A stretch of 60,248 nucleotides of DNA from Candidatus Magasanikiibacteriota bacterium (GTDB taxonomy: Bacteria > Patescibacteriota > Patescibacteriia > Magasanikbacterales > GWA2-37-8): positions 1 to 60,248 of the forward strand of contig JACPGS010000012.1 of the NCBI GenBank assembly GCA_016189025.1, in the 5' to 3' direction. Numbering within the stretch: position 1 is the first letter of the stretch; each line of letters starts with the position of its first letter. Made by a program: the position numbers and the translations under genes. Shown in pieces: positions 1 through 60,248 of the stretch. The notes below the pieces were generated by a model. The model ran no database searches. It was not told the DNA's origin and worked only from the letters and a program-made list of their open reading frames with translations.

Positions 1-1
1 G

Positions 2-178
2 GGCGACCAGATGGTGGAATATCTGCGCACTATGAGTTTTCTGCGCGATGAACTGGAAAGCGTTCTGCGGCTGCCGTCGGTTGATCCCTTATTGGCCCAA
101 ATTAAACGGCTGTTTACCAGCCCGGAAGAGAAATTAACGCCCTTTAAGGTAGAGCAGTTGGAGCGGGGGGTGCTGTAG
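2..178 (+). CDS. 3' end of a gene entering from the left edge (product unknown)
   Basis: Frame 2 is open from the window edge (..GDQMVEYLRTMSFLRDELESVLRLPSVDPLLAQIKRLFTSPEEKLTPFKVEQLERGVL) and ends at TAG 176-178. A hairpin terminator follows. Confidence 0.5.
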   Translation, partial: GDQMVEYLRTMSFLRDELESVLRLPSVDPLLAQIKRLFTSPEEKLTPFKVEQLERGVL

Positions 179-210
179 TCGTTGGTAGTTGGGTATTTGA
201 TTATAAAAAT

Positions 211-238
211 CTCCCTGATTAAATCAGGGAGATTTTTG
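211..238 (+). terminator. Rho-independent terminator
   Basis: Hairpin ctccctgat/atcagggag with a 3-nt loop, followed by a T-run (atttttgg). Confidence 0.6.
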
Positions 239-243
239 GTGTG

Positions 244-398
244 TGCCCAGGGCGGGGCTCGGCTTCGGCTCTCGTCCCGATTTAATCGGGGCTCGGCCTA
301 GCCACCGCCTTGCGGTCGCGCTCGCCCGCCAGCTCGCGCGACATCGCTCCGGCGTTCTCACCCCGCCGCGGCCAAAACTATTTGGTCGCTCCCCGGGC
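244..398 (-). pseudogene. tRNA-Leu-derived remnant or tRNA-like structured element
   Basis: Its 3' end (gagccccgccctgggcacac) is identical to the last 21 nt of the neighbouring tRNA-Leu. The 5' GCCCGGG can pair as an acceptor stem. It shares atgtcgcg and ccgcaaggc with the intact tRNA, but the D and T arms are replaced by inserted hairpins, including cccgatttaatcggg. Confidence 0.4.
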
Positions 399-473
399 AC
401 ACCGGTTTACAATTTTAGAAAAATCATTCTCAATAGTCATCATTTAGTTTAGTGGTACCGATAATATCCGGTG

Positions 474-555
474 TGCCCAGGGCGGGGCTCGAACCCGCAT
501 GCCTTGCGGCGCGACATTTTAAGTGTCGTGCGTATACAAATTCCGCCACCTGGGC
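474..555 (-). tRNA. tRNA-Leu (anticodon TAA)
   Basis: Hand-folded cloverleaf: acceptor GCCCAGG/CCTGGGC, anticodon stem CGACA/TGTCG with loop CTTAAAA, long variable arm, T arm GCGGG-TTCGAGC-CCCGC, discriminator A. CCA is not encoded. Confidence 0.9.
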
Positions 556-641
556 GAACAAAGCTGCTGACGTATGCCTGGCGTAATGGTAGCAGAAAAA
601 ATATGAGGCAGCAAGCCGGTGGATGTGATATAATATGAATC

Positions 642-1025
642 ATGTTACGCCAGAATACCGCCGGCCTTACCTTAATAGAAGTAGTAATTACGCTAATGGT
701 GATCAGCGCCGTGTTTATTATTTTCCAGACTTCCTTAAATGTTATATTCCTCAATCGCCGGGTGAATCATCAGGAATTGGCACTGCGCCTGGTTAATACT
801 AAAATGGAGCAGATCCGCGCTCTTGCCTACGAAACGCTTCCCCCGGCCGGCTCGTTTTCCGACCCCCTACTCTCGTCTCTGCCGTCAGCCACTGCTACAC
901 TTACCATCAGCGATTATGACTCGGCCACCAAACAGGTAACGGCTACGGTAACTTGGCAGGAGGCGGCGGGTAATGCCCCCCGCTCGATCACGATGACCAC
1001 GCTGGTCACTAAAGGTGGCTTATGA
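642..1025 (+). CDS. Type IV pilin-like protein (prepilin-type N-terminal cleavage/methylation domain)
   Basis: N-terminus MLRQNTAG|LTLIEVVITLMVISAVF has the class III signal peptide pattern G|xTLxE followed by a hydrophobic helix. Confidence 0.8.
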   Translation: MLRQNTAGLTLIEVVITLMVISAVFIIFQTSLNVIFLNRRVNHQELALRLVNTKMEQIRALAYETLPPAGSFSDPLLSSLPSATATLTISDYDSATKQVTATVTWQEAAGNAPRSITMTTLVTKGGL

Positions 1026-1627
1026 AAATTGATTTGAATTACAAAATTACTCCGGCCAGGTCGCTCGGTCGTGGTAGACACTCCTCCCGCGGCGTTACTT
1101 TAGTGGAAACTCTGGTTGTTTTAGCCCTGTTTCTCTTCATTTCGGTAATGTTTATCAGCCTGTATCTGCAGCATGGCTGGCTCTACCAGTTGGGGCAGGC
1201 GCAGTTTGATGCCGTGGGAGGCGCCCGGGCCGCTTTTAACGGCGTAGCGCCCTTTACTGCCCCGGCCCGGCAGGTGGCCGGGAGCTTTTCCGCCAGCAAT
1301 ACCATCTTTACCACCGGCACCACCACCCTGGTGCTGGAGCTGCCCGCCCGCGACGAGAGCGGCAATACCATTAGCGGCGCCTTTGATTACGCAGTGTTTT
1401 ACCAGAGCGATAATCAGTTCCACCGATTAATTTTTCCCCACGCTTCCAGCACCCGCCTAGCCGAGGAAAAAATTTTAAGCGACACCATTGCCGGATTAAG
1501 TTTCAGCTACGATCAGACGGACCTAGCTCTAGCCACAAAAATTACGCTGGCCGTCACCTCCACCGCCCCCGGCCGCCGGCCGGCCACCTACCAGGAGCAA
1601 GCGGAATTTATTTTGCGTAATCGTTGA
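1022..1627 (+). CDS. Type IV pilin-like or minor pilin protein
   Basis: ..SSRG|VTLVETLVVLALFLFISV prepilin motif with Glu at +5. It overlaps the stop of the upstream pilin gene by 4 nt (ATGA). Confidence 0.7.
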   Translation: MKIDLNYKITPARSLGRGRHSSRGVTLVETLVVLALFLFISVMFISLYLQHGWLYQLGQAQFDAVGGARAAFNGVAPFTAPARQVAGSFSASNTIFTTGTTTLVLELPARDESGNTISGAFDYAVFYQSDNQFHRLIFPHASSTRLAEEKILSDTIAGLSFSYDQTDLALATKITLAVTSTAPGRRPATYQEQAEFILRNR

Positions 1628-1644
1628 AGCAGATTTAGTAAGTT

Positions 1645-1833
1645 GAAACTGTAGAAGAATAAAAAAACCAGCTAGCATCAGGGCGCGGCAGACGAGTGTC
1701 TTTGGGCGCGCAGCCCCCGCGTAAGCGGGGGGAGCACCCAAAGAGTGTCTGCCGCGACCAACCAGGTGGGTTACAGCAATAGCGATAGCGACTAGGCGGA
1801 AAACGATATCTTCAGCATTCTTTTATAGTTTTC
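1645..1833 (+). mobile_element. MITE-like repeat, copy A (189 bp)
   Basis: Terminal inverted repeats gaaactgtagaagaat / attcttttatagttttc. The inner long hairpin gcgcggcagacgagtgtctttggg...cccaaagagtgtctgccgcg carries the apical hairpin ccccgcgtaagcgggg. It fills the intergenic gap. Confidence 0.7.
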
Positions 1834-1859
1834 AGTTACAAGCAAGTGAACAGTAAGTT

Positions 1860-3614
1860 ATGCAAGTTCAGCATCAAACTCAATCCGGCTACCTTCTGAT
1901 TTTTGCCCTGGTGTTTACTACCATTCTGATGACCGCCGCGGCGGGGCTGGTGGGCTATGCCCAGATTAATCTGAAAGCCGAGGCGCAGACCATTGCCCGC
2001 GCCCAGGCGCTGCCCTTGGCCGAGGCCGGCATTGAGCGGGCGATTAAGCGGCTGAATGAAGACGCCAATTACGCCGGCGAAACCGATACGCCGTTAGGCC
2101 CCGGATTTTTTACCGTGGGGGTAACCAGCGTGGATTCCTATACCAAGCGGCTGGTCGCCACCGGCCGGGTGATTTATGGCGGCGGCAGCGTGGCGGCCGA
2201 GACGATAAAAGCCGTCGTTAAGGTTGACAGCATTAATGCTTCGTTTACTTACGGAGTGCAATCCGGCCGGGGCGGGTTCACGATGGGCAATAATTCCCTG
2301 ATCAACGGGAGTCTTATCGCTAATGGCAATATTTCGGGCGCCGGGCGGGTAACCGGGGATGTTACGGTGACGGCCGGCGCCGCGGCCGAACCAGACCAAG
2401 GCTGGAATTTGTCCAACGCCGATTTTAATTTTGGTCATACCGATGACCGCACCGCCGTAGCGCAGCGGTTTGTGCCGACCCTTACCAACGCGTTAACCCG
2501 CGTCAGCGTGCAGCTGAAAAAAATCGGCAGTCCCAGCAACCTCATTTTACAAATCGTTACCGACAACAGCGGTTCGCCCTCCAAAACCGTGCTGGTAAGC
2601 GGTGCGGTTTCGGCCGCCTTGGTTTCTCCCGCTTACACCTGGGTAGATGCCGCCTTAAACGGGACGCTCAATTTAGCGGCCGGCCAGACTTATTGGCTAA
2701 TGCTGGTATCGGCGGTGAACGCTAATCATTATTACAGCTGGGCCATGGACCAGAACTTTCCCTCCGGTAAGTACAGCGCCAAATGGAACGCCGGCAACCC
2801 GGTGTGGAACCCGAGCGGCGGCCAGTTTAATTTTCAGACATATCTCGGCGGCGCCGTGAATACCTTAAGCGGCATTACGGTCGGCGGCACGGCCCGCGCC
2901 GCCGTAATGTCCGATTGTACCGTGGGGGGCGATGCCTATTTTGACCAAAGCAATACCTGCACGGTTCAGGGCCAACAATTCGGCGCTACTCCGGCCCCGC
3001 CGCCGGCGCCCTTCCCCGTTTCCGACGCCCAGATTGCGGCCTGGGAAGCGGCCGCTGCCGCGGGCGGCATCGTAGCCGGCGATTATGTGTTAGACGGCCA
3101 GACCGCCACGCTCGGCCCCCAAAAAATTGACGGCAATCTAACGGTTAGCAATAACAGCACGCTGAATTTAACCGGCCCGGTTTGGGTGGCCGGGGATTTG
3201 ATTTTTGATAACAATGTCCAAATCCGGCTGCACCCATCGCTCGGCAACGCCGGCACGGCAATTATCGCCGACTATCCGGCCAGTTCCACCCTAAAGGGCA
3301 AAATGACCATCGGCAATAATTCGGGAATTGCCGGCAACGGGCAGCCCGGCAGCCTTCCCCTGCTTATTAGCATGTACGCGGGGCCGGGCAACGCCATTGA
3401 TTTAAGCAACAATGCCACCAACACCATTTTCTTTGCCCCGCGCGGCACCATCACCATCAGCAATAATACTGAAGTAAAAGAAATGACCGCGCGCCAGATT
3501 AACATGAGCAACAACAGCGTGGTCAACTACGAAAGCGGCCTGCAGAGCGTCTATTTCACCACCGGCCCGGGCGGGTCGTGGCAATTCCAAAGCGGGAGTT
3601 ATGTGATTGAGTAG
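1860..3614 (+). CDS. Large pilus-associated or adhesin-like protein with a PilX-N-like hydrophobic N-terminus
   Basis: N-terminal QSGYLLIFALVFTTILMTAAAGLVGY..AEAGIERAIKRLN resembles PilX-type minor pilin N-termini. The rest is Gly/Asn/Thr-rich and looks beta-rich. It lies directly downstream of two pilin genes. Confidence 0.55.
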   Translation: MQVQHQTQSGYLLIFALVFTTILMTAAAGLVGYAQINLKAEAQTIARAQALPLAEAGIERAIKRLNEDANYAGETDTPLGPGFFTVGVTSVDSYTKRLVATGRVIYGGGSVAAETIKAVVKVDSINASFTYGVQSGRGGFTMGNNSLINGSLIANGNISGAGRVTGDVTVTAGAAAEPDQGWNLSNADFNFGHTDDRTAVAQRFVPTLTNALTRVSVQLKKIGSPSNLILQIVTDNSGSPSKTVLVSGAVSAALVSPAYTWVDAALNGTLNLAAGQTYWLMLVSAVNANHYYSWAMDQNFPSGKYSAKWNAGNPVWNPSGGQFNFQTYLGGAVNTLSGITVGGTARAAVMSDCTVGGDAYFDQSNTCTVQGQQFGATPAPPPAPFPVSDAQIAAWEAAAAAGGIVAGDYVLDGQTATLGPQKIDGNLTVSNNSTLNLTGPVWVAGDLIFDNNVQIRLHPSLGNAGTAIIADYPASSTLKGKMTIGNNSGIAGNGQPGSLPLLISMYAGPGNAIDLSNNATNTIFFAPRGTITISNNTEVKEMTARQINMSNNSVVNYESGLQSVYFTTGPGGSWQFQSGSYVIE

Positions 3615-3641
3615 TCAGTTGATTTTTGGCCGGTAATTTGT

Positions 3642-3700
3642 TATACTGTAGAAGAATCGGTAAATCTGTTAGCATCAGGGCGCGGCAGACGAGTGTCTTT
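3642..3700 (+). repeat. Truncated left half of the MITE-like repeat (copy B)
   Basis: tatactgtagaagaat..ttagcatcagggcgcggcagacgagtgtcttt matches the left arm of copies A and D, then breaks off. tatact is present on both sides. Confidence 0.65.
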
Positions 3701-3718
3701 AGTATACTAGATGAAATT

Positions 3719-4585
3719 ATGTCCAAAGTGCGTAAAGCCGTAATTCCGGTCGCCGGCTACGGCACGCGGTTTTTGCCGGCCACCAAGGCGCAGCCCAAAG
3801 AAATGCTGCCGGTGGTGGACAAGCCGATTGTGCAATATGTGGTGGAAGAAGTGGTAGCCTCCGGCATCACCGACATTATTCTGGTAACCGGCGCCAGCAA
3901 GCGCGCGGTGGAAGATCATTTTGATTATAATTACGAACTGCAGCAGTGGTTAAAAAAACAGGGCAAAGAAGATTTGCGCCAAGAAGTGAAGCATATTGCT
4001 GACCTTGCCAACTTTATCTACATCCGGCAAAAGGGCAACCCTGGCAACGGCACGCCGGCCTTATGCGCGCGCGAAGTAGTGGGCGACGAGCCGTTTGTTT
4101 ATATTTGGGGGGATGAATTTATTTACGCTCATCCACCCCGTACTAGGCAATGTCTGGCGGTATTTGAGAAGTACGGCGATCCGGTAATCTCCGGCATCCG
4201 CGTCGCCCGGAAAGACGTTTCCAAATACGGCATTGCCGAGGTGCAGCACATTGAAAAAAATATTTATCAAATTAAGTCTTTGGTGGAAAAGCCGACGCCG
4301 GCCGCGGCGCCTTCTACGCTCGCCACCCACGGCTGCTATATTCTGACCCCGGATATTTTTGATGATTTAGCGCGCCTGAAACCGGGCCGCGGCGGCGAAA
4401 TTTGGATCGTGGACGCCATTAAAAGTTTAATGAAGCGCCGGCCGGTGTACACCTGCGAGGTGGCTAACGCCACTTATTACGACACCGGCTCCAAACTGGG
4501 CTGGCTTAAGGCCAACGTGGATTTTGCCCTGCGCGATAAAGAACTGGGCAAAGATTTTAGGAAGTATTTAAAAAGCGTGATTTAG
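3719..4585 (+). CDS. galU: UTP--glucose-1-phosphate uridylyltransferase
   Basis: MSKVRKAVIPVAGYGTRFLPATKAQPKEMLPVVDKPIVQYVVEE is the canonical GalU N-terminus. The ORF-track start at 3626 reads through the repeat, so the ATG at 3719 is preferred. Confidence 0.9.
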   Translation: MSKVRKAVIPVAGYGTRFLPATKAQPKEMLPVVDKPIVQYVVEEVVASGITDIILVTGASKRAVEDHFDYNYELQQWLKKQGKEDLRQEVKHIADLANFIYIRQKGNPGNGTPALCAREVVGDEPFVYIWGDEFIYAHPPRTRQCLAVFEKYGDPVISGIRVARKDVSKYGIAEVQHIEKNIYQIKSLVEKPTPAAAPSTLATHGCYILTPDIFDDLARLKPGRGGEIWIVDAIKSLMKRRPVYTCEVANATYYDTGSKLGWLKANVDFALRDKELGKDFRKYLKSVI

Positions 4586-5050
4586 CAGAGTCAGCAGAGT
4601 CAGAAATCAGCAGATTCAGTATTGGATATGGCGCAGATAAAGACCTTCCACGATTTACAGGTTTGGCAAAAGGCGCACCAGTTGGTTTTGCTGGTGTATA
4701 AAATTACTGTTGGTTTTCCTTCCCATGAACGCTACGGACTAGTCAGCCAAATGCGCCGCGCGGCAGTTTCGGTCGCCGCTAATTTAGTAGAGGGTTTTCG
4801 GAGAAAGTCGTTAAAAGATAGCGTTAATTTTTATCACAACGCCGCCGCTTCGCTGGAAGAACTTAAGTATTTTTTGTTACTGTCACAAGATATCGGCTAT
4901 CTTAACAGTCAGGCTTATACTAAAGTAGCTGGAATTTCCGAAGAAGTTAGTAAACTGTTAACTCGTTGGATTCAAAGTCAACACCAATATCTCTAAAATT
5001 ACTGATCACTGAGTCTGCTAATCACTGAATCTGCTAATTAAATATCTGCT
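4584..5050. mobile_element. Inverted-repeat-bounded cassette carrying the four-helix-bundle gene
   Basis: The left arm agcagagtcagcagagtcagaaatcagcagattcag and right arm ctgagtctgctaatcactgaatctgctaat are imperfect inverted repeats. They belong to the same cagcagattcag/ctgaatctgctg family that forms gene-less hairpins at 8027-8115 and 13726-13794. Confidence 0.5.
4622..4996 (+). CDS. Four-helix-bundle protein (23S rRNA intervening-sequence protein family)
   Basis: FHDLQVWQKAHQLVLLVYKIT..FPSHERYGLVSQMRRAAVSVAANLVEGF..LEELKYFLLLS is the typical signature of this family. The start may be the ATG at 4628. Confidence 0.85.
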   Translation: MDMAQIKTFHDLQVWQKAHQLVLLVYKITVGFPSHERYGLVSQMRRAAVSVAANLVEGFRRKSLKDSVNFYHNAAASLEELKYFLLLSQDIGYLNSQAYTKVAGISEEVSKLLTRWIQSQHQYL

Positions 5051-6436
5051 ATGCCAATCAAACCGCGCTGGTTTACCTTACTGTTAGCGGCAATACTGCT
5101 TACGTCAACCGGTTTAGGCTGCAAAGGCCTCTCGGGCGCCGAACAGGCCGCCACCAAGCCGGTAAAGCTGGAATACTGGACCGTGGTTGAGGATGTTCCG
5201 GCCCTGCAGGCGGCCGTAGAAAAATACCGCGTTTTTCGCCCGTATCTTACCGTAAACATCCGCACCCTGCGCCCCGAGGAGGTCTACGGGCAACTGATAG
5301 AAGCGCTGGCCGAAGATCGCGGCCCGGATATTATTTCTTTGCGCAATCGGTGGTTAGGGCAGTATTTGAGCAAATTAGCCCCCCTGCCCGAGAGCATCCC
5401 CGATACCACGGTTTACACCGAGCGCGGCCGCTTCAGTACGCAAACCACGGTTACTACCCAAACCCGCCCCCTGCTCAACCCACGGCAATTGGAAAGCGAA
5501 TATGTGCAGGCGGTAGCAAAGGATGCGGTATTGGGCGGTAAAATCTACGGCCTGCCGTTTTCGCTGGACACGATGGCGCTGTATTATAATAAAGATATTC
5601 TAGATCGCGCCGGCGTGCCGAGCCCCCCCAAAACCTGGGAAGAATTCCAGGCCGCTGCTAAAAAGGCCACCCGGTTTGACCGGCGCACCGGCAAACTGGT
5701 GCAGGCCGGCGCGGCTTTGGGCGTTGGCAGTAATGTCCCGGGCAGCGACGATTTATTCTATTTGTTGTTGCGCCAGAGCGGACTGGAGCTGACTGATAAG
5801 CGCACCGGCGCGGCAGTGTTTCACCTCGCCGCTGACCGCAATGCGGAAACGCCGGTAATGTCCGTATTAAATTTCTTTACGGATTTTGCCAACCCCAACC
5901 GCGATACTTATACCTGGAACGCGGACCAGGGCAATGCTTTGGATGCCTTTGTGTCCGGCCGGCTGGCGTTCTTTTTTGGCTACAGTTACCACTATTCACA
6001 AATCAAAAGCCGCGCGCCTCAACTTAATTTAGGGGTGTTGCCGATGCTTCAGCTTAACTCCGAAGAGCCGGTGAATGTGGCCAACTACTGGGTGCAGGCG
6101 GTGCTGGCAAAATCCCCGCGCCAAGCGGCGGCCTGGGGGTTGATTGATTATCTGGCGCGGGGCGACGCCAATAAAGAATACCTGGATGCCACCCTCCGCC
6201 CCACGGCGCGGCGCGTTTATGTGGCCGAACAGCAGGCCAAGCCGGAACTCAAGCCTTTCGTCTCCGACGTATTGATTGCGGAAAACTGGTATCGCGGTAA
6301 AAATTACGAAGCCGCGGCGCGCGCCCTTAATGATTTGTTCGCGGCTTGGCTGGAACCGGTTGATCCCCAGCGTCCATTTGAAGCGCGTCAGGAGGCCCTG
6401 AATCGCGCCGCGGCGAGAATAAATCAGAGTTTATGA
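5051..6436 (+). CDS. ABC transporter extracellular solute-binding lipoprotein (family 1, sugar-type)
   Basis: Lipobox LLTSTGLGC, length about 460 aa, and YGLPFSLDTMALYYNKDILDRAGV..PKTWEEF typical of sugar-binding SBPs. Confidence 0.75.
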   Translation: MPIKPRWFTLLLAAILLTSTGLGCKGLSGAEQAATKPVKLEYWTVVEDVPALQAAVEKYRVFRPYLTVNIRTLRPEEVYGQLIEALAEDRGPDIISLRNRWLGQYLSKLAPLPESIPDTTVYTERGRFSTQTTVTTQTRPLLNPRQLESEYVQAVAKDAVLGGKIYGLPFSLDTMALYYNKDILDRAGVPSPPKTWEEFQAAAKKATRFDRRTGKLVQAGAALGVGSNVPGSDDLFYLLLRQSGLELTDKRTGAAVFHLAADRNAETPVMSVLNFFTDFANPNRDTYTWNADQGNALDAFVSGRLAFFFGYSYHYSQIKSRAPQLNLGVLPMLQLNSEEPVNVANYWVQAVLAKSPRQAAAWGLIDYLARGDANKEYLDATLRPTARRVYVAEQQAKPELKPFVSDVLIAENWYRGKNYEAAARALNDLFAAWLEPVDPQRPFEARQEALNRAAARINQSL

Positions 6437-7083
6437 AATTTTTTCATTCTCTCTTCCTGCTCACGCCTATCCTCTTGGCATTTTTCATCGGCGCGGTTTC
6501 TCCGGCAACGGCCGCGGCGGACTATTGTTTTTGCGGTCCTAAAGATGTTAGCCAATTCGCGGCGCAGAAATTAGCCGATCAAATGCCACCGGCCATTTGC
6601 GCCAGACTTGATACTAACCTCACTGCCGTTGATTGCGAAGCGCAAAAGGCCAGTCCGGACAAGGGCATTTACCGCTGCGAGCTGCGGGAAACCGAAGCCA
6701 ATTGCCAGGCGTCGGTTGACGCTGTCAATGCTCAATTGGGCCGGCAGCAAGGGCGCTATAAGGTTTTGGGTATCGTCATCCCCTCCTGCCTATTTGAGCC
6801 GGTGTTGCCCCGCGAGTGCCGTGACATCAGTTTGTTTGTGGAATTGCTGATTAACTTCGGGAGCGCAACGTTTACCATTGTGGGCGCTTTTGCCCTGGCG
6901 TTCTTTATCTACGGCGGATTTAATTTAATTATCGCCCAGGGCAACCCGGAAAAAATTAAAAAGGGCGGCGATGCGATGCTCGCCGCGGTTATCGGCCTGG
7001 TGATTGTATTTGCCGGCTACCTGCTGATCCGCTTCCTCGGCGAGGCGGTGGGGGTGAAGGAGTTTTATCAATTGCCTAGGTAG
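6433..7083 (+). CDS. VirB2/TrbC-like (T4SS-pilin-type) membrane protein, paralog 1, with N-terminal 8-Cys module
   Basis: Signal peptide, 8 Cys, then the core FFIYGGFNLIIAQGNPEKIKKGGDAMLAAVIGLVIVFAGYLL (TM, basic loop, TM). The ATG overlaps the SBP stop (ATGA). Confidence 0.7.
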   Translation: MKFFHSLFLLTPILLAFFIGAVSPATAAADYCFCGPKDVSQFAAQKLADQMPPAICARLDTNLTAVDCEAQKASPDKGIYRCELRETEANCQASVDAVNAQLGRQQGRYKVLGIVIPSCLFEPVLPRECRDISLFVELLINFGSATFTIVGAFALAFFIYGGFNLIIAQGNPEKIKKGGDAMLAAVIGLVIVFAGYLLIRFLGEAVGVKEFYQLPR

Positions 7084-7090
7084 TTATTAT

Positions 7091-8023
7091 ATGCAATGGC
7101 AATGGAAACAGTTTATTAGTAACAGTTTAATAATCCTTGCCCTGGGTGCGGCAATGCCAGTATGGGCATCACATGAAGGCAGTCATGTGGACGTCGGATT
7201 ACGCAAGCTAATTGCGTCTCCGACCGAACAGTGCCCTAACCAAGATACTTGTTTAGGATTATGTCAGTGCGAAGTTAAATACGAGGATGCCGAAACTTCT
7301 TATCGTTTTAACTTTTTCACTCCCAAGGACGGTTATATACTTGATGGTTGGTTGCTGGGGGGCGACGTAACTACCGGCCTTTACCAATGGAAGAATGTTT
7401 TTTATTTTACTCCGACGGTAGGCAATGTATCAGGTAAATGCCAAATAGAATCACAGGGCAGGACTCCAGAATACCAGCAGGTTGCCGCGGAAGAATTGGA
7501 GGTTAATCGGTGCAATTTCTACCGGGCATTTTGTTGCTGTACCACTGACTCTTCCGGCAAACGTACCAAATGCCAACGTTCAGTCAATTTTGATCTGACT
7601 AAATCACCGCCCGCTTACCAATGTTCCGGCGCCGGCGAGCAAGCATTTGATGAACCCAAAACCAACGAAGGGTGCAAAGCGTTGGAATATCGGGAGGCAG
7701 TGAAACCCGGCGAAGAGCCCACCGAGCCGCTGGCGGTGGCGGTGGGGAGATTGCAGCGCCAGGCGCGCGGGCTGCAGCGGGTGCCGCGTTTTACCAGTCC
7801 GGCCCAGGTGCTAGGGTTTGCCACCAACGTACTGGTGATGTTTATCGGCGCCCTGGCCCTGGTGATGTACATTTTTGCCGGCTTTCTGTGGATGACCGCT
7901 TCGGGCAACACCGAGCGCATTGAGCACGCCAAGCGTTTGCTGGTGTGGACCACGGTGGCAGTCGCCATTATGATATCAAGTTATCTGTTAGTGAGCCGAG
8001 TGTTTGTATTTTTAGCGAAGTGA
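7091..8023 (+). CDS. VirB2/TrbC-like membrane protein, paralog 2, with N-terminal 12-Cys module
   Basis: Signal peptide, 12 Cys (CPNQDTCLGLCQC.., FCCC..), and C-terminal core MYIFAGFLWMTASGNTERIEHAKRLLVWTTVAVAIMISSYLL. Confidence 0.7.
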   Translation: MQWQWKQFISNSLIILALGAAMPVWASHEGSHVDVGLRKLIASPTEQCPNQDTCLGLCQCEVKYEDAETSYRFNFFTPKDGYILDGWLLGGDVTTGLYQWKNVFYFTPTVGNVSGKCQIESQGRTPEYQQVAAEELEVNRCNFYRAFCCCTTDSSGKRTKCQRSVNFDLTKSPPAYQCSGAGEQAFDEPKTNEGCKALEYREAVKPGEEPTEPLAVAVGRLQRQARGLQRVPRFTSPAQVLGFATNVLVMFIGALALVMYIFAGFLWMTASGNTERIEHAKRLLVWTTVAVAIMISSYLLVSRVFVFLAK

Positions 8024-8026
8024 GAG

Positions 8027-8115
8027 TGATTAGCAGAATCAGCAGAGTCAGCAGATTCAGAAATCAGCAATTGGCTGGCTGCTGAATCTGCCGAATCTGC
8101 TGATAGCTGATTACT
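8027..8115. repeat. Gene-less hairpin of the cagcagattcag family
   Basis: gattagcagaatcagcagagtcagcagattcagaaatcagcaa / gctgaatctgccgaatctgctgatagctgatt form an imperfect long palindrome directly upstream of paralog 3. Confidence 0.7.
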
Positions 8116-8130
8116 AAAACATTCCACATT

Positions 8131-8712
8131 ATGCGTTTCTTCCCGACTATCCTCATAATCAGCATCAGTTTAGCGGCCGGCGGCCCCTGGGCGCTGGCGC
8201 CGGCGCAGGCCGCCAAGCCAGCTTTTTGTTGCCAGTGTGTAGATGAGCAAGGGACGCCCCTTCGTTATCCCGCGCGAGTTTCCGCAGATTTTCTTAAAGG
8301 TAAAACCCCTAATGACCTGGATCTGGTTTGTCGTAATGTTGATTTCGGCGCCGGTATCAGATGTTCCGGCACGGCAAAGGATTGCCCCGTAGTAGACGAA
8401 GAATCCGGCTGTTTTACCGCGGACAACGGTTACACCTACTGCGCGCTGGAAAATCCCCTGACTGGAGACGAAACCAACTTGGCCAAGATCTTCGGGCGAA
8501 TTCTTCGCTACGCTCTGGGCCTCCTCGGCGCGCTTACCCTGCTCATGATCGTGCGGGGCGGGCACATTATGCTCACCGCCGCGGGGAACCCCGAAAAAAT
8601 CAAAAAAGGCACCCAGACCATTATGTGGGCGGTAATCGGGGTATTCCTGATTCTCGCCAGTTACTTCCTGATGAGCCGCCTGATTAGTCTGATTACCAAA
8701 GGCACCGTGTAA
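8131..8712 (+). CDS. VirB2/TrbC-like membrane protein, paralog 3, with N-terminal 8-Cys module
   Basis: Signal peptide ..ALAPAQA, 8 Cys (FCCQC..), and core LLMIVRGGHIMLTAAGNPEKIKKGTQTIMWAVIGVFLILASYFL. Confidence 0.7.
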   Translation: MRFFPTILIISISLAAGGPWALAPAQAAKPAFCCQCVDEQGTPLRYPARVSADFLKGKTPNDLDLVCRNVDFGAGIRCSGTAKDCPVVDEESGCFTADNGYTYCALENPLTGDETNLAKIFGRILRYALGLLGALTLLMIVRGGHIMLTAAGNPEKIKKGTQTIMWAVIGVFLILASYFLMSRLISLITKGTV

Positions 8713-8717
8713 TTTAC

Positions 8718-8808
8718 TGTCATTCCGAGGAACAGAGCACCCAACAATTGTCATCCCCGTGTAAACGGGGATCCAGATACTGGATTCCCGCTTCTGCGGG
8801 AATGACAC
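8718..8808. repeat. REP-like palindromic units (gtcattcccgc..gcgggaatgac family)
   Basis: tgtcatccccgtgtaaacggggatccag and ctggattcccgcttctgcgggaatgacac, plus a degenerate unit. The antisense ORF 8170..8808 (MSFPQKRESS..) is a translation artefact of it. Confidence 0.75.
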
Positions 8809-8901
8809 AAGAGCGAGGGTGACAAGTAGGGGACGATGACTATGAGAGCGCTTTGGAGAAAGGCTTTCTTGTTCCTCTTGACAATCATTAGTGTTATTAG
8901 G

Positions 8902-8930
8902 TTGCCAAAAAGGAAGATTTATGCTATACT
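8902..8930 (+). promoter_or_regulatory. Sigma70-type promoter candidate for paralog 4
   Basis: TTGCCA, 17 nt, TATACT. A strong SD (gaggggg) lies before the ATG at 8993. Confidence 0.5.
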
Positions 8931-8992
8931 GTAAGCATAGCTAAAAACGGATTAGTTTCCGTTAGTTTACTTAAACGAGAGGGGGTGACACT

Positions 8993-9487
8993 ATGGACAA
9001 CTTTCGTAAGATTATCGGCAGTCTGTTGGGCACGTTAATGATGTTGACGGCGGCTCCCGCTTTAGCGGGCACCACTCCAGTCGGCAGCGCTTGTACCGTG
9101 GACGCCGACTGCGTATCGCCGAACGTGTGTACCGGTTCACCCAAGGTGTGTACCGCGCCGTCAACCAGCGGCCCGCTTCAGGCCACCGACCTGCTTAATG
9201 TCGGCACGCGGAACATCGGCTCCGAAATTGGTCTGGGTACCACCGATGTCCGGATTACGATCGCCAAAATTATCCGCGTCGCCATGGGGCTCTTGGGTAT
9301 CGTCGCGGTAGTAATTGTATTGATCGGCGGCTTTACCTGGATGACGGCTGGCGGCAACGAAGAAAAAGTAGGAGAGGCGAAAAAATGGATCTGGGCCGGC
9401 ATTATCGGCCTCGCCATTATCCTCTCTGCTTACGCCATTGCCAGCTTTGTCATTACCCAGCTGATTCAAGCGACTACCCAACCGTAG
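8993..9487 (+). CDS. VirB2/TrbC-like membrane protein, paralog 4, with short N-terminal 4-Cys module
   Basis: Signal peptide ..APALAG, ACTVDADCVSPNVCTGSPKVC, and core VLIGGFTWMTAGGNEEKVGEAKKWIWAGIIGLAIILSAYAIASFV. Confidence 0.75.
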   Translation: MDNFRKIIGSLLGTLMMLTAAPALAGTTPVGSACTVDADCVSPNVCTGSPKVCTAPSTSGPLQATDLLNVGTRNIGSEIGLGTTDVRITIAKIIRVAMGLLGIVAVVIVLIGGFTWMTAGGNEEKVGEAKKWIWAGIIGLAIILSAYAIASFVITQLIQATTQP

Positions 9488-9547
9488 TAAATTTTCTTAA
9501 GTCATTTGATTACTAAAGGTCGGGGGAAAATTAACTCAACCTTACTT

Positions 9548-9958
9548 ATGTTAAAAATCAAACAATTTGTTTCCACCGCGCTTGCTGCCTTGATGGCGGT
9601 AGCGGCGACTTTCGCGCCGGTAGCGCTGCCGATTGCTTCGGCCCAGACTATCACTAACCAGGACCTGGGCATTCAATACGGCGCGGCCACCGGCCTCGGC
9701 AGCACTGATGTGCGGGTAACGGTAGCCCGCATTATCCGGGTAGCCATGGGGCTCCTGGGAATTATCGCGGTAGTAATTATCCTCATCGGCGGCTTTACCT
9801 GGATGACGGCTGGCGGCAACGAAGAAAAAGTGGCGGAAGCCAAGAAGTGGATTTTTGCCGGCATTATCGGGCTTGCCATTATCCTCTCTGCTTACGCCAT
9901 TGCCAGCTTTGTCATTAACCAGTTGGTAACGGCCACCACCACCGGCGGCACGATTTAA
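9548..9958 (+). CDS. VirB2/TrbC-like membrane protein, paralog 5 (no Cys module)
   Basis: MLKIKQFVSTALAALMAVAATFAPVALPIASA signal peptide. The core is nearly identical to paralog 4 (ILIGGFTWMTAGGNEEKVAEAKKWIFAGIIGLAIILSAYAIASFV). ATG 9548 is preferred over the TTG at 9506. Confidence 0.75.
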   Translation: MLKIKQFVSTALAALMAVAATFAPVALPIASAQTITNQDLGIQYGAATGLGSTDVRVTVARIIRVAMGLLGIIAVVIILIGGFTWMTAGGNEEKVAEAKKWIFAGIIGLAIILSAYAIASFVINQLVTATTTGGTI

Positions 9959-10046
9959 CGAAGAAGCAACCTCGCAAGAAAGCAGCCGAGCCTCGCGGCT
10001 CTCTGCTTTCTTGGCTTATTGCTTGTTCCTCGCCCCTTCATTGTTT

Positions 10047-10721
10047 ATGCTGTTTAGTCGCTTTCGCGCCTCGGCCGCCATCATCGGAATCGCCCTGGTT
10101 TTAATGCCGGCGTTGGCAACGGCGCAGGAAAAACCGGATGAGTACGGCTTGGAAACTGCCGTGGGGCAAACCGGCGGGCTGCTGCGGCCGACGGTAGCCG
10201 GGCAGAGCACCGTAGAAGGCGTAATCGGCGAAATTGTAAAGGCCTTGCTTGGGTTTACCGGCATTATTTTTTTTGGGTTGATGTTGTACGCCGGTTTTAC
10301 CTGGATGCGCGCTTTCGGCAACACCGAGTATGTGGAGCGGGCCAAGAGCATTTTGGAAGCGGCGGTGATTGGGCTTCTGCTGGTGCTGGCCGCTTATGCC
10401 ATAGCCACCTTTGTGTTTGAGAGCCTAACTAAAGGAGCGGGCAGTACGGCCGGCGGGGGAACTTCCACTGCTTTGGCCTGTACGGCGGGCAGAGTAGACG
10501 GAGCAGAATGCGGCGATAATAAGGTATGCGATTGCGGATTAGAGCAGGGAGCTGCCTGCACTAGCGCGGGAACCTGCGTAGATTTGTGCCAGTATAATTT
10601 TAGCGATAAAAACGGCGTTTGCACCGATGTTAGCGGTAGTGGCGGCGCTTGCCCGGGCAGCAAAATTAAAGAAACTGGATTGTGCCCGGGCAGCGCCAAT
10701 AATGTCTGCTGCCACGATTAG
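10047..10721 (+). CDS. VirB2/TrbC-like membrane protein, paralog 6, with C-terminal 12-Cys module
   Basis: MLFSRFRASAAIIGIALVLMPALATA signal peptide, core MLYAGFTWMRAFGNTEYVERAKSILEAAVIGLLLVLAAYAIATFV, then a Gly-rich linker and 12 Cys. Confidence 0.7.
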   Translation: MLFSRFRASAAIIGIALVLMPALATAQEKPDEYGLETAVGQTGGLLRPTVAGQSTVEGVIGEIVKALLGFTGIIFFGLMLYAGFTWMRAFGNTEYVERAKSILEAAVIGLLLVLAAYAIATFVFESLTKGAGSTAGGGTSTALACTAGRVDGAECGDNKVCDCGLEQGAACTSAGTCVDLCQYNFSDKNGVCTDVSGSGGACPGSKIKETGLCPGSANNVCCHD

Positions 10722-10734
10722 TTATTTTTTGAGT

Positions 10735-11499
10735 ATGGCGAAACGTATCTTTTATAGTTTTTTGCTGACTTTAATCGGCGGAGGATTTTTGTTTGCCCTA
10801 GCGAGCGGGGCAGCAGCCGGGCCATTTGGCGAAGCGCAAGAACGGCTCAGGAAGGCGGTTGGCAACACCGGTTTAAGTCCGCAAATTGAAACTCCGGTCG
10901 GGGCGGTGGTAAAAGGCGCGCTGTCGCTGGTGGGCACGGTATTTTTGCTGCTGACGGTTTACGCCGGCATTTTGTGGATGACGGCCGAGGGCCAGGAAGA
11001 GCGGGTGGAAAAAGCGCGCAAAATTATTACTGCGTCAGTCATCGGCCTGTTTATTACTCTGGGCGCCTACGCCATTACCTTTTTTGTCACTACGCGTCTG
11101 GGAGGGGCAGCGCCGGGGGGTGGGGGAACCACCCCAGCCGGCGTACCACCGGTATCAGGAACTCCGGGGTTCTCGGTTACCACCGAGGCTACTTGCTGGT
11201 CGCAAGGTGGTTGGTGTATGGACGATGCGTTAACCGGAGATAAGACCGGGGGGAAAGATTATGCCGTAAATGATTATGACAGCAGCAACCCCTGCGATCC
11301 CAACGGCACCGACCCGTTTGAAAATCATCAGTTGGGGACCTGTGAGAACGGCGTCAAGTGCTGCGAACTAAAGGCTTCAACGCAAAAGTGCACTCAATTA
11401 AACAATACCAGTTGCGGCGCCGCCAGTTGCGGCCCCACCCAATACCCGGTCGGCTTTAAGTGCGACAACGGCAATCCTTGTTGCGGTGCCAATCCTTGA
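10735..11499 (+). CDS. VirB2/TrbC-like membrane protein, paralog 7, with C-terminal 12-Cys module
   Basis: MAKRIFYSFLLTLIGGGFLFALASGAAA signal peptide, core TVYAGILWMTAEGQEERVEKARKIITASVIGLFITLGAYAITFFV, Gly/Pro linker, and 12 Cys (..KCCELK..PCCGANP). Confidence 0.7.
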   Translation: MAKRIFYSFLLTLIGGGFLFALASGAAAGPFGEAQERLRKAVGNTGLSPQIETPVGAVVKGALSLVGTVFLLLTVYAGILWMTAEGQEERVEKARKIITASVIGLFITLGAYAITFFVTTRLGGAAPGGGGTTPAGVPPVSGTPGFSVTTEATCWSQGGWCMDDALTGDKTGGKDYAVNDYDSSNPCDPNGTDPFENHQLGTCENGVKCCELKASTQKCTQLNNTSCGAASCGPTQYPVGFKCDNGNPCCGANP

Positions 11500-11507
11500 A
11501 CCTCCCT

Positions 11508-11993
11508 ATGAAAATTTTGGCTGGAGTAGTAGTAAGTATTTTCGTCATTTTGCTTTTTGCCGCTTCCAGTGTTTGGGCAGCGGTAGACATTGGCAGTAAT
11601 CTTACCCAAGAAGTAGCGCGCCAGGCGGGTTTTGAAACCAGTGGCGTTACCGAAACCACTTTTTCCGAACAAGTGGGGCGCGTGATAAAGGCGGCCCTGG
11701 GGCTCGCGGGCACGGTATTTTTGGCGCTTACCATCTACGCCGGCATTTTGTGGATGACCGCGAGCGGCAACGAAGAACAGGTGACCAAAGCCACCGGGAT
11801 TTTACGCCAGGCGATTATCGGCCTGATTATCGTGCTGTCGGCCTACGGTTTGGTAGTATTTGTGCTGGTGGCAGTGAGCAGCGCCGGCGGCGCCGGCACC
11901 GTGGGCGGCGCTGGGGCGAGTACGGGCCCGGCCGGATTCTGGAAGAGCTTTGGCGGGCATTTTAAGAATAATTGGTGGCGGTATTTGTTCTAA
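11508..11993 (+). CDS. VirB2/TrbC-like membrane protein, paralog 8, with Gly-rich aromatic C-tail
   Basis: MKILAGVVVSIFVILLFAASSVWA signal peptide, core TIYAGILWMTASGNEEQVTKATGILRQAIIGLIIVLSAYGLVVFV, and tail ..GFWKSFGGHFKNNWWRYLF. Confidence 0.7.
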   Translation: MKILAGVVVSIFVILLFAASSVWAAVDIGSNLTQEVARQAGFETSGVTETTFSEQVGRVIKAALGLAGTVFLALTIYAGILWMTASGNEEQVTKATGILRQAIIGLIIVLSAYGLVVFVLVAVSSAGGAGTVGGAGASTGPAGFWKSFGGHFKNNWWRYLF

Positions 11994-11994
11994 A

Positions 11995-12030
11995 GCAGAT
12001 TAAGAGATCAGCAGATTCAGCAGTCAGTCC
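11995..12030. repeat. Half-site of the cagcagattcag repeat family
   Basis: agcagattaagagatcagcagattcagcagtcagtcc. Only one arm is present. Confidence 0.5.
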
Positions 12031-12090
12031 TGTCATTCCCGCGAACGCGGGAATCTATCACCTGGATCCCCGCTTGCGCGGGGATGACAG
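12031..12090. repeat. REP-like palindromic units
   Basis: tgtcattcccgcgaacgcgggaatc and ctggatccccgcttgcgcggggatgacag. Confidence 0.75.
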
Positions 12091-12102
12091 TTTGCAACTC
12101 CT

Positions 12103-12531
12103 ATGCGCCCTACCATAATTATCCTCTCCGCTATCTTTGCCCTCGCCCTCTTAACTGCAGCAACGGCGCAGGCGCAATTGGCCTCCGAGGAAATCGGTAA
12201 ACAATTGGAGGCCGCGGCGGGCCCCAGCGGCGCCGCGCTCGGCGAGCCCATTGACCCGCGCGTTACCGTGGTGTTTATTATCCGCGTCCTGCTGTCGCTT
12301 ACCGCTACGGTACTCGTCGCCCTTAACCTTTACGCCGGATTTATGTGGATGACCGCGGCCGGCAACGAAGAGCGGGTAACTTCTGCTAAAACTATCATCC
12401 GCAATGCCACTATCGGCCTGATTATCGTGCTTTCGGCTTACTCCATTACCATTTTCGCCTTCAACCTGGCGCGCGGCACGCCGCCGGTTCCTCCGGGCGC
12501 CGAAATTGTCATCCCGCTCTTCGGCAAGTAG
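12103..12531 (+). CDS. VirB2/TrbC-like membrane protein, paralog 9
   Basis: Signal peptide ..LLTAATAQA and core LNLYAGFMWMTAAGNEERVTSAKTIIRNATIGLIIVLSAYSITIFA. Confidence 0.75.
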   Translation: MRPTIIILSAIFALALLTAATAQAQLASEEIGKQLEAAAGPSGAALGEPIDPRVTVVFIIRVLLSLTATVLVALNLYAGFMWMTAAGNEERVTSAKTIIRNATIGLIIVLSAYSITIFAFNLARGTPPVPPGAEIVIPLFGK

Positions 12532-12542
12532 CTCCCGCGCTT

Positions 12543-13256
12543 GTGGTATCCGTGATTATTCCGGCGTTTAACGAAGAGGAGCTGCTGCCGCAGTGTCTTA
12601 CTTCTCTCTCGGCGCAAAAGGGCGCTCCGCCTTTTGAAGTAATAATCGTCAATAATTTTTCCACCGACCGCACCCGCTTGGCGGCGGAGCAATTCCGCGG
12701 CCGCCTTAATTTGCGGGTAGTGGACGAGCCCCGGCGCGGGCGCGGTCAGGCGCGGGCGCGCGGATTTGCCGAAGCTCAAGGCGAAATTCTCCTCTCCACC
12801 GATGCCGACGCTATCCTGCCGGAGCACTGGGTAGCCGCTCTTACGCAGGCGCTGCAAAACCAAAACATTGCGGCCGTTACCGGCCCGGCGCGGGTCGCTG
12901 ATTGCGGCGCCCTCGGCAGCGCCCTGTTTAACGGGATTTTTTTGGCCACGGTGCGCGTGTACCGGCTGCTCTTCGGCCACGTTTGGCTCGGCGGCTATAA
13001 CTTCGGCATCCGGCGGCCGGCTTACCAGGCCGCCGGCGGCTTTAATGCGGCGCTCAACGCGATGGAAGACGTTGACTTGGGCTGGCGGGTGCATCGCTCT
13101 GGCGGGTCCATTCGCTATTTGCCCCGGGCCGGGGTAACTTTCTCCGGCCGGCGCTTCCGGACCGGCATTTCCCGGGGTCTATGGGATTACCTGCGATTAT
13201 TTTATCGTTATCGGCGGGGCGCCGCGGCGCCGGTAGTGCTGTCGGATGTGCGGTGA
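12543..13256 (+). CDS. Family 2 glycosyltransferase
   Basis: VSVIIPAFNEEELLPQCLTSL.., a DxD-like motif (STDADAILP), and ..YNFGIRR. GTG start. Confidence 0.8.
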   Translation: MVSVIIPAFNEEELLPQCLTSLSAQKGAPPFEVIIVNNFSTDRTRLAAEQFRGRLNLRVVDEPRRGRGQARARGFAEAQGEILLSTDADAILPEHWVAALTQALQNQNIAAVTGPARVADCGALGSALFNGIFLATVRVYRLLFGHVWLGGYNFGIRRPAYQAAGGFNAALNAMEDVDLGWRVHRSGGSIRYLPRAGVTFSGRRFRTGISRGLWDYLRLFYRYRRGAAAPVVLSDVR

Positions 13257-13276
13257 AGAAAACTGCGAGGTATTTT

Positions 13277-13449
13277 GAGACTATAGAAGAATGCCGACGA
13301 TACTATTATTCGTCAGGGCGCTGTCGCTCTTGCCCGGCCTGCCTGGTCGGGCGCGGCAGACACTCTACGTGCTCGCGAGGGCTCAAGCGCGTAGAGACTC
13401 GTCTGCCGCGCCCTGATTCTGACTGATTTTTTGATTCTTCTACAGTCTC
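13277..13449 (-). mobile_element. MITE-like repeat, copy C (divergent core, reverse orientation)
   Basis: TIRs gagactatagaagaat / attcttctacagtctc, inner arms gcgcggcagacactct..agagactcgtctgccgcgc, flanked by the direct repeat atttt on both sides. Confidence 0.7.
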
Positions 13450-13460
13450 ATTTTATTAGG

Positions 13461-13533
13461 GGTGTCCAGTCGGATTTGAACCGGCGCTCAGGGAGCCACA
13501 ATCCCTGGTGCTAACCACTACACTATGGACACC
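13461..13533 (-). tRNA. tRNA-His (anticodon GTG)
   Basis: G-1 plus acceptor GTGTCCA/TGGACAC, anticodon stem AGGGA/TCCCT with loop TTGTGGC, T arm GCCGG-TTCAAAT-CCGAC region. Confidence 0.85.
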
Positions 13534-13541
13534 ATCAAGCC

Positions 13542-13616
13542 TGGTGACCCCACTAGGAATTGAACCTAGATCTAGAGCTTAGAAGGCTCCCGTTCTATCC
13601 GTTGAACTATGGGGTC
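13542..13616 (-). tRNA. tRNA-Arg (anticodon TCT)
   Basis: Acceptor GACCCCA/TGGGGTC, D arm GTTC-AACGGATA-GAAC, anticodon loop CTTCTAA, T arm CTAGG-TTCAATT-CCTAG. CCA is encoded. Confidence 0.9.
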
Positions 13617-13725
13617 ATTCCCTGGGGGTCGATAAACTTCGCTTATCATACCGGATTTTGCGCACAAAAGCAAGGTGTGGTACCATATCAGTTAGTCAGC
13701 CATCCCATTCGGCAAGCTCAGGGCA

Positions 13726-13794
13726 GGCAGCAGATTCAGAAATCAGCAAGTGGTTGGCCGCTGAATCTGCCGAATCTGCTGATAACTGATTGCT
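13726..13794. repeat. Gene-less hairpin of the cagcagattcag family
   Basis: ggcagcagattcagaaatcagcaagtggttggccgctgaatctgccgaatctgctgataactgatt is nearly identical to the 8027-8115 copy. It lies directly upstream of paralog 10. Confidence 0.7.
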
Positions 13795-13809
13795 AAAAAA
13801 TTTTCTGCT

Positions 13810-14178
13810 ATGCGCACCATCAATATCATTGCCGTATGGCTAATGCTGGTAATCACTCCCCTGCTCTTAGTGGGGGTGTGGCGGGCCAGCGCCCAAAACT
13901 ACGGGTTAGATAAAACTGCCGGGCAGGCCGGCTATACCGCGGCCGAGCGCCAGATTGAGCCGCTGGTAGAGCGGGCGGTAAACGGATTTTTGGCGCTGCT
14001 CGCGATTTTGTTCCTGGGGCTGATGCTCTACGGCGGCCTGCGCTGGATGACGGCCCGCGGCAACGAGGAACTGTCCGGCCGGGCCAAACACGCCATTGAA
14101 GCGGCCATTATCGGCCTTACCATTGTGGTCGCTTCTTACGCCATCGCCACGTTGGTATTCCGGTTAGTGGGGGGTTGA
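13810..14178 (+). CDS. VirB2/TrbC-like membrane protein, paralog 10
   Basis: Signal peptide ..VGVWRASA and core LMLYGGLRWMTARGNEELSGRAKHAIEAAIIGLTIVVASYAIATLV. Confidence 0.75.
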   Translation: MRTINIIAVWLMLVITPLLLVGVWRASAQNYGLDKTAGQAGYTAAERQIEPLVERAVNGFLALLAILFLGLMLYGGLRWMTARGNEELSGRAKHAIEAAIIGLTIVVASYAIATLVFRLVGG

Positions 14179-14203
14179 CACTTTAAGCTGGTTACGCTAT
14201 ACT
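14175..14203 (+). promoter_or_regulatory. Sigma70-type promoter candidate for rpsO
   Basis: TTGACA, 17 nt, TATACT. The -35 overlaps the stop of paralog 10. Confidence 0.55.
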
Positions 14204-14273
14204 TCGGGTTGTTTTAATTCAAGTAGACCGTCCGGCCGCATGCGCTGGATGCGCCTAATATAATGCATGTCGT

Positions 14274-14642
14274 ATGATGGACCCCAAAAAGAAACAGGCG
14301 ATCATTAAAAAATATCAGACGCATGCCGGCGATACCGGCTCTAGCGAGGTGCAGATTGCCCTGCTGTCGGCCGAGATTGATGAGCTGATCGGGCACCTCA
14401 AACTTCATCCCAAAGACCATTCTTCGCGCCGCGGGCTATTGCGCAAGGTAGGGAGCCGGCGCAACCTATTGCGCTACTTCAAAAAAGAAAATCCGGCCGG
14501 CTATGAATCGCTCGTAAAAAAGCTGAAGATTAAGGCGGCGCGCGCGGTAGTTAAGCCCGGCCAGGCTACCGAGGCTACGGCGGAAGAGCTGGCGGAAGAG
14601 ATTCCCGAACCTGTCTCTGAATCCCATGATCACAGCCTCTAA
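14274..14642 (+). CDS. rpsO: 30S ribosomal protein S15 with an acidic C-terminal extension of about 35 aa
   Basis: [58 protein letters not shown] is canonical S15. The tail ..[25 protein letters not shown] is extra. Confidence 0.9.
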
Positions 14643-15213
14643 TCGCGGGGCAACTGCCTTGCCTAAACCGCACCCTCTTAAGCACCCGGAACAGCGCGTC
14701 GGGGTGTTTATTGACGTGCAGAACATGTATTACAGCGCTAAGAATCTGTTTGGCGCCAAGGTTAATTTCGGCAATATTGTTAAAGAGGGTACGGCCGGCC
14801 GCAAGCTGATTCGCGCCATTGCCTATGTGGTGCGCACCGAAAGCAAAGAAGAGCAGCCGTTTTTTGATGCGCTGTATAATTTAGGCATTGAAACCCGCGA
14901 AAAACCCCTGCAGATATTTTTTGGCGGTGAAAAAAAGGCAGATTGGGATGTCGGCATGGCGGTTGACGTCCTTCGGCTGGCGCCGGCCCTGGATGCAGTT
15001 GTGCTAGTTTCCGGAGACGGTGATTTTGTTCCCCTTATTGAATATGTGCGTATTAATCAAGGTCGGCAGGCCGAGGTGATGGCATTCGGTGAAACCGCTT
15101 CCAGCAAGCTGATTGAAGCGGCCGATGATTTTACCGATTTAAGCCAGGCGCCCGATAAGTTTTTAATCGCCGGCCCCCGGCGCAGCTGGCGGGCGGCGTT
15201 GGGGAAGAAATGA
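14626..15213 (+). CDS. NYN-domain (LabA/DUF88-like) putative ribonuclease
   Basis: [45 protein letters not shown] matches the NYN/LabA acidic-residue pattern. It overlaps the rpsO 3' end by 17 nt. Confidence 0.75.
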
Positions 15214-15273
15214 GCAATTAACAATTAACAAAGAGCAATTAACTTGCTCCTTGTTCATTGCTAATTGTTAATT
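15213..15273. repeat. caattaacaat-type palindromic repeat
   Basis: gagcaattaacaattaacaaagagcaa / ttgctccttgttcattgctaattgttaatt is an imperfect hairpin starting at the NYN gene stop codon. Confidence 0.65.
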
Positions 15274-15363
15274 TTCATTTAATCACGGGTTCTGGCGCGC
15301 GGACCCCGAGACCTTTTCCGGTAAAGAGGTCTTACGCTCGCTCGCCAGCCCCGCCACTAAATT

Positions 15364-17583
15364 ATGGCAGTAAAACAATGGTCCCTGGAATGGGGCGGAC
15401 GGACTCTTACTATTGAAACGGGCAAATTTGCCCTGCAGACTAACGCTTCCTGCACGGTGCGCTACGGCGATACCGTGATTTTGGCTACCGCGGTAATAAG
15501 CAAGCAGACCAGGCCCGGGATAGATTTTTTCCCCCTGATGGTGAATTTTGAAGAAAAACTTTACGCCGCCGGCAAAATCAAAGGCAGTCGGTTTATTAAA
15601 CGCGAAGGCCGGCCGACCGACGACGCCGTTCTCTCGGGGCGTCTGGTAGACCGCGCTATTCGTCCCCTGTTTCCTACCGAACTGCGCAACGACGTACAGG
15701 TGATTCTTACCGCCCTTTCTTATGATACGGAAAACGACCCCCAGGTGCCGGCCTTAATTGCCGCCTCCACTGCCCTGGCGCTCTCCAGCATTCCCTGGGC
15801 CGGCCCCATTGCCGGCGCCCGGGTGGGGCGGGTGGACGGAGCGTGGGTGCTTAACCCCAAAGTGGCGCTGCGCGAGAGCGGCGAGGCCGATATTATCATC
15901 GCCGGCACGCCGGAGCGCATTATTATGGTGGAAGCCGGGTGCAAAGAGATTCCCGACGCGGATGTGCTGGCGGCCCTGCGCTTTGGAGCCGATTCTTTAG
16001 GGCCGATTTTGTCGCTGATTAAACAGATTGCGGCCGAAGCCGGGCAGCCCAAAGTGAATCCAGTGCCGGAGAAACCGGAGCAAGCCGCGCAACTCCCGGC
16101 AGTAGAGCAGGCGGTGCGCGCCCTGATTGCCGGGAAAATTGACGCTTGGATGTTTGACCGCGTTAAGCCAGGCCGCGCCGAGCGGGTAGCAATGGTAGAG
16201 CGGTTTGGCGCCGCGGTGCGCGAATACCTGACCGGGGCAGCGGCAGAGCCGGAGATTGCCGCAGTAATCCTGGGCCGCTTTAAGCATTATCTGGAAGAGC
16301 ATGTGACGGAGCGGATTTTATCGGCCGGCACCCGGCTGGACGGCCGCGCCTTAACTGATATCCGGCCTCTGCAAATTGAAGTGGGGTTATTGCCGCGCAC
16401 CCACGGGTCAGGCTTATTCCAGCGCGGCGACACCCAGGTGCTTTCTACCGTGACGCTCGGCGCCCCGGGCGATGTGCAGACTTTGGACACCATGGAAGAA
16501 GAAGGCACCAAGCGCTACATGCACCATTACTCGGATACGCCGGCGAGCTATGGCGAAACCGGTCCCCTGCGGGGCCCCGGCAACCGCGCTATTGGCCACG
16601 GGGCGCTGGCCGAGCGGGCGCTACAGCCGGTGTTACCCGCCCAGGAGGCTTTTCCCTACGCGATTCGGGTAGTTTCCGAGGTATTGGGCTCCAACGGCTC
16701 CAGTTCCATGGCGTCGGTATGCGGCTCAACGCTTGCTCTGCTCGATGCCGGGGTGCCGGTGCAGAAGCCGGTGGCCGGCATTGCCATGGGGCTTGCGAGC
16801 AACGCCGCCGGGCAGTGGCGGGTGCTCACCGATTTGCAGGACATTGAAGACGGTCCGGGCGGGATGGATTTTAAAATCGCCGGGACGCGCGACGGCATTA
16901 CCGCCATTCAGATGGATACCAAAACCCACGGGTTGACCTGGGAGGTGGTAGAGCAGACTTTTCGCCAGTCGCAGGCGGCGCGGGGGCAGCTGCTGGACGC
17001 TATTGCGCAGGTGATTGCCGCCCCGCGGCCGGAATTATCCCCCTATGCTCCGCGCATTGTTACCATCCACATTAACCCCGATAAAATCCGCGACGTGATC
17101 GGCCCGGGCGGCAAAATGATTAACAAAATTATTGCCGAGACCGGCGTGGACATTGATATTGAAGACGACGGCACGGTATTTGTTACCTCCGACGACGCCG
17201 CCGGTATGGAGAGAGCAGTGAAGTGGATTGAAGAATTAACCCACGAAGTGCAGCCCGGAGAGCAGTATGAAGGCACGGTGGTCCGGCTGGAAGACTTTGG
17301 CGCTTTTGTCCAGGTGCTGCCTGGGCAGGATGGCTTGGTGCATGTATCGGAAATTTCCTGGAGCCATGTGCCGCGCCCGAGCGATGTATTGAAGCTGGGC
17401 GATAAAGTAAAAGTGGTGGTGCGCGAAATTGATAACCTCGGCCGCATCAACCTGTCCATCAAGCAGCTTCTCCCCAAACCCGAAGGCTGGACGCCGCCCC
17501 CGCGCCCGGCCTTTGACCGCGGCAACCGGCCGCCGCACCGCGGCTTCGGCGGCGGCCGGGGCGGGTTCCGCAACGGACGCTAG
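15364..17583 (+). CDS. pnp: Polyribonucleotide nucleotidyltransferase (PNPase)
   Basis: 739 aa with two RNase PH-like halves, KH (IRDVIGPGGKMINKI) and S1 (GTVVRLEDFGAFVQV) domains, and an RGG-rich tail. Confidence 0.95.
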   Translation: MAVKQWSLEWGGRTLTIETGKFALQTNASCTVRYGDTVILATAVISKQTRPGIDFFPLMVNFEEKLYAAGKIKGSRFIKREGRPTDDAVLSGRLVDRAIRPLFPTELRNDVQVILTALSYDTENDPQVPALIAASTALALSSIPWAGPIAGARVGRVDGAWVLNPKVALRESGEADIIIAGTPERIIMVEAGCKEIPDADVLAALRFGADSLGPILSLIKQIAAEAGQPKVNPVPEKPEQAAQLPAVEQAVRALIAGKIDAWMFDRVKPGRAERVAMVERFGAAVREYLTGAAAEPEIAAVILGRFKHYLEEHVTERILSAGTRLDGRALTDIRPLQIEVGLLPRTHGSGLFQRGDTQVLSTVTLGAPGDVQTLDTMEEEGTKRYMHHYSDTPASYGETGPLRGPGNRAIGHGALAERALQPVLPAQEAFPYAIRVVSEVLGSNGSSSMASVCGSTLALLDAGVPVQKPVAGIAMGLASNAAGQWRVLTDLQDIEDGPGGMDFKIAGTRDGITAIQMDTKTHGLTWEVVEQTFRQSQAARGQLLDAIAQVIAAPRPELSPYAPRIVTIHINPDKIRDVIGPGGKMINKIIAETGVDIDIEDDGTVFVTSDDAAGMERAVKWIEELTHEVQPGEQYEGTVVRLEDFGAFVQVLPGQDGLVHVSEISWSHVPRPSDVLKLGDKVKVVVREIDNLGRINLSIKQLLPKPEGWTPPPRPAFDRGNRPPHRGFGGGRGGFRNGR

Positions 17584-17630
17584 CAATTATCTTGATTTTT
17601 TTCTTTTTTTATGATTAAATGTCTGCTAAT

Positions 17631-17717
17631 GCGGGCGTGGCGAAATTGGCAGACGCGACAGGTTTAGGACCTGTTGGGAGAAATCCCATGTGGGTTCAAG
17701 TCCCTCCGCCCGCACCA
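17631..17717 (+). tRNA. tRNA-Leu (anticodon TAG)
   Basis: Acceptor GCGGGCG/CGCCCGC, anticodon stem ACAGG/CCTGT with loop TTTAGGA, long variable arm, T loop TTCAAGT (one U-U mismatch in the T stem). CCA is encoded. Confidence 0.85.
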
Positions 17718-17744
17718 AGTAAATTCGGTCATTTTTTAACTGGT

Positions 17745-18017
17745 ATGCAAACCGCTGATGCCTACACTACCGACGAACTGTATCGCGAGGTTGCCGACCT
17801 CGCCCGCGAGCAAGGAGTGGCCGGCCAGGAGATGTGGAATGAATTGGTAGAGGAGGTGGTGGATGCCCACCTGGACCTGGGCGAACTTACCGATGACGAG
17901 AATCTTGAGAATATCAAAGCCGAACTCGCCGATCGCTGGCACGAGTACGAAGTGAGCGCGGTGGCGGCTGCTCGCGGCGGTACGGCCGAGGAAGACGCGG
18001 GGGAATCAGCGGGATAA
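17745..18017 (+). CDS. Small acidic hypothetical protein
   Basis: Internal ATG of ORF 17619..18017, chosen because the upstream part overlaps the tRNA. MQTADAYTTDELYREVADLAREQG.. has a coding-like composition. No SD is obvious. Confidence 0.4.
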   Translation: MQTADAYTTDELYREVADLAREQGVAGQEMWNELVEEVVDAHLDLGELTDDENLENIKAELADRWHEYEVSAVAAARGGTAEEDAGESAG

Positions 18018-18056
18018 CGGAGCGGGCGGCCTCACAGGTTATCCCCACCCGGGCTC

Positions 18057-18085
18057 TTGACAGATTTTGGGGCCTTTGGTATTAT
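18057..18085 (+). promoter_or_regulatory. Strong sigma70-type promoter candidate (probable rRNA promoter)
   Basis: TTGACA (18057-18062), 17 nt, TATTAT (18080-18085), about 400 nt upstream of the 23S 5' end. Confidence 0.55.
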
Positions 18086-18114
18086 CCTCTCGCCCATCAA
18101 AGATCAATTATGTA

Positions 18115-18142
18115 TGGATTCCCGCTTACGCGGGAATGACAC
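18115..18142. repeat. REP-like palindromic unit in the rRNA leader
   Basis: tggattcccgcttacgcgggaatgacac. Confidence 0.7.
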
Positions 18143-19730
18143 AATTGTAGCCACGTCCCGCGGGACCTCTGGAAGTTAAAGCAGATAATAATTTGCCCTA
18201 TGTCTTCCAGCGGTTTACTCTTTTTCCCCGGCGGGTGATGGTTTTTTTATCAAGAGCGGCCGCCTGGGGAGCGGTCTTTTTTGTTTCTGAGTGTAAATTG
18301 TGAGCGGAGCGAAGAGTACGAAAGGGATTCTTCGCTGCGCTCAGAATGACAGTGACGATTGCGCCGGAAGGCACTTTGACAATTCAAAAGTAAAGGGTAG
18401 AAACCAAGCCCGGCATTGCTGCGACTAACCGTCGGAGCGGTACCGGGTAAAACCAGAAAGCACTTTTGAGTGTTTTCGTGGTGTGCAATTTCATATTAAG
18501 AGCATACGGTGGATGCCTTGACACCAAAAGACGATGAAGGACGTTGCAGGGTGCGATAAGCCTCGGGGAGCTCCCAAGCAAGCAGTGATCCGGGGATGTC
18601 CGAATGGGGAAACCCATCTGGAACCTTTACGGTTCCGGGTACGGTACAGTGAATCCATAGCTGTGCCGAGAAGACCTGGCGAAGTGAAACATCTCAGTAG
18701 CCAGAGGAAAATAAATCGCAGAGATTCCCTTAGTAGTGGCGAGCGAAACGGGAACAGCCTAAACCTTATCCGTGTGTCTGGAGTATCTGGTTGATCTCAC
18801 GATTAACTTTGGTCTCCAGGTGAAAGCCGCAGGGCGTTGCGGGTAAGGGGTAGTAAGACGTTTACGCTGACTTCCTGCGAAGTCGGGTGATTTAAGTTCT
18901 TTCCTAGCAGAAGGCTCTGGAACGAGCCGCCCAAGCGGGTAACAGCCCCGTACGCGAAAGGAGTGCAAAAATCATAGTAGATGTTCTTGAGTACGGCGGG
19001 ACTCGTGAAATCCCGTCTGAATCCGGGCCGACTATGGTCTAAGGCTAAATACTTTTGGTGATCGATAGTGGACAAGTACCACGAGGGAACGGTGAAAAGC
19101 AGCCCGGTGAGGGCGATGAAATAGTATCTGAAACCGTGTGCTTACCAGGAGCAGGAGACTTGGTCGTCAGAACTCTGGCCGCCGATAGCGGCCAGAGTTC
19201 TGACGACCGGTTAACTGTGTTCCTATTGAAGAATGAGCCTGCGAGTATGTGTGCGCTGCCAGCTTAAGGGCCTATGGCCCGGAGGCGCAGGGAAACCAAG
19301 TCTTAACGGGCGTCTGCCCAGCATCTTTTTGGTGCTGGGTTAAGTAGCGCATATATAACCCGAAACCGGGTGAGCTATCCAGGGCCAGGATGAACCCCTG
19401 CGAAAGCAGGGGGGAGGTCCGCACTCACGCGCCGTGCAACACGCGGAGATGAGCCGTGGATAGGAGAGAAATTCTAATCGAACTCGGTGATAGCTGGTTC
19501 TCCTCGAAATAGTTTTGGGACTAGCCTCGGGAATTTCTGCCGGCGGTAGAGCACTGGATGAGACTCGGGTCCTTCGGGATACCAGTTTCAATCAAACTCC
19601 GAATGCCGAACAGTTAACATCCCGGGAGTCAGAGTGTGGGGGCTAAGCTCCATGCTCAAAAGGGGAACAGCCCAGATCGCCAGCTAAGGTCCCTAAGTCC
19701 AGGTTAAGTGTAAAAGGTGGTGTTAGTTCT

Positions 19731-19768
<38 letters not shown>

Positions 19769-20609
19769 TAAAGAAAGCGTAACAGCTCACTGGTCAAGAG
19801 CTTTCGCGCCGAAAATGTACCGGGGCTCAAACCTGGCACCGAAGCTGCGAATGTCAGTGCTTCGCACCGAAAATTCAAAGGCAGGTTGCTGGTTGAATTT
19901 TTAGCGCGGAGCGCTGGCGTGGTAGAGGAGCGTTCGCTGCGCGGCGAAGCCCTAGGCGTAAGCCGGGGTGGAGCGCAGCGAAGTGAGAATGCAGGCATAA
20001 GTAACACAAAGGACGGTGAGAATCCGTCCCGCCGCAAGCCTAAGGTTTCCTGGGCAACGAGACTCGACCCAGGGTTAGTCGGTCCTAAGGCGAGGCCATT
20101 ATGGCGTAGCCGATGGAAGAGCCGGTTAATATTCCGGCACTGCCGACGGTTTGTTCAAGCGTGCGCATTAGCAAGCTCGGAGCGTGTTTTGAATACGCAT
20201 GTTCCGCAAGGAAAAGAGGAAGCCTTCGGGTGGAATCAATTCCGGGGGAGCTAGTGCCGAGAAAAGCGTTTGGGCGTTAAGCCGTCGGTAACCGTACCGC
20301 AAACCGACACCGGTAGGCGAGGCGAGTAGCCTCAGGCGTACGAGAGAACCCTCGTTTAGGAACTCGGCAATACAACGGCCGTAACTTCGGGATAAGGCCT
20401 GCCCCGACTTAGTCGGGGCTACAACAAAAGACGCACTGCGACTGTTTACCAAAAACACAGCTCCCTGCAAAAGCGCAAGCTGACGTATAGGGAGTGATGC
20501 CTGGCCAGTGTCAGAACGTTAAGGTGAGACGTCAATCCGTCGCAAGATGGAGGCAGCGTTGAGCTGAAGCGCTGATGAACGCCGGCGGTAACTATAACCG
20601 TCCTAAGGT

Positions 20610-20869
20610 CATCGGTTTCATATATTGGAGCCGATGAGGACTGGGACGATTGTAGAAGGTAAATTAAGTTATGCCAACAAAGACTGCCTTACTCTACAGC
20701 AATGTAGAGAGTGTCCAATCATAGCTATATGCTGGGAAGTTCTCTTGCCGAGGGAGCGATCAGCAGGGAACCCTGTACCGCGTTGGATGCAGGGGCGCCT
20801 CAGAGACTAAACGCTATGCTCCCGCCTAAGGCGGGATGAAGATATAGTCCAGACTAAAAGGAAGGTCTC
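20610..20869 (+). mobile_element. Group I intron 1 (ORF-less, about 260 nt), inserted after the E. coli U1931 equivalent
   Basis: Exon cctaaggt | intron | agcgaaattcc. The intron contains the R-like tcagagactaaacg and S-like gaagatatagtcc core elements. Junctions are good to a few nt and the 3' end does not show a terminal G. Confidence 0.7.
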
Positions 20870-20891
20870 AGCGAAATTCCTTGTCGGGTAA

Positions 20892-21602
20892 ACAAATCCT
20901 CAGGTCGGGGAAAATACTTGCCCGAGTATGGTGGCAACACGATACAAGCAAACTGACTCATAACGGTGGAGTCCTTAGTGGATAATACCGTGGGAAGTCC
21001 CGACTAAGTCGGGACCCCGTAACGACTGAGCCGAAAGGCGAGGTTAGACCATAGCAATATGGCTTACAATACGTCAGCTCTTGTCTTAAATGATGTATCC
21101 ATGAAGGAAGCGTCGTACGTAACTGGGCTGGTGGATGGAGAAGGGAGTTTTCTTATCTCTTTCCAGCAGCGAACCAAAATGAAAACTGGGATCGAAGTTA
21201 GGCCCAGTTTTACCCTCAGCCAGCACCAAAGAAATCTCGAGCTGCTCCAGTGGCTGCAAGCGTTCTTTGGTTGTGGTAGTCTCCGCTACAATCGCAGCGA
21301 TGAGACGTATAAGTATGAGGTTCGCAGTATTGATGATCTAACACGAGTGGTTATTCCTCACTTTGAGGCGTATCCACTGAAGTCATCAAAGCATAAAGAT
21401 TTTTTTGTTTTCAAGAAGGTCTGCGAAGCCATACAGCGGAGGGCACATTTAACTCGAGACGGCTTGGAACGTATTATCACTCAAGCGTACGGGATGAATA
21501 ATTTTGGTGCCAGACGATACGATAAGCAATCACTTCTACAGATACTGACAAGATGAAGGTATAGTCTGACCATCATGGTAACATGATGTTAACACAATTG
21601 GA
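20892..21602 (+). mobile_element. Group I intron 2 (about 711 nt) with LAGLIDADG ORF, near the E. coli 1951-1953 equivalent
   Basis: Exon ttgtcgggtaa | intron | gttccgacctgcacgaatgg. The S-like element is gatgaaggtatagtc. The junction is ambiguous by 1-2 nt. Confidence 0.75.
21059..21556 (+). CDS. LAGLIDADG homing endonuclease (single-motif, I-CreI-size)
   Basis: YVTGLVDGEGSFLISF motif, 165 aa. The C-terminus (..SLLQILTR*) runs into the intron core. Confidence 0.85.
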   Translation: MAYNTSALVLNDVSMKEASYVTGLVDGEGSFLISFQQRTKMKTGIEVRPSFTLSQHQRNLELLQWLQAFFGCGSLRYNRSDETYKYEVRSIDDLTRVVIPHFEAYPLKSSKHKDFFVFKKVCEAIQRRAHLTRDGLERIITQAYGMNNFGARRYDKQSLLQILTR

Positions 21603-22087
21603 GTTCCGACCTGCACGAATGGCATAACGATAGTGCGACTGTCTCAACGAGGGACTCGGTGAAATTGCAAGGGAGGTGAAGATGCCTCCTTCCCGCAACT
21701 AGACGAAAAGACCCCGTGAAGCTTTACTACAACTTGCTATTGGTATACGCGTTGGTATGTTGAGCGTAGGTGGGAGCCCGGCCGCAAGGCCGGGCGCCAA
21801 TGAGACACCACCCTTACCGGCGTGTATGCCTAATTTGGGCCCGTGAATCCGGGTTCGGAGACAGTGGCTGGTGGGTAGTTTATCTGGGGCGGATGCCTCC
21901 TAAATTGTAACGGAGGCGTTTACAAAGGTCGGCTTAGCGCGGATGGAAATCGCGCTGGACGGACAAACCCACAAGCCGGCTTTACTGCAAGGGCAGCAAC
22001 CCGCGCAGTCGCGAAAGCGGAAGTTAGTGAACCGACCATCCTATATAGGAAGGTGGAAGATCAACGGATAAAAGCTACTCCGGGGAT

Positions 22088-22952
22088 AGGCCCTAGATTA
22101 GGGCTGTTGTCCCGTCCCGGTAGTAATATCGGGACATGTAAACGGCTAATAACGGTGAAGCCCTCACCCTAACTAAAGCGTTAGGGCGGGTAATACCGTG
22201 GGAAGTTCTTCACTGCGTTCAGTTTACAAATTTATGACGGAACGCGAACAAAATATTGTCGTTGGTTGTATATTAGGTGATGGTTTTATCCAGGCAACCG
22301 GCAAACGCAATGCGCGTTTGCGGCTGGAGCACTCCCAGCGCCAGAAAGATTATCTTTACTGGAAGTGGGCGGAGCTAAAGCACTTAATGCAAGATCGTCC
22401 CAAACTGCTGCAGCGATTTAACCCGGTTTGGAAAAAGACCTACACCTATTGCCGCTGCCAATCTCATAGTTCCCCTCAATTCGGGAAACTGCGCGCCTTG
22501 TTTTATCACGAACAGCGCAAGCGCATCCCCGAGGGAATTAGCAAATGGCTGGCCAAGCCACTGACACTGGCAGTATGGTTTATGGATGATGGATACTATT
22601 TCGCCCGCGATAAAACGGCGTATCTGTATCTGTCGCCTTTGGCCACTCCGGACATCAAACGACTAGAGCAAACGCTCCATCAGGCGTATGGTTTAACACC
22701 GAAACTGGAGCGTAAAAAAACCGGCGCCCTGAACTTTAAGTTCTCGGCCGCCGCCACTAAGCGGCTAATTGCCATTATCGCTCCGCACGTTATCACTAGC
22801 ATGCGGTATAAAATAGGTGAAGAACCCCGTATCGACTGAGTCCATTGGACAAGGTGGCACGCCGGTAGGCGCGCCACAATACGCCGTACTCCTGGCTAGC
22901 GAGCCAGGATGAAGATATAGTCAGTACTCTTAGTAATAAGAGAGAAAATATG
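22088..22952 (+). mobile_element. Group I intron 3 (865 nt) with LAGLIDADG ORF, after the E. coli U2449 equivalent
   Basis: Exon ctccggggat | intron ends ..aaatatg | aacaggctgat. The 5' exon ends in U and the intron ends in G. The S element is gatgaagatatagtc. Confidence 0.8.
22198..22839 (+). CDS. LAGLIDADG homing endonuclease (double-motif type)
   Basis: Two motifs, [11 protein letters not shown] and [12 protein letters not shown]. 213 aa from the GTG start, and the start may instead be the ATG at 22234. Confidence 0.8.
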
Positions 22953-22991
22953 AACAGGCTGATCGGGCCCGATAGTCCACATAGACGGCCC

Positions 22992-23032
<41 letters not shown>

Positions 23033-23063
23033 AAGAAGCTCCCAAGGGTTTGGCTGTTCGCCA

Positions 23064-23107
<44 letters not shown>

Positions 23108-23872
23108 AGATACGTGCTGTCTTTAAATCTAGCTATATGCTGGAAATTCTGGTAAAGTCTCAAAGGAGTGAGACTTGAGTATCTCACACTACTCGTGGTA
23201 TAGTAATTGTACTATGAGTAAAAATGTCGTGAGTGCAGACCACCAGCAGGAAAGAGTAAGAGCAAAACTCAATCCCTGGTACATAGTAGGTTTTGTAGAA
23301 GGCGAGGGAACATTTCACATAGCTTTCTACAAAGATATTCGCATGAAGCAGATAATCAAAGTAATACCGGAATTTCATGTGAACCAAAGTTATTTGAGGA
23401 AAAATACTCTCGAATTGATACAAGAGTATTTTGGCTGCGGTTACCTTAAAGCCAACCATGCCGCTAACCCCAAAGATACTACATATGTGCTCGTGGTGCG
23501 AGATCGCGAGGAATTACTCACGAAAATAATTCCTTTCTTTCGAACTTATCGCCTTCAATCGGTAAAACGCGATAGCTTTATCATCTTTGCTGAGATAGTA
23601 GAGATGATGGCTAAGGGTTTACACCGAACTCAAGAAGGTATTCGTAAAATTATTCAGCTGGCTTACCAGATGAATGTTGGCGGTAAATATAGGCAGCGGA
23701 AAAAAGAGGTTTTATTAAAGCTCTTGCAATCCTCAGAGACTATACGCTAGACCCATGAACCACGTAGGGTTTAGGGAAGATATAGTCCGAACTGCATGGC
23801 GACATGCAGAGCGTATTAGAAATAATACGCCGCCTCGTCCGTCATTTGGCGGATGAGGGGGTAACATATTTG
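23108..23872 (+). mobile_element. Group I intron 4 (765 nt) with LAGLIDADG ORF, after the E. coli U2604 equivalent
   Basis: Exon cgtgagacagt | intron ends ..catatttg | tcggtctcctatctg. The U...G rule is obeyed. R is tcagagactatacg and S is ggaagatatagtcc. Confidence 0.8.
23175..23750 (+). CDS. LAGLIDADG homing endonuclease (single-motif)
   Basis: YIVGFVEGEGTFHIAF motif. The C-terminus ..LLQSSETIR* overlaps the intron R element. The start may be the ATG at 23214. Confidence 0.85.
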   Translation: MSISHYSWYSNCTMSKNVVSADHQQERVRAKLNPWYIVGFVEGEGTFHIAFYKDIRMKQIIKVIPEFHVNQSYLRKNTLELIQEYFGCGYLKANHAANPKDTTYVLVVRDREELLTKIIPFFRTYRLQSVKRDSFIIFAEIVEMMAKGLHRTQEGIRKIIQLAYQMNVGGKYRQRKKEVLLKLLQSSETIR

Positions 23873-24203
23873 TCGGTCTCCTATCTGTTGCGGGCGCGGA
23901 ACATTGCGCAGACTCTTCCCTAGTACGAGAGGACCGGGAAGGATAAACCTCTGGTGTGCCAGTTGTCCCATCCGGGGCATTGCTGGGTAGCTACGTTTAG
24001 CGCGGATAAACGCTGAAAGCATCTAAGCGTGAAGCCGTCTGCCAGATTAATGTTCGTTACAGACCCCTTAAAGACTATAAGGTTGATAGGCGCTAGGTGT
24101 AAGCTCCGTAAGGAGCTGAGCCAAGGCGTACTAATCGGTCAAGCACACCACGGAGACACTTAACAGTGCTTTGGTTGGTCCTACCCTTTATTTGAGTACA
24201 GCC

Positions 24204-24319
24204 TTCTCGGTGTCCGGAGCGGCAGGGTTACACCCGTTCCCATCCCGAACACGGCAGTTAAGCCTGCCAGCGCTGATGATACCCCGTTTATTCGGGGGAA
24301 AGTAGGCCGATGCCGAGAA
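24204..24319 (+). rRNA. rrf: 5S rRNA
   Basis: ..ggttacacccgttcccatcccgaacacggcagttaagcc..gaaagtaggc.. matches the conserved 5S loop C/helix III and loop E regions. The terminal helix is tctcggtg/tgccgaga. Confidence 0.85.
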
Positions 24320-24366
24320 TGGTGTACTTAAAACTTTAGCTTTTAGCAGAGCAGATTTTTGGGGCT

Positions 24367-25047
24367 ATGATCACCCCCGAGCTTATTGCCAAGTGCGCGC
24401 GCTACGTACAGCTTAAACTTGCCCACGAACCAGCCGGCCACGATTGGTTCCATGTGGAGCGTGTCTGGAAAATGGGCAAACGCCTGCAGGCCACCGAGGG
24501 CGGCGATCTTTTTCTGGTAGAGCTGGCGGCGCTACTGCACAATTTAGGCGACCACAACTTTGGGGAATTCAACGAGGAGAAAGGCATGCTAGCGCTGTTT
24601 GGCATGATGGATATTCTAGAGATTGAAGAGGCAGACAAGGAGCAGCTGCTTAACATTGTTACCGACAGCAAATACAAAGGAGACGAAACCACCCGGCCCC
24701 GCACCCTGGAAGGCAAGATTGTGCAGGACGCCAACTGGCTGGATGTGCTGGGGGCAATCGGCATCGCCCGGACTTTTGCCGCCGGGGGGTTTGTCGGCCG
24801 CCCGATTTTTGACCCCGACGTGCCGGTGCGCCCCAGTTTAAGCAAGCAGGTATACCAGCGGAAAAAACGGGAAGGCACCAGCATCAATTCTTTTTACGAA
24901 AAAGCTTTCCGCCTGCCGGAGCGGCTGAATACGGAAACCGCCAAACGCATTGCCGAGGCCCGGCTGGATTACATCAACAGTTTTCTGGCCCAGTTTATGA
25001 AAGAATGGGAAGGGGCTGACTGGGAAGAAATTTTGCGGGTGGCGTAA
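24367..25047 (+). CDS. HD-domain phosphohydrolase
   Basis: HDWFHVERVWKMGKRL..AALLHNLGDH..IVQDANWLDVLGAIGIARTF matches the HD superfamily metal-binding pattern. Confidence 0.8.
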   Translation: MITPELIAKCARYVQLKLAHEPAGHDWFHVERVWKMGKRLQATEGGDLFLVELAALLHNLGDHNFGEFNEEKGMLALFGMMDILEIEEADKEQLLNIVTDSKYKGDETTRPRTLEGKIVQDANWLDVLGAIGIARTFAAGGFVGRPIFDPDVPVRPSLSKQVYQRKKREGTSINSFYEKAFRLPERLNTETAKRIAEARLDYINSFLAQFMKEWEGADWEEILRVA

Positions 25048-25072
25048 GCGGCGGATTAAGAAGATAGTAGCA

Positions 25073-25095
25073 CCGCCCGGATCGGGCGGTTTTTG
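25073..25095 (+). terminator. Rho-independent terminator
   Basis: ccgcccg-gat-cgggcgg followed by tttttg. Confidence 0.65.
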
Positions 25096-25221
25096 TTAAT
25101 TGACAAATCACGGTAGTCATGTTTTGATACTAGTATCCAGCATCAGTTCTTTACCAGCGAGCAGACGCGCTAGTGCGTTTTGCTCACTACCAACCACCAT
25201 ACCCGAGGAAAGGGGGGAGCC

Positions 25222-26289
25222 ATGTGGCAAGAAAGATTGTCGCAACTATTCAAGCGTCGGCCGGATTTGCGGGAGCGGGTCGGCAGTCTGATTTTGGTGG
25301 ATACCCCGCGACTGGGAGTAAGCGGGGCGAACGTGGTTTTTTTAACTGACCGAGAGACGAAGCGTTTTTACGCCTTCAAGTGGGTGCCGAGCGGTCAGTC
25401 AAACCACTCCATCGCCGTGCAGACCAGGCAGCGGAAGTTCCTGGCTGGGTTGTACGGTGAACATCACCTGCCCGAAGTGCTAGCGTCAACCTCTGACGCT
25501 ATGCTGATGGAGTATGCCGGCGAAAATCTGCGTTCGCTCATCGCTGCTGGCCGGATTCCGCTCGATGCTCTGGAGCGGAGGGTTGATCGGATCTATGGGA
25601 AATTTGCCGATGTGTGGCTGGAGCGGCGGCTGCCCTACACCTCCGGGAGCCTTAAGCATCATCGGCTCGCACGCGATCCGCAGCGGCGCCTAAAGCGGAT
25701 TGAGCAAGCACTGCGAGGCATTACGTTGCACGGCCTGCCGCTCTCTGCCTACTGGCAGAGCCCCCTGTGCATCAACGACGGTGCGACCTGCCCCTCCCTA
25801 GCGCAGGTGTTCAAGGCGCTGCGCAAGGGATACGTGCCACCGCATTTCATGGTGCCCTGTCATGGCGATCCGACCGGGGATAACTTGTTGGTTGACCCGG
25901 CCAAAGAAGGACCCTGGCAGTTGATTGACTGGGAGTGGGCGGGCTGGCACGATTGGCGGGTGGTAGTTAGCTTTATGGGTGAGTGGTGGTGGTCAAACAG
26001 CACTACCGTCGCCCAGGCGACAATTGAGATTAAGAAAGGGCAGGCGGTGATCAACTATCACCTGGAGGCGCCCCCGGCCACCAGGGTAATTACCGAGTGC
26101 GCCGAGGCGTTGGCAGGGCGCATTGGCAAGCAATTCGGCGAAGCGGAATGGCGGCGCCAGTTGGCACTGCAGCGGGGGCTGCTGTTGCTTGGCGATCTGC
26201 GCTTTGTGGAGCCTCGCCGACTGCCAGTTGACCACGCGGTGGCGCTGCTCGGCCGCGGTATCGAAATCTTAGGATCCAGCCTGCAGTAG
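25222..26289 (+). CDS. Phosphotransferase (APH/choline-kinase-like protein kinase fold)
   Basis: CHGDPTGDNLLVD (HxDxxxxN) and LIDWEWAG motifs. The ATG at 25222 has the SD aagggggga upstream and is preferred over the TTG at 25180. Confidence 0.65.
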   Translation: MWQERLSQLFKRRPDLRERVGSLILVDTPRLGVSGANVVFLTDRETKRFYAFKWVPSGQSNHSIAVQTRQRKFLAGLYGEHHLPEVLASTSDAMLMEYAGENLRSLIAAGRIPLDALERRVDRIYGKFADVWLERRLPYTSGSLKHHRLARDPQRRLKRIEQALRGITLHGLPLSAYWQSPLCINDGATCPSLAQVFKALRKGYVPPHFMVPCHGDPTGDNLLVDPAKEGPWQLIDWEWAGWHDWRVVVSFMGEWWWSNSTTVAQATIEIKKGQAVINYHLEAPPATRVITECAEALAGRIGKQFGEAEWRRQLALQRGLLLLGDLRFVEPRRLPVDHAVALLGRGIEILGSSLQ

Positions 26290-26397
26290 TTTTCCGCGCC
26301 GGGCAGGCGCGGTTGGCTCATAGCGGAGAACCCCGGACGGAACATCGGCCGGGGCTTTCCTTTTTAAGGGCAGCAGCGTATACTGGTTTCCAGATTT

Positions 26398-27306
26398 ATG
26401 GATTCTTCTCTTTTACTTAAAATTGGCCGCGATATTGCCAGTGAGGCGGCGCAGGCTATTCAATCATCGGCTGTTCAGTTAGGCCGCTACACCGGCATAA
26501 TCGGCAAAAGCGGCGACCGCACCAAGCGCGGCGACTGGCTGGTGGAAGAGGCGCTGCGCCAGATTGTGCCCCGCGTCTTGCAGCAGTCTCGCTGCCCGGG
26601 GGCAGTAATCATTTGCGAAGAAACTGGATATTGGACCGTGGGCGACCCGGCGGCTTCGGAGGCGATTTTTTTAATTATTGATCCGGTGGACGGTTCCAAC
26701 AATTTGCGTCCGCACCCTACGCCGCGCCCCTTTGTTGCTTTTTCTATCGCCCTTGGCCTGCTCGCCGCGGCGCGTCAACCGGGGAATTTTGCCGCCGTGT
26801 CCGCCGGAGTGATTCGCGATATCTTTCATGATGAAGAATACTATGCCTCCCGCGGGGGCGGCGCCTGGTTAAACGGCGCTCGTTTGCATAGTTCGCCGGT
26901 AACCGAGCTCGCCGAGGCATTTATCGGCATGAGTTTAGACCGGTCAGGAGAACGCTTACAGACCATGCTCCAGGCTGGCCTGCTTGATTTGTTGCTTCAG
27001 ACTAGCCGCCAGCGCCGTCTTGGTCTCTCTACTCTGGATCTCTGTCGGGTGGCCAGTGGCGACTACGACGCCCAGGTCAGCTTAAGCGGCGATGCTAAGG
27101 TGCACGACCTGGCTGCGGCCCGATTAATAGTGGAAGAGGCAGGCGGCTGTTTACTTCTCGGTCGTAATAATCAGCCGGTCAATGACGATCAGGTGCTGGC
27201 CCAGGTCTTATCGCCCGGCAGCAATTTATCTGCCGTCGGTTTCCAGTTTCTAGCGTCCGGGAATGAAGCATTGTTAGCGAAACTGCGGGCGATATTAGGC
27301 TGGTGA
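26398..27306 (+). CDS. Inositol monophosphatase / FBPase family protein
   Basis: EETGYW.., LIIDPVDGSNN, ..DLAAARLIVEEAGG match IMPase family motifs. Confidence 0.75.
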   Translation: MDSSLLLKIGRDIASEAAQAIQSSAVQLGRYTGIIGKSGDRTKRGDWLVEEALRQIVPRVLQQSRCPGAVIICEETGYWTVGDPAASEAIFLIIDPVDGSNNLRPHPTPRPFVAFSIALGLLAAARQPGNFAAVSAGVIRDIFHDEEYYASRGGGAWLNGARLHSSPVTELAEAFIGMSLDRSGERLQTMLQAGLLDLLLQTSRQRRLGLSTLDLCRVASGDYDAQVSLSGDAKVHDLAAARLIVEEAGGCLLLGRNNQPVNDDQVLAQVLSPGSNLSAVGFQFLASGNEALLAKLRAILGW

Positions 27307-27314
27307 TCCCTATT

Positions 27315-27938
27315 CTACTTTTTACCTGGTGCAACGGGCGTTAAAGCAGCCGCGCCCAGCTCTTTGAATATTGGTTTCAGGTGAGGCCCGAACAGCGGCT
27401 CGTTCAGCAACTCTTCCCAGGAATATTCCTTAAAATAGTCTACCTCCTGCAAATCCGGCCGCGGCGCGGCGCGAAAGCGGTTGGCAAACAAGTACCAGTA
27501 ATGATGGGGCGCGCCGTATCGGCAGGGGTAGTTGGTAATCAGCCCTTCCCACCGCGGCTGGTAATTGGGCAGCGCCAGCCCGGTTTCCTGCTGCACTTCG
27601 CGCTGCAGCGCCTCCAGCGTAGTTTCGTTACTGCGCACATGGCCGGCGATCACGTCAATAATCTGGGGATAGGTGCGTTTTTTCATCAGCAGATATTTGC
27701 CGGTGGTTTCATTTTGCAACAGCGCGCCGACCGTAAAGTGCTGCATCCCTCCCCGGTGCCAGACCGTTTTGAACAGCGGATCAATTTTCAGCACCAGCCC
27801 GTCGGTGGTACGGCAGTTCAAGCAATGGAATAAAATTTGCTGCGGGCCGATGATTCTTTGCGGGTTAGGAGTAAGGCAATAGAAACAGTAGCTCCCGGGC
27901 GGGAGGTTTTTAATTTGCTCTTTAGTGTGATAGTGCAT
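27315..27938 (-). CDS. NUDIX hydrolase with N-terminal Cys4 zinc-ribbon-like segment
   Basis: Nudix box AGHVRSNETTLEALQREVQQETGL. N-terminal CFYC..CLNC. Confidence 0.75.
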   Translation of the reverse strand: MHYHTKEQIKNLPPGSYCFYCLTPNPQRIIGPQQILFHCLNCRTTDGLVLKIDPLFKTVWHRGGMQHFTVGALLQNETTGKYLLMKKRTYPQIIDVIAGHVRSNETTLEALQREVQQETGLALPNYQPRWEGLITNYPCRYGAPHHYWYLFANRFRAAPRPDLQEVDYFKEYSWEELLNEPLFGPHLKPIFKELGAAALTPVAPGKK

Positions 27939-28006
27939 AACGTAATTTGAGCTGCCGAGCTACCTTAACATGCGCCGGCCAAAAATACAATGGCTAATGG
28001 CTAACG

Positions 28007-28035
28007 GGTTGACGAGAGTAAGGCCGCCTGGTAAG
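28007..28035 (+). promoter_or_regulatory. Promoter candidate for glpX (coordinates about +/-2)
   Basis: gggTTGACG, 17 nt, TAAGAT, only about 12 nt before the ATG at 28048, so the leader would be very short. Confidence 0.4.
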
Positions 28036-28047
28036 ATATTCAATACT

Positions 28048-28998
28048 ATGGATCGCAATTTAGCCCTGGAATTCGTTCGCGTTACCGAAGCGGCGGCCAT
28101 TGCCGCGGCCCGCTGGATGGGGCGGGGCGACAAAAATGCCGCGGATCAGGCCGCGGTGGACGAAATGCGGGCGCGGCTCAACCAGATTGAATTTTTCGGC
28201 AAAATTGTCATTGGCGAAGGCACCAAAGACCAGGCGCCGCAGCTCTATATCGGTGAAAAAGTAGGCAAGCTTGAGGTTTGTCCGACTTGTCTGGATATTG
28301 CCGTGGACCCGCTGGAGTGCACGGATTCGGTGGCCAACGGCCGGCCCAACGCCATTACCGTGATTGCCACCGGGGCGCCCGGGTCGCTGTTTCACGCGCC
28401 GGACATGTACATGGATAAAATTGCCTGCGGGCCCAAGGCCAAAGGCGCCATCAGCCTGGACAAATCAGTAAAAGAAAATTTAACGGCCGTGGCCGGGCGG
28501 TTAGCGAAGGATGTTTCTGAATTAGTGGTGATGCTGTTAGATCGGCCGCGCCACGAAAATTTAATTAAAGAAATCCGCGCCGCCGGCGCGCGCGTGCAGT
28601 TGATTACCGACGGCGACGTAGCCGGCGCCATTGCGCCTTCGCTCCCCGATTCTGGCATTGATCTGCTCTACAACACGGGTGCGAGCGCCGAGGCGGTGCT
28701 GGCGGCGGTGGCCATCAAATGCCTGGGAGGCGATTTTCAAGCGCGCCTGAAGCCCAAAGACGAGGCACAGCGGGCCGAGCTCAAGCAAATGGGCGTTACT
28801 GATATCAATAAAATTTTGACGATTGAAGATTTGGCCAAAGGAGAAGACTTGACCTTTACCGCCACCGGCGTAATTGACGGGCCGCTCCTCAAAGGGGTGC
28901 GCTATACCGCTGATTATTGTCTGACCCATTCCGTAGTGATGCGGGTAAAGAGCGGCACGGTGCGGTTTATTGAAACCCAGCATAAACTTAAAAGCTAG
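28048..28998 (+). CDS. glpX: Class II fructose-1,6-bisphosphatase
   Basis: MDRNLALEFVRVTEAAAIAAARWMGRGDKNAADQAAVDEMR is a canonical GlpX N-terminus. Confidence 0.9.
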   Translation: MDRNLALEFVRVTEAAAIAAARWMGRGDKNAADQAAVDEMRARLNQIEFFGKIVIGEGTKDQAPQLYIGEKVGKLEVCPTCLDIAVDPLECTDSVANGRPNAITVIATGAPGSLFHAPDMYMDKIACGPKAKGAISLDKSVKENLTAVAGRLAKDVSELVVMLLDRPRHENLIKEIRAAGARVQLITDGDVAGAIAPSLPDSGIDLLYNTGASAEAVLAAVAIKCLGGDFQARLKPKDEAQRAELKQMGVTDINKILTIEDLAKGEDLTFTATGVIDGPLLKGVRYTADYCLTHSVVMRVKSGTVRFIETQHKLKS

Positions 28999-29015
28999 AA
29001 AAATAAGAAAATTTT

Positions 29016-30038
29016 ATGGATATTTCACAACTGCAATCCGTCGCCCGTTCCCTGGTCGCTCCGGGCAAAGGGATTTTGGCTGCCGATGAAAGCAGCGGCA
29101 CGATTAAAAAACGGTTTGATAAAATCGGCGTGGAGTCTACCGAAGCAAACCGCCAGGCGTATCGGGAGTTGCTGTTTACCACGCCGGGGATCGGCCAATA
29201 TATCAGCGGAGTTATCCTTTACGATGAAACCATCCGGCAGTCGGCCAAAGACGGGCGGACGTTTGTGCAGGCGTTAAATGATCAAGGCATCATTCCTGGG
29301 ATTAAAGTTGACAAGGGAACGGTGGCCTTGCCCTTTTCCCCGGAAGAAAAAATGACCGAAGGGCTGGATGGTTTGCGCCAGCGACTGGAAGAGTACGTAA
29401 AACTTGGGGCGAAGTTTGCCAAGTGGCGCGGCGTGATTACCATTAAAGGCACCGCATTACCGACCGCGAACTGCCTCCATGCCAATGCGTACGCGCTCGC
29501 CGTATACGCCGCCCTTTGCCAAGAAGCGGGTTTAGTGCCGATAGTTGAGCCGGAAGTATTGATGGACGGGAACCATAGCCTAGAGCGCTGCTACGAAGTT
29601 ACTAGGGGCACCTTGAAGCATGTTTTTGAAGGTTTAAGAATGAACGGCGTTCACCTGTCGGGCATGCTGTTAAAGCCGAATATGGTGATTGCCGGCAAGG
29701 AAGCGCCAGCTCAAGCTACGCCCCCGCAGGTGGCGGAGCAAACGGTGCAATGCTTTGTCAAAATTATCCCAGCGGAAGTCCCCGGCCTGGTTTTTTTGTC
29801 AGGAGGCCAAAGCGAAAAGGAAGCCTGCGCTAACTTGAACGCGATGAATATACCAGGGGCGCCGGCGCATCCTTGGGAATTGAGTTTTTCTTATGGCCGC
29901 GCTCTACAGTCGTCGGCGCTGGAGGCGTGGGGCGGTAAAGCGGAAAACGTTGCTAAAGCGCAGGAGGTTTTTGCTCATCGTGCCAAGCTAGTGAGCGCCG
30001 CGCGATCGGGGATTTATCAGCCGGCGTTAGAGCAGTAA
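29016..30038 (+). CDS. Class I fructose-bisphosphate aldolase
   Basis: GKGILAADESSGTIKKRFDKIG..LLKPNMV..FLSGGQS match class I (Schiff-base) aldolase motifs. Confidence 0.9.
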   Translation: MDISQLQSVARSLVAPGKGILAADESSGTIKKRFDKIGVESTEANRQAYRELLFTTPGIGQYISGVILYDETIRQSAKDGRTFVQALNDQGIIPGIKVDKGTVALPFSPEEKMTEGLDGLRQRLEEYVKLGAKFAKWRGVITIKGTALPTANCLHANAYALAVYAALCQEAGLVPIVEPEVLMDGNHSLERCYEVTRGTLKHVFEGLRMNGVHLSGMLLKPNMVIAGKEAPAQATPPQVAEQTVQCFVKIIPAEVPGLVFLSGGQSEKEACANLNAMNIPGAPAHPWELSFSYGRALQSSALEAWGGKAENVAKAQEVFAHRAKLVSAARSGIYQPALEQ

Positions 30039-30039
30039 T

Positions 30040-31053
30040 ATGCGGCCTCTGCGCATTGCCATTAACGGTTTTGGCCGGATGGGGAGGATTTTTACCCGCG
30101 TGGCGTGGGGGAATCCGGCGTTTGAGATTGCGGCCATCAACAGCCGCTCCGGCGCCGACATGTATGCGCATTTGTTAAAATACGACTCTATCTACGGGCC
30201 GTGGGAGCGAGCAGTAGGGTTCGTAGATAATAGCGCGCTTACTATTGATGGCGCTGCCGTCCCCCTGCACCACGAAGATGAGCTGCAGCAGGCGCCCTGG
30301 GGGGCTTACAACATTGACGTGGTGATTGAGTCCACCGGCGTGTTCCGCGACCGCAGCGCCAGCGAAAAACATTTAGGCGCCGGGGCGCGCTATGTAGTAA
30401 TTACGGCGCCGGCCAAAGACGAAGACATTACGCTCATCTACGGCATTAATCACGCTCAATTTAATCCGACCCTCCATAAAATTATTTCCGCCGCCTCCTG
30501 CACTACCACTGCCCTGGCTCCGGTCGTCCAAACCCTGCAGCGCCGGTTCGGCGTGCGCCACGGCACGGTTACCACCACCCACGCTTATACTAACGATCAG
30601 CATTTGGTAGACGCGCCGCACCAAGGCAAAAGTTTTCGCCGCTCCCGCGCCGCGGCGATGTCTATCATTCCCACTTCTACCGGCGCCGCCAAGACCACGG
30701 CTAAAGTCATTCCCGAACTGGCCGGCAAACTGGACGGCAATGCCCTGCGCGTGCCAGTAGCGGTGCCGTCCATTTTAAGTTTTATTGCCGAGGTGGAGCG
30801 TTCCACGAACGTCGCGGCAGTTAACGAAGCATTCCGGGAGGCCGCGGCCGAGTATCCGGGGAATCTGGCGGTTTGCGATATCGGTTTAGTTTCCGCTGAT
30901 TATATCCGCAGTCCCTATGGGGCGACGATCGACTCGCTTTCTACCCTGGTCACCGACGGCACCCAGGTGTTTGTGCAGGCCTGGTATGATAATGAGTGGG
31001 GGTATGTAACCCAATTGTCACGGCTGGTGGAGTATTTGGGGACGCAGATTTAG
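30040..31053 (+). CDS. gap: Glyceraldehyde-3-phosphate dehydrogenase
   Basis: RIAINGFGRMGR.., active-site SAASCTTTALAP, WYDNEWGY. Confidence 0.95.
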   Translation: MRPLRIAINGFGRMGRIFTRVAWGNPAFEIAAINSRSGADMYAHLLKYDSIYGPWERAVGFVDNSALTIDGAAVPLHHEDELQQAPWGAYNIDVVIESTGVFRDRSASEKHLGAGARYVVITAPAKDEDITLIYGINHAQFNPTLHKIISAASCTTTALAPVVQTLQRRFGVRHGTVTTTHAYTNDQHLVDAPHQGKSFRRSRAAAMSIIPTSTGAAKTTAKVIPELAGKLDGNALRVPVAVPSILSFIAEVERSTNVAAVNEAFREAAAEYPGNLAVCDIGLVSADYIRSPYGATIDSLSTLVTDGTQVFVQAWYDNEWGYVTQLSRLVEYLGTQI

Positions 31054-31100
31054 TAGATTACATATTTGTTTGATTTAACTTAAAGGCTGGGGATCCCTCG

Positions 31101-31117
31101 TCCCGACTTAGTCGGGA
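31101..31117. repeat. cccgacttagtcggg short palindromic hairpin (gap terminator region)
   Basis: tcccgacttagtcggga nested in atccctcg..ctcgggat. Confidence 0.6.
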
Positions 31118-31124
31118 CTCGGGA

Positions 31125-31162
31125 TAATTCTCTATTCTGGCATATGCCAGAATAGAGAATTA
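31125..31162. promoter_or_regulatory. 38-bp perfect palindrome upstream of the TrmB-family regulator (operator candidate)
   Basis: taattctctattctggcat|atgccagaatagagaatta. All 19 positions on each arm were verified complementary by hand. Confidence 0.45.
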
Positions 31163-31175
31163 GTTATCCACAGGT

Positions 31176-31210
31176 AGCTGTCAGAAAAAACTTGACAGCT
31201 TTTTTATTTT
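31176..31210 (+). terminator. Hairpin plus T-run
   Basis: agctgtca-gaaaaaact-tgacagct followed by tttttatttt. It also contains a TTGACA hexamer. Confidence 0.45.
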
Positions 31211-31285
31211 GTTTTAAGCTATAGTAAGCAAAAAATAAAGGTACTTTTTTACAGTAAGTTTATTAAAAATTGTCAAAAGGAGGAT

Positions 31286-32026
31286 ATGGTTACCAGTATC
31301 AGCATCTTCAAAAAGCTCGGTTTTTCCGAAAAAGAAGCCCAAACCTACCTTGCCCTGCTCATGTTGGGGCCCTCATCGGTCAGGAATCTCGCAAAAAAGG
31401 TAGAGCTTAACCGGAGCACGGTATATGAAGTGTTAAAAGGTTTGCGCGAGCGGGGGCTGGTCAGTTTTTACGAAAAAGAGGCCAAACAGTACTTTGTGGC
31501 CGAAGATCCGGGTAAGCTCCATGAATTAGTGGCCGAGCAGAAAGATAATCTGACCGCCGTGGAGCGGGAGTTAAAGCAAGCAGTAGCCGAGCTGAAATCC
31601 CTGCATGATGCGGGCGGGGCGCGGCCGGTGGCGCGCTATTACGAGAAAGGGGAAATCCGCGCCATTCTGGAGCACGTGCTCTCTACCTGCGAGCGCGTCG
31701 GCGAGCTGCAGTATCGGGTATATTCGGACGCTAACATCCGCGAGTATCTGTATGCCGGGTTTGAGTCATTCAGCGATGCGCGGGTGGGCAAAGGAATTAA
31801 AGTGAAAGTAATTGCGCTCGGCGGCGGCGGCGAATTGCGCGGCCTGGATGAGCGCAAGTATTTATTCGTAAAAAATCATACCCCCACTTATATTCTGATT
31901 TATCCCGGCCATACCGCTTACATTTCTTTAAATCCCCACGGCGACCTGGTGGGGGTAGTGATTGAAAACGACGGCATTGCCGAAACGCAAAAAAACATTT
32001 TTGATGCGTTATGGGAGAAGCTTTAA
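31286..32026 (+). CDS. TrmB-family sugar-responsive transcriptional regulator
   Basis: FKKLGFSEKEAQTYLALLMLGPSSVRNLAKKVELNRSTVYEVLKGLRERGLVSF matches the TrmB N-terminal wHTH. Confidence 0.8.
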   Translation: MVTSISIFKKLGFSEKEAQTYLALLMLGPSSVRNLAKKVELNRSTVYEVLKGLRERGLVSFYEKEAKQYFVAEDPGKLHELVAEQKDNLTAVERELKQAVAELKSLHDAGGARPVARYYEKGEIRAILEHVLSTCERVGELQYRVYSDANIREYLYAGFESFSDARVGKGIKVKVIALGGGGELRGLDERKYLFVKNHTPTYILIYPGHTAYISLNPHGDLVGVVIENDGIAETQKNIFDALWEKL

Positions 32027-32049
32027 TTTTGATAAATTAGTCGCTCAAT

Positions 32050-32691
32050 ATGTTTATTATCGACTTTGACGACACCCTGTTTGACACTTTCCGCTGGAAA
32101 CAAGCGCGCTTCCTGCCCTTAGAGCGTTTGGGAATCCCGCGCGAGCTGATTCAGGAAACTTACCGGCAGATTAGGGCGCGCACTGATATCGGCTACACCA
32201 ACGAGCGCCATGCCCTGGCCCTGGCCGATTACGGCTATGATATTCCTGCCATCCTGCATGCTTTTGACGAAACCACCACGGTCCGGGCGCTGCGGCAGTT
32301 TGTGTTTAGCGATGCGGTGCCGTTTTTAACTGATTTGCGCGGCCGCGGGGAGCGGCTGGCGCTTTTGAGCATCGGCGACTCCCTGTTCCAGCAGCTTAAG
32401 GTGAAAGGTTGCGGGCTGGAGCGTTATTTCCAGGAAGTAAGTTTTATTCAAAAAGAAAAAGAGCGGGTAGTGCGGGAATTTTCTTCTTTAAACGAGACCA
32501 GCGAACCCCTGTGGTTTATTAACAATCGCGTGGCCGAAACGCAGGCGGTGCTCGCTAAAGTTCCGACCGTGCGGGCGGTGCTAAAGACCAGCCCCGACGA
32601 GCCAGTTGCGGGCTATGCGGCTAGCGGCTTGCCTTACTTTAATACCTTAACGGAAATTGGCGAGTATGTCCGCCGTGAATCGGGACGCTAG
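32050..32691 (+). CDS. HAD-superfamily hydrolase
   Basis: MFIIDFDDTLFDT matches HAD motif I (DxDxT). Confidence 0.7.
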   Translation: MFIIDFDDTLFDTFRWKQARFLPLERLGIPRELIQETYRQIRARTDIGYTNERHALALADYGYDIPAILHAFDETTTVRALRQFVFSDAVPFLTDLRGRGERLALLSIGDSLFQQLKVKGCGLERYFQEVSFIQKEKERVVREFSSLNETSEPLWFINNRVAETQAVLAKVPTVRAVLKTSPDEPVAGYAASGLPYFNTLTEIGEYVRRESGR

Positions 32692-33442
32692 AGTCGGGAT
32701 AGTAATTCTGGCCGCCGGAGAGGGCAAGCGGATGGGAAGTACCATCCCCAAAGTGATGCAGACCCTGCGGGGGAAACCGCTAGTTGAATATGTAGTACAG
32801 GCGGCCGAGGGGTCAGCTTTAGGCGGGAAGCCGGTAGTGGTAGTGGGGGCAAGGAACACGGCAGTTCAGGATTATCTTCGGGAGCGGGCGGAGTATGCCG
32901 TGCAAACCGAACAGTTGGGCACCGGGCACGCGGTGGCCACGACCGAGAATCAGTTAACCGGCAAAGCGGATCAGCTGGTAGTGTTGTATGGCGACATGCC
33001 TTTTATTACCAGCGATTCAATTATCCGGCTAGTTGCCGAGCACCGGCAGCAGAATAATACCGTTACTTTTATGACCATTAATGTTCCGGATTTTAGCGGC
33101 GGGCGGCAGTATTTTTATGATTTTAGCCGCGTGGTGCGCGATGCGGCGGGGAAAATTGTCAAAGACGTGCAGCGGAAAGATGCGAGCCCTGCGGAGCTAA
33201 AAATTCGGGAGCTCAATACTTGTTACTTCTGTTTTCGCGCTAATTGGTTATGGGACAATCTGCGTATGCTACAAAATAACAATGCGCAACGAGAATATTA
33301 TCTGACCGATTTGATCAATTTAGCGATTCACGCTGGCGAGCGGGTGGGAACTCTGGCAGTTCCCGAACTAGAAGCCGTGGGCGTGAATACGCCCGAGCAT
33401 TTAGAGTGGGCGCAGAGTTTGTCAGATATCCCCGCCCAATAA
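32666..33442 (+). CDS. GlmU-like sugar-1-phosphate nucleotidyltransferase (N-terminal domain only)
   Basis: VGIVILAAGEGKRMGSTIPKVMQTLRGKPLVEYV..LGTGHAV..VVLYGDMPFIT matches the GlmU pyrophosphorylase domain. The protein ends at about 259 aa with no left-handed beta-helix acetyltransferase domain. Confidence 0.75.
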   Translation: MSAVNRDARVGIVILAAGEGKRMGSTIPKVMQTLRGKPLVEYVVQAAEGSALGGKPVVVVGARNTAVQDYLRERAEYAVQTEQLGTGHAVATTENQLTGKADQLVVLYGDMPFITSDSIIRLVAEHRQQNNTVTFMTINVPDFSGGRQYFYDFSRVVRDAAGKIVKDVQRKDASPAELKIRELNTCYFCFRANWLWDNLRMLQNNNAQREYYLTDLINLAIHAGERVGTLAVPELEAVGVNTPEHLEWAQSLSDIPAQ

Positions 33443-33469
33443 ATCAACCGGGTTGATTTATTGGGCGGG
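33431..33469. other. 17-bp-stem hairpin enclosing the glmU-like stop codon
   Basis: cccgcccaataaatcaa-ccggg-ttgatttattgggcggg. No T-run follows. Confidence 0.5.
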
Positions 33470-33537
33470 TAGCCAACGAGTGCGTGGCGCTGGTGCCAAC
33501 GCGCCGTGGGCTCCCTAAACTAGCCGGAGGTGAAAAG

Positions 33538-33717
33538 ATGTCGACCCCGATGGATGATCCCGATGATCATGATCGTTCTCCCGCGTCGGAACCCCCGCCG
33601 GCGCCCGATTCCGCGGCGCCGAATCCCCCGCCCCAAGCTGCCGTGTCCTCTCCTCCGCCGTTGCCCCCCGGGGCGCGCGAGCGTTACGCCCTCGACGGCG
33701 TTAACGCCGACGAGTGA
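33538..33717 (+). CDS. Small acidic, proline-rich hypothetical protein
   Basis: ATG preceded by the SD ggaggtgaaaag. MSTPMDDPDDHDRSPASEPPPAPDSAAPNPPPQ... A hairpin follows at 33737-33767. Confidence 0.45.
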   Translation: MSTPMDDPDDHDRSPASEPPPAPDSAAPNPPPQAAVSSPPPLPPGARERYALDGVNADE

Positions 33718-33736
33718 CGGCTCCGGCCCCTTCTCG

Positions 33737-33767
33737 GCGCTGAACCCGACCTAGTCGGGTTCAGCGC
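33737..33767 (+). terminator. Hairpin (cccgacctagtcggg variant)
   Basis: ggcgctgaacccgac-cta-gtcgggttcagcgcc. Confidence 0.5.
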
Positions 33768-33797
33768 CGCCTCCCCTATCATTCAAATTATTTTCCT

Positions 33798-35732
33798 ATG
33801 CCACACCCATTCCCGGAAATTCCCCGCTGGTCTACGCGCGATGCTGATACCGACGAACCAAACGATGCCAGGTTAGTACCGGATGAACCGCCGTTAGAGG
33901 GCGCTCCAAAATCGCCGGCGGATTCAATTTTATTAAGTATCCCCGGCCTCTCGAAAGCCGCCGATAAAGCGGTGGCTTTTGGCAAAGCTAAAAATTATGC
34001 TGAACAACAAAAGGTAGTGAGAGAAACCGTACATGAATTATTGAGCGATGCTCGGGGGTTAACGGATTTTTTAGACGGTCTTGATACTATTAAAGAAGTT
34101 CGCGCGTATGAGAATCTCAAAAGATTCAAGCGCGAAATGATGAGTGCACTGGAAAATATAACCATTCCCGCCGATGCTATGGTGGCCGAACGCTGGATAA
34201 CATTGTATGCGGAAAGCAAAGTATATGCTACTCTTGCCGAAACCGTTCTGCGCAACTCGTTTGCCGGCTGCCAGAGCGAAGCCGCCGTAGTAGACTTGGC
34301 TTATGCCGTTGCGTTGGGCGGCCTTAAAAGCAGCAACGAAAAGGTAGTTACTAAAACAATCAAAATTTTGCATTATCAAACCCCCGTTATCCCGCCAGGC
34401 GGGAAAACCGCCCGTTTATATCTGATGAGTTCAATCTCGGATGACGAAGATATTTTTTTGCGAAAACGCGAGATTGATAATGTCGCCTCCGCCCTAGTGC
34501 GGGTAAGATTCCCTGAACTAGAAGCAAAAATTAAAGCGAATCTGGAAAAATTAACTCTAAATCAAGCGACCGTCGGTGCCGTGCGCCGACGTCAACAAAC
34601 CCCCGGGGGCGGCATAGACAGGTTCGCGCGTATACTGCGAATGGTTAAAGCCAACAAAAGTCTTTCTGCCGCTGACCACACCAGGATGATGGAAATGATC
34701 CGACAGGATCCCACGGCTGAAACAGCAGCAAAAGTTTTTGCCCAATTTGGCATTGAATCGGGAGCAGATTTAGAAATGGTAAACAAAGTCGGGCGCGGCG
34801 GAGAATTACACCAGTGGCATGCCGACTTACGAGCGGAGGAAATTTCCACCCAAAGTGATCAAGCTTATATTGGCGTGCATCTGCCCCAGTTCCACGGCGC
34901 ACTTCCGCTTAATCGTTCGGTGCTGCGAGAGGCAATTATTAGCAGATTAATGCTAGGCCAACCGGAACAAATGTCCGACGAGCAATACTGGCGGACACTC
35001 GCGCATGTATTACCGCCAGAATTTGATACCCGAGAGTTTCGCGAGCAAGCGCTCCCGGCGCTACGCGAATTAAACGATTTTTACTCGCGGGATTTATCGG
35101 GCGACACCATGCATTTGTTAAGCCCGCGCGGGGACAGCGTTGACATTGAAGATCCAATGTTAACCGCAATCGGAATTACCAAAATAGAATTACAAATGGA
35201 TGAACGCAACAAACGCGATACCGCTGTCACCTTGGATATTGGCCGGGCTAAGTACCGAATATTACTAGACCAGTATGCGGCACTGCGCGACATAAAAAAT
35301 CCCGATCACCCCGTCAATTTACCAGATGACGGCGAATTCATCCGGGCGGTTATTTTGGGCTATACTCACGCTGTCCGCTGCACGGAGTTTGCTAATGAGC
35401 AGAGTGATAGCGGAACTGAATCAGGGGTTCTGCTTCGGGGCGGAAGGCGCGCTCACCGCCGCGTTCTCCCCAAAGGGAAAAAGCCAACCCGAGACCAAAT
35501 TATAACTATTTGGAAAAAATACGAAGTGGATATTAACCGTCTGAATGCCGAGCGGCTAGCTGAACATCAGGCGCAAGGCCTGCCAGTTGATGAATTTAAA
35601 TTAGCAACTTACGTGTCGCAGGTAGATCCGCTAGAAGATAGCGGCTCACCGGTAGAACTCAAAGCGCCAAAAACGACCGAGCGCTTGCGTGCCGCCCTGC
35701 GCTTCCCGCCACTCGCGTCATTAGTGCGTTGA
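33798..35732 (+). CDS. Orphan 644-aa hypothetical protein
   Basis: Long uninterrupted ORF with no motif I recognise, no signal peptide and no TM segment. It is visibly more AT-rich than its neighbours. Confidence 0.6.
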   Translation: MPHPFPEIPRWSTRDADTDEPNDARLVPDEPPLEGAPKSPADSILLSIPGLSKAADKAVAFGKAKNYAEQQKVVRETVHELLSDARGLTDFLDGLDTIKEVRAYENLKRFKREMMSALENITIPADAMVAERWITLYAESKVYATLAETVLRNSFAGCQSEAAVVDLAYAVALGGLKSSNEKVVTKTIKILHYQTPVIPPGGKTARLYLMSSISDDEDIFLRKREIDNVASALVRVRFPELEAKIKANLEKLTLNQATVGAVRRRQQTPGGGIDRFARILRMVKANKSLSAADHTRMMEMIRQDPTAETAAKVFAQFGIESGADLEMVNKVGRGGELHQWHADLRAEEISTQSDQAYIGVHLPQFHGALPLNRSVLREAIISRLMLGQPEQMSDEQYWRTLAHVLPPEFDTREFREQALPALRELNDFYSRDLSGDTMHLLSPRGDSVDIEDPMLTAIGITKIELQMDERNKRDTAVTLDIGRAKYRILLDQYAALRDIKNPDHPVNLPDDGEFIRAVILGYTHAVRCTEFANEQSDSGTESGVLLRGGRRAHRRVLPKGKKPTRDQIITIWKKYEVDINRLNAERLAEHQAQGLPVDEFKLATYVSQVDPLEDSGSPVELKAPKTTERLRAALRFPPLASLVR

Positions 35733-35813
35733 TCTTAAATTGGCCGCATTAAGTGGCTTTGGTTGAGAAAGCAGCTCAGTGCTAATATTTAAAGCAACAT
35801 AATTAATAAACAT

Positions 35814-37637
35814 ATGTGCGGCATTGTCGGTTACATTGGCACTAAAGAGGCCCTGCCGGTTTTAATTAAGGGCCTGAAGCGCCTGGAATACCGCGGCTAT
35901 GACTCGGCCGGGGTGGCGGTGATTGACCAGGGTAAAATTCAGCGGCGCCGGGCGGTGGGGAAAATTGACCAGCTGACCGACCGGCTGAAAACCGAACAGT
36001 GGGGCGGCGCTATTGGCATTGCCCACACCCGCTGGGCCACCCACGGCGGCGTAACCGAAGAAAACGCCCACCCCCACACCGATTGCAGCGGCGAAATTAT
36101 GGTGGCCCACAACGGCATTATTGAAAATTACCGCGAGCTGCGCGATAAATTTTTGGGGGGGCACACCCTGCAGTCCAAAACCGATACGGAAATTCTGGCG
36201 CATCTGATAGAAGTGCATTACCAGGGCGATTTGCGCCTGGCGGTGGAGCAGGCGCTGCGCCACGTGCGCGGCACCTATGGCCTGGTGATTCTCCATAAAA
36301 AAGAACCGCGCAAACTGATTGCCGCCCGCCTGGGGAGCCCCCTGGTGGTAGGCATCGGCGACAAAGAATATTACATCGCTTCCGACACCTCGCCCATGCT
36401 GGCTTACACCAGCCAGGTGATTTTTTTGGACGACGGCGAAATTGCCGAAGTAACCGACCACGGCCTGCAGATTTATGACCTGCACGACCAGCAGATTACC
36501 AAAGAAGCGGAACACATTGACTGGAGCGAACGGGCGGCCGAGCAGGGCGGCTATCAGCACTTCATGCTCAAAGAAATTATTGACCAGCCGGTGGTGATAA
36601 AAGACGCCCTGCGCGGGCGCCTGGTGGATAGCGAAGGCACCGCGCACCTCGGCGGCCTGAATATGACCGAAGAACAGATGCACAGCGTGCAGCGCATTAT
36701 TTTAATTGCCTGCGGCACGGCGAGCTATGCGGCGCTCGCCGGCAAGTACGCCTTTGAACGGCTATCGGGAATTCCGACGGAAGTGGACATGGGCAGCGAG
36801 TTCCGTTACCGCGATCCGATTGTGGACCGCCACACCTTGGTATTTGCCATTTCCCAATCCGGCGAAACAGCCGATACTTTGGCCGCCGCGCGCGAAGCCA
36901 AACGCAAGGGGGCGTTTGTCCGCGGCATCGTTAACGTGGTCGGTTCCACCATTGCCCGCGAAACCGACGGCGGCACCTATATTCACGCCGGGCCGGAACT
37001 GGCGGTCGCCTCCACCAAGGCCTACACCAATATGGTGGCGGTGCTCTTAATGTACGCCCTGCAGTTTGGCCGGCTGAAGCGCCTGACGGTCGCCACCGGG
37101 CAACGATTGGTGGCGGCGCTGCGCGAGATTCCCGATAAAATGCAGACCGCGCTGCAGCAGGGCACCAAGGCGCGGGCGCTCGCCGAAAAGTACCGGCAGT
37201 ATAAAAACTTTTTCTTTCTGGGGCGGGGCATCAATTATCCGGTGGCGCTGGAAGGGTCGCACAAACTCAAAGAAATTTCCTATATTCACAGCGAGGCCTA
37301 TGCCGCCGGAGAAATGAAGCACGGGGCGAATGCGCTCCTGGCGCTGGATTTTCCGGTGCTCGCGATGATGACCAAAAATCAGCTCTACGAAAAAATGCGC
37401 AGTAATGTGGAAGAAGTGCGGGCGCGGCAGAGCCCCTTGATTCTGGTTGCTACCGAAGGCGATACCGAGGCGCGCGAGCTGACCGAGGATATTATTTACG
37501 TTCCCGCCACCATGGAGCTGTTGGAGCCGCTCGTTAACACTATTCCCCTGCAGTTATTTGCTTATCACATGGCGGTTTTGCTGGGGCGCGATGTGGACCG
37601 GCCGCGGAATCTGGCTAAATCAGTGACCGTGGAGTAA
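35814..37637 (+). CDS. glmS: Glutamine--fructose-6-phosphate aminotransferase
   Basis: MCGIVGYIG.., two SIS domains, C-terminal ..NLAKSVTVE. Confidence 0.95.
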   Translation: MCGIVGYIGTKEALPVLIKGLKRLEYRGYDSAGVAVIDQGKIQRRRAVGKIDQLTDRLKTEQWGGAIGIAHTRWATHGGVTEENAHPHTDCSGEIMVAHNGIIENYRELRDKFLGGHTLQSKTDTEILAHLIEVHYQGDLRLAVEQALRHVRGTYGLVILHKKEPRKLIAARLGSPLVVGIGDKEYYIASDTSPMLAYTSQVIFLDDGEIAEVTDHGLQIYDLHDQQITKEAEHIDWSERAAEQGGYQHFMLKEIIDQPVVIKDALRGRLVDSEGTAHLGGLNMTEEQMHSVQRIILIACGTASYAALAGKYAFERLSGIPTEVDMGSEFRYRDPIVDRHTLVFAISQSGETADTLAAAREAKRKGAFVRGIVNVVGSTIARETDGGTYIHAGPELAVASTKAYTNMVAVLLMYALQFGRLKRLTVATGQRLVAALREIPDKMQTALQQGTKARALAEKYRQYKNFFFLGRGINYPVALEGSHKLKEISYIHSEAYAAGEMKHGANALLALDFPVLAMMTKNQLYEKMRSNVEEVRARQSPLILVATEGDTEARELTEDIIYVPATMELLEPLVNTIPLQLFAYHMAVLLGRDVDRPRNLAKSVTVE

Positions 37638-37683
37638 CACAGATTTCCCGGATTTTTGAGGATTACCCTGAATTTCGACCGGT

Positions 37684-38334
37684 ATGTTTAAAGCAGTTAT
37701 TTTCGATCTGGATGGCGTTTTGATTGACAGCGAAATTTATTGGGCAGAGGTAGAGGAAAAAATTTGGCGCCAATTAGGGATAACCGATATCAAGCAAGCG
37801 CAGCACGATGTGTTGGGGCTTAATTTGGACGATACCGTTAAATTGCTGCGACAAAAATATCGCTGTGCCCTTAGCGCCGATGAGATTAAAGCGCCCTTCC
37901 ATGAATATGCCCGGTATGTCTACGGTACCTGCCAGTTAATGCCTGGGGCATTAGCACTGCTGCAGCGGATTAAAACCGGCAGTATTCCTCTGGCGATCGC
38001 TTCTTCCTCGCCTAACAGCTGGATTGATATGTTTTTGGCAAGATTTAAATTAGAGAAAATGTTTGATTTTGTTTTCTCCACGGAAAGCATGAATTTGCCG
38101 GGCAAACCGGATCCGGCCATTTACCTTGCTATCAGGAAACAACTAGCAGTATTGCCGGAGGCGACGGTAATTTTTGAAGATTCCCAAAACGGATTTTTGG
38201 CAGCCAAGCGCAGCGGCGCACGGGTGATTGCAGTGCCAGATCCGCGCTGGAGTTACGGTGATTTTTCCGCCGCCGATTTAGTCGCCGATTCTTTGGCCGA
38301 TCAACGGATTTTACAGTTTATCGGTTTGCTATGA
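37684..38334 (+). CDS. HAD-IA hydrolase (beta-phosphoglucomutase-like)
   Basis: MFKAVIFDLDGVLIDSE.., ..AIASSS.., ..GKPDPAIYL.., ..FEDSQNG. Confidence 0.8.
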   Translation: MFKAVIFDLDGVLIDSEIYWAEVEEKIWRQLGITDIKQAQHDVLGLNLDDTVKLLRQKYRCALSADEIKAPFHEYARYVYGTCQLMPGALALLQRIKTGSIPLAIASSSPNSWIDMFLARFKLEKMFDFVFSTESMNLPGKPDPAIYLAIRKQLAVLPEATVIFEDSQNGFLAAKRSGARVIAVPDPRWSYGDFSAADLVADSLADQRILQFIGLL

Positions 38335-39290
38335 ATACTAACAAACTGAAGGCAGCCGTGCTGGGCGGCGGGAACGGCAGCGCCATCGTGCTCTCCGGAT
38401 TAAAAAAGTACGCTGACCGGCTGGCGCTCTCGGCGGTAATTTCCATGAGCGATTCGGGCGGCTCCACCGGCCGGCTGCGCCAGGAGTTTAACACTCTCCC
38501 ACCGAGCGATATCATGCGCGCCGTAGTGGCGATGTCGCGCTATGATTTTACGGCGCTGCGCCAGATTTTCTACCGCAATCGCTTCTCGGGGCCAGGCAAA
38601 TTAGACGGCCACAACCTGGGCAATCTATTTGTTGCTTTGGTGGCGCAGTACGCCGGCGATTTTATGGCGGCGATTCGGGCGTTGGAGATTAGTTTGGAAT
38701 CGGTGGGACGGGCGTATCCGGTAACGCTCCAGGTAAATGATTTGGCGGTGGAGCTGGCCAACGGAGCAGTGGTAAAAACCGACGAAGTAATTGACCGGCC
38801 GAATTATGACCGGAGTTTACGCATCAAACGGATGTGGCTCCAGCCGGCGGCGGCGGCCAATCCGGAAGCAGTGCGCGCAATTAAAGCAGCTGATTATATT
38901 ATTTTAAGCCCGGGCAGTCTTTATACCAGCATCATTGCTACATTGTTGCCGACTGGCATTAAGGAAGCGATTGCGGCTTCACGCGGCAAGCTGTGGTATG
39001 TGGCTGGCAATGCTTTTCAGTTAAACGGTGAAACCGGGCCGGCCAAACTCTCGGAAGCCGTAGCCGAGCTGGAGCAGTATTTACCCCGCCCGGTGGATAT
39101 AGTATTGTATAACAACGTCAAGCTCAATTCCGCACAGCAACAGCGCTATGCCGACAAGCAGTGGGGGTTGCTTACTTTAGATGCCGCGGCGCTGGGGAAT
39201 CGCCCGGTAATTGGCAAAGATTTTGAAAAGCCGGCTGGGGGGTTGAGCAGCGATAAGCTGGGTAAGATTTTGTTGGCGATGATGAGGTAA
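38331..39290 (+). CDS. YvcK/CofD-family (UPF0052) gluconeogenesis-factor-like protein
   Basis: AAVLGGGNGSAIVLSGLKKY..MSDSGGSTGRLR..ILSPGSLYTSI. Confidence 0.8.
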   Translation: MNTNKLKAAVLGGGNGSAIVLSGLKKYADRLALSAVISMSDSGGSTGRLRQEFNTLPPSDIMRAVVAMSRYDFTALRQIFYRNRFSGPGKLDGHNLGNLFVALVAQYAGDFMAAIRALEISLESVGRAYPVTLQVNDLAVELANGAVVKTDEVIDRPNYDRSLRIKRMWLQPAAAANPEAVRAIKAADYIILSPGSLYTSIIATLLPTGIKEAIAASRGKLWYVAGNAFQLNGETGPAKLSEAVAELEQYLPRPVDIVLYNNVKLNSAQQQRYADKQWGLLTLDAAALGNRPVIGKDFEKPAGGLSSDKLGKILLAMMR

Positions 39291-39293
39291 TAT

Positions 39294-39482
39294 GAGACTG
39301 TAGAAGAATTGAAAATACCAGTTAGCATCAGGGCGCGGCAGACGAGTGTCTTTGGGCGCGCACCCCGACTTAGTCGGGGGAGCACCCAAAGAGTGTCTGC
39401 CGCGACCAACCAGGCTAATTTTAGCAATAGCGATAGCGACCAGTTTAAAAACGCGACATAGTTTGCATTCTTCTACAGTCTC
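39294..39482 (+). mobile_element. MITE-like repeat, copy D (189 bp, best-preserved)
   Basis: Perfect 16-bp TIRs gagactgtagaagaat / attcttctacagtctc with the 5-bp direct repeat aatat on both flanks. The inner hairpin carries the apical ccccgacttagtcgggg. It exactly fills the gap between the yvcK-like stop and the GNAT start. Confidence 0.8.
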
Positions 39483-39485
39483 AAT

Positions 39486-39848
39486 ATGGAAATTAAAAAA
39501 GAAATCAAACGCGAGGGGTACGCGGTGAAAATTACGCTGGCAGAAAACGGCGCGGTGCTCGGCTGGACTTATCTCTATGTGATGTTCCAGGGCCGGCATC
39601 GCGAACCATACGGATATCTGGAAAATGTGTACGTCGAGCCGGAACATCGCGGCCGCGGCCTAGGGAATAAATTGGTAGAATTGGCGATTGCCGAAGCGCG
39701 GGAGCGGAGTTGTTACAAGCTTATCGGTACCAGTAAAATGGAGAAAACCGAAGTGCATGAGTTTTACGCCAAACACGGATTTGCCAAAATGGGATACGAA
39801 TTCCGGCTGGATTTAATCAAAGATTCAGCGGTGATCACTAAAGATTAA
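39486..39848 (+). CDS. GNAT-family N-acetyltransferase
   Basis: VYVEPEHRGRGLGNKLVELAIAEARE matches the acetyl-CoA-binding motif A. Confidence 0.8.
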   Translation: MEIKKEIKREGYAVKITLAENGAVLGWTYLYVMFQGRHREPYGYLENVYVEPEHRGRGLGNKLVELAIAEARERSCYKLIGTSKMEKTEVHEFYAKHGFAKMGYEFRLDLIKDSAVITKD

Positions 39849-39850
39849 TT

Positions 39851-40429
39851 ATGATCGGGATGATTGCCGGCAAAGTTACCGGCTTAAACGGCCGGGAAGT
39901 GGCAGTGCTGACCCCGGGCGGCGTGGGGTATCGGCTGGCAGTCAGCCCCCGGGCCGCCGAGCGCGCTACGGCGGGAGCCGAAGTACAACTACCCACCTGC
40001 TTGGTAGTGCGCGACGATGCCCTGGAATTATACGGCTTTGCCGACGCCGCGGAGCGGCGGTTTTTTGAGCTGGCAATTTCCGTGTCCGGCGTGGGGCCGC
40101 GGATTGCCCTGCATTTGTTGGAGTTGGGGAGTGTGGCAGAGATTGCGGCGGCCATCGGTCGCAGCGACGTTGCTTATCTGACCCAAGTATCCGGCATCGG
40201 CACCAAAACCGCCGAGCGTTTGGTAGTGGAGCTGAAGAATAAGATTGGGGAGTCCGGGGCGGTGGGCGGCGGCGAGATCGTGTCCGGCGGCATGTTAGGC
40301 GAAGTAGTGCAGGCGCTGGTGGCAATGGGTTACGGCGCTCCGGAAGCGCGGGCGGCGGTAAAACAGCTGGAGCCCGGCAATAAACCAGCGGAGGTTCTGC
40401 TACGTGAAGCGCTGCGGATAATTAAATGA
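39851..40429 (+). CDS. ruvA: Holliday junction branch migration complex subunit RuvA
   Basis: MIGMIAGKV..GGVGYRLAV.., HhH region FELAISVSGVGPRIAL, C-terminal domain III. Confidence 0.9.
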   Translation: MIGMIAGKVTGLNGREVAVLTPGGVGYRLAVSPRAAERATAGAEVQLPTCLVVRDDALELYGFADAAERRFFELAISVSGVGPRIALHLLELGSVAEIAAAIGRSDVAYLTQVSGIGTKTAERLVVELKNKIGESGAVGGGEIVSGGMLGEVVQALVAMGYGAPEARAAVKQLEPGNKPAEVLLREALRIIK

Positions 40430-40706
40430 TCTTGTTTGGCAAAGCTCCTTCCTTTCGGAGGAGTTTTTTCTTTTGGGCAACGCCGCGGTTATAGCCGCCT
40501 AATTTCCCATCCGCGCGGATCACGCGGTGGCAGGGAATGGCCGGGTCGTAATTTTTGTTAAGGATATTACCTACGGCGCGGGCTGCCCCAGGGTTGCCAG
40601 TGCGGCGAGCTACTTTGCTGTAGCTTAGAGTCTTTCCCGTAGGAATCCTTTTAATTATTTTGAGTACTCGTTCACCGAATAATTGCTGACGTTTACGAAG
40701 GACCAT
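40422..40706 (-). CDS. ogt: Methylated-DNA--protein-cysteine methyltransferase (DNA-binding/active-site domain only)
   Basis: IPCHRVIRADGKLGGY active-site motif. The internal ATG at 40706 is preferred, because the longer ORF to 40775 overlaps the upstream gene. Confidence 0.8.
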   Translation of the reverse strand: MVLRKRQQLFGERVLKIIKRIPTGKTLSYSKVARRTGNPGAARAVGNILNKNYDPAIPCHRVIRADGKLGGYNRGVAQKKKLLRKEGALPNKII

Positions 40707-40755
40707 AGAAGAGGGAAGGGGGCGGGCGCGCGGTAGCAAGCGCGCCCGCCCGCCG

Positions 40756-41265
40756 TTAATCAGCCGGCGTGGCATCGGTACCGCGGAAAGCGGCGGCGAT
40801 GATCTGGCTTGCTACCGCGAGGACAGCCGAGACATCTGCCGTCGCGTCCGCCCCGATTTCTTCCAGCAGCAGTTCCAGCTCTTCCCGATGGTATTCCATC
40901 ATGCGGTCTCGGATACGCTGGTACCGCTCTAGCCGCGAGGCGAATTGCCGGGGGGTAGTGCCCGAGAGAGGCGCCGGAACAGCAACCTCCCCATCACGCT
41001 CCATCCGAGAACGGGTGCGGTAGTAACTACTTCTTACCTCGTCCGCTGCCACGGCGAAAGGCGTCGGTGATTCCCGGTTCACGGCACGCCGGATGGCTGC
41101 CGCCAGTTGGCATACCAGCCGCTGGCGATCCCGCTCGGGCCAGTAATCGGGAAAAGTAACCGCCGGACGCTCGACACCGATGGCGAACAGGCCAAGCTGC
41201 AATTCCACCGCCGCGACCAGCTCCGCCTGCCGGTCCGCGGGGTTGTCCAAAACTGGCTGGATCAC
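40756..41265 (-). CDS. Hypothetical protein (169 aa)
   Basis: GTG start preceded by a strong SD (aaaggaggg, 6 nt spacing). No recognisable motif. It looks locally more GC-rich. Confidence 0.55.
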   Translation of the reverse strand: MIQPVLDNPADRQAELVAAVELQLGLFAIGVERPAVTFPDYWPERDRQRLVCQLAAAIRRAVNRESPTPFAVAADEVRSSYYRTRSRMERDGEVAVPAPLSGTTPRQFASRLERYQRIRDRMMEYHREELELLLEEIGADATADVSAVLAVASQIIAAAFRGTDATPAD

Positions 41266-41407
41266 GTTGCCCTCCTTTTTGCCGGTAGAGTTTTGTCCGG
41301 CCTTGGGCGATCCCCGGGCCGGGATCGCCCAAGACGGGCAAGCGAGTTCAATCGGTCAGGGATTATTCGTCGTTCGGTTTCTCGGAAGAGCGGTAAAAAT
41401 ACCGCCC

Positions 41408-42988
41408 TTAGCGGGCGGTTAATTTATTGCGCAACAATTTTTCTACGGCCGCCGGGTCGGCGCTGCCTTCGCTCGCTTTCATCGCCATGCCGATCAGGAA
41501 TTTAATCAGCGGCTCTTTGCCGGCGCGGAATTGGGCCACTTGCGCCGGGTAGCTCTTAATCACTTCTTCCACCAAGGCGCCGATTCTTGCCTCATCGGTA
41601 ATCTGGCCATAGCCGCGCTCTTCCATAATGTGCGTAGGGTCTTTATCCACGCCCGACCCGATCATTTCCAGCAAAATTTTCTGGGCGTTGGTGGAGTTGA
41701 CCCGGCCCGCATAAACCAGCGCCACCAGTTCGGCAAAATTTTCCGGTTTTACTTTCAGCGTCCGGATGTCTTTAGCGCGCTCATTCAAGGCGCCCATCAG
41801 TTTGGAAGTCAGCCAGCCGCCGGCCAGCCGCACCAGCTCCTGGGCAGTTTTACACAGCGCCGGCCGGTCAGCGTTTTTATCAGTAATAGTGCAGGCATGA
41901 GTATCGGGCAAAGCGTGCAGCCAGGCCGACAGTTCGCTCATTACGCTTTCGGCATAAGCTGCCCAGTCGCGGCTCGCGGTGAGGATCGCCGCATCAGCGC
42001 GGGAAAAGCCATATTCACTGTGGAAGCGCTGGCGCTCCGCGGCCGGCAATTCCGGCAGAGTAAAATCGCCGGCCAGGGCGAGCGGCGAAAAGGGCGGAAT
42101 GTCCGGCTCGGGAAAATAACGGTAGTCGGCGGCAGTTTCTTTGCTGCGCTGGTGCACCGTGGCTTGTTTATCTTCATCCCAGCCCCGGTTTTCCTGGGGC
42201 GGCGGCAGCCCCTGCGCAATCAGTTTAGCCTGGCGCTCCAGTTCAAAGGTGATAGCCCGTTCTACCGAGCGGAAGGAGTTGATGTTTTTTACCTCCACTT
42301 TGTTATTCAGCACATAATCGCCGAGCGGCGCCAGTGTACCGTTCTTTTTCTCAAATCGCCCTTCCTCCTGCAGGGAAACATTGGCTTCGCAGCGCATCTG
42401 CCCCTTTTCCATGTCGGCCGGAGACACGCCCAGGGCGCGCAAAATCAGCTGCAATTCCTGGCAGAATAGTTTGGCTTCCTGGGCGCTCTCTCCCTCCGGC
42501 TCGGTAACAATTTCCACCAAGGGCACCCCGGCGCGGTTGAAGTCCACCAAAGTGCTGCCCGCAGTGCCGTGCGTCAATTTAGCAGTATCTTCTTCTAAAT
42601 GTACGCGCGTAATACCAATCCGGGCGCGCGGGCGATGGTTATCGGTAGCGGTTAAATCAAGTTCCAGGAATCCCGCGGCGCCAATCGGTTGGTCGTACTG
42701 GGAAATCTGGTAACCCTTGGGCAGGTCGGGATAAAAGTAATGTTTGCGGTCAAATTTGCTCTCGGATGCAATAGTGCAGTTAAGCGCCCGGGCGATTTTT
42801 ACGGTAGCGGCAATGGCGGCGCGGTTCGGCGCGGGCAGAGTGCCCGGGTGCCCCAGGCAGATTTCGCAGACATGGGTATTGGGCGCTGTGGCAAACGGAT
42901 CATTGCGGCAGGCGCAGAACATTTTGCTCTGCGTTTTTAACTCCACATGAATTTCCAGGCCGATGACCGGGACGAGTTTAGTAGGCAT
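41408..42988 (-). CDS. gatB: Asp-tRNA(Asn)/Glu-tRNA(Gln) amidotransferase subunit B
   Basis: LVPVIGLEIHVELKTQSKMFC..HYFYPDLPKGYQISQ.. with a C-terminal YqeY-like domain. Confidence 0.95.
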   Translation of the reverse strand: MPTKLVPVIGLEIHVELKTQSKMFCACRNDPFATAPNTHVCEICLGHPGTLPAPNRAAIAATVKIARALNCTIASESKFDRKHYFYPDLPKGYQISQYDQPIGAAGFLELDLTATDNHRPRARIGITRVHLEEDTAKLTHGTAGSTLVDFNRAGVPLVEIVTEPEGESAQEAKLFCQELQLILRALGVSPADMEKGQMRCEANVSLQEEGRFEKKNGTLAPLGDYVLNNKVEVKNINSFRSVERAITFELERQAKLIAQGLPPPQENRGWDEDKQATVHQRSKETAADYRYFPEPDIPPFSPLALAGDFTLPELPAAERQRFHSEYGFSRADAAILTASRDWAAYAESVMSELSAWLHALPDTHACTITDKNADRPALCKTAQELVRLAGGWLTSKLMGALNERAKDIRTLKVKPENFAELVALVYAGRVNSTNAQKILLEMIGSGVDKDPTHIMEERGYGQITDEARIGALVEEVIKSYPAQVAQFRAGKEPLIKFLIGMAMKASEGSADPAAVEKLLRNKLTAR

Positions 42989-43058
42989 ATCACGGAAGCC
43001 GTCTCAACGCGAGGCGGTTTTCTGTTTGCCGACAGAGCCAATAATCGGGAGCGATACG

Positions 43059-43418
43059 CTACGAGGCGTCCTCTTCCGTTGTCGCCGGCAGCGTAGCCGC
43101 GGCGGCGCGATAAAGGATAATTTGGGCGGTGAGGGTAAGGGGAATAAGGAACAGGGCGCCGCCCAAAGCCGCTACGGAATTAAGCAAGAGTTTGCCCCAC
43201 ACTTCAGAATCGGTAAAGGCCGGAATCCAGGCGGCCAGCAGCAGGTCAAACAGCACGGTGAGCGCCGAAAATACCAGGGCCGGCACCGCCAGGCGCCACA
43301 AAAGCGGGAGCCACCGCCCCACCACCAGCCGCTTGCTGCGCTGCAGCGACTGCCAGCCGGCGCGTTCTTCAAACACAATTACGTAGAGGCTAAAGGCGTA
43401 CCACAAGGTAAAAATCAC
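43059..43418 (-). CDS. Membrane protein, C-terminal part (possibly the 3' half of a split gene)
   Basis: Hydrophobic 119-aa ORF. Upstream of its GTG the same frame continues as ..APG-VIFTLWY.., giving a PGVIF junction in one frame. Confidence 0.45.
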   Translation of the reverse strand: MIFTLWYAFSLYVIVFEERAGWQSLQRSKRLVVGRWLPLLWRLAVPALVFSALTVLFDLLLAAWIPAFTDSEVWGKLLLNSVAALGGALFLIPLTLTAQIILYRAAAATLPATTEEDAS

Positions 43419-43735
43419 CCCGGGGGCGCCGGCGCGCCGGTGGTCAGCGCCCCTAAAGTGTGCACCAGGGCGAGCGTGTTCCAGATAATAAAAATGGCCA
43501 CGGCCGCCACCATTGCCAGCGTTACTATGGTATTGACCAAAGACATGCCCGGCACGGCGGCGTCCAGGATGATTGCCAAAATCCCCAGGCCGAACTGGAT
43601 AAGGAGAGGCAGCCAGAGGCCGAGCTGGAAAGGCGCCAGGGTGCGCCAGTGCCGGCGATACAGAGAGAAGCTTTGGTTAATGATTTCCGAGGCGGTAGGC
43701 AGCATAATTGCGGCAGAGTAAGGAGAATTAAGCAA
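43415..43735 (-). CDS. Membrane protein, N-terminal part (possibly the 5' half of a split gene)
   Basis: Hydrophobic 106-aa ORF. Its TGA overlaps the GTG of the next ORF (GTGA). Confidence 0.45.
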   Translation of the reverse strand: MLNSPYSAAIMLPTASEIINQSFSLYRRHWRTLAPFQLGLWLPLLIQFGLGILAIILDAAVPGMSLVNTIVTLAMVAAVAIFIIWNTLALVHTLGALTTGAPAPPG

Positions 43736-43740
43736 TAGGA

Positions 43741-43826
43741 TGTCATTCCCGCGAACGCGGGAATCCAGCGCCTGGATCCCCGCTGGAGTTTACCCTCGTG
43801 GATTCCCGCTTACGCGGGAATGACAC
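43741..43826. repeat. REP-like palindromic units (three)
   Basis: tgtcattcccgcgaacgcgggaatccag, ctggatccccgctgg.., tggattcccgcttacgcgggaatgacac. The last unit encodes the final residues (RVIPA) and the stop codon of tmk. Confidence 0.75.
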
Positions 43827-44541
43827 GGGGGCGAGGATGACTCGCCAGCAGGCGAGAGAGTAAGCGGGTAGCTTCTTGTTGTAGTATATCAATTTTTACG
43901 TCGGCCGCCAAGTCGTGTATTACAGTGCCGCAATCGGTGAAGAGGGCGCGGAATTGGGAAGAAGCAAAACGCGCCGCCGCCGCAGTCTGGAAAGCCAAGT
44001 TTTCAAAGATCACATTATCGCGTTTGGTAGTGCGTTTCCCCAGGCGAGAGAGCGCAACGGCGGGTTCAGAGTTAAGTAGCACCAAATGATCGGGGGGGTG
44101 CTGCAGCGCCAGAGTATTGCCCGGGAGCGCGGTTAAAAATTTTTCAGTTAACTGACCGCTTAGCGCCTGGTAGCAGAGCGAAGTGGAAACGCCGCGATCT
44201 TGCAGCACGGTTTTGCCGTCCTGCAGCGCCGGCAGAATTACTGTGGTGTAAAGAATCAAACGATCCAGCGAGTAGGCTTCGGCAATGGCGCGTTCGGGAT
44301 ACCCCGTGCCCTGCCGGATTAGTTCGTCGCGAATCACGCGGCCGACGCCCGCGTGAGTAGGCTCGCCGGAGATAATAAAATTATAGGGCCGGAGTTCGGC
44401 GGCGCCGGGGTGGCGGTGGTGAATTTTCCAGTAAGCGCGCAGGTCAAATACGGCGTTGTCGGCGGCCAGCAAATAATCGGCCCAGGCCTGGAGCACCGTG
44501 CTTTTGCCGCTGCCGTCAATGCCGTCCACGATGGCGAACAT
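43810..44541 (-). CDS. tmk: Thymidylate kinase-like P-loop kinase
   Basis: MFAIVDGIDGSGKSTVLQAWADYL matches the dTMP kinase P-loop context. ATG 44541 is preferred over TTG 44553. Confidence 0.75.
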   Translation of the reverse strand: MFAIVDGIDGSGKSTVLQAWADYLLAADNAVFDLRAYWKIHHRHPGAAELRPYNFIISGEPTHAGVGRVIRDELIRQGTGYPERAIAEAYSLDRLILYTTVILPALQDGKTVLQDRGVSTSLCYQALSGQLTEKFLTALPGNTLALQHPPDHLVLLNSEPAVALSRLGKRTTKRDNVIFENLAFQTAAAARFASSQFRALFTDCGTVIHDLAADVKIDILQQEATRLLSRLLASHPRPRVIPA

Positions 44542-44620
44542 AGCAATTAACAATTAGCAATTAACAATTAGCAATTAGCAAGTTACCCAATACTTGTTCA
44601 TTGCTCTTTGTTAATTGTTC
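44542..44620. repeat. caattaacaat-type palindromic repeat
   Basis: agcaattaacaattagcaattaacaattagcaattagcaag / cttgttcattgctctttgttaattgtt. The right arm encodes the last codons (..RTINKEQ) and the stop of folA. Confidence 0.65.
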
Positions 44621-45089
44621 TTTTTTCATATTTCACAAACGCAAATCCCTGGTGGTCTTCGCGCCAGGTTTCTTGCCAGACCGTTCGGTCAATCGGCGGA
44701 AAGAAGGCGTCGCCGGCGTCAACCGTTTGGTGGACGCGGGTAATTTCCAGCACCTCGGCGAGCGGCAGCATTTCTTCGTAAATTTTCTGCCCGCCAAAGC
44801 CGATAATGGCTTCGTGGGGGTGCGCCGCTATCGCCTCATTAATAGTAATATACACCTCCACCCCTGGCGGGAATTGGGCGCGCGGGGCGCGGGTGATAAC
44901 CACATTGGTGCGGCCGGGCAGCGGCCGGCGAGACTCGGGGATAGACTCCCAGGTGCGGCGCCCCATTATCAGCACTTTGCCGAGCGTCAGCGCCTGCATC
45001 CGGCGCCAATCCTCGGGGATACGCCAGGGGATGCCCCCATTTTTGCCAATGCAGTTATTTTGCGCCACCGCGGCGACGAGGGTGATCAT
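44598..45089 (-). CDS. folA: Dihydrofolate reductase
   Basis: MITLVAAVAQNNCIGKNGGIPWRIPEDWRRMQALTLGKVLIMGRRTWESIP. The internal ATG is preferred, because the longer ORF to 45326 reads through the MITE. Confidence 0.9.
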   Translation of the reverse strand: MITLVAAVAQNNCIGKNGGIPWRIPEDWRRMQALTLGKVLIMGRRTWESIPESRRPLPGRTNVVITRAPRAQFPPGVEVYITINEAIAAHPHEAIIGFGGQKIYEEMLPLAEVLEITRVHQTVDAGDAFFPPIDRTVWQETWREDHQGFAFVKYEKRTINKEQ

Positions 45090-45109
45090 AGCAAATGGCA
45101 GTTCTATAT

Positions 45110-45299
45110 TAGATTGTTGAAGAATACCTACTGTATCGTTATTCGCCTGGTCGCTATCGCTACTGCTAAATTTAGCCTGGTTGGTCGCGGCAGACACTCT
45201 TTGGGTGCTCCCCCGATTTAATCGGGGTGCGCGCCCAAAGACACTCGTCTGCCGCGCCTTAATGCTAACTGGTTTTTCCTCCCATTCTTTTACAATCTC
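45110..45299 (-). mobile_element. MITE-like repeat, copy E (190 bp, reverse orientation)
   Basis: TIRs tagattgttgaagaat / attcttttacaatctc. Inner arms gtcgcggcagacactctttggg..cccaaagacactcgtctgccgcgc with the apical ccccgatttaatcgggg. It fills the thyA-folA spacer. Confidence 0.75.
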
Positions 45300-45303
45300 A
45301 TTT

Positions 45304-46176
45304 TTATACAGCAATCTCAAATTCAATCCGGGGGTAGCTTCCGTAGCCCACTATCTTACTGTGCTCGGCCTGCCAGCTGAAGATAGAAGTAAACGGCTCG
45401 GTTACCAGGCGGGGCAGGGGGTATTTAGCGGGGTCGCGGGATAATTGCTCGCGGGCGCCGTCCCGGTGGTTGACAAAAATATGCACATCGGCCAAAAAGC
45501 CGACCAGCTTGCCTTCCTGCAGTCCGGCCTCTTTGGCCAAGAGATGTAAGAGTAAGGCATAGCTCGCGATGTTAAAGGGTAGCCCGAGCATGGTGTCCAC
45601 CGAGCGCTGGTTCCAGAGCAAGTTCAGCCGGCCGTCAATTACCGTTACCTGGTAAGAGTAATGGCAGGGGGGCAGCGCCATTTCCCCCAGTTGCAGGGGA
45701 TTCCAGGCCGACACAATCATCCGGCGGTCGCGGGGATTAGTTTTGAGAGTTTCCACCAGGCGGCGCAGTTGGTCCACGCCCTGTCCGGCGTAGTCGGTAT
45801 CATAATTTTGGTACGGGGCATTAAAATGGCGCCACTGGAAGCCGTAGACTGGCCCCAAATCGCGCTCCTCTTGCATCCGCTGTCTTGCCGCCGCGTCGTG
45901 CCCGTAGGGAGCTTTACGCGGCGAGGCCCACTCGTCCCAAATATGATTATGGCGCTCCTGCAGCCAGCGCTTGTCGGTGAGTCCTTTAATAAAAAATTCC
46001 AGCTCGCTCGCAATCAGCCGGAAAGGCATTTTTTTGGTGGTGAGCAGGGGGAAGCCTTGCGCCAGGTCGTGCTCAAACATGGCGCCGGCGACGGTTAACG
46101 CGTCAGTCCCCTGGCGGGTGGGTACTTTAATACCGTTATCCAGCACGCGGCGGACGATATCTAAATAACTCTGCAT
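45304..46176 (-). CDS. thyA: Thymidylate synthase (ThyA type)
   Basis: MQSYLDIVRRVL.., ..RRMIVSAWNP.., ALPPCHYSYQ... The ATG at 46176 avoids overlap with the upstream ORF. Confidence 0.95.
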   Translation of the reverse strand: MQSYLDIVRRVLDNGIKVPTRQGTDALTVAGAMFEHDLAQGFPLLTTKKMPFRLIASELEFFIKGLTDKRWLQERHNHIWDEWASPRKAPYGHDAAARQRMQEERDLGPVYGFQWRHFNAPYQNYDTDYAGQGVDQLRRLVETLKTNPRDRRMIVSAWNPLQLGEMALPPCHYSYQVTVIDGRLNLLWNQRSVDTMLGLPFNIASYALLLHLLAKEAGLQEGKLVGFLADVHIFVNHRDGAREQLSRDPAKYPLPRLVTEPFTSIFSWQAEHSKIVGYGSYPRIEFEIAV

Positions 46177-46183
46177 AGCCGGT

Positions 46184-46465
46184 TTAGGCAGCATCTTCTT
46201 CACTTTCAATATCCTCTTCCCTTAATTCAATCTCTTCCGGCGGCGCGGTGGCGGCGCGGTCTTCGAGTTTTTCTAAAAGCGCCTCGGTTTCTTCCGGACG
46301 TTTGGCCATTTCGTGGATAAAAGTGGTCCGCGCCGCGCTCGGCGGATGTTCCGGCGTATAGACGCCGGCTTGTTTGCGGAAAGTATTAGGCGAAACAGGG
46401 AGAGCCTCGGGGGGACGACGTTTGTGTCGGTTCCGCGGGCTACGGCCATGGGTTTCCAGGTTCAT
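46184..46465 (-). CDS. Small hypothetical protein (basic N-terminus, acidic C-terminus)
   Basis: 93-aa ORF tightly packed between the 1504-aa gene and thyA. No recognisable motif. Confidence 0.45.
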   Translation of the reverse strand: MNLETHGRSPRNRHKRRPPEALPVSPNTFRKQAGVYTPEHPPSAARTTFIHEMAKRPEETEALLEKLEDRAATAPPEEIELREEDIESEEDAA

Positions 46466-46490
46466 ATGAGTAAAAGTTAAGAATTAAGAA

Positions 46491-49400
46491 TTATTTTTCC
46501 AGTTCGGCGGCTTTAGGCAACAGTTTTTGGAATTCCCGGAATTGTTCTTCGCCAGTAATTCCCATGGCTTCTAGCCTTAGCTGCGCATAGCGGCGCGGAT
46601 CGTTTCTTAAATCTGATGTCGTAGTGGCCAATAAGAGGTTATAGAGGCGGGAAAAGTCTCGGCGGTCAGCCTTATGTAATAAGCTAGCTAACCGTTCGCG
46701 CAGGGCGGCGCGGATGGCCGGGCGCGCTTCTTCCGGCGCCTCTCCGCGGTGCGCCTGGAAGACGTCAATTACCAGGTCGGTTGCTTTCATGGCGGCAAAA
46801 ATTGGGCGGATTAGCTCAACCTGCTCTTCCAGGGCTTGTTTGGCCTCGGCAAATTGTTCAAGAGTAGCGGCGGCAACGCCGGTAGTTTGGTTGAGTTTAA
46901 TTTGCAGTTTATCCAGCTCGGAGAGCGGCCCTGCCAGCCGTTCGTCCGCAAAATCTCCGGCTCCGGGGCGCGTTCCTTGGTAGGCGATAACTATTTCGGC
47001 CAGCCGGCGCGCGCGTAATACGCTGCTTTCTGCCAGCAGCAGGCGGCGCAGATGCTGGTCCGGAGACTGTAGCGCCTCGTTAAGGAGGGGTGCAAGGCGG
47101 CGTTGCTTTGCCGTTAACTCAACCACCCGGCTGATCGTAGCCTGGCGCAGAGCCGGGTCAGTAGTCGCCCGAAGCAATTCTAACACAGCCCGGTAGGGAC
47201 GGGGCGAGCGTTTGGAAAGAGCGTGTTTGGCAAGCTCAATAATCAACAACTGGGCACTGGCCCCCTGCTCTGCCTCCGGGGCCGCGCCGCCGTATAGTTT
47301 GCCCTGCAACGCGGCAATTACCGGAGGAGTAAGCCGGTCTTGGTCGCTTAATTGGTTAAGGGCGCTAGCCAAGGCGGCAAAATCGCGATCTTGGCCAAAA
47401 CGGTCAAACGCCTCGGTGAGCGCCGCAATACTGGCGCCGGTTTCCGCCGGCGTTTCGGTCCGGGAGGCAGCGGGCGCAAGCGGGGCTTCATTCAAGGCAG
47501 CAGGCTCGGCGGCCGCGGTCTCCGCTTCTTCAGTTGTTTCTCCCTCGTCTGCCCCCCAGTCAAATTCAATGTCTCCGCCTTCCGCTGCTTCTGGCGGTGC
47601 TTCGGGGGTAGGCGGCCGGCGGATGTCGTCCACTATTTGCTGGAGTCGGTCAGGCAGATTCAGGATGCCTCCGAAGGTATCTTTAAGTTGTTCCTTCAGA
47701 TAATTATAAACCGCCTCGTTGCGCTGGATTATAAAACGCTCAATCGCCGCGGCAAATTTTTCACGGTTGCCCGGGGTTCGACTCACCCGCTCCAGCACTG
47801 CCCGGCAGAATTCCTCGCGGGTAGGCTGGGTTTTGAATTCATGTATCAAGTAGTCAAACAGTGATTTAACCGCTTTACTGAAGCCAATAGGCGTTTCTTC
47901 TTCAATTTGTACTGCTTCAACTGGGGCGGTGGGGCGAGGCGGCGGCGGGGGAAGTTCGGCTACCACCTCGGCGATATCTTCGTCGGTAACCTCTAGTTCT
48001 ACTCTCGGTAGTATAACAGTCAGCCGTTCGGGGAGCGGCGCCCCAGTGGCTGCTTCGTAAGCCCGAATATCGTGCGCCATAGTGGACGAAAATACTACCG
48101 GCGGTTCTTCTGTTGCTGAAAGCGGAGCCGGAATTGCTTCCGGGAGCGGGGGAACTGGCGCTGCCGCCTCCTCCCCGACGCCGGCCGGTTCTTTTCCGGA
48201 TAGAGGAACAGCAGCGGCGGCTTTGTCCAACGCTAGCCGGAGAGCTTCCAATTTTTCCTTAGAATCGGGTATCAGTTTTTCTCTTTCCTTGTACTTGGAT
48301 ATCAGTTCTTCGGCGGCGGCGCGTAATGCCGGGTCTTCGGCAGCCGGAGGAGCTGCCCGGGGAGGTTCAGCAACAGCCGCTGGCGGAGCTCCTATACCCA
48401 AGCTTACTTCCCCGGGAAACGCGGCTCGGGCCGGGGCAGCCGCCGGCGTCGGTGCGGCAGGTGGGAGTCCTTCGTCTGGCGGCAGCAACGGACGAAGAGC
48501 CGGTCCTTCCCGTTCTGTTGCTGCCGACGGTGGTTTGGATTCTAGACCGGAGGGCGGCGGGCCGCCCCTCATTTCAGTAACAAATTTAGCCCCAGGTTCG
48601 TCTAACCCTCCGCCGACAATTATTCTTGGCGCGGCTTCTCCCGGCGGAGCGCCTGCCATCGTATCTGCTACTGCGGCAGGTCCGCGATGTCTTTCTCCCG
48701 GCGGGGTCGGGCGTTTGGGGCCGCCTGGCCCGGTGGCGCCTGTGGTATGGCCGCGCGCCGCCCCGGTTGTTCCTAATTTTATTTTCGGACCCGCGGCGCG
48801 TTTGGCTTCTGCCGCCCCCTCTTCTTTAGCGGTCTGCTCTTCGGGAGTAAACACATAGTATTGCCCCCTGGTATCAGTAGGTTGAATCAGATATAAGCGT
48901 TCTAGCTCCGCAATTAACTGCGCCAGTCGTTGGGGCGCCGAAAAGCCGAATCTTTGCATCAATTCTTTTTCAGTAATCAAGCGATCCGGGTGTTCGCTGG
49001 GAAATTGGTCCCGCAGATACTCTTTGACGTCGCCTTCCAGATAGTTATCAACTGTTTTAGAATACTGATCAAAAATTTTCCGCCAGGCTGCTGCCTGCTC
49101 TTTAACCCGCGGCCCAAGCGCCGCTACCACCCGGTAAATAATTTGGTCATAATCCGCCTCGCGCAGCGCCATCGCCAGCCCCCGCTCTTTGGATTTTTGT
49201 TTGACGATGCGGGCAATCAAGCGTTCCAAAAAATTTATTTGCGCCTCCTGAAGCTTAATTTGCGCCGCCTCCAGCATATCTATAATCCGTCCGCGCGCCT
49301 CGGCGACGGCAAATTCGCGCCGTCGTTCCTGCGCTTGTTTTTGCAGTCTGTTCGTTTCATATTCAGTAATTTTTTGGCCAAAAGTTCCGCGCACCCCTTC

Positions 49401-51005
49401 CCATTGGCGGAGCCGTTTTTCCCAGTCAGCAATCTGGGCATCAGTTAATTCCGGAGGCGCTGGCTGGCCGGTACGGGGAAATTGCCGGCGATAATGGTCA
49501 ATCGCGATTTTGGCCAGTTCATTAACCATCCGGTCGTAATCAATATCTTCCCAGCTGCCGCCGCGCGCTAAATTTAGCTGACGGGCAATGGCCTCGTCCA
49601 GGGACGCCTCGATCATTTCTGTTTCTGCTTTCGCCAGCGCCGGGAAAGACTTCTTTAGTCGCCGCCGGGCTTCTTTGGCCGCTTCATCGCTTGACGGCAG
49701 AATGGCCGTTTCTGGTTCCTCGGCAACTTCTTCTGATGTTTCTTCCTGCAGTCGTTCCAAAAGTTCTGCCGGCGTTTCTTTGGACCGAAGTCTAATCGCG
49801 GCGCCTACCCGGCCTACCAGGCCAGGTTGATGCTGTGTTCGTGATTCACGCCGGAAGATATTGGGCAAGGTTTGATCGGCCAAAGTTTTTTCTCCAGCCA
49901 TTAGCGAATCCAACTCTTCGGCCTCGGGAAAAAAGAATTTTTTGCCGGAAAAGGCATCCGTCACCTCTACGCCAATCATCCGTGCCCCTCCTTTTTCGCC
50001 TTCGGTAACGGCAGTAATTGTGCCGTTCACCAAGCCGAGGTAAGTTTTTTTCGGTTGCCGTTTTCGCGTCTGCGGATCTTCCTGATGGTAGGTATAAGCG
50101 ACGGTAAAGTTTCTATCGCTGGGCGTTTTAAATTCCTGCACGAACACCACCTGTTTGCCCAGCCGGAAAATATCCGCCAGCGCTTCTTTTTGGCGTTCCT
50201 CGGTGTCTTTTGCTTTTAGAAATGCTTCTTCTTCCGGCCACAAGGGCCACCGGTCTTTAGTTTTAAACTCAACGTTTATCGGCTGCTGGTCACAGCTGGT
50301 ACGATCCAGCAGATTTTTATTTTTGTTTTTAAAATTAATGGTAATCTGCATCTGGGCGCGGTCGCAGCCGGCCACTGCATCCAACAGGTTTTGGGTATAT
50401 TGAATGCGCTCTGCGGCCCGGGCCTTCAGCTTATTTAAAATTTTTGTTGGCCCGGCAGCGGGCGGGAAGTCAGCCGCTTTTTCCCAGTCGGCGCGCGCTT
50501 TTTGCCAGCGCGCCGCGGCTTCTTCTTGATAGCTTAAGCGGTAGTCCTGGGCATTGGCGTGGTAATTGACGCTGGCCAGGCGCAGTTCTTTTACCGCTTT
50601 CAGGTAGCGGTCTAGTGCTGCCTTATTTTCACCCGGCTCCAGATTGGCCAGGTGTTTGGCTAGCGTATCCTCCCACCCCTTTTCTTGCATGTCCGCGCGG
50701 TTAAACACCCGCAAACTCTTTTCCATCTGCTGTACCCGTTTTTCCGGTTCGCCCAGCGCTTTTAGCAGCGCCATGCGTTCTTTGTGCTCTATGAGCTTAT
50801 GCCCGCGGTGCGCATCAAACCCCATCTTAAACGGGAGGCCGTTTTCCCGCGCGGTGCGGTAGCGGTGATGGCGCAATGCCACCACGGCCTCGGCTACGGT
50901 GGCCGGAGCATGATGCTCGGCCGCCGCTTCCGGGTGGCGGGCATCAGCTGGTTTTGGTTGGGGTTCTGGCGGGGGCGCGCCGCGTCCGCGTTCGCTGGGA
51001 CTCAT
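46491..51005 (-). CDS. Orphan giant protein (1504 aa) with a central Pro/Ala/Gly-rich low-complexity region and helical flanks
   Basis: Uninterrupted 4.5-kb ORF co-oriented with the thymidylate operon. No signal peptide, TM segment or catalytic motif that I can recognise. Confidence 0.7.
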   Translation of the reverse strand: MSPSERGRGAPPPEPQPKPADARHPEAAAEHHAPATVAEAVVALRHHRYRTARENGLPFKMGFDAHRGHKLIEHKERMALLKALGEPEKRVQQMEKSLRVFNRADMQEKGWEDTLAKHLANLEPGENKAALDRYLKAVKELRLASVNYHANAQDYRLSYQEEAAARWQKARADWEKAADFPPAAGPTKILNKLKARAAERIQYTQNLLDAVAGCDRAQMQITINFKNKNKNLLDRTSCDQQPINVEFKTKDRWPLWPEEEAFLKAKDTEERQKEALADIFRLGKQVVFVQEFKTPSDRNFTVAYTYHQEDPQTRKRQPKKTYLGLVNGTITAVTEGEKGGARMIGVEVTDAFSGKKFFFPEAEELDSLMAGEKTLADQTLPNIFRRESRTQHQPGLVGRVGAAIRLRSKETPAELLERLQEETSEEVAEEPETAILPSSDEAAKEARRRLKKSFPALAKAETEMIEASLDEAIARQLNLARGGSWEDIDYDRMVNELAKIAIDHYRRQFPRTGQPAPPELTDAQIADWEKRLRQWEGVRGTFGQKITEYETNRLQKQAQERRREFAVAEARGRIIDMLEAAQIKLQEAQINFLERLIARIVKQKSKERGLAMALREADYDQIIYRVVAALGPRVKEQAAAWRKIFDQYSKTVDNYLEGDVKEYLRDQFPSEHPDRLITEKELMQRFGFSAPQRLAQLIAELERLYLIQPTDTRGQYYVFTPEEQTAKEEGAAEAKRAAGPKIKLGTTGAARGHTTGATGPGGPKRPTPPGERHRGPAAVADTMAGAPPGEAAPRIIVGGGLDEPGAKFVTEMRGGPPPSGLESKPPSAATEREGPALRPLLPPDEGLPPAAPTPAAAPARAAFPGEVSLGIGAPPAAVAEPPRAAPPAAEDPALRAAAEELISKYKEREKLIPDSKEKLEALRLALDKAAAAVPLSGKEPAGVGEEAAAPVPPLPEAIPAPLSATEEPPVVFSSTMAHDIRAYEAATGAPLPERLTVILPRVELEVTDEDIAEVVAELPPPPPRPTAPVEAVQIEEETPIGFSKAVKSLFDYLIHEFKTQPTREEFCRAVLERVSRTPGNREKFAAAIERFIIQRNEAVYNYLKEQLKDTFGGILNLPDRLQQIVDDIRRPPTPEAPPEAAEGGDIEFDWGADEGETTEEAETAAAEPAALNEAPLAPAASRTETPAETGASIAALTEAFDRFGQDRDFAALASALNQLSDQDRLTPPVIAALQGKLYGGAAPEAEQGASAQLLIIELAKHALSKRSPRPYRAVLELLRATTDPALRQATISRVVELTAKQRRLAPLLNEALQSPDQHLRRLLLAESSVLRARRLAEIVIAYQGTRPGAGDFADERLAGPLSELDKLQIKLNQTTGVAAATLEQFAEAKQALEEQVELIRPIFAAMKATDLVIDVFQAHRGEAPEEARPAIRAALRERLASLLHKADRRDFSRLYNLLLATTTSDLRNDPRRYAQLRLEAMGITGEEQFREFQKLLPKAAELEK

Positions 51006-51017
51006 AATTTAAGGGGA

Positions 51018-51206
51018 TTACAAATGAGAAATTTTTTGTTTAATCCGGTTAACCTGTTCGGCCTCGCGCTCCCGGGCAATGTCGGCAATAGTCTGGTCAA
51101 TAATCCGGTCGCGTTCATTTTCTAAACCGCGCCACGACCGGAGCATTTGCTGATAGCTTTGGGTAAGGCGGTTAAGGAGCGTACGCCACTCCGCTAAAGT
51201 AGGCAT
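51018..51206 (-). CDS. Small coiled-coil-like hypothetical protein (62 aa)
   Basis: MPTLAEWRTLLNRLTQSYQQMLRSWRGLENERDRIIDQ... It ends 12 nt before the giant ORF. Confidence 0.4.
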   Translation of the reverse strand: MPTLAEWRTLLNRLTQSYQQMLRSWRGLENERDRIIDQTIADIAREREAEQVNRIKQKISHL

Positions 51207-51308
51207 GTGGCAATTTAGAATTTTTGAAACGGCAGAAGGTTGTCGGCTTCTCCCTAATACTAACCGGGTTGGCGATGATTCTACGTACAGAGCAGTTTTA
51301 TACTTACT

Positions 51309-51749
51309 TTACCTCCCAGTACTGCCGAAGCCGCCCCGGTTGCGCGCTTTAACGGCGGTAATTTCTCGCCAGCGGGCTTTGGTAATGGGGATTAACAACC
51401 CTTGGGCAATTCGCTCGCCGCGTTTTACGGCCGTGCGGCGATTAGTAAAATTGTATACCGGAATGGTAATTTCGTCGCCCGGCCCGCAGTAATCATTATC
51501 AATAATACCGAAGCCGTTGGGGAATAGCAAACCCTTTTTCAGGGCCAGGCTGGAGCGCGGGGCAATGGTGAGCACGTATCCTTTAGGAGTAGCGATAATC
51601 AGGTTGGCCGGAATTTTAGCCAGGGCGCGCGGGGCGACCGCCGTGGTTTTGCGGGCATAAAGATCAAACGCCGCGGCGCCGGCCGTGTGGTAGCCGGGGA
51701 GCGGCAGCGCCGGGTCTATTCTTTTGATGGTGATAGCGAGAGGCTTCAT
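51309..51749 (-). CDS. dut: dUTP diphosphatase
   Basis: ..GYHTAGAAAFDLYA.., ..GIIDNDYCG.., C-terminal RGGFGSTG. Confidence 0.9.
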   Translation of the reverse strand: MKPLAITIKRIDPALPLPGYHTAGAAAFDLYARKTTAVAPRALAKIPANLIIATPKGYVLTIAPRSSLALKKGLLFPNGFGIIDNDYCGPGDEITIPVYNFTNRRTAVKRGERIAQGLLIPITKARWREITAVKARNRGGFGSTGR

Positions 51750-51789
51750 AATTTTGAAGTCATTTCAAAAACAAACACGAGGACGTAGT

Positions 51790-51870
51790 TGTCATTCCCG
51801 CGGAAGCGGGAATCCAGTGTCTAGACTAATGTAGCGATTGTCTAGATTCCCGTTTGCACGGGAATGACAG
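51790..51870. repeat. REP-like palindromic units
   Basis: tgtcattcccgcggaagcgggaatccag .. ctagattcccgtttgcacgggaatgacag. Confidence 0.75.
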
Positions 51871-51889
51871 TTTTACAACGACTTCTTTA

Positions 51890-52573
51890 TCATTTTACCA
51901 ACGCGTCTACCTGCCGATACAGTTTGGCAAACGTTCCGTTGTTGTCAATCGTTGCCGCCGCCTCTTTAGCCACGGCCTTAATTTGTTGTTCGGACTCGGC
52001 CCGGCCCTCGGCTTGGAATTGTTCCCAGGATTTAGCGCGATCATCCGGATTTTCGCGGCGCCCGGTGAGCCGTTCATAACGTTTACGCTCATCGGCCGTT
52101 AGCGCCACCAGCCGGAAGCCGGGGAGTTTTTTCAGGTCAATCATATCGGCGGCGCGGCGGATGCCTTCAATAATCACCAGCGGCGCGGCATCGGCCGCGG
52201 CATCGGCCGCCAGAATTTTAGAAAGCAAATCCTCGCCGAAGTTCTGCCGCAAGAGCGTGGAGAGCTGCTGCAGGTTGGCCCGCGTTTCCGGCCGGTGCAG
52301 CCGGGCTAAAACATCGCGCAGGGGGTCGGAAAAGCGGTGCGTTACTGCTCCGTATTTTTTTTTCAGATAATTGGTGACGGTTGTTTTGCCGGAGGCCATT
52401 TCGCCCACCAGCCCCAGGATTAATTTATTAGAAGTCCGCGAATACCCGGCGGCTCTGCCGCCGGGTAAGCGGACAACTAAAGATAGATCCGTCGGCGGAG
52501 CCGACTCCGCTACTAAAAAACCCGCCCCGATACCCGGCAGCCCTGCTGCCGGGTCGGGTTTATTGTCGGTCAT
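51890..52573 (-). CDS. P-loop nucleotide/nucleoside kinase (dephospho-CoA kinase / dNMP kinase-like)
   Basis: LILGLVGEMASGKTTVTNYLKKKYG Walker A motif. The ATG at 52573 is preferred, because the longer ORF overlaps the deaminase gene. Confidence 0.6.
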   Translation of the reverse strand: MTDNKPDPAAGLPGIGAGFLVAESAPPTDLSLVVRLPGGRAAGYSRTSNKLILGLVGEMASGKTTVTNYLKKKYGAVTHRFSDPLRDVLARLHRPETRANLQQLSTLLRQNFGEDLLSKILAADAAADAAPLVIIEGIRRAADMIDLKKLPGFRLVALTADERKRYERLTGRRENPDDRAKSWEQFQAEGRAESEQQIKAVAKEAAATIDNNGTFAKLYRQVDALVK

Positions 52574-53048
52574 ATTTCTCCACGCTCTCGTCAAAATAAT
52601 CCAGCTCAAGGCCCACCTGGCGGAACATGGCTTCGCTTTCGCCGCCGGCATGGTAGCGCTTTTCACAAACTACCCGCGCCAGTCCGGCATTAACAATCAT
52701 CTTGGCGCAGGCCGGGCAGGGGGTCATTTTGCAGTACAGGGTGCCCCCGGCAATCGCAATACCGAGTTTCGCCGCCTGCACCAGGGCATTTTGTTCGGCG
52801 TGGGTGGTGCGCAGGCAATGTTCGGTAATCCGGCCGTCTTCGTGGGTAACGCGCTTCATTTGGTGGCCGACATCGTCGCAGTGGGGGAGCCCGCGCGGCG
52901 CGCCCACGTAGCCGGTCACCAGAATTTGCTTATCGCGGGCAATCACACAGCCGCTTCGCCCGCGGTCGCAGGTGGCGCGGGTGGCTACGGCGCGCACCAC
53001 TTCCATAAAATACTTATCCCAGGAAGGGCGGGTGTAGTCAGTAGTCAT
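52560..53048 (-). CDS. Deoxycytidylate (dCMP) deaminase
   Basis: HAEQNAL and PCPACAKMIVNAG zinc-binding motifs. Confidence 0.9.
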   Translation of the reverse strand: MTTDYTRPSWDKYFMEVVRAVATRATCDRGRSGCVIARDKQILVTGYVGAPRGLPHCDDVGHQMKRVTHEDGRITEHCLRTTHAEQNALVQAAKLGIAIAGGTLYCKMTPCPACAKMIVNAGLARVVCEKRYHAGGESEAMFRQVGLELDYFDESVEKYDRQ

Positions 53049-53143
53049 ATAGCGGATGATTTAGCAACCATCAAGGCAGCGGAATTATAGCATAAATTCT
53101 GGATTTTATCAAGGGGCGCCAGCAAGACCTTTTTGCTATTATA

Positions 53144-53172
53144 AGCCAACCCCGACTTAGTCGGGGTTGGCT
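53144..53172 (-). terminator. Hairpin after rplA (cccgacttagtcggg family)
   Basis: agccaaccccgac-tta-gtcggggttggct. Confidence 0.5.
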
Positions 53173-53195
53173 GGGTTAAGGGGCTATCGTTAGTG

Positions 53196-53873
53196 TTAAC
53201 TTTCGCTGATTTTAATTGCCGGGCCCATGCTGGTGGCCAGTACCAGGTTTTGGATAAAGATGCCTTTGGCGCTGCCGGGTTTGGCGCGCTTCAGCGCTTC
53301 CAAAAAAGCCGCCAGATTTTCTTTGAGCGCCGCTTCCGTAAAACTCACCCGGCCGATTGCCACATGGACGTTGCCCGCATCATCGTTTTTGAAAGTGAGC
53401 TTGCCCCGCTTATGTTCGGTAATCAGTTTGCTGATCTGCGGCCCCACGGTATCGGTTTTCGGATTAGGCATCAGCCCCTTGGGCCCTAAAATTTTGGCGA
53501 TTACTGCCAGCTTGGGCATCATTTCGGGTAAAGTTACCGCAATGTCAAACTCAATTTTGCCGGTATCCTTAATCCGTTTAATGTCTTCTTCGCCGCATAC
53601 CAAATCGGCGCCGGCGGCTTTGGCTTCGGCTTCTTTTTCCGCCGGCACAAAAGCTGCCACCCGTTTGGTTTTGCCGCTGCCGTGGGGCAGCGCCACCGTA
53701 GAGCGCACCTGCTGTTCGCCCTTTTTGGTGTCAATGCCCAGCCGCGCATGCACTTCTACCGCGGCGTCAAATTTTACGCCGCTCGTTTGTTTAGCGAGCG
53801 CTATCGCTTCGTCCCAGGAGTAAACTTTGCGCGGGTCAACTTTTGTCCGCAGGGCGTCCATTCGTTTGGACAT
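53196..53873 (-). CDS. rplA: 50S ribosomal protein L1
   Basis: ..KFDAAVEVHARLGIDTKKGEQQVRSTVALPHGSGK.. is canonical L1. Confidence 0.95.
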   Translation of the reverse strand: MSKRMDALRTKVDPRKVYSWDEAIALAKQTSGVKFDAAVEVHARLGIDTKKGEQQVRSTVALPHGSGKTKRVAAFVPAEKEAEAKAAGADLVCGEEDIKRIKDTGKIEFDIAVTLPEMMPKLAVIAKILGPKGLMPNPKTDTVGPQISKLITEHKRGKLTFKNDDAGNVHVAIGRVSFTEAALKENLAAFLEALKRAKPGSAKGIFIQNLVLATSMGPAIKISES

Positions 53874-53950
53874 AAATTTTGGTTTTAGTGGTGCTAGCCC
53901 CCGAGGGGTCGGGGTCCCACTGGTTTAATCAGGTAGGGGTAAGTGGCAGC

Positions 53951-53979
53951 AGTATAGCAAAAGTTGAACGGTGCGTCAA
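53951..53979 (-). promoter_or_regulatory. Sigma70-type promoter candidate for rplA
   Basis: On the minus strand: TTGACG, 17 nt, TATACT, followed by a structured leader of about 75 nt (ccagtgggaccccgacccctcgggggctagcaccactaa). Confidence 0.5.
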
Positions 53980-54031
53980 GATAGCGGCTGTCCTGGACAT
54001 TGGAGGGAAGATTTAGTAGGTTAGAGGTAAT

Positions 54032-54514
54032 ATGCAACAAGCAGAACGACCCAAGTTTAAGTTATTCAAGGCGTCCGAATACCGCGTCGGTATTGCGGTC
54101 GCCCAATTTAATCGGGCGATTACCCGGCGTTTATTGGCCGGCGCGCGCGCTTGTTTGCTGCGCTACGGCGTGCCGGCGCGGCAGATTACCGTGGCAGAAG
54201 TGGCGGGGAGTATTGAATTGCCGGTGGCGCTGCAGGCGCTGGCGGAAACCGGGCGCTATAATTGTCTGGTGGCGCTCGGCGCGATAATTCGCGGCGCTAC
54301 GCCTCATTTTGATTATGTCGGTAAAATTGCCAGCGAAGGAATTCTGCGGGTAATGCTGGATTATCATCTGCCCGTTGGTTTTGGCGTGCTGACTTGCGAT
54401 ACGCTGGCGCAAGCCCGGGCGCGGGTGGGCGCTGGCGAGCAAGCTACCGAAGCGGCGCTGCAAAGCGCGCGGTTATTGTCCGAAGTTCGTTTAAGCCGCC
54501 AGCGGAATGCGTAG
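54032..54514 (+). CDS. ribH: 6,7-dimethyl-8-ribityllumazine synthase
   Basis: RVGIAVAQFNRAITRRLL..GAIIRGATPHFDYV.., with the SD gaggt upstream. Confidence 0.9.
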   Translation: MQQAERPKFKLFKASEYRVGIAVAQFNRAITRRLLAGARACLLRYGVPARQITVAEVAGSIELPVALQALAETGRYNCLVALGAIIRGATPHFDYVGKIASEGILRVMLDYHLPVGFGVLTCDTLAQARARVGAGEQATEAALQSARLLSEVRLSRQRNA

Positions 54515-54544
54515 TTAAGTGGTATTGGCGATAGAATTATAAAA

Positions 54545-54580
54545 CAAAAAATCCCCCCGATTTAATCGGGGGGATTTTTT
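54545..54580. terminator. Bidirectional intrinsic terminator
   Basis: aaaaaatcccccc-gattta-atcggggggatttttt is a GC stem flanked by A-run and T-run. It can serve ribH (+) and the minus-strand RNA candidate. Confidence 0.7.
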
Positions 54581-54584
54581 GTGA

Positions 54585-54911
54585 GAGAAAAATGTTCCTC
54601 CGCCGGGATTTGCACCCGGAATTCTCTGTGAGGGAGTGGGGATGTGTGGTACCTCGCGAATCAGCCGGAACATTCGTGGCCGGCGTGCCGCGCTTTTCGC
54701 AGGGCAGCCTCTCCGACGAAGCGGGCCGTAACGAGAGGGGAAAACATGGCTGTTGGTAAGGTAAATTTGGCCCTCCCAAAGCGTTTTGTCTAACTTAGCC
54801 GCCCTTCTCCTGGGCATACCCCCATGCTACTACCCAAAATGGTACGCCGGTGGGGTAAAAGACGGCCTCCCGATATTGTTAAAATTACGGGAGAACTACG
54901 GAGGAATATCT
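54585..54911 (-). ncRNA. Unclassified structured RNA candidate (about 320 nt plus terminator)
   Basis: The predicted 5' end (ttcctccg, 54899-54906) pairs with the 3' end (cggaggaa, 54595-54602). Multiple internal hairpins are present, and a tRNA-like 3' module CCGGG-TGCAAAT-CCCGG is followed directly by the closing-stem strand. No credible ORF. Confidence 0.5.
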
Positions 54912-54917
54912 GATGGT

Positions 54918-54946
54918 ACTGTAGCGCCCTGGTCTAGAAATGTCAA
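54918..54946 (-). promoter_or_regulatory. Sigma70-type promoter for the RNA candidate
   Basis: On the minus strand: TTGACA (54946-54941), 17 nt, TACAGT (54923-54918). Confidence 0.55.
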
Positions 54947-55150
54947 GAGGGGAGGGCAAGTAATTATGCACCTTTTTTCCACTTTTTATCCTCCACGCCT
55001 ATTTTCCATACACCTTTAATAGTAGTGGCGCCATTTTTTACACTATTTTCACTCTTTGGTCAAGATAAACGTGAAAAATTGAGGTAAAACGAGTAAATTT
55101 CACGGTTATAATGTGATTTGCGTGAGGAGTGAATTGCCCCGCCGCCGTTT

Positions 55151-56206
55151 TTAATTGGCGAGATAAACCGTTGATTTACCTTTGCCCGCCGCTTTGATCA
55201 TTTTTATTTTTTTGAGTTTTTGCAGATGCAATTGTGCGGTTCGTTTTGGGCAGGACAAAATATCCCCAACATCTTTAGCAGAGATTCTGCCGACTTGATC
55301 TAGGAAGTCAATAATTTTGAGCTGGTCGGGAGTAAGATAAATTTGCAATTTAATTTTTCCGTCAATCGCGTAGGCAGATAGGGACAGGATTTTATCTTTT
55401 ACATTATCAATTTCGTTTCTGAATCCTTTGACAAAATATTCTAACCAGGAAGTGATGTCAGTCCTTCGTTTGTCGTAATTTTCGCCAACATTGATTGCTT
55501 GGTAATAATCTCGTCGCTTAGTATTGTAATAATCTTCCAGCGCGAAAAGTCTGCGAAAATCGTAGCCACGCTGGTAAAGTATCAGTGTTGCTAAGGCGCG
55601 AGCGGTGCGTCCGTTGCCGTCATTAAAGGGGTGGATAGCCGCAATTTCCAAATGAGCTATCCCCGCCACTAATACCGGGCTGATTTCTTTTTGTTCGCTT
55701 GTTTTTAGCCAATTTACAAAATCTGCCATTAGGTTTGGAACCTGTTTGGCGTCCGGGCCGGTGTATAAAATTTCTTGCGGCATCCCCAAACGGCGGCGTA
55801 CTACATAAATTGGCCCGGGTCGGTAAGCCCCAGAAAATTGCGGAGCCAAAGTTTTGTCGGTAACAAGTTTATGGATTTTTAATATTACTTTTTCGGTTAT
55901 TGGTTTATGTTCTGCTACCACTTTGGCAATATATTTTAAGGCATTGAGATAATTTTTGACCTCGTAGATATCCCGATCGGGAGCGTCGATTTTTTTCTTG
56001 GCGTACAGCGCCTCCACCTGGGCCATGTTTAATTGGTTGCCTTCTATTTCAGTCGAGTGGTGAGTCATGCGGATAACGGCTTGCCGGCGCAAACGCACTT
56101 CTTGCTGGGGCAAAATTTTGGCACGATCAATAAATCCCTTGGTTTCGGCAATGGCGGTGAGGTTTGCTAAAATTTTGTTATTAAGTTTGTATTTTGGGAC
56201 AAACAT
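55151..56206 (-). CDS. Fic-family protein with internal inhibitory-helix motif and C-terminal wHTH
   Basis: Fic motif HPFNDGNGRTARAL, inhibitory motif STEIEGN ([ST]xxxE[GN]) N-terminal to it, and a C-terminal ..ISAKDVGDILSCPKRTAQLHLQKLKKIKMIKAAGKGKSTVY wHTH-like segment. The gene is AT-rich. Confidence 0.85.
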   Translation of the reverse strand: MFVPKYKLNNKILANLTAIAETKGFIDRAKILPQQEVRLRRQAVIRMTHHSTEIEGNQLNMAQVEALYAKKKIDAPDRDIYEVKNYLNALKYIAKVVAEHKPITEKVILKIHKLVTDKTLAPQFSGAYRPGPIYVVRRRLGMPQEILYTGPDAKQVPNLMADFVNWLKTSEQKEISPVLVAGIAHLEIAAIHPFNDGNGRTARALATLILYQRGYDFRRLFALEDYYNTKRRDYYQAINVGENYDKRRTDITSWLEYFVKGFRNEIDNVKDKILSLSAYAIDGKIKLQIYLTPDQLKIIDFLDQVGRISAKDVGDILSCPKRTAQLHLQKLKKIKMIKAAGKGKSTVYLAN

Positions 56207-56231
56207 ATCGCTTTTTTGCTACTCTAAACCC

Positions 56232-56283
56232 ATTATATCACAAAATCACGAATCGCGCAAGATTCGCGCAAGATTCGCGCAAA
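56232..56283 (-). promoter_or_regulatory. Fic promoter with a tandem 11-bp repeat array over the -35 region
   Basis: On the minus strand: extended -10 TGaTATAAT (+ strand attata at 56232-56237), preceded by three tandem cttgcgcgaat units (+ strand gattcgcgcaa x3, 56249-56283), each offering a TTGCGC -35-like hexamer. Confidence 0.5.
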
Positions 56284-56420
56284 GAATTTGCTAAACCGTA
56301 TTATCCATACGGTATCGCAGTTGCGTTAGATTCTGGAATCTACTTAACGTACGCGCATATACGATGTTGCGTCAGCAATATGGGAGAGGGCTTTGGAAAA
56401 GCCCGAACCGTATATGCGCT

Positions 56421-56997
56421 GTTAGCTGTTGTATTTGTTTTTCTTTGCCGCCGCGCACGGCGGCTGGCTTTAACAAATTAACGATTTTGTTTTTACTCAT
56501 TTTTGGCGGGGCAAAATGGAGCATAATTATTTATGTTTAGTTTACCAGGCTTGCATCCAGCATCCTAACCCAACGATACCGAACTGATCAATCATTAGGG
56601 TAGTTATTATTGGGACAATAATAAGCGTTAAGAATATTTTGGTATAGGATCTTTTTTTAGAAAACAAGTATATATTGATAATGCCGGTTATGATGACGAA
56701 AATTGCAAGGAAAATAGATGATGCTTCAAGACTTTGGTGGAATAATCCACTTAAATATTGGCAGCGTGAGTTGCCGGATCCAAACGTAGGAGAGAGACTG
56801 TTTAGATAAAAAAAATAAAGAGTAAACAAAACAATTCCGGCAGTTCCAAAATAATTGAGTTTCGGGTTCCACCAGTCGGTTATTTTAATTATTTTTTTCA
56901 TATTTCCCCTTTATAAATAAAAACAAAATCGTTAATTTTTTAAAGCCACGCCCGCCTCACAGCGGGCGAAAGAAAAACAAATATTGCAGCTAACTAG
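56421..56997. mobile_element. Cassette bounded by about 80-bp imperfect inverted repeats, carrying a small membrane-protein gene
   Basis: The left arm gttagctgttgtatttgtttttctttgccgccgcgcacggcggctggctttaacaaattaacgattttgttttta matches the reverse complement of the right arm (..taaaaacaaaatcgttaattttttaaagccacgcccgcctcacagcgggcgaaagaaaaacaaatattgcagctaac). Confidence 0.65.
56542..56901 (-). CDS. Small polytopic membrane protein (119 aa, about 4 TM)
   Basis: Hydrophobic segments GTAGIVLFTLYFFYL, SSIFLAIFVIITGIINIYLF, IFLTLIIVPIITTLMI. AT-rich. Confidence 0.55.
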   Translation of the reverse strand: MKKIIKITDWWNPKLNYFGTAGIVLFTLYFFYLNSLSPTFGSGNSRCQYLSGLFHQSLEASSIFLAIFVIITGIINIYLFSKKRSYTKIFLTLIIVPIITTLMIDQFGIVGLGCWMQAW

Positions 56998-57021
56998 TTT
57001 TATCTTAACTCTTCTGTAGTT

Positions 57022-58005
57022 TCATCGTACTCCCACCAGACGGCGGATTTCTGCTATTGTTTTAGCAGCTACGCTGCGGGCGCGCTCGGCGCCCTGGGCC
57101 AGGATTTCTGGGAGCTCGCGCGGAGACGCCAAGAGTTCGGCGCGGCGTTTCCTAAAGGCAGAAAAATAATCGCTCACCGCCGCCGCCAGCGCCTGTTTTA
57201 ATTCACTGTAACGGATATTGCCCTGGCGTTCGGCCTCGGCAAATTCCTGATAAATTTTAGCCGGGGCAAAAGCCTGCAGCAGTTCCAGCAGATTAGCGGC
57301 TCCGGGCGATTTCCCGCCGCCGGCGGTAGCGGTTACCGCGCGTTTTAATTTGCGCTCAATTGCTTTGGGTTCGTCCGCCAGTTCCAGCACGTGATCGGCG
57401 CCCAGGCTCTTGCTCATTTTTTTCTCCGGCGCCAGCAAACTCATTACCCGCGCCGTTTTGGTAAACAGGGGTTTAATCGGGGCAAAATAATCCCCGTAGC
57501 GCCGGTTAAAAGCGCGGACGATGTCGTTGGTAAATTCCAGATGTTGCGCCTGGTCTTCGCCCACCGGCACCAGCGTGGCGTGATACAACAGAATATCGGC
57601 GGCCTGCAGCACCGGATAATTGAATAATCCGGCGTTGATGTTTTTAGTCTGTTGTTCGGCCTTGTCCTTAAACTGGGTCATGCGCTGCAGCAGCGCCATT
57701 GGCGTTACGGTAGACAGCACCCAGCCTAGTTCGGTGTGCTCGGGGAGGTGCGATTGCACAAACAGCGTCAGCTGTTCCGGCTCCAGGCCCAGGGCAACCA
57801 GTTCTGCGGCGGTAATCATAATCTGGCGCCGGCGTTCCGCGGCAGTCATTTCGCCGGTTAGCGAGTGCCAGTCGGCAATAAAATAATACATCTGGTAATC
57901 GCCCAAGTTCTGCAGTTTTACTATATTCTGCAGGGCGCCCAGGTAATTGCCCACATGCAGATTGCCGGTCGGCTGGATGCCGGAGAGGACAATGGGTTTA
58001 GGCAT
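57022..58005 (-). CDS. trpS: Tryptophan--tRNA ligase
   Basis: GIQPTGNLHVGNYLGA (HIGH) and KMSKS motifs. ATG 58005 is preferred over TTG 58017. Confidence 0.95.
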   Translation of the reverse strand: MPKPIVLSGIQPTGNLHVGNYLGALQNIVKLQNLGDYQMYYFIADWHSLTGEMTAAERRRQIMITAAELVALGLEPEQLTLFVQSHLPEHTELGWVLSTVTPMALLQRMTQFKDKAEQQTKNINAGLFNYPVLQAADILLYHATLVPVGEDQAQHLEFTNDIVRAFNRRYGDYFAPIKPLFTKTARVMSLLAPEKKMSKSLGADHVLELADEPKAIERKLKRAVTATAGGGKSPGAANLLELLQAFAPAKIYQEFAEAERQGNIRYSELKQALAAAVSDYFSAFRKRRAELLASPRELPEILAQGAERARSVAAKTIAEIRRLVGVR

Positions 58006-58029
58006 AAAAAATAACAATAGCCCAGGGAT

Positions 58030-58293
58030 TTAATAGCGGCGATAGATATCGTGCGGCCCGACATCAAGCAGATTGATTTGGTCGGCAGCAGCGAATTCAA
58101 AAAGCACTCGGTATCCTTGGTTGAGACGAAAGGCCAGACATTCTTGCAGCCGGCCTTTGAGTTTATGCGTTTTGAGCAGGGGATGGCGCGGGTTGGTGAT
58201 GAAGATTGCTACTTTAGTTTTGAAGTCTGCTTGAATTACCGTTGGCAATTTTTGGTACGCCCGGGTGAAGCGCGACGAAAGCTTGACCAGCAT
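58030..58293 (-). CDS. RelE/ParE-superfamily type II toxin
   Basis: ..PRHPLLKTHKLKGRLQECLAFRLNQGYRVLFEF..INLLDVGPHDIY is typical of RelE/YafQ-like toxins. It starts 1 nt after the upstream small ORF. Confidence 0.7.
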   Translation of the reverse strand: MLVKLSSRFTRAYQKLPTVIQADFKTKVAIFITNPRHPLLKTHKLKGRLQECLAFRLNQGYRVLFEFAAADQINLLDVGPHDIYRRY

Positions 58294-58294
58294 A

Positions 58295-58555
58295 TCATGA
58301 CTCCAGCGCCGCAATTAGGCTTTTGGCAGTTTTGTGAGTAGTATAATTGCCTAAGGCATAATCAAGTCGCGCTTCATTGATAATTTCGTCAAGCGTCTCG
58401 GCGCGGTTTACTCTTTTCAGGGCATTGACGGCGATTTCCACCACGATCTTTTTTTCGCGGGGATATTGAGCCAGATAATGGAAAGCTGACAGGGGGATAT
58501 TTATCATTGCCTCACGGGTTTTTTTGGAATGTTTAGTAACAGTTTGAGTTTCCAT
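58295..58555 (-). CDS. Putative cognate antitoxin
   Basis: 86-aa ORF immediately upstream of and coupled to the toxin gene. Confidence 0.55.
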   Translation of the reverse strand: METQTVTKHSKKTREAMINIPLSAFHYLAQYPREKKIVVEIAVNALKRVNRAETLDEIINEARLDYALGNYTTHKTAKSLIAALES

Positions 58556-58640
58556 AACAATTAAAATTCAGTAAGTGAGAGGCTAGATGATAGGGTATCA
58601 TATCTGCCAAACACAAGCAAATCCGAGCAGATTTTAAGTA

Positions 58641-60020
58641 TCATTCTATCTTCCACTGCTGTTTCAATCCTTTCCAGCGATTATTTAAAATCGCCTCCCG
58701 CGCCTCGCGCATCAGCGCCAGCGCCAGGTGGAGATTGTGAATAGTGGTAAGGCGCGCGGCCGTGGGTTCGCCGGCGGCGAACAGATGGTGCAGGTAGCTG
58801 CGGGAATAGCGCGCGCAGACATGGCAGGGGCAGTGTTCGTCAATCGGTCGGGTATCGCCGGCACAGCCGGCATTTTTGAGGTTTAGCCGTTCCTCGCCGG
58901 CCGGATTGGGCAGCTGATAAGCCGAGCCGTGCCGCCCCAGCCGCGTGGGCCCCACGCAGTCAAACATATCAGCGCCCTGGTCAATAGCAATCAGCAGGTC
59001 GCGGGGAGAAAGGCCGACCCCCATAGCGTAATGAGGTTTATCTTCGGGGATTAACGGATAAATCCAGTCCATAATTTGTTGGGTGGCGGCCATATTATAG
59101 CCGATGGATTCGCCGCCCACGGCAATACCGTCAAAATCCAGCGCGCTGATGAAACGCGCCGACTCCTCGCGTAGTTCGCGGTGCAATCCTCCCTGGATAA
59201 TGCCGAAGAGGTAACGTTGATGTTCCGAGACCTCCCCTCCTCTCCCCTCCCCTCGGCCAGCTCGGGGCAGGCTCTTAAAAGGAGGGGAGACTTTACTCCC
59301 TCCCCTTTTAAGGGGAGGGTAAGGGGAGGGGTCTCGCGGTTGTCGCCGTTGATGTTCGGCGAGTGATCGCCCGGCCCAGCGGTGGGTGCGCTCCATTGCC
59401 TTTCGGACATACTGGTGGTCAGCGGTATCGGGCGTGCATTCATCAAAGGCCATAATAATATCGGCACCGAGCTGATGTTGCCGCTCAATTGCTGATTCAG
59501 GAGTGAAGCGATGAACCGAGCCATCGCGATAACTGCGGAAAGTAACGCCGTCTTCGCCAATTTTAACCAATTGGCCGTGCGATAATGTTGGGCGGTCATT
59601 AGCAGCCTGCTTTGCTGTTTCATTGTTAAATTGTTTCATTGTTTTATTGTTGAGGCGTAGTGTGATTTTAGTGTTGTTATGTTGCGGTGTTGCCGGGCGG
59701 CGATGTTTATGTCGGCCCAAAGAAAATACCTGGAATCCGCCGCTATCGGTTAAAATTGGCTTATTCCAGCCAAGAAATCGGTGTAAACCTCCTTGGCTGG
59801 CTATTAAATCGGCGCCCGGCTGGAGGTGCAGATGGTAGGTATTGGCGAGAACAATTGAGGTGCCGAGCGCATCTAGATCGCTTTGATCCAGCATTTTTAC
59901 GGCGCCGCGCGTCCCCACCGGCATAAAAGCCGGGGTCAACACTGCTCCGTGGGCGGTGCGGATAGCGCCAGCGCGGGCGCGGGAGTTTTTATCGCGATGC
60001 TCAAGGGTGAAGAAAGACAT
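58641..60020 (-). CDS. tgt: tRNA-guanine transglycosylase with two in-frame insertions
   Basis: MSFFTLEH..ARAGAIRTAHGAVLTPAFMPVGTRGAVK.., DSGGFQVFSL, LFGIIQGG, FDCVGPTR, CPCHVC. The start is taken as the internal Met of ORF 58641..60164 (position +/-1, because my hand count of this line disagreed with the track by one base). Confidence 0.9.
   Translation of the reverse strand: MSFFTLEHRDKNSRARAGAIRTAHGAVLTPAFMPVGTRGAVKMLDQSDLDALGTSIVLANTYHLHLQPGADLIASQGGLHRFLGWNKPILTDSGGFQVFSLGRHKHRRPATPQHNNTKITLRLNNKTMKQFNNETAKQAANDRPTLSHGQLVKIGEDGVTFRSYRDGSVHRFTPESAIERQHQLGADIIMAFDECTPDTADHQYVRKAMERTHRWAGRSLAEHQRRQPRDPSPYPPLKRGGSKVSPPFKSLPRAGRGEGRGGEVSEHQRYLFGIIQGGLHRELREESARFISALDFDGIAVGGESIGYNMAATQQIMDWIYPLIPEDKPHYAMGVGLSPRDLLIAIDQGADMFDCVGPTRLGRHGSAYQLPNPAGEERLNLKNAGCAGDTRPIDEHCPCHVCARYSRSYLHHLFAAGEPTAARLTTIHNLHLALALMREAREAILNNRWKGLKQQWKIE
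59226..59346. mobile_element. Palindromic element inserted in-frame in tgt, flanked by an 11-bp direct repeat
   Basis: cgttgatgttc is present at 59215-59225 and 59347-59357, 132 bp apart (44 codons). Element ends gagacctcccc.. / ..ggggaggggtctc are inverted, and an internal palindrome ccctcccctt-ttaa-ggggaggg is present. Confidence 0.7.
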
Positions 60021-60029
60021 AACTGAAGT

Positions 60030-60149
60030 AGGACTTACGCGTTTGGATGCAATGCAAGGAAAAAGCGAGGAGCGGAATAAGCTGTATACAGATATACAGC
60101 GTTGAGCACCGAAGCTTTTGACACCGCAGTGCGCCAAACGCGTAAGTCC
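60030..60149. repeat. Inverted-repeat element in the tgt upstream region
   Basis: ggacttacgcgtttgg (60030-60045) and ccaaacgcgtaagtcc (60134-60149) are a perfect 16-bp inverted repeat. They enclose the hairpin gctgtata-caga-tatacagc. Confidence 0.55.
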
Positions 60150-60248
60150 TGTGAAGGTCAGCATACTGAATGGGGAGCAACTTGAATAGTCAAGTTTTCA
60201 ATGCACCACCTCGTTAATAACTTCGTTAGGACTTTTGTAGTTTAAACA

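Follow-up and report, generated by a model that had tools for sequence, protein, structure and literature searches.

Does an array of ten pilin-like genes with no evident secretion apparatus beside it build a conjugation pilus or some other surface structure? The original prediction, made for ten plus-strand ORFs at 6433–14178 of a 60-kb contig (analysed whole and called the window here), had favoured a modular set of surface or pilus subunits. ORF checks confirmed the ten as an array of secretion-pilin-like membrane hairpins, all combining a signal peptide with a two-helix hydrophobic hairpin (Table 1; gene coordinates follow the most plausible start codons). The host is an ultrasmall CPR/Patescibacteria bacterium. 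VirB2-like arrays as such are already published and not new: they are widespread in Patescibacteria, where 441 "VirB2 arrays" of 2–11 genes each have been catalogued (Quinonero-Coronel et al. 2025), and one is essential in Southlakia (S. epibionticum; Wang et al. 2023). In the literature searched we did not find add-on Cys-rich domains or a conserved sugar-binding-protein neighbour of such arrays, a unit conserved position by position over 79 loci, extension statistics, module divergence, hairpin proteins with Ig domains, or the absence of VirB4/VirD4 within 10 kb of multi-gene arrays.

Table 1 Features of the array locus and its surroundings. SBP, solute-binding protein; SP, signal peptide.
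Feature	Position	Strand	Description
Type IV pilus/T2SS pseudopilin-like gene 1	642–1025	+	Pfam N_methyl
Type IV pilus/T2SS pseudopilin-like gene 2	1022–1627	+	Pfam N_methyl
Type IV pilus/T2SS pseudopilin-like gene 3	1860–3614	+	Pfam N_methyl
galU (UTP-glucose-1-phosphate uridylyltransferase)	3626–4585	+	TIGR01099 327 bits (cut-off 326.8); PF00483
23S-rRNA-IVP/bAvd-like four-helix-bundle protein	4622–4996	+	PF05635, E 7e−35; between galU and SBP gene
Carbohydrate-type extracellular SBP	5051–6436	+	PF13416/PF01547; weak GanS/MalE/UgpB matches
P1	6433–7083	+	SP, ~100-aa N-terminal 8-Cys module, hairpin core; PF18895 36.5 bits
P2	7091–8023	+	SP, ~210-aa beta-rich N-terminal 12-Cys module, hairpin core; PF18895 23.5 bits
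85-nt hairpin element, copy 1	8039–8123	+	Directly upstream of P3; repeat D10
P3	8131–8712	+	SP, ~90-aa N-terminal 8-Cys module, hairpin core; PF18895 41.8 bits
Promoter-like site TTGCCA-17-TG-TATACT	8902–8930	+	In 280-bp gap before P4
P4	8993–9487	+	SP, short 4-Cys N-terminal segment, hairpin core; PF18895 38.1 bits, PF04956 15.2 bits
P5	9548–9958	+	Bare core; PF18895 42 bits; longest ORF from TTG 9506
P6	10047–10721	+	Core, Gly/Ser/Thr linker, C-terminal 12-Cys module; PF18895 29.2 bits
P7	10735–11499	+	Core, Gly/Pro/Thr linker, ~110-aa C-terminal 12-Cys module; PF18895 28.1 bits
P8	11508–11993	+	Core, Gly-rich, aromatic, Cys-free C-terminal tail; PF18895 39.3 bits
P9	12103–12531	+	Bare core, short Pro-rich tail; PF18895 23.0 bits
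GT2 glycosyltransferase	12543–13256	+	PF00535, E 1.5e−27; embedded between P9 and P10
tRNA-His(GTG) and tRNA-Arg(TCT)	13459–13616	−	ARAGORN and Rfam; separate GT2 from P10
85-nt hairpin element, copy 2	13718–13802	+	Directly upstream of P10; repeat D10
P10	13810–14178	+	Detached bare core; PF18895 28.6 bits

A shared hairpin core and its family

A core of ~82 residues aligns in all ten proteins, with G, A, G, E and Y invariant, although paralogues are only 23–33% identical to one another. The similarity is far beyond chance, and seven cores are still recognisable as a direct-repeat family at the DNA level. All ten matched the Pfam family PF18895 (T4SS_pilin; E = 1e−10 to 9e−5), eight of them above its curated cut-off of 26.6 bits and P2 and P9 just under it; P9 scored 110 bits against a profile of the family made from the paralogues in this window. 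The predicted ten-ORF array and its shared core were thus borne out, with small corrections to the motifs proposed for it: the WM(T/R) junction lacks the WMT triplet in P1 and P3 (GGFNLIIAQGNPEK, GGHIMLTAAGNPEK), and the second helix, given as IGLxIxxxAY, reads AVAIMISSY in P2.

Assignment to VirB2/TrbC held for the CPR T4SS pilin family PF18895 (at least 5,919 members, several also carrying PF04956), the link to classical TrbC/VirB2 being only remote. PF04956 itself (TrbC/VirB2) stayed below threshold, P4 scoring best, and NF045849, a Mycoplasma ICE pilin-like conjugal transfer protein, reached E = 1.6e−8 while remaining under its cut-off. Aligned by hhalign to eight annotated VirB2/TrbC proteins, the core profile gave 66% probability (E = 5.6e−5) with both helices in register. 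A PDB sequence search with the same profile found no solved conjugative pilin, and the best Foldseek match to the core, ATP synthase subunit c, was non-significant (E = 1.7); since the core is a helical hairpin, this fold search is non-specific and uninformative. We know of no pilus ever observed for the PF18895 family.

Cysteine-rich modules and membrane topology

Reading by eye places an AxA-type site after the N-terminal hydrophobic segment of every array protein, each of which probably carries a Sec signal peptide cut there. Two hydrophobic helices are present in each, appearing in AF2 models as a signal-peptide helix and a long helical hairpin (H55–87/H92–135 in P5, pLDDT 79); the P2 model (pLDDT 64) adds beta strands to the hairpin. 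Because both termini end up outside when a signal peptide is combined with two TM helices, we infer directly that the hairpin inserts with its short GNEE-K loop in the cytoplasm, and so that the N-terminal modules of P1–P4 and the C-terminal modules of P6 and P7 would be extracytoplasmic and disulfide-bonded.

The cysteines agree with this topology, which had also been predicted. Six of the ten proteins have Cys-rich outer domains, and the counts in mature P1–P10 (8, 12, 8, 4, 0, 12, 12, 0, 0, 0) are all even, as claimed, with a single extra Cys upstream of the likely ATG in P6, P7 and P8 when each is read as its longest ORF. Among relatives in 79 loci, C-terminal extensions with at least two Cys have an even number in 133/142 cases, and Cys density is 4.6% in extensions versus 0.12% in cores. 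An MdbA-like oxidoreductase and VKOR are enriched in CPR genomes (Meheust et al., bioRxiv 10.1101/335083). P2 has six distant relatives of the same length with invariant Cys columns, its fold having no match in the PDB, and the P7 module searched alone against 5.8 billion proteins returned zero matches. The Gly-rich aromatic tail described for P8 is present.

Conservation of the locus in related genomes

The 79 loci compared come from Magasanikbacteria/Uhrbacteria-like genomes and hold 555 family members. Their conserved order is galU, sugar-type SBP, N-module pilins, bare pilins, C-module pilins, bare pilins, GT2 and a last pilin; the pattern N-N-(N)-o-o-C-C-o-o...last recurs in loci L002, L004, L005, L043 and others, with one-to-one positional best hits. 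By this comparison the array consists of roughly ten positional orthologues, an ancient set kept in conserved order, so that the proposed "modular library" survives as modular surface subunits and not as a recent, lineage-specific collection. In 47–49 of the 79 loci the SBP gene either immediately precedes the array or lies within it (within it in about a dozen, e.g. L017, L018 and L029), galU lies upstream in 43–44, and the GT2 family was found in 20, at the same position in L004, L043 and L007.

The predicted surroundings were all recovered: the SBP and P1 genes overlap, stop codon on start codon, in ATGA (6433–6436), and GT2 and type IV pilin-like genes lie where expected. The pseudopilin-like trio, syntenic in L009, belongs to another class of pilin than the array genes and is context only; its third member, a 584-aa ORF, has GspK-like and choice-of-anchor R matches. 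The bAvd-like gene recurs in four related loci at varying positions, and a diversity-generating retroelement was ruled out, as both an RT gene and a template/variable repeat pair are absent from the window. The two 85-nt hairpin copies are 88% identical (RNA fold −39.7 kcal/mol, z −5.4). The promoter-like site before P4, a pattern match only, has 10/12 consensus matches and an extended −10.

The paralogues differ in how far they are conserved. P4 and P5, whose cores are 84% identical, share 57–85% identity with their orthologues and up to 91% over the core (P5 reaching that value in other species), compared with 66–74% for PNPase in the same genomes. P1 is 32–43% identical over its full length to position-1 orthologues in the four closest loci, and in more distant loci the alignment is limited to the core (~46% of the query, 45–56% identity); P2 aligns only partially (26–48%), and for most modules BLAST detects no similarity even between positional orthologues. 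Position-10 orthologues, unlike the bare P10, often have large C-terminal Cys-rich extensions (476 aa/30 Cys in L002, 379 aa/26 Cys in L007, 370 aa/18 Cys in L006). These alignments indicate that the hairpin is the conserved part and that the modules evolve very fast, to the limit of detection, against 65–85% identity kept by the bare P4/P5 core. Over 551 cores the turn region is best conserved (G32 100%, G40 99%, G58 99%, W35 85%); bare hairpins are the most conserved members and the majority of the family.

Machinery and competing readings

HMM searches of the window's sizeable ORFs found no VirB4, VirB6 or VirD4 family, and the three unannotated large ORFs lack a Walker A motif and are not polytopic (orf584 has one TM segment, at its N terminus, and the other two have none), in keeping with the prediction that no T4SS ATPase is encoded here. 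Among the 79 loci, no multi-gene array has VirB4/VirD4 or any other T4SS gene within 10 kb and SBP-linked arrays have no T4SS genes nearby at all, the only exception being a pilin gene standing alone, with a VirD4-like gene next to it. Housekeeping genes (galU, rpsO, pnp, rRNA) flank the array in an order kept across many species, and GC content is unremarkable. We read the locus as chromosomal and inherited vertically, encoding a surface structure in a Patescibacterium of ABY1 type (Magasanikbacteria/Uhrbacteria-like).

Such isolation from T4SS genes would also suit a hairpin that is a mere membrane anchor, with ten independent, non-polymerising surface proteins displaying Cys-rich or Ig-like ectodomains and "pilin" surviving as a historical label. 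Extensions occur in 229/555 family members, and some relatives carry TIG/Big_5 Ig-like proteins of 675 aa and of 2,000–3,400 aa on the same hairpin, a form usual for anchored adhesins but ill suited to a filament subunit; a structural match to solved pilins was also not found. However, an anchor needs no near-invariant turn (G32, G40, W35, N41, E43) or invariant helix glycines across 551 very divergent proteins, four of the ten paralogues here are bare and display nothing, as does most of the family, and the homologous array of Saccharibacteria lies within a T4SS cluster and is essential (Wang et al. 2023). We regard this reading as possible, though doubtful.

Considerably less probable is a membrane ring or channel, resembling an ATP-synthase c-ring or a holin, that would serve a new solute or glycan uptake route with the co-transcribed SBP and replace the ABC permease. 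Translational coupling of the SBP to P1, its recurrence beside or inside arrays, the lack of an ABC permease/ATPase near the SBP gene and among conserved neighbours, and helix glycines suited to tight ring packing are compatible with it, as is the subunit c match, which carries no weight at its E-value; yet no transport-family HMM rose above threshold, one would not expect a channel to comprise ten distinct paralogues with bulky ectodomains, and in other CPR classes the homologues are found linked to virB4 rather than to SBPs. An ordinary mating-pilus operon of a mobile element with duplicated pilin genes, suggested by the family name and the weak TrbC and Mycoplasma ICE matches, is very improbable given the conserved flanks, the absence of relaxase, integrase and VirB4/VirB6/VirD4 from the contig, and the rarity of relaxases in Patescibacteria (109 homologues in 103/3,035 genomes): as the original prediction held, the locus is not a conjugation operon.

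Taken jointly, the evidence tips somewhat towards modular, surface-exposed VirB2-like subunits of a putative pilus- or sheath-like structure. A tightly packed helical filament of VirB2 type would be hard to reconcile with family extensions of 100 to >3,000 aa, and the head-to-tail cyclisation of T/P/H-type pilins is excluded for the extended proteins. Because the turn is near-invariant despite the divergence of paralogues, the hairpin could be a common assembly module for one machine, most likely a T4SS of the VirB4-TrsD-VirB3 type, found away from the array in relatives. The genome of L007, Magasanikbacteria GW2011_GWA2_37_8, encodes VirB4-TrsD-VirB3 at CDS 794–796 together with T4CPs (Table S3, PMC12102498), ABY1 virB4 loci having been placed near comF, recG and radA; by analogy, this genome too probably encodes a T4SS at another site. 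From synteny, galU and GT2 may serve to glycosylate the Ser/Thr/Gly/Pro linkers or to make a glycan associated with the structure, with the SBP as a possible partner that binds glycans. The conserved P4/P5 core, the diverged modules and the promoter-like site before P4 suggest a division of labour, in which P4 and P5 are candidate major subunit types, this most conserved, bare type would form the bulk of the pilus-like or sheath-like structure, and paralogues with modules would be minor, tip or decorating subunits, conferring specificity in binding to the surface of the host cell.

The ten-gene array and its family assignment

Between positions 6433 and 14178, where the original prediction had placed an array of ten VirB2/TrbC-like pilin paralogues, ten forward-strand ORFs (P1–P10, in array order) are present; their coordinates, lengths and Cys counts, all taken from the most plausible start codons, are collected in the table, and the Cys numbers predicted for them, every one even, match exactly for P1–P10. 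Nine genes form a tandem run, with the tenth (P10) lying beyond a glycosyltransferase gene (GT2) and two tRNAs that follow P9, and a promoter-like site precedes P4. As expected from the predicted common core, a two-helix hydrophobic hairpin, all ten proteins align over ~82 residues, among which G, A, G, E and Y do not vary. Core identity of the paralogues to P1 is 23–33%, and the P4 and P5 cores are 84% identical. An ORF at 56542–56901 (−) with a weak DUF308 match was rejected as an eleventh paralogue, its core failing to align.

Pilin-like genes of the array, with positions in the window
Gene	Position	Strand	Length (aa)	Cys in mature protein	Extension
P1	6433-7083	+	216	8	N-terminal module
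P2	7091-8023	+	310	12	N-terminal module
P3	8131-8712	+	193	8	N-terminal module
P4	8993-9487	+	164	4	short N-terminal segment
P5	9548-9958	+	136	0	bare
P6	10047-10721	+	224	12	C-terminal module
P7	10735-11499	+	254	12	C-terminal module
P8	11508-11993	+	161	0	Gly-rich aromatic tail
P9	12103-12531	+	142	0	bare
P10	13810-14178	+	122	0	bare

Of the two Pfam models against which the family was to be checked, PF18895 (T4SS_pilin) matched all ten proteins, eight of them above its 26.6-bit gathering cut-off (28.1–42.0 bits). The two below it, P2 (23.5 bits, E = 6e-5) and P9 (23.0 bits, E = 9e-5), scored 98–110 bits against a family profile built from the window's own paralogues, and both have positional orthologues among 79 related loci in other genomes. 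PF04956 (TrbC/VirB2), by comparison, gave sub-threshold scores for P4 (15.2 bits) and P5 (13.5 bits) against a gathering cut-off of 27.9 bits, and no match at E ≤ 1 for the other eight paralogues; some close homologues match both models. All ten also matched NF045849 (NCBIfam, the Mbov_0395 family, a pilin-like conjugal transfer protein of Mycoplasma ICEs) with E = 1.6e-8 to 5e-3 and scores of 16–34 bits, all under the 40-bit cut-off. The N_methyl motif PF07963 (prepilin-peptidase/N-methylation) is absent from all ten and was found instead in separate upstream genes at 642–1025 and 1022–1627.

For a direct comparison with classical pilins we used eight annotated VirB2/TrbC genes lying between VirB1 and VirB3, with the A. 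tumefaciens VirB2 sequence validated against plasmid records. Aligning 71 CPR cores to this set with hhalign gave a probability of 66% (E = 5.6e-5) over 60 columns, in which GGFTWMT pairs with IGISWMF and the CPR loop is eight residues longer; with the ten window paralogues only, the probability was 36% (E = 4e-4). A Foldseek search of PDB with the P5 model (pLDDT 79) returned nothing below E = 1, a bare helical hairpin being too generic, with the Aeropyrum conjugation pilus at rank 38 (E = 6), and searching PDB sequences with the core profile gave only spurious repeat matches (designed 'Pizza' repeats). On the profile evidence we file P1–P10 in PF18895 with confidence, and treat kinship of the core to classical VirB2 as probable, though remote.

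Topology and cysteine-rich ectodomains

Each of the ten proteins begins with a hydrophobic segment that, by eye, ends in an AxA-type site, and hydropathy indicates two hydrophobic helices per protein. The AF2 model of P5 consists of a signal-peptide helix and a long helical hairpin (pLDDT 79), and that of P2 of a beta-rich N-terminal module and the hairpin, at moderate confidence (pLDDT 64). Hydropathy, AxA sites and modelled hairpins agree with the signal peptide and two-helix hairpin originally proposed, and from them we directly infer Sec export of a hairpin whose two termini would lie on the same side of the membrane, namely outside.

Cys-rich ectodomains are carried by six of the ten window paralogues. 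Among family members in the related loci, the Cys count is even in 133 of the 142 C-terminal extensions with at least two Cys, a parity that fits disulfide pairing outside the cell, and Cys density is 4.6% in extensions versus 0.12% in cores. An MdbA-like oxidoreductase and VKOR are enriched in CPR genomes (Meheust et al., bioRxiv 10.1101/335083). The ectodomains can be described as disulfide-rich and fast-evolving.

None of the modules matched a Pfam family, and comparing module with module gave no significant similarity, which rules out that they are repeats of one domain. Searches of the P2 N-terminal and P7 C-terminal modules against 5.8 billion proteins returned self only or nothing; modules that evolve this fast escape the word filter of that search. 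Scanned in full with HMMER, 1.84 billion representative proteins yielded six same-length relatives of the P2 module (E = 1e-17 to 3e-4), across which nine Cys columns are invariant. By BLAST, modules other than that of P2 were barely or not detectable even in positional orthologues, and comparison of all modules with all pilin ORFs in the 79 loci found almost nothing, so that module families could not be built except for P2. The P2 model (pLDDT 64) had no Foldseek match in PDB.

Conservation of the array and its surroundings

We scanned one genome per species with four closer cores as query; ORFs were called in the 79 loci returned and searched with an HMM of the ten window cores. Records of the closest loci are titled Magasanikbacteria, Uhrbacteria, Falkowbacteria or Parcubacteria, and Magasanikbacteria are placed in class ABY1 (Table S1, PMC12102498). 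Many MAG records with this typical CPR locus (L002, L005, L011 and others) bear the title 'uncultured Gammaproteobacteria bacterium', which appears to be a placeholder or mislabel in those assemblies.

The 79 loci hold 555 pilin-core ORFs (median 7, maximum 14 per locus), 229 of them with extensions (N-terminal >90 aa or C-terminal >40 aa). In the window the gene types follow one another as N N N o o C C o o - o; L002 and L043 have N N o o o C o o o - C, and L004 has N N o o o C C o o - n. Best matches are one-to-one by position (P1 to 1, P2 to 2, P4/P5 to 4, P6 to 6, continuing in this way until P10 to 10). With its type order conserved and best matches following position, the array is an ancient group of separate paralogues that have orthologues, and it did not arise by recent expansion. 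The P4/P5 core is 57–85% identical to its orthologues (up to 91% over the core), for comparison with 66–74% for the PNPase of those genomes. Extension size differs among orthologues, P10 being bare in the window versus 476 aa with 30 Cys in L002. Across 551 cores, the hairpin turn and helix glycines are the most conserved part (G32 100%, G40 99%, G58 99%, G21 94%, W35 85%).

Several loci encode proteins of ~675 aa and of 2,000–3,400 aa that begin with the same hairpin, have TIG/Big_5 Ig-like domains and contain as many as 118 Cys. In L057 (2627–14345), and also in L061, L063, L066, L069 and L073, a gene for a ~675-aa protein and one for a 2,000–3,400-aa protein, each with the PF18895 hairpin at its N-terminus, form a pair; these TIG/Big_5 proteins contain 76–118 Cys, and the pairs adjoin signal peptidase S26 and HisRS genes. 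They have the appearance of giant adhesins with a pilin anchor.

The array is preceded by three N_methyl pseudopilin-like genes, galU, a 23S-IVP/bAvd-like gene and the gene for a solute-binding protein of carbohydrate type (SBP), whose stop codon overlaps the P1 start, in line with the translational coupling noted before; the type IV pilin-like, SBP and GT2 neighbours listed in the original prediction are all present. On the 3' side follow rpsO, an NYN-domain gene and pnp, which are kept in the 10–12 closest loci. SBP was found in 47–49 of the 79 loci, galU in 43–44 and GT2 in 20, and in about a dozen loci (e.g. L017, L018, L029) SBP sits inside the array with a pilin gene on either side. No ABC permease or ATPase was found among the conserved neighbours of the related loci.

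The 23S-rRNA-IVP/bAvd-like gene (4622–4996, between galU and SBP) encodes a four-helix-bundle protein, homologues of which occupy other positions around the array in four related loci. A DGR, suggested by this gene, was rejected, with no RT in any scanned ORF and no template/variable repeat pair involving the Cys modules.

VirB4, VirB6 and VirD4, already reported as missing, were found in no sizeable ORF of the 60-kb contig, and neither was a relaxase. Three unannotated large ORFs contain no Walker A motif and none is polytopic; only one of them, orf584, has a TM segment at all, a single one at its N-terminus. In the 79 related loci, no multi-gene array had a T4SS ATPase within 10 kb, the sole one found being a VirD4-like gene beside a solitary pilin in L012. 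There (4734–10276) the pilin lies 2.5 kb downstream of the VirD4-like coupling protein, and in L067 (2179–12146) a five-gene array near dnaA has no Cys-rich modules and one Cys-free C-terminal extension; these two loci match the T4SS and origin-proximal context of the literature, unlike the SBP-linked arrays. In ABY1, virB4 loci were found near comF, recG and radA. The genome of L007, which holds an orthologous array, has VirB4-TrsD-VirB3 at CDS 794–796 and several T4CPs with a single VirB2 call (Table S3, PMC12102498); arrays like the present one probably went uncounted there. In the published survey a pilin lies near virB4 in only 1,135 of 1,948 assemblies (PMC12102498), so this association is frequent, not universal. 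The sole other record with P2 is a 5.6-kb fragment.

The contig content is typical of the Candidate Phyla Radiation, with glycolysis and nucleotide-salvage genes and no respiratory genes. In its rRNA region (18489–24318), the 23S rRNA is 3,655 nt long with a group I intron at 20609–20871, two LAGLIDADG endonuclease ORFs (22198–22839 and 23175–23750) lie between the 23S and 5S genes, and no 16S gene is present on the contig. ORFs at 33798–35732 (+, 644 aa) and 46491–51005 (−, 1,504 aa) match no Pfam or NCBIfam family above threshold; without a TM segment or Walker A motif and with few Cys, they appear from sequence to be charged, helical proteins.

Four repeats were also observed in the window. 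The two copies of an 85-nt element (8039–8123 and 13718–13802; 88% identity) stop about 8 nt short of a pilin start codon (P3 and P10) and fold into a long hairpin (copy 1, −39.7 kcal/mol, z −5.4; copy 2, −31 kcal/mol, z −1.8); it could be a regulatory leader, a terminator/insulator or a small mobile repeat. A GC-rich, REP-like palindrome (TGTCATTCCCGCGAACGCGGGAAT...) recurs between genes at 8749–8823, 12031–12074, 18114–18157, 43741–43841 and 51790–51833, two of the five sites being in array gaps (P3–P4 and P8–P9). An intergenic repeat of ~190 nt with internal complementary segments (1623–1805 and 39272–39453, partial third copy 3659–3713; 81–95% identity) has no Rfam match at the gathering threshold and may be mobile or represent an unannotated structured RNA. 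Two intergenic regions share an AT-rich repeat of 77 nt (AATTAGCAATTAACAATTA...) (15209–15285 and 44552–44628; 77% identity).

Known systems and the possible role of the array

A VirB2-like array as a kind of feature is already known, from published arrays, from essentiality data in Southlakia and from a 2025 review that describes it as the first possible pilus of a monoderm T4SS. Using PF04956, PF18895 and CONJScan profiles on 3,035 Patescibacterial genomes, Quinonero-Coronel et al. 2025 reported 441 'VirB2 arrays' of 2–11 genes in 383 assemblies, defined as pilin genes in tandem or one non-pilin gene apart, with a mean mutual identity of 25% and a maximum of 54% (PMC12102498). Wang et al. 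2023 (PMC10633639) showed the series of pilins located in the T4SS cluster of Southlakia to be essential. By gene number and low mutual identity the window array belongs with the published ones (PMC12102498), at the upper end of their size range with ten genes, although the P4/P5 identity exceeds the reported maximum. Published arrays (S. epibionticum SEML1; the N. lyticus TM7x 'Sec-secreted array') likewise share PF18895, a monoderm CPR host, tandem arrangement, ~25% mutual identity, chromosomal location and lack of a relaxase. They are described as structurally conserved small pilins, often inside or near a virB4 cluster, and are most abundant in Microgenomatia and Saccharimonadia, whereas the window array is remote from T4SS genes, has galU, SBP and GT2 as its neighbours, and keeps its paralogue order by position. 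Neither PMC12102498, PMC10633639, the 2025 review nor our full-text literature searches mention Cys-rich or other ectodomain fusions or the SBP link; position-conserved modular ectodomain fusions at either terminus, the strong galU/SBP/GT2 linkage and the separation from virB4 are thus undescribed in the literature searched.

Classical VirB2/TrbC/TraA pilins likewise have a signal peptide, two hydrophobic helices, a short polar loop, outward termini and conserved helix glycines, with a G-x-x-WM-type junction in register. They differ in being ~70 aa when mature, in a short, basic loop (~8 residues longer and acidic/basic, GNEEKVxxAKK, in the window) and in belonging to diderm systems with VirB1–B11 neighbours; several (T, RP4, H) are cyclised head to tail, which large terminal domains make impossible. 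The Mbov_0395 family likewise comprises small two-helix proteins, in monoderm MPF-FATA-type systems; its ICE context is absent here. Tandem, divergent VirB2 copies also occur in Bartonella Trw (TrwL) and Anaplasma, as small proteins without fused ectodomains, within a T4SS operon of diderm pathogens of eukaryotes; there the T4SS was re-purposed for host adhesion, not DNA transfer (analogy from PMC12102498).

In principle the array may also work like modular type IV pilins. In these, a conserved polymerisation or anchor module displays a variable functional domain on a monoderm surface; in Streptococcus sanguinis an adhesive domain is reportedly grafted on the pilin module. Type IV pilins are an unrelated class whose members have one N-terminal helix and a prepilin-peptidase motif and depend on PilB/PilC machinery.

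Overall, the array was confirmed and its original interpretation is supported. In the reading that we favour, with moderate confidence, the bare, most conserved P4/P5 type, with the promoter-like site ahead of it, would provide the bulk subunit, and module-bearing paralogues would be minor, adhesive subunits; assembly would be performed by a T4SS encoded elsewhere in the genome, galU and GT2 may serve glycosylation, and SBP may be a glycan-binding partner. The strongest rival holds that these are non-polymerising, anchored surface proteins, as the giant fusions and the lacking T4SS linkage would favour; a simple anchor, however, would not need the near-invariant turn and helix glycines, which argue for a common partner, whether an ATPase or platform for assembly, the head-group of a lipid, or the packing of subunits against one another. 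A further, improbable rival is a channel coupled to SBP. A mobile conjugation operon, which the original prediction had also discounted, and with it a mobile-element origin, are ruled out by housekeeping synteny across species. In a more novel and rather improbable scenario, the VirB2-like hairpin of ABY1 was freed from the T4SS to become the universal building block of a separate SBP-coupled, glycosylated appendage, assembled independently of VirB4, which would display hypervariable disulfide-rich and giant Ig-domain ectodomains for recognising and holding host cells. Monoderm bacteria would then possess a surface organelle of a new class, built from descendants of conjugative pilins.

Patescibacteria, to which much of bacterial diversity belongs, live attached to other cells, and how they recognise and hold their hosts is largely obscure; in the one genetically tractable species an array of VirB2-like pilins is essential but has no assigned role. 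Arrays like the present one are probably under-counted in ABY1 lineages by HMM-based surveys centred on virB4. The locus suggests a conserved hairpin scaffold with fast-evolving, disulfide-stabilised ectodomains, extending up to giant Ig-repeat proteins, and the close and conserved association with galU, GT2 and an orphan sugar-binding protein points to the involvement of glycans. Such a scaffold with variable ectodomains is what a determinant of host specificity would look like.

Follow-up and report, generated by a model that had tools for sequence, protein, structure and literature searches.

The repeat lying between a yvcK/CofD gene and a GNAT gene in this contig (60,248 bp, analysed whole and referred to here as the window) is a non-autonomous DNA transposon (MITE), a reading to which we assign a probability of about 0.85. 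It is a lineage-specific subfamily of a group that is defined by its terminal inverted repeats (TIRs) and is found in several Patescibacteria, and it has been active recently. The element is small and non-coding, is bounded by TIRs, is flanked at copies C and D by target-site duplications (TSDs), is dispersed in multiple copies and is present or absent at one site. The first-pass annotation had described a MITE-like repeat under constraint at the RNA level. The transposition part of that description is strengthened by an empty site recovered from a closely related strain (contig L141) and by elements with the same TIR, and with TSDs of their own, in other Patescibacteria metagenome-assembled genomes (MAGs); the idea of a special RNA element is not supported.

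With an nhmmer profile of the four full copies (173–190 bp), we matched five places in the window and none elsewhere, and these are exactly the four full copies and one half copy that had been annotated (copies A to E, Table 1). The same five copies are interlinked by an unbiased repeat search of the window (families D9/D10, I1-I3, I5 and I7). The TIR is 16 bp long, GAGACTGTAGAAGAAT, with 0–3 mismatches at the element ends. When up to three mismatches are allowed this sequence occurs nine times in the window, against 0.10 expected by chance, and eight of the nine occurrences are element ends. Direct repeats, read directly from the sequence, agree with those noted before: copies D (AATAT) and C (ATTTT) have perfect 5-bp TSDs and copy A has only AGTT (4 bp) on either side. 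Copy E has no TSD.

Table 1. Coordinates of the repeat copies, their neighbours and other features of the window. Profile matches are those of nhmmer, with E-values.
Feature	Positions	Strand	Profile match (E-value)	Remarks
Copy A, full, 189 bp	1645-1833	+	1645-1831, + (1.2e-58)	TIRs degenerate; 4-bp AGTT common to the flanks
Copy A neighbours	1022-1627; 1860-3614			Pilin-like gene; 584-aa ORF
Copy B, left half	3642-3700	+	3644-3700, + (2.4e-13)	Left TIR, spacer and 5' arm of the hairpin only
Copy B neighbours	3719 (right, ATG)			Left, 584-aa ORF; right, NTP_transferase (GalU-like) gene, real start at this ATG
Copy C, divergent subfamily, 173 bp	13277-13449	-	13278-13449, - (3.2e-48)	About 70% identical to D; TIR mismatches 1 and 0
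Copy C TSD	13272-13276; 13450-13454			ATTTT, perfect
Copy C neighbours	12543-13256 (+); 13459-13532 (-)			GT2 glycosyltransferase gene; tRNA-His
Copy D, full, 189 bp	39294-39482	+	39294-39481, + (1.4e-60)	Between yvcK/CofD stop and GNAT ATG
Copy D TIRs	39294-39309; 39467-39482			Both perfect
Copy D boundaries	39288-39290; 39486			yvcK/CofD stop TAA; GNAT ATG
Copy D TSD	39289-39293; 39483-39487			AATAT, left and right
Copy D inner GC-rich hairpin	39334-39404	+		CGCGGCAGAC ... GTCTGCCGCG
Copy E, full, 190 bp	45110-45299	-	45111-45299, - (2.9e-58)	TIRs degenerate (3 and 2 mismatches); no TSD
Copy E neighbours	45304-45306; 45089	-		thyA stop; DHFR ATG
Second repeat family, TGTCATTCCCGCGAACGCGGGAATCCAG	8746-8807; 12031-12092; 18111-18157; 43741-43841; 51790-51870			
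Two palindromic families, CAGCAGATTCAGAAATCAGCA...GCTGAATCTGC and AGCAATTAACAATTAACAA...TTGTTAATTG	4579-4619; 8027-8123; 11994-12020; 13715-13802; also 15208-15285; 44545-44629			
LAGLIDADG endonuclease ORFs	21059-21556; 22198-22839; 23175-23750			

Identity to copy D is 85% for copy E, 83% for copy A and 70% for copy C. The last is a distinct variant, in which the TIRs, the lower stem (CGCGGCAGAC/GTCTGCCGCG) and the internal loop of 5 by 2 nt are retained, whereas the upper stem and apex (tctacg/cgtaga) differ and the 3' segment has diverged. The lower stem and the asymmetric loop (GAGTG opposite GT in copy D, where the apex is variable) are conserved across both variants, A/D/E and C. The earlier statement that every copy has two TIRs, a long inner hairpin and an asymmetric 3' segment was too broad. 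Paired TIRs are present in the full copies, copy B having the left one only; the hairpin is common to all as regards its lower stem, of which B retains the 5' arm, with C departing from the others above it; and the 3' segment is diverged in C. Copy B begins with TATACT in place of the GAGACT of the TIR, and a second TATACT stands 2 nt past its break point (3642-3647 and 3703-3708), a repetition that suggests microhomology-mediated truncation.

All copies are intergenic according to Pfam and tRNA calls. No reading frame stays open through all copies, each meeting a stop codon in one or more of them, and the concatenated six-frame translation of the element found no match in the protein database. 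Two open reading frame calls that run into the repeat (3626..4585 and 44598..45326) had been suspected of carrying false N-terminal extensions, and their Pfam matches indeed start at the internal ATG codons given in Table 1, of the NTP_transferase and DHFR genes respectively. The closest homologues of the YvcK protein, with no more than 60% identity to it, carry the names Candidatus Magasanikbacteria or Patescibacteria.

Short-read contigs of the same organism were recovered from several runs by exact-protein look-ups in Logan. In contig L141, from run SRR12113422, yvcK leads straight into the start codon of the GNAT gene, with no element and with AATAT once, the junction reading ...GATTTTGTTGGCGATGATGAGTAAATATGGAAATT... 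(in its shorter form ...GATGAGTAAATATGGAAATT...). From the exact position of copy D between the yvcK TAA and the GNAT ATG it had been deduced that removal of the copy together with one AATAT would give a seamless junction; this junction is the one seen in L141, which makes copy D a true insertion, polymorphic between strains, that duplicated a 5-bp target. The contig is 100% identical to the window over 1275 bp downstream and 94% identical over 86 bp upstream. Aligned with 39209-39294 of the window, its positions 1-86, which precede the insertion point, show 5 differences in 86 positions, compared with 0 in 1275 downstream; the insertion point therefore coincides with a strain or recombination boundary.

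Seven other samples have filled junctions at copy D, with yvcK-bearing contigs stopping about 33–36 nt into the copy in four samples and GNAT-bearing contigs starting within its right part in five. Copy E is filled in four Logan samples (thyA contigs, all of them filled), contigs bearing the 584-aa ORF are all filled as well, and one further Logan contig (L144) ends inside copy C; several exact-protein look-ups for more empty sites had no match on record. Short-read contigs break within every copy (A to E) in several samples, as expected of a dispersed repeat. In the nearest reference MAG (L021) the gene order glmS-yvcK-GNAT is kept and yvcK and the GNAT gene overlap by 14 nt, so that there is no ancestral spacer at this place.

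The exact 16-mer GAGACTGTAGAAGAAT occurs at no fewer than 113 loci in a collection of genome contigs. Inverted pairs of it, 127–229 bp apart and in most cases flanked by direct repeats, are present in at least six other MAGs. Five of the six are labelled Patescibacteria (Magasanikbacteria PFPK01, Saccharibacteria CAYHZE01, Uhrbacteria MGER01, Parcubacteria VMFQ01 and Sungiibacteriota JACPYI01), and the sixth is JAUYLV01. The TSDs of these sister elements are 5 bp long in seven (TTACT, AATAT, ATTAT, ACACT, ATATT, AAGGT and ATCAT) and 6 bp long in two (AAGAAT and AAACTT), and the sister at locus L180 is inserted at TAATAT right after a stop codon, as is copy D. The sisters are like the element of the window in that their TIR is identical or nearly so, their TSDs are AT-rich and they are intergenic. 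In their interiors they differ from it: alignment scores equal those of shuffled sequence, nhmmer gives no match, and many sisters have GTCATTGCGAG...CTCGCAATGAC modules in place of the CGCGGCAGAC hairpin. The TIR is the only part conserved among them, being the part that a transposase would recognise, and the combination of a shared TIR with unrelated interiors makes the element a lineage-specific subfamily within a broader group of MITEs.

CAYHZE01 also contains one same-TIR MITE nested in another (L259, 4548-4865; TSDs AAGGT and ATCAT) and two MITEs that flank a single GNAT gene (L180, 1528-1658 and 2312-2443). Many single matches to GAGACTGTAGAAGAAT, comprising several in Patescibacteria-labelled MAGs and all of those in cyanobacteria, are probably due to chance and were set aside, as they fall within what looks like coding sequence and lack a partner repeat; in the coding matches the 16-mer translates as E-T-V-E-E. 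Searches with other parts of the element returned little. The exact 20-mer of the hairpin core, GGCGCGGCAGACGAGTNTCT, gave only chance matches of 20–27 nt in genome and metagenome contigs. Gapped patterns in genome contigs gave no match for the TIR pair and one chance match for the stem pair, viral contigs contained the TIR 16-mer only as single matches or in tandem coding repeats, and a distant blastn search of plasmids with the element yielded no match.

We propose that a transposase acting in trans would recognise the 16-bp TIRs, and that the element would have inserted into short AT-rich targets of which 5 bp were duplicated, a step documented by the comparison of empty and filled sites. 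In a genome of about 55% GC such AT-rich targets lie mostly at gene boundaries, hence the insertions exactly between stop and start codons. The TIR would then be the conserved functional part and the hairpin-rich interior a subfamily-specific filler, and the subfamily proper to the genome of the window would comprise two variants, A/D/E and C. Copy D is probably recent, judging from its perfect TIRs, its perfect TSD and its polymorphism between strains, while copies A and E would be older and decayed and copy B a truncated remnant. Where copies lie within operons, as do D (yvcK-GNAT) and E (thyA-folA), they probably share the operon transcript and would fold as RNA hairpins, possibly with neutral effect. 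Pfam scans of 30 larger ORFs of the window revealed no transposase and no autonomous element with these TIRs, and the loci fetched contained no IS-sized TIR pair enclosing a transposase ORF, among the matches listed. Two candidates of such a size (L259, 4627-7323 and L180, 1528-2443) were rejected, being composed of ordinary genes or a second MITE and containing no transposase. The core of the TIR, TGT.GAA.AA, presumably resembles ends of the IS903/IS5 type, although a 5-bp TSD does not, as we understand it, fit IS903.

The duplicated targets also bear on whether the repeat could be a REP/REPIN-like or IS200/IS605-derived palindrome that a tyrosine (HUH) transposase mobilises in single-stranded form. 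The element does form a long, imperfectly matched palindrome, the window also contains REPIN-like doublets of hairpins from a different family, and the TIR contains GTAG, which tags one REP superfamily (PMC3733652). REP/REPIN sequences mobilised by RAYT thus resemble the element in their palindromic intergenic form and in the GTAG inside the terminal repeat, whereas REPINs have no TIR-plus-TSD architecture and the element has both TSDs and an empty site. To our knowledge REP/REPIN and IS200/IS605 elements are without target-site duplication and without terminal inverted repeats. Given the 5-bp TSDs at C, D and most sisters, a target present once in the empty site, and orientations that do not follow the replication direction deduced from GC skew, we consider such an origin very improbable; the scanned ORFs of the window contained no RAYT-like or Y1 transposase domain.

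TIRs, TSDs and a single-target empty site likewise point to transposition rather than to integron attC-like sites between gene cassettes, which they already contradict. Such sites would explain the shared orientation of copies and genes, and the copies are imperfect palindromes with asymmetric bulges that stand exactly between genes and are co-oriented with them. Yet the copies are flanked not by cassettes but by housekeeping genes whose synteny is conserved (glmS-yvcK-GNAT and thyA-folA), the copies are conserved in sequence, unlike attC, their ends show no GTTRRRY / RYYYAAC core sites, and no integrase is found among the scanned ORFs, so that we give this explanation almost no credence.

Orientation was one ground on which the repeat had been taken for an RNA element, all five copies having been described as co-oriented with local transcription. 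Copies A, B, D and E do have the orientation of both neighbouring genes, with the five copies split 3 + / 2 - between the strands, but copy C lies between a GT2 gene on the + strand and a tRNA-His gene on the - strand and its orientation relative to transcription is ambiguous. These data could be read as those of a MITE co-opted for a cis-acting RNA function that depends on orientation, such as processing or stabilisation in operons, with selection keeping the stems and purging antisense insertions; copy C does share the orientation of the adjacent tRNA genes. Replication direction was considered as a cause of the orientations and dismissed: GC skew is positive throughout the window, so the 3:2 split goes with the direction of the genes rather than with that of replication, which speaks slightly for co-option. 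On the other hand, there are only four informative copies and 'sense' was defined after the fact, so that the chance of all four agreeing is 0.125 (0.0625 if C is counted with the tRNAs), and under a neutral model one shared orientation among them is a 6–12% coincidence.

The sister elements, scored against Pfam-confirmed genes, go both ways. In JAUYLV01, L182 and L232 are co-oriented, whereas the opposite orientation is taken by L241 relative to both flanks and by L220 relative to one flank; in CAYHZE01, L179 and L180 share one orientation, from which L193 departs at one flank. The transposition mechanism thus imposes no orientation relative to genes, and any bias in the subfamily of the window would need selection, which five copies cannot show. 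We therefore do not retain sense orientation as a sign of an RNA element; the orientation shared with genes would most simply be chance in a sample of four.

We also examined the fold of the element. Compared with shuffled sequences, the hairpin is far stabler (z about −8 to −10). Pairing is kept in 97.8% of cells, with double-sided changes at five pairs, a number reached by 1 of 500 shuffles; this pairing, together with the internal loop and lower stem common to both variants, would fit selection on an RNA. The earlier argument that the apical hairpin varies between copies and yet stays paired holds as far as pairing is concerned. It does not extend to selection on RNA structure, as both strands fold equally well and some of the compensations lie in the TIRs. 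Copy D has a predicted fold of −89.3 kcal/mol in the sense strand against −90.7 kcal/mol in the reverse complement, other copies behave alike, and the consensus gives −61.75 and −61.74 kcal/mol for the two strands. Pairs possible only as G-U occur on both strands and favour neither: those of the sense strand fall in the TIR helix and one stem column, and in the antisense consensus a helix of ten pairs is added, four of its columns being G-U.

Three of the five compensatory pairs come from variant C alone, and two lie within the TIRs, where a cause at the DNA level is to be expected, since matched ends would serve recognition by a transposase. Hairpins and palindromes can moreover be corrected by template switching without selection (quasipalindrome mutation). 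The comparison with Rfam suggested in the first-pass annotation gave no match on any copy at the gathering threshold and only noise of 10–19 bits at E ≤10, and simple scans revealed no promoter-like or terminator-like site in copies D or E. Since nothing found separates constraint on RNA from constraint on DNA, and since sisters with the same TIR insert both ways, we regard co-option as a cis-acting RNA as unlikely.

Among known systems the element is closest in organisation to the Correia elements of Neisseria and the ERIC elements of Enterobacteria/Yersinia, which are likewise small (about 100–200 bp), non-coding and intergenic, have TIRs and long hairpins, are often co-transcribed and are present or absent between strains. 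It shares no sequence similarity with them by any tool, and its host is an uncultivated Patescibacteria lineage. Correia elements duplicate TA, as opposed to the 5-bp AT-rich TSD of the element described here. Correia and ERIC MITEs can act on transcripts via RNase III or RNase E (PMC10969869), which is a further point for co-option, and by analogy with these known MITEs an effect of our element at the RNA level is possible.

It is also conceivable, if doubtful, that the subfamily of the window could persist only in sense orientation within operons, either because its transcript would work as a structured RNA, for instance in processing or stability, or because a compact hairpin keeps the upstream stop and the downstream start adjacent in a genome largely without Shine-Dalgarno sequences. 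Motifs resembling Shine-Dalgarno sequences are rare in the window, preceding the start codon in about 6 of 38 genes, and many start codons follow a run that is first A-rich and then T-rich, for example AAATT. We considered that a Shine-Dalgarno site of the GNAT gene might be split off from its start codon by copy D, and dropped this idea given the rarity of such motifs upstream of genes here.

Our literature search returned no description of this TIR, or of MITEs in Patescibacteria (CPR). The genomes of these bacteria are very small, and MITE activity is caught here in one of them, at a site in a tight operon junction that is occupied in most samples and unoccupied in one. The occurrence of an identical 16-bp TIR across several Patescibacteria-labelled lineages points to a shared transposase family or to exchange between lineages. 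In practical terms the repeat interrupts assembly from short reads and gives rise to gene calls with false N-terminal extensions.

Further repeats and introns were observed in the window. A second intergenic repeat family (Table 1) consists of hairpin units TGTCATTCCCGCGAACGCGGGAATCCAG, mostly arranged as inverted doublets (REPIN-like) and without the MITE TIR; the start of these units, GTCATT..., resembles the GTCATTGCGAG modules within the sister MITEs of other Patescibacteria. Two more intergenic families are palindromic, one of the form CAGCAGATTCAGAAATCAGCA...GCTGAATCTGC and the other, AT-rich, of the form AGCAATTAACAATTAACAA...TTGTTAATTG; they lie just past gene ends and may be terminators. 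From about 6979 to 14178 there is a tandem array of small paralogous genes that share a W-M-T-A-x-G-N-E-E motif, and the one array gene scanned with Pfam (13810-14178) matched T4SS_pilin. The 23S rRNA region (18489-24318) contains a group I intron at 20609-20871 (Rfam, 58.7 bits). Two of the three LAGLIDADG ORFs fall in the 2-kb gap between the end of the Rfam 23S match (22143) and the 5S gene (24206), so that more introns or a split 3' end of the 23S rRNA seem likely.

Follow-up and report, generated by a model that had tools for sequence, protein, structure and literature searches.

A putative tRNA-mimic RNA gene with an acceptor-like stem and T-arm in a Candidatus Magasanikiibacteriota genome

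Between ribH and a Fic gene of a Candidatus Magasanikiibacteriota genome we describe here a locus that, in our tentative reading, may well be a genuine lineage-restricted RNA gene, encoding a stand-alone, stable tRNA-mimic RNA of about 310 nt that would be matured like a tRNA or tmRNA. In this candidate RNA, an acceptor-like stem of 7 bp made by the two ends would stack on a T-arm to give a 12-bp minihelix, and a body of about 270 nt would stand in for the D-loop, the anticodon arm and the variable region of a tRNA. The body would leave the junction via a D-stem-like helix, and the resulting topology would be that of tmRNA. All positions given here are those of the window, the whole stretch of 60,248 nt that was analysed, and the candidate RNA is read on its minus strand (Table 1).

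Table 1. Features of the candidate RNA locus, in positions of the window
Feature	Position	Strand	Basis
Sigma-70-type promoter	54918..54946	-	Promoter scan; TTGACA, 17 nt, TACAGT; 10/12 consensus matches
Predicted primary transcript, ~369 nt	54544..54912	-	Promoter and terminator positions
Predicted mature tRNA-like-ended core, ~311 nt	54595-54905	-	Promoter and terminator positions
Closing, acceptor-like stem, 5' strand U-UCCUCCG	54899..54906	-	Perfect complement of 54595-54602
U8, then A9-GUUC-UC; proposed 5' strand of helix X	54891..54898	-	tRNA-style U8/A9/D-stem; direct reading
Hairpin CUCCCG - 15-nt A/U-rich loop - CGGGAG	54867..54893	-	Minimum-free-energy structure; alternative to helix X
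Body, ~240 nt	54627..54866	-	Single-sequence structure predictions
GAGAAUU, proposed 3' strand of helix X	54620..54626	-	D-stem-like GAAU plus U; abuts T-arm
T-arm CCGGG-UGCAAAU-CCCGG	54603..54619	-	5-bp stem, 7-nt loop; direct reading
Acceptor-like stem, 3' strand CGGAGGA, plus A at discriminator position	54595..54602	-	Direct reading
Bidirectional intrinsic terminator, common to the convergent ribH gene	54544..54582	.	Perfect 19-bp palindrome

The tRNA-like character of the locus is concentrated at its ends. The 5' strand UUCCUCCG (54906-54899) is fully complementary to CGGAGGAA (54602-54595) over 8 bp, which bears out the perfect pairing of the 5' end with cggaggaa that a sequence-only reading of this DNA had proposed, and the closing stem reaches a mean pair probability of 0.98-1.0 in the Boltzmann ensemble. 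The acceptor pairs are U1-A72, C2-G71, C3-G70, U4-A69, C5-G68, C6-G67 and G7-C66. The A at the discriminator position had been described as unpaired, but the U directly preceding the 7-bp stem is available as its partner. CAU follows this A, and a CCA is not encoded. The T-arm adjoins the 3' closing strand with zero spacer and has an ensemble probability of 0.90, so that the proposed T-arm plus acceptor geometry was confirmed: a 7-bp acceptor, a 5-bp T-stem and a 7-nt T-loop correspond exactly to a tRNA. A G-C pair closes the T-stem beside the 7-nt loop. As in a T-loop, the first loop nucleotide is U and the fifth is A, but G replaces U at position 55; the loop reads UGC where the host's own tRNAs have UUC. 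Because real tRNAs and tmRNAs elsewhere use the identical T-arm sequence, UGCAAAU is a working T-loop variant. In metagenomes the identical 17-mer of the T-arm occurs in genuine tRNAs, in tmRNAs and in cobalamin riboswitches.

The arrangement of these elements is rarely reached by chance. The T-arm and the 3' strand were kept fixed, and the 293 nt upstream of them were dinucleotide-shuffled 20,000 times. In 0.7% of the shuffles the first 25 nt of the transcript contained a 7-nt partner with no more than one G-U, and in 0.02% such a partner occurred along with a second, junction helix of 5 bp or more. A descriptor scan that required acceptor, junction helix and T-arm was run over 3.0 Mb on both strands; with a 7-bp junction helix it matched the candidate RNA and identical copies of it only, and two weaker false positives with 5 bp were also obtained. 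The folding energy of the whole molecule is mildly unusual (z = -2.1, the same value on both strands). The statistically convincing part is the tRNA-like end module only.

The likeness to tRNA reaches beyond what the sequence-only reading had noticed, since the 5' end is acceptor-U8-A9-GUUC. The GUUC after the acceptor can pair with GAAU just 5' of the T-arm, and this pairing, if it forms, would give a tmRNA-like three-way junction without an anticodon arm. Extended on both sides, AGUUCUC pairs with GAGAAUU in a 7-bp helix that includes one G-U, termed helix X here. Its ensemble probability is just 0.007, because the competing CUCCCG/CGGGAG hairpin is more stable (0.975). For the body, the predictions suggest a GCCGUCUUUU/AGAAGGGCGGC helix that encloses a GCGUACC/GGUAUGC hairpin. 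They also include two more hairpins, one central and one long and irregular, and on the 3' side a single strand rich in C, CAUCCCCACUCCCUCACA. The six internal hairpins listed earlier, cucccg/cgggag, uacccc/ggggua, gccc/gggc, ccucuc/gagagg, gccgg/ccggc and cgaau/auucg, are all present in the sequence, but several of them are mutually exclusive, and internal hairpins and body fold alike are predicted from a single sequence.

On the minus strand, the candidate RNA is bounded by transcription signals. The promoter that had been read there, with TTGACA, 17 nt and TACAGT, is in place, with the -35 element at 54946-54941, the -10 element at 54923-54918 and the 17-nt spacer between them. Within 1.6 kb there are 4 promoter-like sites, compared to 2.4 in shuffles, and it is the best of them; the form TTGACA-17-TAnAnT also precedes real genes in relatives (L013). 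Transcription is predicted to start at about 54911-54912, 5-6 nt ahead of the closing stem. The strong bidirectional terminator was recovered as well (54582-54544), its palindrome being flanked by U/A tracts on both sides, and it begins 12 nt past the 3' strand of the closing stem. Terminator-like sequences are present at other places in the window and in one relative. As an argument for a tRNA-mimic gene the terminator counts for less, since ribH requires one in any case. Within about 6 kb the neighbours are ribH, Fic, a DUF308-like ORF, TrpRS, TGT, L1, a deaminase and a kinase-like ORF; a repeat or paralogue of the candidate RNA was not found elsewhere in the window. In the same window, a group I intron and LAGLIDADG genes sit in the 23S rRNA.

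From stop to stop, the gap between ribH and Fic measures 636 bp and not about 570 bp as first estimated. The accompanying statement that it holds no credible ORF needs qualification: ORFs of 100, 80, 77, 55 and 49 aa overlap the region, although none of the five has a Pfam match at E<=0.1. Such frames would suit a small-protein mRNA, and a gene caller did call one of them on truncated contigs. Alternatively, the locus could be a cis-regulatory element such as a cobalamin-type riboswitch with the same T-loop hairpin, given that the identical hairpin CCGGGUGCAAAUCCCGG is present in cobalamin riboswitches. We consider this pair of explanations highly improbable. A search among 5.8 billion proteins gave no homolog of the 100-aa ORF, the longest ORF runs through the terminator, and by direct reading no Shine-Dalgarno context is visible before the overlapping ORFs. 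As for a riboswitch of the cobalamin type, it would have a B12-box core around the T-loop hairpin. Here the hairpin is followed by CGGAGGAAC, compared to ..CCCGCCACUG.. in true cobalamin examples, and neither cobalamin nor other riboswitch models reach a match at E<=10. Moreover, there is no gene to regulate downstream on the minus strand, just the antisense of ribH.

Known RNA families were searched with cmscan against Rfam, at gathering thresholds and then, with stretches of 601 nt and of 324 nt, at E<=10. At gathering thresholds no match was obtained at the candidate RNA, in agreement with the lack of an Rfam-type signature noted before; at E<=10, terminator look-alikes and one 10-bit partial match on the T-loop hairpin were recovered, and nothing else. 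The earlier exclusion of tmRNA, RNase P RNA and SRP RNA is upheld. SRP RNA, 6S RNA, group I and II introns and riboswitches have no support from cmscan, which also gave no Y RNA family match, and ARAGORN made no call on the candidate RNA even with relaxed settings.

Among known families, tmRNA comes closest in topology, and a highly divergent tmRNA (ssrA) performing trans-translation has to be weighed. Acceptor and T-arm would close a body of about 300 nt in the same way, with a promoter and a terminator of its own, the length lies within the tmRNA range, some real tmRNAs use the identical T-arm 17-mer, and one frame stops at UAG UAG inside a hairpin loop. Nevertheless, we regard such a tmRNA as very unlikely. 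The third acceptor pair is C3-G70 in place of the G3-U70 wobble that gives tmRNA its alanine identity, a G-U pair appears in no register, and the GGGG 5' end that usually accompanies the wobble is missing. At the place of the D-loop analogue, which has about 8-12 nt in tmRNA, there are just 1-2 nt (U or UA). A tmRNA tag frame starts from a resume codon, spans about 10-27 codons and closes with a hydrophobic C-terminus and a stop codon. The three frames here end in ...EKGG-stop, ...YHFG-stop-stop and ...GRLS-stop, none of which resembles a degradation tag, and no frame combines a tag starting with Ala and a hydrophobic C-terminus. Covariance models stay silent at E<=10, even in the 324-nt search, ARAGORN is negative, and global alignment to five tmRNAs is no better than that of shuffles (z -2.6 to 1.1); these five tmRNAs score 20-265 against each other. 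A canonical tmRNA is rejected, the alanine identity pair and the tag reading frame both being missing.

Two kinds of RNA in the candidate phyla radiation (CPR) call for a closer look. In 10 of 35 circular CPR genomes, RNase P RNA was found only when thresholds were lowered to about 5 bits, and CPR RNase P RNAs often miss helices (PMC8172020). A diverged RNase P RNA of CPR type that falls below the Rfam cut-offs would fit the length and the helix that joins the ends, and the string ACAGAGAA faintly resembles the conserved ACAGAA. Yet no RNase P model reaches E<=10 in the 324-nt search, and direct reading reveals neither a GGAAAGUCC-type strand nor an ACAGAA..GGCUUA-type one with which it could form the catalytic P4 pseudoknot. 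Where RNase P RNA has contiguous 3' strands of P2 and P1, a 17-nt hairpin (54603-54619) would intervene here, and the identification is scarcely credible to us. In the second case, a group I or other intron would split a tRNA gene. Group I introns are present in CPR tRNAs (PMC8172020), and we found a tRNA-Asn(GUU) with a 196-nt intron in another Patescibacterium (L279:1087-1359), a real example from the same phylum. The 5' end UCCUCCGUAGUUC is tRNA-like, and the 23S rRNA of the window itself, with its group I intron and LAGLIDADG genes, adds to the appeal of this explanation. However, 1359 spliced variants of 66-95 nt, in which every single insertion was removed, gave 0 tRNA calls by ARAGORN, and its intron mode yields sub-threshold junk only. 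RF00028 scores the 23S intron of the window with 58.7 bits and finds nothing here at E<=10, and by direct reading an anticodon arm is found on neither side. The intron-interrupted tRNA is thus largely refuted, and we give it next to no credence. In CPR genomes, standard annotation misses diverged RNase P RNAs and tRNAs split by introns, and an unclassified tRNA-like locus therefore calls for explicit tests before it is taken as new.

Conservation in relatives, on whose absence the sequence-only reading had said its proposal would founder, was lacking in all searches made. The exact 27-mer of T-arm and acceptor has 0 matches in the GTDB species genomes, and the degenerate pattern GAGAAYTNNNGGTGCRAATCC gave 48 random matches there, 0 of them from Patescibacteria, and 1 random match in viral contigs, where further pattern scans returned no real match. 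In metagenomes, no homolog appeared among the matches listed for the T-arm 17-mer (at least 120 loci), which consist of tRNAs, tmRNAs, cobalamin riboswitches, archaeal-looking tRNAs and coding sequence. Blastn against phages and plasmids gave no match to the candidate RNA, and nhmmer and blastn against all retrieved loci produced T-arm and terminator matches at most. The syntenic interval from TrpRS to L1 holds no counterpart in four relatives (L013, L018, L022, L032), and the candidate RNA is absent from the neighbourhoods of ribH relatives, of 80 TGT relatives and of 80 Fic relatives, one of the latter at 86% identity. Look-ups by exact protein recovered identical copies of the locus and nothing else. 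The recovered copies are all identical to one another and accordingly offer neither covariation nor a sign of selection. Relatives of L1 reach 75% identity at most, indicating that no close sister genome is in the databases, and literature searches found no described CPR tRNA-like RNA. As a conserved, functional structured RNA the candidate is unproven, in its reality as well as in its function.

The main rival to our reading is a non-functional relic of a tRNA-like or tmRNA-like gene, or of an integration target, that was left next to a low-GC island gained by transfer. Descent would then explain the tRNA-like ends, and the match to a promoter would be a coincidence. A relic would account for the absence of the candidate RNA in every relative examined, including the four with conserved flanking synteny, and for a 5' end that resembles an ordinary tRNA 5' end, and it would sit well with the mild thermodynamic signal. 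The locus lies exactly at the edge of the low-GC island 54950-57000. The Fic gene of this island is 86% identical to a Buchananbacterium one, compared to 50-56% for the housekeeping TGT, which indicates recent transfer. Still, we judge the relic to be somewhat unlikely. In a decayed tRNA one would not expect a closing stem of 8 perfect base pairs to be preserved over about 300 nt together with an intact T-arm and a junction helix of 7 bp, nor would one expect a well-placed 10/12 promoter. The GC content of the candidate RNA (0.52-0.54) is like that of host genes and unlike that of the adjoining island. Islands that target tRNA genes usually sit at the 3' end, whereas the island here is on the 5' side of the candidate RNA, and an integrase is not among the ORFs of the interval.

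If the locus is indeed a tRNA-mimic RNA gene, its expression could follow the route of tRNAs. The sigma-70 promoter would give rise to a precursor whose leader measures 5-6 nt and whose trailer, about 50 nt long, has the terminator at its end. RNase P would recognise the acceptor/T-arm minihelix and remove the leader, and 3' trimming and the CCA-adding enzyme would complete the 3' end. It seems plausible that the tRNA-like end stabilises the RNA, docks it onto a tRNA-binding partner, or both, and that the specific function is carried by the body. A further step, which we think doubtful, is that with the candidate RNA a novel class of bacterial tRNA-mimic RNAs has come into view for the first time, RNAs that combine the topology of tmRNA with the absence of alanine identity and of a tag frame. 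An RNA of this kind would enter tRNA maturation via RNase P and CCA addition and might be charged by another anticodon-independent synthetase. It might also dock on the ribosome or on a tRNA-binding enzyme, with a function unrelated to classical trans-translation. To our knowledge, no widespread bacterial RNA other than tmRNA has a large functional body closed by the top half of a tRNA. Another RNA of this build, unrelated to tmRNA, would, if real, mean that tRNA mimicry as a handle for maturation or docking evolved more than once. It would also offer a testable way into the RNA biology of the candidate phyla radiation, about which little is known.

Compared with known systems, the candidate RNA shares single traits with several of them. 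With RNase P RNA it has in common a comparable size and a terminal helix uniting both ends. Like an intron-containing CPR tRNA, it starts with acceptor-UA-GUUC and ends with T-arm and acceptor, with a few hundred nucleotides between, but it has no anticodon arm, no D-loop and no group I core signal. YrlA, a bacterial Y RNA-like partner of Ro60/Rsr, is reported to be a non-coding RNA that resembles a tRNA in acceptor, T-arm and D-stem and has no anticodon arm, a mimicry that serves docking or processing and not decoding (PMC4201824). Mimicry of the upper half of a tRNA without an anticodon arm would be common to both RNAs. In YrlA, which has about 100-150 nt and adjoins rsr, the Ro-binding stem is built from the ends of the RNA, with the tRNA-like module lying inside; in the candidate RNA of about 310 nt, in contrast, the ends form the acceptor stem, and the neighbours are ribH, Fic, TrpRS, TGT, L1 and a deaminase, with rsr not among them. 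Compared with tmRNA, the candidate RNA differs in that CCA is not encoded. The two would agree in a short 5' leader and in the missing anticodon arm, and in the candidate RNA, as in tmRNA, a helix abutting the T-arm would lead a body of about 270-300 nt out of the tRNA-like domain.

Between ribH and the Fic gene, the minus strand of the window carries a candidate RNA gene, with a predicted tRNA-like-ended core of ~311 nt (54595-54905), here called the RNA. The locus has a suitably positioned promoter and terminator and lacks coding potential, and its acceptor/T-arm minihelix, with the tRNA-style sequence U8-A9-GUUC, is statistically non-random. The sequence-only reading had proposed this promoter, the terminator, the closing (acceptor-like) stem and the T-arm, and all are read on the minus strand at 54946-54544; its observation is confirmed, since every hairpin that it listed is also present in the minus-strand sequence. 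The promoter pattern, as TTGACA-17-TAnAnT, also stands before real genes in relatives. The terminator hairpin AAAAAATCCCCCCGATTTAATCGGGGGGATTTTTT is nearly repeated within the window (205-240, 45210-45227, 54544-54582) and in a Magasanikbacteria relative (L022:1984-2019).

Features of the RNA locus and of the rRNA region in the window
Feature	Position	Strand	Remarks
ribH-Fic gap	between ribH (54032-54514, +) and Fic gene (55151-56206, -)		636 bp
Promoter TTGACA-17-TACAGT	54946-54918	-	10/12 consensus positions (promoter scan)
Predicted transcript	between promoter and terminator	-	~369 nt
Bidirectional terminator	54582-54544	both	perfect 19-bp
Closing stem, 5' strand UUCCUCCG	54906-54899	-	~5-6 nt from predicted start
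Closing stem, 3' strand CGGAGGAA	54602-54595	-	exact complement of UUCCUCCG
T-arm hairpin CCGGG-UGCAAAU-CCCGG	54619-54603	-	immediately 5' of closing-stem 3' strand
Group I intron in 23S rRNA	20609-20871		
LAGLIDADG endonuclease ORF	21059-21556		within 23S match
Two more LAGLIDADG ORFs	22198-22839, 23175-23750		between reported 23S end (22143) and 5S rRNA (24206)

Pair probabilities in the Boltzmann ensemble are 0.98-1.0 for the closing stem and 0.90 for the T-arm, and both elements dominate it. With the T-arm and the 3' strand fixed and the upstream 293 nt dinucleotide-shuffled, a 7-nt partner at most 25 nt from the 5' end arose in 0.7% of 20,000 shuffles, and together with an adjoining junction helix in 0.02%. 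A descriptor of acceptor, junction helix and T-arm, scanned over both strands of 3.0 Mb, matched only the RNA and its identical copies when the 7-bp junction helix was included; the descriptor works, because it picks up real tmRNAs once this helix is dropped. Ensemble dominance, shuffle rarity and descriptor specificity thus make it convincing that the end module is beyond chance. The modelled internal fold is not yet convincing; the whole-molecule folding energy has a z of only -2.1, and the opposite strand is equal.

The likeness to tRNA exceeds what had first been described, and the 7-bp acceptor strand followed by U8, A9 and GUUC is the ordinary pattern of tRNAs extracted from related loci. 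AGUUCUC is complementary to GAGAAUU, whose 3' limit is the T-arm start, and in the model their pairing can join acceptor, D-stem-like helix and T-arm in a three-way junction that has no anticodon arm, the same topology as in the tRNA-like domain of tmRNA. This helix has an ensemble probability of only 0.007, its rival being the CUCCCG/CGGGAG hairpin (54867-54893), and a fold constrained to contain it costs ~3 kcal/mol. The T-loop is UGCAAAU, compared with UUC loops in the window's own tRNAs; it is a working variant, because the identical 17-nt T-arm occurs in real metagenomic tRNAs, tmRNAs and cobalamin riboswitches. Among the metagenome matches listed (L093-L212), this arm, with G for U at position 55, is common to many tRNAs (Cys, Met, His-like and others), some of which miss the D-loop GG, and recurs in a tmRNA group (GGGGGCG...CGCCUCCACCA) and cobalamin riboswitches. 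Two AT-rich contigs (L097:3780-3925 and L198, minus strand) bear tRNA-like genes with a leader GUGCAGAGG complementary to the trailer CCUCUGCAC beyond the acceptor stem, which looks like an extended processing helix. Another locus (L140, entire, minus strand) has 29 ARAGORN tRNA calls, some with introns, and a tmRNA in 14.7 kb, and so resembles the arrays of tRNA genes found in very large phages.

At gathering thresholds Rfam gave no match at the RNA, while elsewhere in the window the same run detected 23S, 5S, four tRNAs and a group I intron. At E<=10, a search of 601 nt yielded only terminator look-alikes, and one of 324 nt a single 10-bit partial group II match on the T-loop hairpin. ARAGORN was negative by default and returned only junk under relaxed settings. 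In the rRNA region (window 18489-24318), the 23S match covers 3655 nt, compared with 2925 nt for the model, and is preceded by tRNA-Leu (17631-17717), not 16S rRNA. A divergent tmRNA is a minor and very unlikely reading: the RNA has C3-G70 as third acceptor pair, a G-U pair is absent in every register, and both a D-loop analogue and a plausible tag frame are lacking. It aligns globally to five tmRNAs, four of them with the identical T-arm, no better than shuffles do, while alignments among these tmRNAs give scores well over background. RNase P RNAs of circular CPR genomes can fall below Rfam cut-offs (PMC8172020); a diverged one can hardly be credited here, as the RNA lacks the P4 strands, matches no RNase P model at E<=10 and has a hairpin between its last two 3' strands. 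Transfer RNAs in such genomes can carry group I introns (PMC8172020), and we found a genuine CPR case in another Patescibacteria MAG (L279:1087-1359), a tRNA-Asn(GUU) with its anticodon loop split by a ~196-nt group I intron (core GUAGAGACUAUA ... GAGAUAGUCC) that standard tRNA finders would miss. That the RNA is an intron-containing tRNA has next to no likelihood; it has no anticodon arm, and 0 of 1359 single-excision variants were called tRNA. An mRNA or riboswitch is likewise minor and highly improbable. Against protein coding, overlapping ORFs have no Pfam hit and no ribosome-binding context, and the 100-aa ORF has no relatives among 5.8 billion proteins.

In GTDB species genomes, neither an exact 27-mer nor a degenerate junction/T-loop pattern found a relative of the RNA. 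None came to light with the T-arm 17-mer among the matches listed (at least 120 metagenomic loci), in three viral scans, by blastn against phages and plasmids, near relatives of ribH, Fic and TGT, or when nhmmer, blastn and the descriptor were applied to a collection of over 340 loci. Seven contigs from six runs of one project carry the locus, all identical over the RNA. Judged by relatives of ribH, L1 and TGT, the window belongs to Patescibacteria and lies close to Magasanikbacteria, Doudnabacteria and Kerfeldbacteria; the best identities are only 60%, 75% and 56%, respectively, and databases contain no close sister genome. Four relatives (L013, L018, L022, L032) keep the order TGT-TrpRS-...-L1-deaminase-kinase, with other genes and no comparable RNA between TrpRS and L1; in the window this interval is occupied by the Fic gene, the RNA, a ribH standing alone and a small ORF that inverted repeats enclose. 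In these four and the window (53196-53873) the L1 gene stands without L11, and that of L013 follows a promoter and a structured-looking leader. Other side observations are a 620-bp TGT-TrpRS gap (58018-58640) with short ORFs only and no T-box or other Rfam family at E<=1, and a 1504-aa ORF without Pfam domain (46491-51005, minus strand).

The Fic gene and the small ORF lie in a low-GC island (~54950-57000; GC 0.33-0.45 versus about 0.55). The Fic gene shares 86% identity with one from a Buchananbacteria MAG (L213), compared with only 50-56% for housekeeping TGT to any relative, which suggests recent horizontal transfer among candidate-phyla-radiation bacteria. No RNA counterpart adjoins the Buchananbacteria gene; therefore, the RNA is not a Fic partner. 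Between Fic and TrpRS, nested inverted repeats (56421-56994; 36 nt at 92%, 26 nt at 88%) surround a 119-aa ORF (56542-56901, minus strand) with only a weak DUF308 match, and look like a small element with terminal inverted repeats. The RNA adjoins the island edge but differs from it in composition, its GC of 0.52-0.54 being like that of host genes. The main rival, a non-functional relic at this border, is favoured by the complete lack of conservation; it is nevertheless rather unlikely, given that the long-range pairing is intact, that the composition is like the host's and that a promoter is present.

We tentatively prefer an RNA that would be transcribed and then matured in the manner of tRNA and tmRNA, by RNase P and 3'-end enzymes, and whose tRNA-like end may be a stability or docking handle for its body. 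If real, this striking architecture would be of importance. In presumed working tmRNA is closest and YrlA a looser likeness, although the RNA fails the tests that define either class; judged from a single sequence of one uncultured genome, it would belong with the tRNA-mimic non-coding RNAs, as a variant.

Follow-up and report, generated by a model that had tools for sequence, protein, structure and literature searches.

A palindromic repeat element in-frame in a variable loop of the tgt gene of a Candidatus Magasanikiibacteriota genome

The closest described systems to the locus considered here are the Rickettsia palindromic elements (RPEs; Ogata et al. 2000), multi-copy palindromes of ~100-150 bp which lie in-frame in unrelated housekeeping genes of a reduced genome and are translated as fold-compatible peptide segments. 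About half of the RPE copies are intragenic, and RPEs are not known to have an associated transposase (PMC10969869, PMC3733652). Intragenic REP sequences (GTAG- or CGTC-tagged; Di Nocera et al. 2013) are small GC-rich palindromes, sometimes arranged as dimers or clusters, that contribute 20-80 extra residues (PMC3733652); REPs are mobilised by RAYT tyrosine transposases, which leave no target duplication (PMC3733652).

Here we analyse a window of 60,248 nucleotides (the whole stretch of DNA studied; contig JACPGS010000012.1) from a Candidatus Magasanikiibacteriota bacterium, in which an in-frame block within tgt, the gene for queuine tRNA-ribosyltransferase, had been predicted to be a mobile palindromic element. 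By analogy, the insert resembles an RPE-like insertion, i.e. a known kind of element in a new phylum; a literature search for in-frame palindromic elements in the Candidate Phyla Radiation (CPR), Patescibacteria or Magasanikbacteria found nothing.

A palindromic element within an intact tgt gene

The tgt product matches the Pfam TGT family (E=2.3e-126) and Tgt entries of the PDB (E~1e-95), and retains the catalytic aspartates D92 and D354 together with the zinc ligands C397, C399, C402 and H428, all of which are invariant among orthologues. The gene thus remains intact with a palindromic repeat lying in-frame within it; the longer open reading frame listed, which runs to 60164, lengthens tgt spuriously at its 5' end. 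The gene and the parts of the element are as follows.

58641-60020, minus strand: tgt coding sequence (queuine tRNA-ribosyltransferase), 459 aa, from MSFFTLEH to the stop codon, by translation
59226-59336, minus strand: palindromic repeat element, 111 nt, with an outer stem and two inner hairpins, identified by inverted repeats, fold and profile match
59226-59232, unstranded: left terminal inverted repeat, + strand sequence C-GAGACC, which is the element's 3' end when read in the direction of the gene
59330-59336, unstranded: right terminal inverted repeat, + strand sequence GGTCTC-G, read from the sequence and present also in copies from a related genome (JAUSEN, below)
59298-59319, unstranded: inner hairpin 1, CCCTCCCCTT-TT/AA-AAGGGGAGGG, with a 10-nt stem that is 100% complementary; the generic unit of the family
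59240-59291, unstranded: inner hairpin 2, TCTCCCCTCC...GGAGGGGAGA, a long imperfect stem with a GC-rich tip, from the minimum-free-energy structure and inverted repeats

On the coding strand the element reads CGAGACCCC...GGGGAGGTCTCG, with C-runs in its 5' half and G-runs in its 3' half. The inverted ends and the internal palindrome of the original prediction are both present, the latter as the perfect 10-bp stem of hairpin 1, whilst the length of 121 bp given there for the element does not hold, the distance spanned by the inverted ends being 111 nt. The end pair is GCGAGACC...GGTCTCGC. The CGAGACC/GGTCTCG termini, which are extended by an imperfect outer stem, are terminal inverted repeats of the kind found in miniature inverted-repeat elements (MITEs), and the element, having no open reading frame of its own, is also within the MITE size range (~50-500 bp); GAGACC/GGTCTC ends recur in two of the JAUSEN copies (L011 and L015). 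As RNA the block folds with -81.9 kcal/mol (z=-5.3 against shuffles), and the DNA fold has z=-4.7. Translation confirms that the block has no stop codon in the tgt frame, and at least three of the six frames are open through the element.

Outside this block Tgt had been taken to be canonical, which proves not to be so, as a second insert of 48 residues is present.

59571-59714, minus strand: second in-frame tgt insert, unrelated to the palindromic element, residues 103-150; AT-rich, with 8-nt tandem units

At this position (site 1) the Tgt of Z. mobilis has a single residue. The insert is identical at 32 of 34 nt to one that an orthologue (P0036) carries at site 2, the loop that holds the palindromic element in the window. 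A connection of the site-1 insert with the AATTAACAAT palindromes found at 15208 and at 44537, suspected from composition, was discarded, there being no DNA match.

The Tgt loop and the repeat family

Uninterrupted alleles exist: among 120 Tgt orthologues the site-2 loop has the canonical 12 residues in 57, including P0017 and P0088, the nearest neighbours of the window protein in a neighbour-joining tree, whereas about 40 have 18 residues or more. Since even the closest Tgt is only ~60% identical to the window protein, none of these alleles provides a true empty site from a close relative. The site-2 inserts of the orthologues belong to at least four unrelated repeat families, and insert-bearing alleles are scattered over the tree, with sisters that are often empty or that carry a different family, which establishes recurrent colonisation of a tolerated loop. 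The same element occurs twice within one gene in both P0034 and P0084. One further orthologue, P0060, has a G-run insert, and its sister P0073 is empty.

Where the window protein has 42 residues at this site, Z. mobilis Tgt has six. The AlphaFold2 model of the window Tgt comprises a helix at 202-226, coil at 227-269 and a strand at 270-275, with pLDDT <50 at 238-261; this coil, and the gap in the alignment to PDB Tgt, place the insert in a low-confidence helix-to-strand surface loop compatible with the fold, in agreement with the surface loop originally predicted. On the evidence of the model, the insert most likely adds a disordered (floppy) loop at the protein surface.

Whilst the 60-kb window holds one copy of the element, and searches of it for a second (with sub-sequences of the element, exactly and allowing three mismatches, by blastn-short of the whole block and by the family profile) found none, at least six family copies are present in another Magasanikbacteria genome, GCA_030650025.1 (JAUSEN01). 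The six JAUSEN loci have the layout GAGACCCCACCC - CCCTCCCCTT..AAGGGGAGGG - spacer - CCCCCCTCCTT..AAGGAGGGGGG - GGGGGAGGTCTC, and all six lie in-frame in genes: those for Tgt (at site 2) and, in five further cases, TatD, transketolase, KsgA, an MBL-fold protein and a PHP-like open reading frame. In TatD and transketolase, too, the inserts are located in gaps or linkers. A profile built from these six copies only has its sole nhmmer match in the window at 59252-59335 (E=1.6e-5), and the RNAalifold consensus of ten copies consists of an outer stem and two hairpins, with both-sided (compensatory) changes in 7 of 23 pairs. The block in the window thus belongs to a palindromic repeat family with multiple copies and resides in-frame in a variable Tgt loop; this much of the mobile element originally predicted stands, whereas its reading as an insertion marked by a target duplication is weaker (see below). 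The JAUSEN copies hardly differ among themselves and yet have no flanking duplications, which suggests either that the mechanism does not produce a fixed duplication or that the copies have been homogenised.

The generic unit, hairpin 1, is found at >120 loci in many phyla. A pattern for the 5' half gave >120 loci in metagenome contigs, mostly longer intergenic elements that have extended ends, AAGTTAGAGACC...GGTCTCTAACTT, and are uninformative on target duplication, and the full-length degenerate pattern gave no match in the metagenome contigs. Searching 1.7 Mb of loci with the window element as a single nhmmer query returned three weak matches only, and no search made found a near-identical copy. 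At the protein level, a word-indexed search with the insert peptide gave no candidate, and phmmer against 1.8 billion representatives gave none at E<=0.001; with a short low-complexity query of 38-41 residues both are weak tests, and their results uninformative. It is conceivable, though we regard it as doubtful, that the G-run/C-run three-stem element belongs to an undescribed family spanning many phyla, which would spread without target duplication and, in Magasanikbacteria, would have specialised in the loops of housekeeping proteins. The common layout would then be ACCCCACCC - CCCTCCCCTT..AAGGGGAGGG - second hairpin - GGGTGGGGT, with a G-rich half that fits a canonical G-quadruplex motif, and repeat elements would be a main source of protein-length inflation in Magasanikbacteria.

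The direct repeat and the route of entry

The element is bordered by a direct repeat and, at one junction, by a shorter tandem repeat.

59215-59225, unstranded: direct repeat copy that follows the insert in the protein (C-terminal side), codons E266-H-Q-R269
59347-59357, unstranded: direct repeat copy that precedes the insert in the protein (N-terminal side), codons E222-H-Q-R225, where helix 202-226 ends
59334-59351, unstranded: 9-nt tandem repeat, TCGCGGTTG followed by TCGCCGTTG, 8/9 identical, read from the sequence and of modest statistical weight

Exact search and translation bear out the perfect 11-bp repeat of the original prediction, with starts 132 bp apart and a doubled EHQR: CGTTGATGTTC occurs exactly twice in the window (+ strand), at the two positions above, and in the tgt frame on the minus strand both copies read GAA CAT CAA CG, i.e. 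E-H-Q-R. The expectation for such a pair is 0.01, and none of 100 shuffles reached two occurrences. Chance was considered as the source of the repeat, its copies overlying conserved motifs, and was rejected on the shuffle test and on the rarity of E, H, Q and R on the C-terminal side among the 120 orthologues (a rough estimate of our own).

We think it probable that a non-autonomous palindromic repeat of ~110 nt, belonging to a multi-copy family of Magasanikbacteria, was copied into tgt and is translated as a tolerated loop. The copy would have landed between helix 202-226 and strand 270-275, in a Tgt loop that is hypervariable in the lineage. Stop codons are rare in the element because it consists almost entirely of C and G runs, and with few stops and a length that is a multiple of three the insert would be read through and translated, giving a Pro/Gly/Arg-rich and probably disordered loop of ~40 residues that the enzyme would tolerate; selection would explain why the copies seen are only those that keep the frame and sit in a tolerated loop. 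The 11-bp repeat would most likely represent target sequence duplicated on entry of the element, and the 9-nt tandem repeat at one junction, judged from its sequence, a later, secondary slippage duplication, visible in the protein as QRR followed by QPR. The spacer between the right inverted end and 59347 falls within this tandem repeat and is thereby explained.

The 11-bp repeat is not, however, established as a transposase-type target-site duplication, and to call it direct evidence of transposition, as was done originally, overstates the case for three reasons. Firstly, amongst the ten family copies only that of the window has a significant flanking repeat (11/11); L002 has 9/11, a score also reached by 5 of 90 mismatched flank pairs, and the other eight are at the null level. 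Secondly, the 11-bp copies overlie two motifs, EH[QK][KR] and [YH]x[QR][FY]LFG, that are kept in insert-free orthologues. Thirdly, excision of the insert with one repeat copy leaves a loop of three residues, against a minimum of seven in 119 orthologues, so that simple insertion into a canonical allele fits poorly unless a deletion accompanied it.

Instead of transposase cut-and-paste, the element may have entered by recombination, repair or replication slippage, e.g. with hairpin-forming DNA copied in through template switching at sites of microhomology; the 11-bp repeat would then be a by-product of slippage or local conversion and no staggered-cut target duplication, and the original loop would have been partly replaced in the same event. 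We consider this a possibility, albeit an unlikely one. It would accommodate the scarcity of significant flanking repeats and the near-identical JAUSEN copies that lack them, the loss of part of the canonical NTSYHGYxQ loop from insert-bearing alleles, the 9-nt slippage repeat at the junction and the fact that no transposase is linked to the element; in P0034, moreover, the conserved L-S codons belonging to the host motif come from the element end (GACTCTCC), a hint of microhomology. Against it, terminal inverted repeats are a hallmark of transposons, and if the 9-nt duplication is left aside, the perfect 11/11 repeat lies almost directly at the inverted ends, as a classical target duplication does.

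Considerably less probable is that the insert is an old, vertically inherited expansion of the loop, common to P0009 and P0002, whose likeness to the family arose through low complexity or later homogenisation. All three proteins are in the upper part of the tree, the window and P0009 have in common an unusual C-side motif, HQR[FY], and the G-run inserts of P0002 (L001) and P0009 (L002) end, like that of the window, in GG(T/A)CT(C/G)-G exactly four codons before [FY][LI]FG. However, each of the three has a sister with a canonical empty loop, the sister of P0002 has an element of another family at this site, and a 58-nt stretch of the P0009 copy matches the TatD copy of its own genome exactly. 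The profile match is moreover specific within the window, and the perfect 11-bp repeat and near-perfect stems point to a recent event.

Removal of the insert before maturation, by intron-like or RNase excision or by intein-like splicing, would make its coding properties irrelevant and might draw on the very stable RNA fold and on the intervening sequences that CPR rRNA genes carry, but we judge it highly improbable, and unsupported where the original prediction had allowed for it, given that the Rfam search of the element gave no relevant match (only a chance miRNA match, E=0.74) and no group I or II intron, that 111 nt or 44 residues is far below the size of a self-splicing intron or an intein, and that the intragenic copies all keep the frame and are stop-free, as is expected only if they are translated.

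Significance and comparison with known systems

A copying of the repeat into tgt as preferred above would extend the in-frame selfish DNA of Rickettsia to the CPR, another group with reduced genomes, and bears on the origin of new protein segments. Tgt offers an unusually clear picture in this respect, with three loops colonised repeatedly by several families across lineages and with empty alleles for comparison. For the annotation of CPR proteins, repeat elements may lie behind many Pro/Gly-rich "insertions", and recognising them helps to avoid mis-scoring insert-bearing genes as divergent or broken. As the family is met with in many phyla, it may also serve the study of how non-canonical repeats spread.

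Among described systems, the coding palindromes of Nematomorpha mitochondria (PMC6649704) are similar in that long inverted repeats lie in-frame in conserved protein genes; these are, however, organellar, perfect long hairpins with both arms coding, and they do not form a dispersed family marked by terminal inverted repeats. Bacterial MITEs such as Correia, Nezha and QMITE1 (PMC10969869) agree with the window element in size, in having terminal inverted repeats, in encoding nothing by themselves, in occasional in-frame fusions and, as far as the window copy is concerned, in the flanking direct repeat. In contrast to MITEs, no parent insertion sequence has so far been linked to the element, the other copies examined have no significant flanking repeat, and a duplication of 11 bp would be unusually long. 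As regards REPs, duplication-free mobilisation by a RAYT would agree with the finding that most family copies are without duplications, but the ends of the window element bear neither the GTAG nor the CGTC tag of REPs and REPINs, and in place of a 20-40-bp hairpin the element has three stems in a composite of 110 nt, bounded by terminal inverted repeats.

As with RPEs, the tgt element is palindromic, in-frame and located in a fold-compatible segment. It is set apart from the RPE-1 to RPE-10 sequence families by its host, which its Tgt homologues show to be Candidatus Magasanikbacteria and not Rickettsia, i.e. a member of the CPR rather than of the Alphaproteobacteria, and it differs in its G-run/C-run arms, GAGACC ends and Pro/Gly/Arg peptide. 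Unlike RPEs, furthermore, several unrelated families have entered the same three loops of one protein repeatedly, and the six copies found in the related genome are all intragenic, as against about half of RPE copies.

The insert in tgt and the loop it occupies

58641-60020, minus strand: tgt, 459 aa, start MSFFTLEH
59226-59232 and 59330-59336: inverted ends of the block, C-GAGACC and GGTCTC-G (sequence and inverted-repeat analysis)
59298-59319: inner palindrome of the block, perfect 10-bp stem
59334-59351: 9-nt tandem repeat TCGCGGTTG/TCGCCGTTG, 8/9 identical, containing the spacer on one side of the block
59571-59714, minus strand: second tgt insert, in frame, Tgt residues 103-150 (48 residues)

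The tgt product matches the Pfam TGT family (E=2.3e-126) and solved Tgt structures (E~1e-95), and keeps all the catalytic aspartates and zinc ligands, which are invariant columns in an alignment of 120 orthologues. A longer listed ORF to 60164 was rejected as the tgt start, the 5' extension having no homology. The block is bounded by the predicted inverted ends and contains, besides the inner palindrome, a second hairpin that is long and imperfect; its folding energy as RNA is -81.9 kcal/mol (z=-5.3; DNA z=-4.7). Its G-rich arm on the plus strand (GGGGAGGGTAAGGGGAGGGG, 59312-59331) matches, as a sequence pattern alone, the textbook G-quadruplex. The tgt frame is stop-free across the block, as first reported, and at least two further frames are open too. 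The element measures 111 nt between its inverted ends, not the 121 bp originally given, and Tgt is not otherwise canonical, since the second insert interrupts it as well. This second insert is AT-rich, with 8-nt tandem units (TGTTTCAT/TGTTAAAT) encoding ...NNKTMKQFNNETAKQ..., and a 34-nt stretch of it is identical at 32/34 positions to the insert of orthologue P0036, which lies in another loop (site 2). The second insert is thus assigned to a second mobile repeat family; no further copy was found in the window.

The best homologues of the protein come from Candidatus Magasanikbacteria and Patescibacteria, with a top identity of only ~60% and lengths of 377 to 516 aa, and length variation across the 120 orthologues is concentrated at three sites. 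The block occupies the second, between H223 and L271. An AlphaFold2 model (mean pLDDT 79.7) places it in the helix-to-strand connection of the barrel (helix 202-226, coil 227-269, strand 270-275), with pLDDT below 50 at 238-261 and likewise in the other insert (98-146); Z. mobilis Tgt has 6 residues (190-195) where the window protein has 42 (227-268). The predicted insertion into a loop is thereby borne out, and from general TIM-barrel geometry the block would lie on the barrel face opposite the active site.

An uninterrupted allele, as anticipated, is common among relatives: 57/120 orthologues carry a 12-residue loop of type QKNTSYHGYRQF at this site, and the remainder have mostly 11-14 residues, with about 40/120 having 18-60. 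By their peptides (VIPAKAGIQ...HGNDN, SSRGAKRRGDP..., VILSETKNPS... and Pro/Gly-rich kinds resembling that of the window), the long loops look like translated repeat DNA of several unrelated families. A neighbour-joining tree of the well-aligned columns has the long alleles dispersed over it, with sisters such as P0004 (42 residues) and P0006 (14), P0009 (51) and P0096 (12), or P0002 (G-run insert) and P0021 (another family at the same site), and the window Tgt clusters with P0017 and P0088, each with the canonical 12-residue loop. Empty-site alleles therefore exist at the level of the lineage, and colonisation of the loop has recurred. In P0034 (locus L247) and P0084 (L248), one short G-run element is present in two copies per tgt gene, at sites 2 and 3; in P0034 the conserved L-S of the host motif is encoded by the end of the element.

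A repeat family with in-frame copies

When one genome of each species was scanned for the inner hairpin (CCCTCCCCTT-N4-AAGGGGAGGG), the matches listed comprised more than 120 loci in many phyla. As a rule the hairpin forms part of a more extensive conserved arrangement (ACCCCACCC - hairpin - spacer - second hairpin - GGGTGGGGT), and this composite, often with two hairpins, is found in Gammaproteobacteria, Bacteroidota (Fibrella), Chthonomonadaceae, CPR and others. It was seen among loci L003-L242 (e.g. L082, L112, L026, L138, L156, L178); metagenome contigs carry versions of 140-155 nt that end in AAGTTAGAGACC...GGTCTCTAACTT and are in some cases arrayed in tandem (L178). The composite may represent a repeat family, so far undescribed, that extends across many phyla; its G-rich arm conforms to a G-quadruplex motif. 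JAUSEN01 (GCA_030650025.1), the Magasanikbacteria genome encoding P0009, has the layout with GAGACC/GGTCTC ends at six loci, as near-identical copies that all lie within long open frames and keep the frame (6/6).

Host genes of the six JAUSEN01 copies
Tgt, site 2
TatD hydrolase; insert is a gap relative to T. maritima TatD
Transketolase, inter-domain linker
KsgA/RsmA
MBL-fold protein
PHP-like ORF, without Pfam match

A nhmmer profile built from these six copies alone has a single match in the window, at 59252-59335 (E=1.6e-5). Together with the in-frame copies, this supports the core of the original prediction, that a mobile palindromic element lies in frame in tgt; further copies were indeed found, but in the related genome and not elsewhere in the window. 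RNAalifold on ten copies gave an outer stem and two hairpins, with both-sided changes at 7/23 pairs, supportive covariation from a small sample of low complexity. Across all phyla among the matches listed, a long open frame spans only 26/127 hairpin sites; the figure is an upper bound, since spurious open frames arise in GC-rich genomes. In three other CPR groups the copies lie between genes, and the intragenic habit is therefore a trait of these Magasanikbacteria genomes rather than of the whole family.

We propose that the block is non-autonomous DNA, which would be copied to new sites by a separate activity. Its C-run and G-run arms leave most frames free of stops, and these encode Pro, Gly, Arg, Glu, Ser and Leu. 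Copies landing in frame in loops that tolerate extra residues would persist, selection eliminating the rest, and a surviving insert would be transcribed and translated with its host gene to give a flexible loop. Removal at the RNA or protein level, also suggested originally, finds no support: an intron or intein would be far larger than the block, a search of Rfam gave no match, and translation is favoured over excision because intragenic copies consistently keep the frame, as translation demands.

Origin of the flanking repeat

59215-59225 and 59347-59357: 11-bp direct repeat CGTTGATGTTC

The predicted perfect repeat was confirmed, CGTTGATGTTC having exactly two occurrences in the 60,248-base window (shuffles predict 0.01), with starts 132 bp apart. 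Both copies read GAA CAT CAA CG in the tgt frame, i.e. the duplicated E-H-Q-R peptide, and E, H, Q and R hardly ever stand together at the C-side positions in the 120 orthologues; given this rarity and the shuffles, the repeat is not chance. If the 9-nt tandem repeat is set aside, one copy abuts an inverted end and the other is 1 nt away, which is the classical picture of a target duplication.

The following observations temper that reading. Ten family copies were compared for flanking repeats (25-nt flanks, any offset) against 90 mismatched flank pairs. Only the window copy scored 11/11; L002, the P0009 tgt insert, reached 9/11, matched by 5/90 mismatched pairs, and the remaining eight were at null level. 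This is not readily explained by old duplications having decayed, because the JAUSEN01 copies are almost identical. The sister pair P0004 (filled) and P0006 (empty) shows no duplication. Both 11-bp copies overlap motifs of insert-free orthologues, EH[QK][KR] where the helix ends and [YH]x[QR][FY] before LFG, and deletion of the insert with one copy leaves ...AEHQRYLFG, a 3-residue loop, where the minimum in 119 orthologues is 7; the event thus removed most of the canonical loop too, or came after an earlier deletion.

We conclude that the repeat is a real duplication tied to the insertion. Transposition, as originally envisaged, with a staggered transposase cut is a plausible source and agrees with the abutting copies, although it would be atypical for a family in which one of ten copies has 11/11, and it must accommodate the 3-residue remnant; slippage or repair at the hairpin is the alternative.

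Other repeats in the window and known systems

Further repeats and genes in the window
60030-60046, 60134-60150: perfect 17-bp inverted repeat AGGACTTACGCGTTTGG / CCAAACGCGTAAGTCCT, 87 nt between arms
8746-8807, 12031-12092, 18111-18157, 43741-43841, 51790-51870: TGTCATTCCCGCGAACGCGGGAATCCA palindrome doublets, intergenic
1636-1822, 3645-3713, 13272-13458, 39288-39487, 45120-45277: ~150-nt repeat with GCATCAGGGCGCGGCAGACGAGTGTCT and hairpin CCCCGAyTTArTCGGGG, both orientations
15208-15285, 44537-44629: AT-rich palindromes of 7-nt units (AATTAAC/AATTAGC), gene ends
7877-14156: array of ~7 paralogous small genes with common 56-89-nt conserved segments
58030-58555: two small overlapping ORFs (94 and 86 aa) between trpS and tgt

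The 17-bp inverted repeat starts 10 nt upstream of the tgt start codon and could be either a further small palindromic element or, in the 5' leader, a hairpin with a regulatory role. The TGTCATTCCCGCGAACGCGGGAATCCA family is found translated (VIPAKAGIQ...RLHGNDN) within Tgt loops of P0024, P0034 and P0068 from other Magasanikbacteria, and a single family thus lies between genes in this window and inside them elsewhere. Arms 39313-39458 and 45132-45277 of the ~150-nt repeat are 90% complementary, and its short hairpin occurs 7 times in the window. The AT-rich palindromes have no DNA match to the tgt site-1 insert, and a relation between them was rejected. The conserved segments of the paralogous array encode ...GFxWMTAxGNEE... 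plus a C-terminal part that is hydrophobic, and the array has the look of a tandem family whose members are small membrane or pilin-like proteins; the ORF pair resembles, in sequence, a RelE/ParE-type toxin-antitoxin.

Full-text literature yielded no description of in-frame palindromic repeats in CPR, Patescibacteria or Magasanikbacteria. Intragenic REPs "decorating" proteins have been catalogued in several phyla (PMC3733652), and MITEs occasionally form in-frame fusions (PMC10969869). The window element fits the size and inverted ends of a MITE, a class that would also call for a target duplication of fixed length and a parental insertion sequence, both putative here. Of interest in this case are the way several families have colonised one set of loops time and again and the all-intragenic habit in a related genome. 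The closest analogue is the Rickettsia palindromic elements (Ogata et al. 2000, in the accounts of PMC10969869 and PMC3733652), which are palindromic and, in a genome that is likewise reduced, lie in frame within housekeeping genes; the window element works alike, yet stands outside their sequence family.
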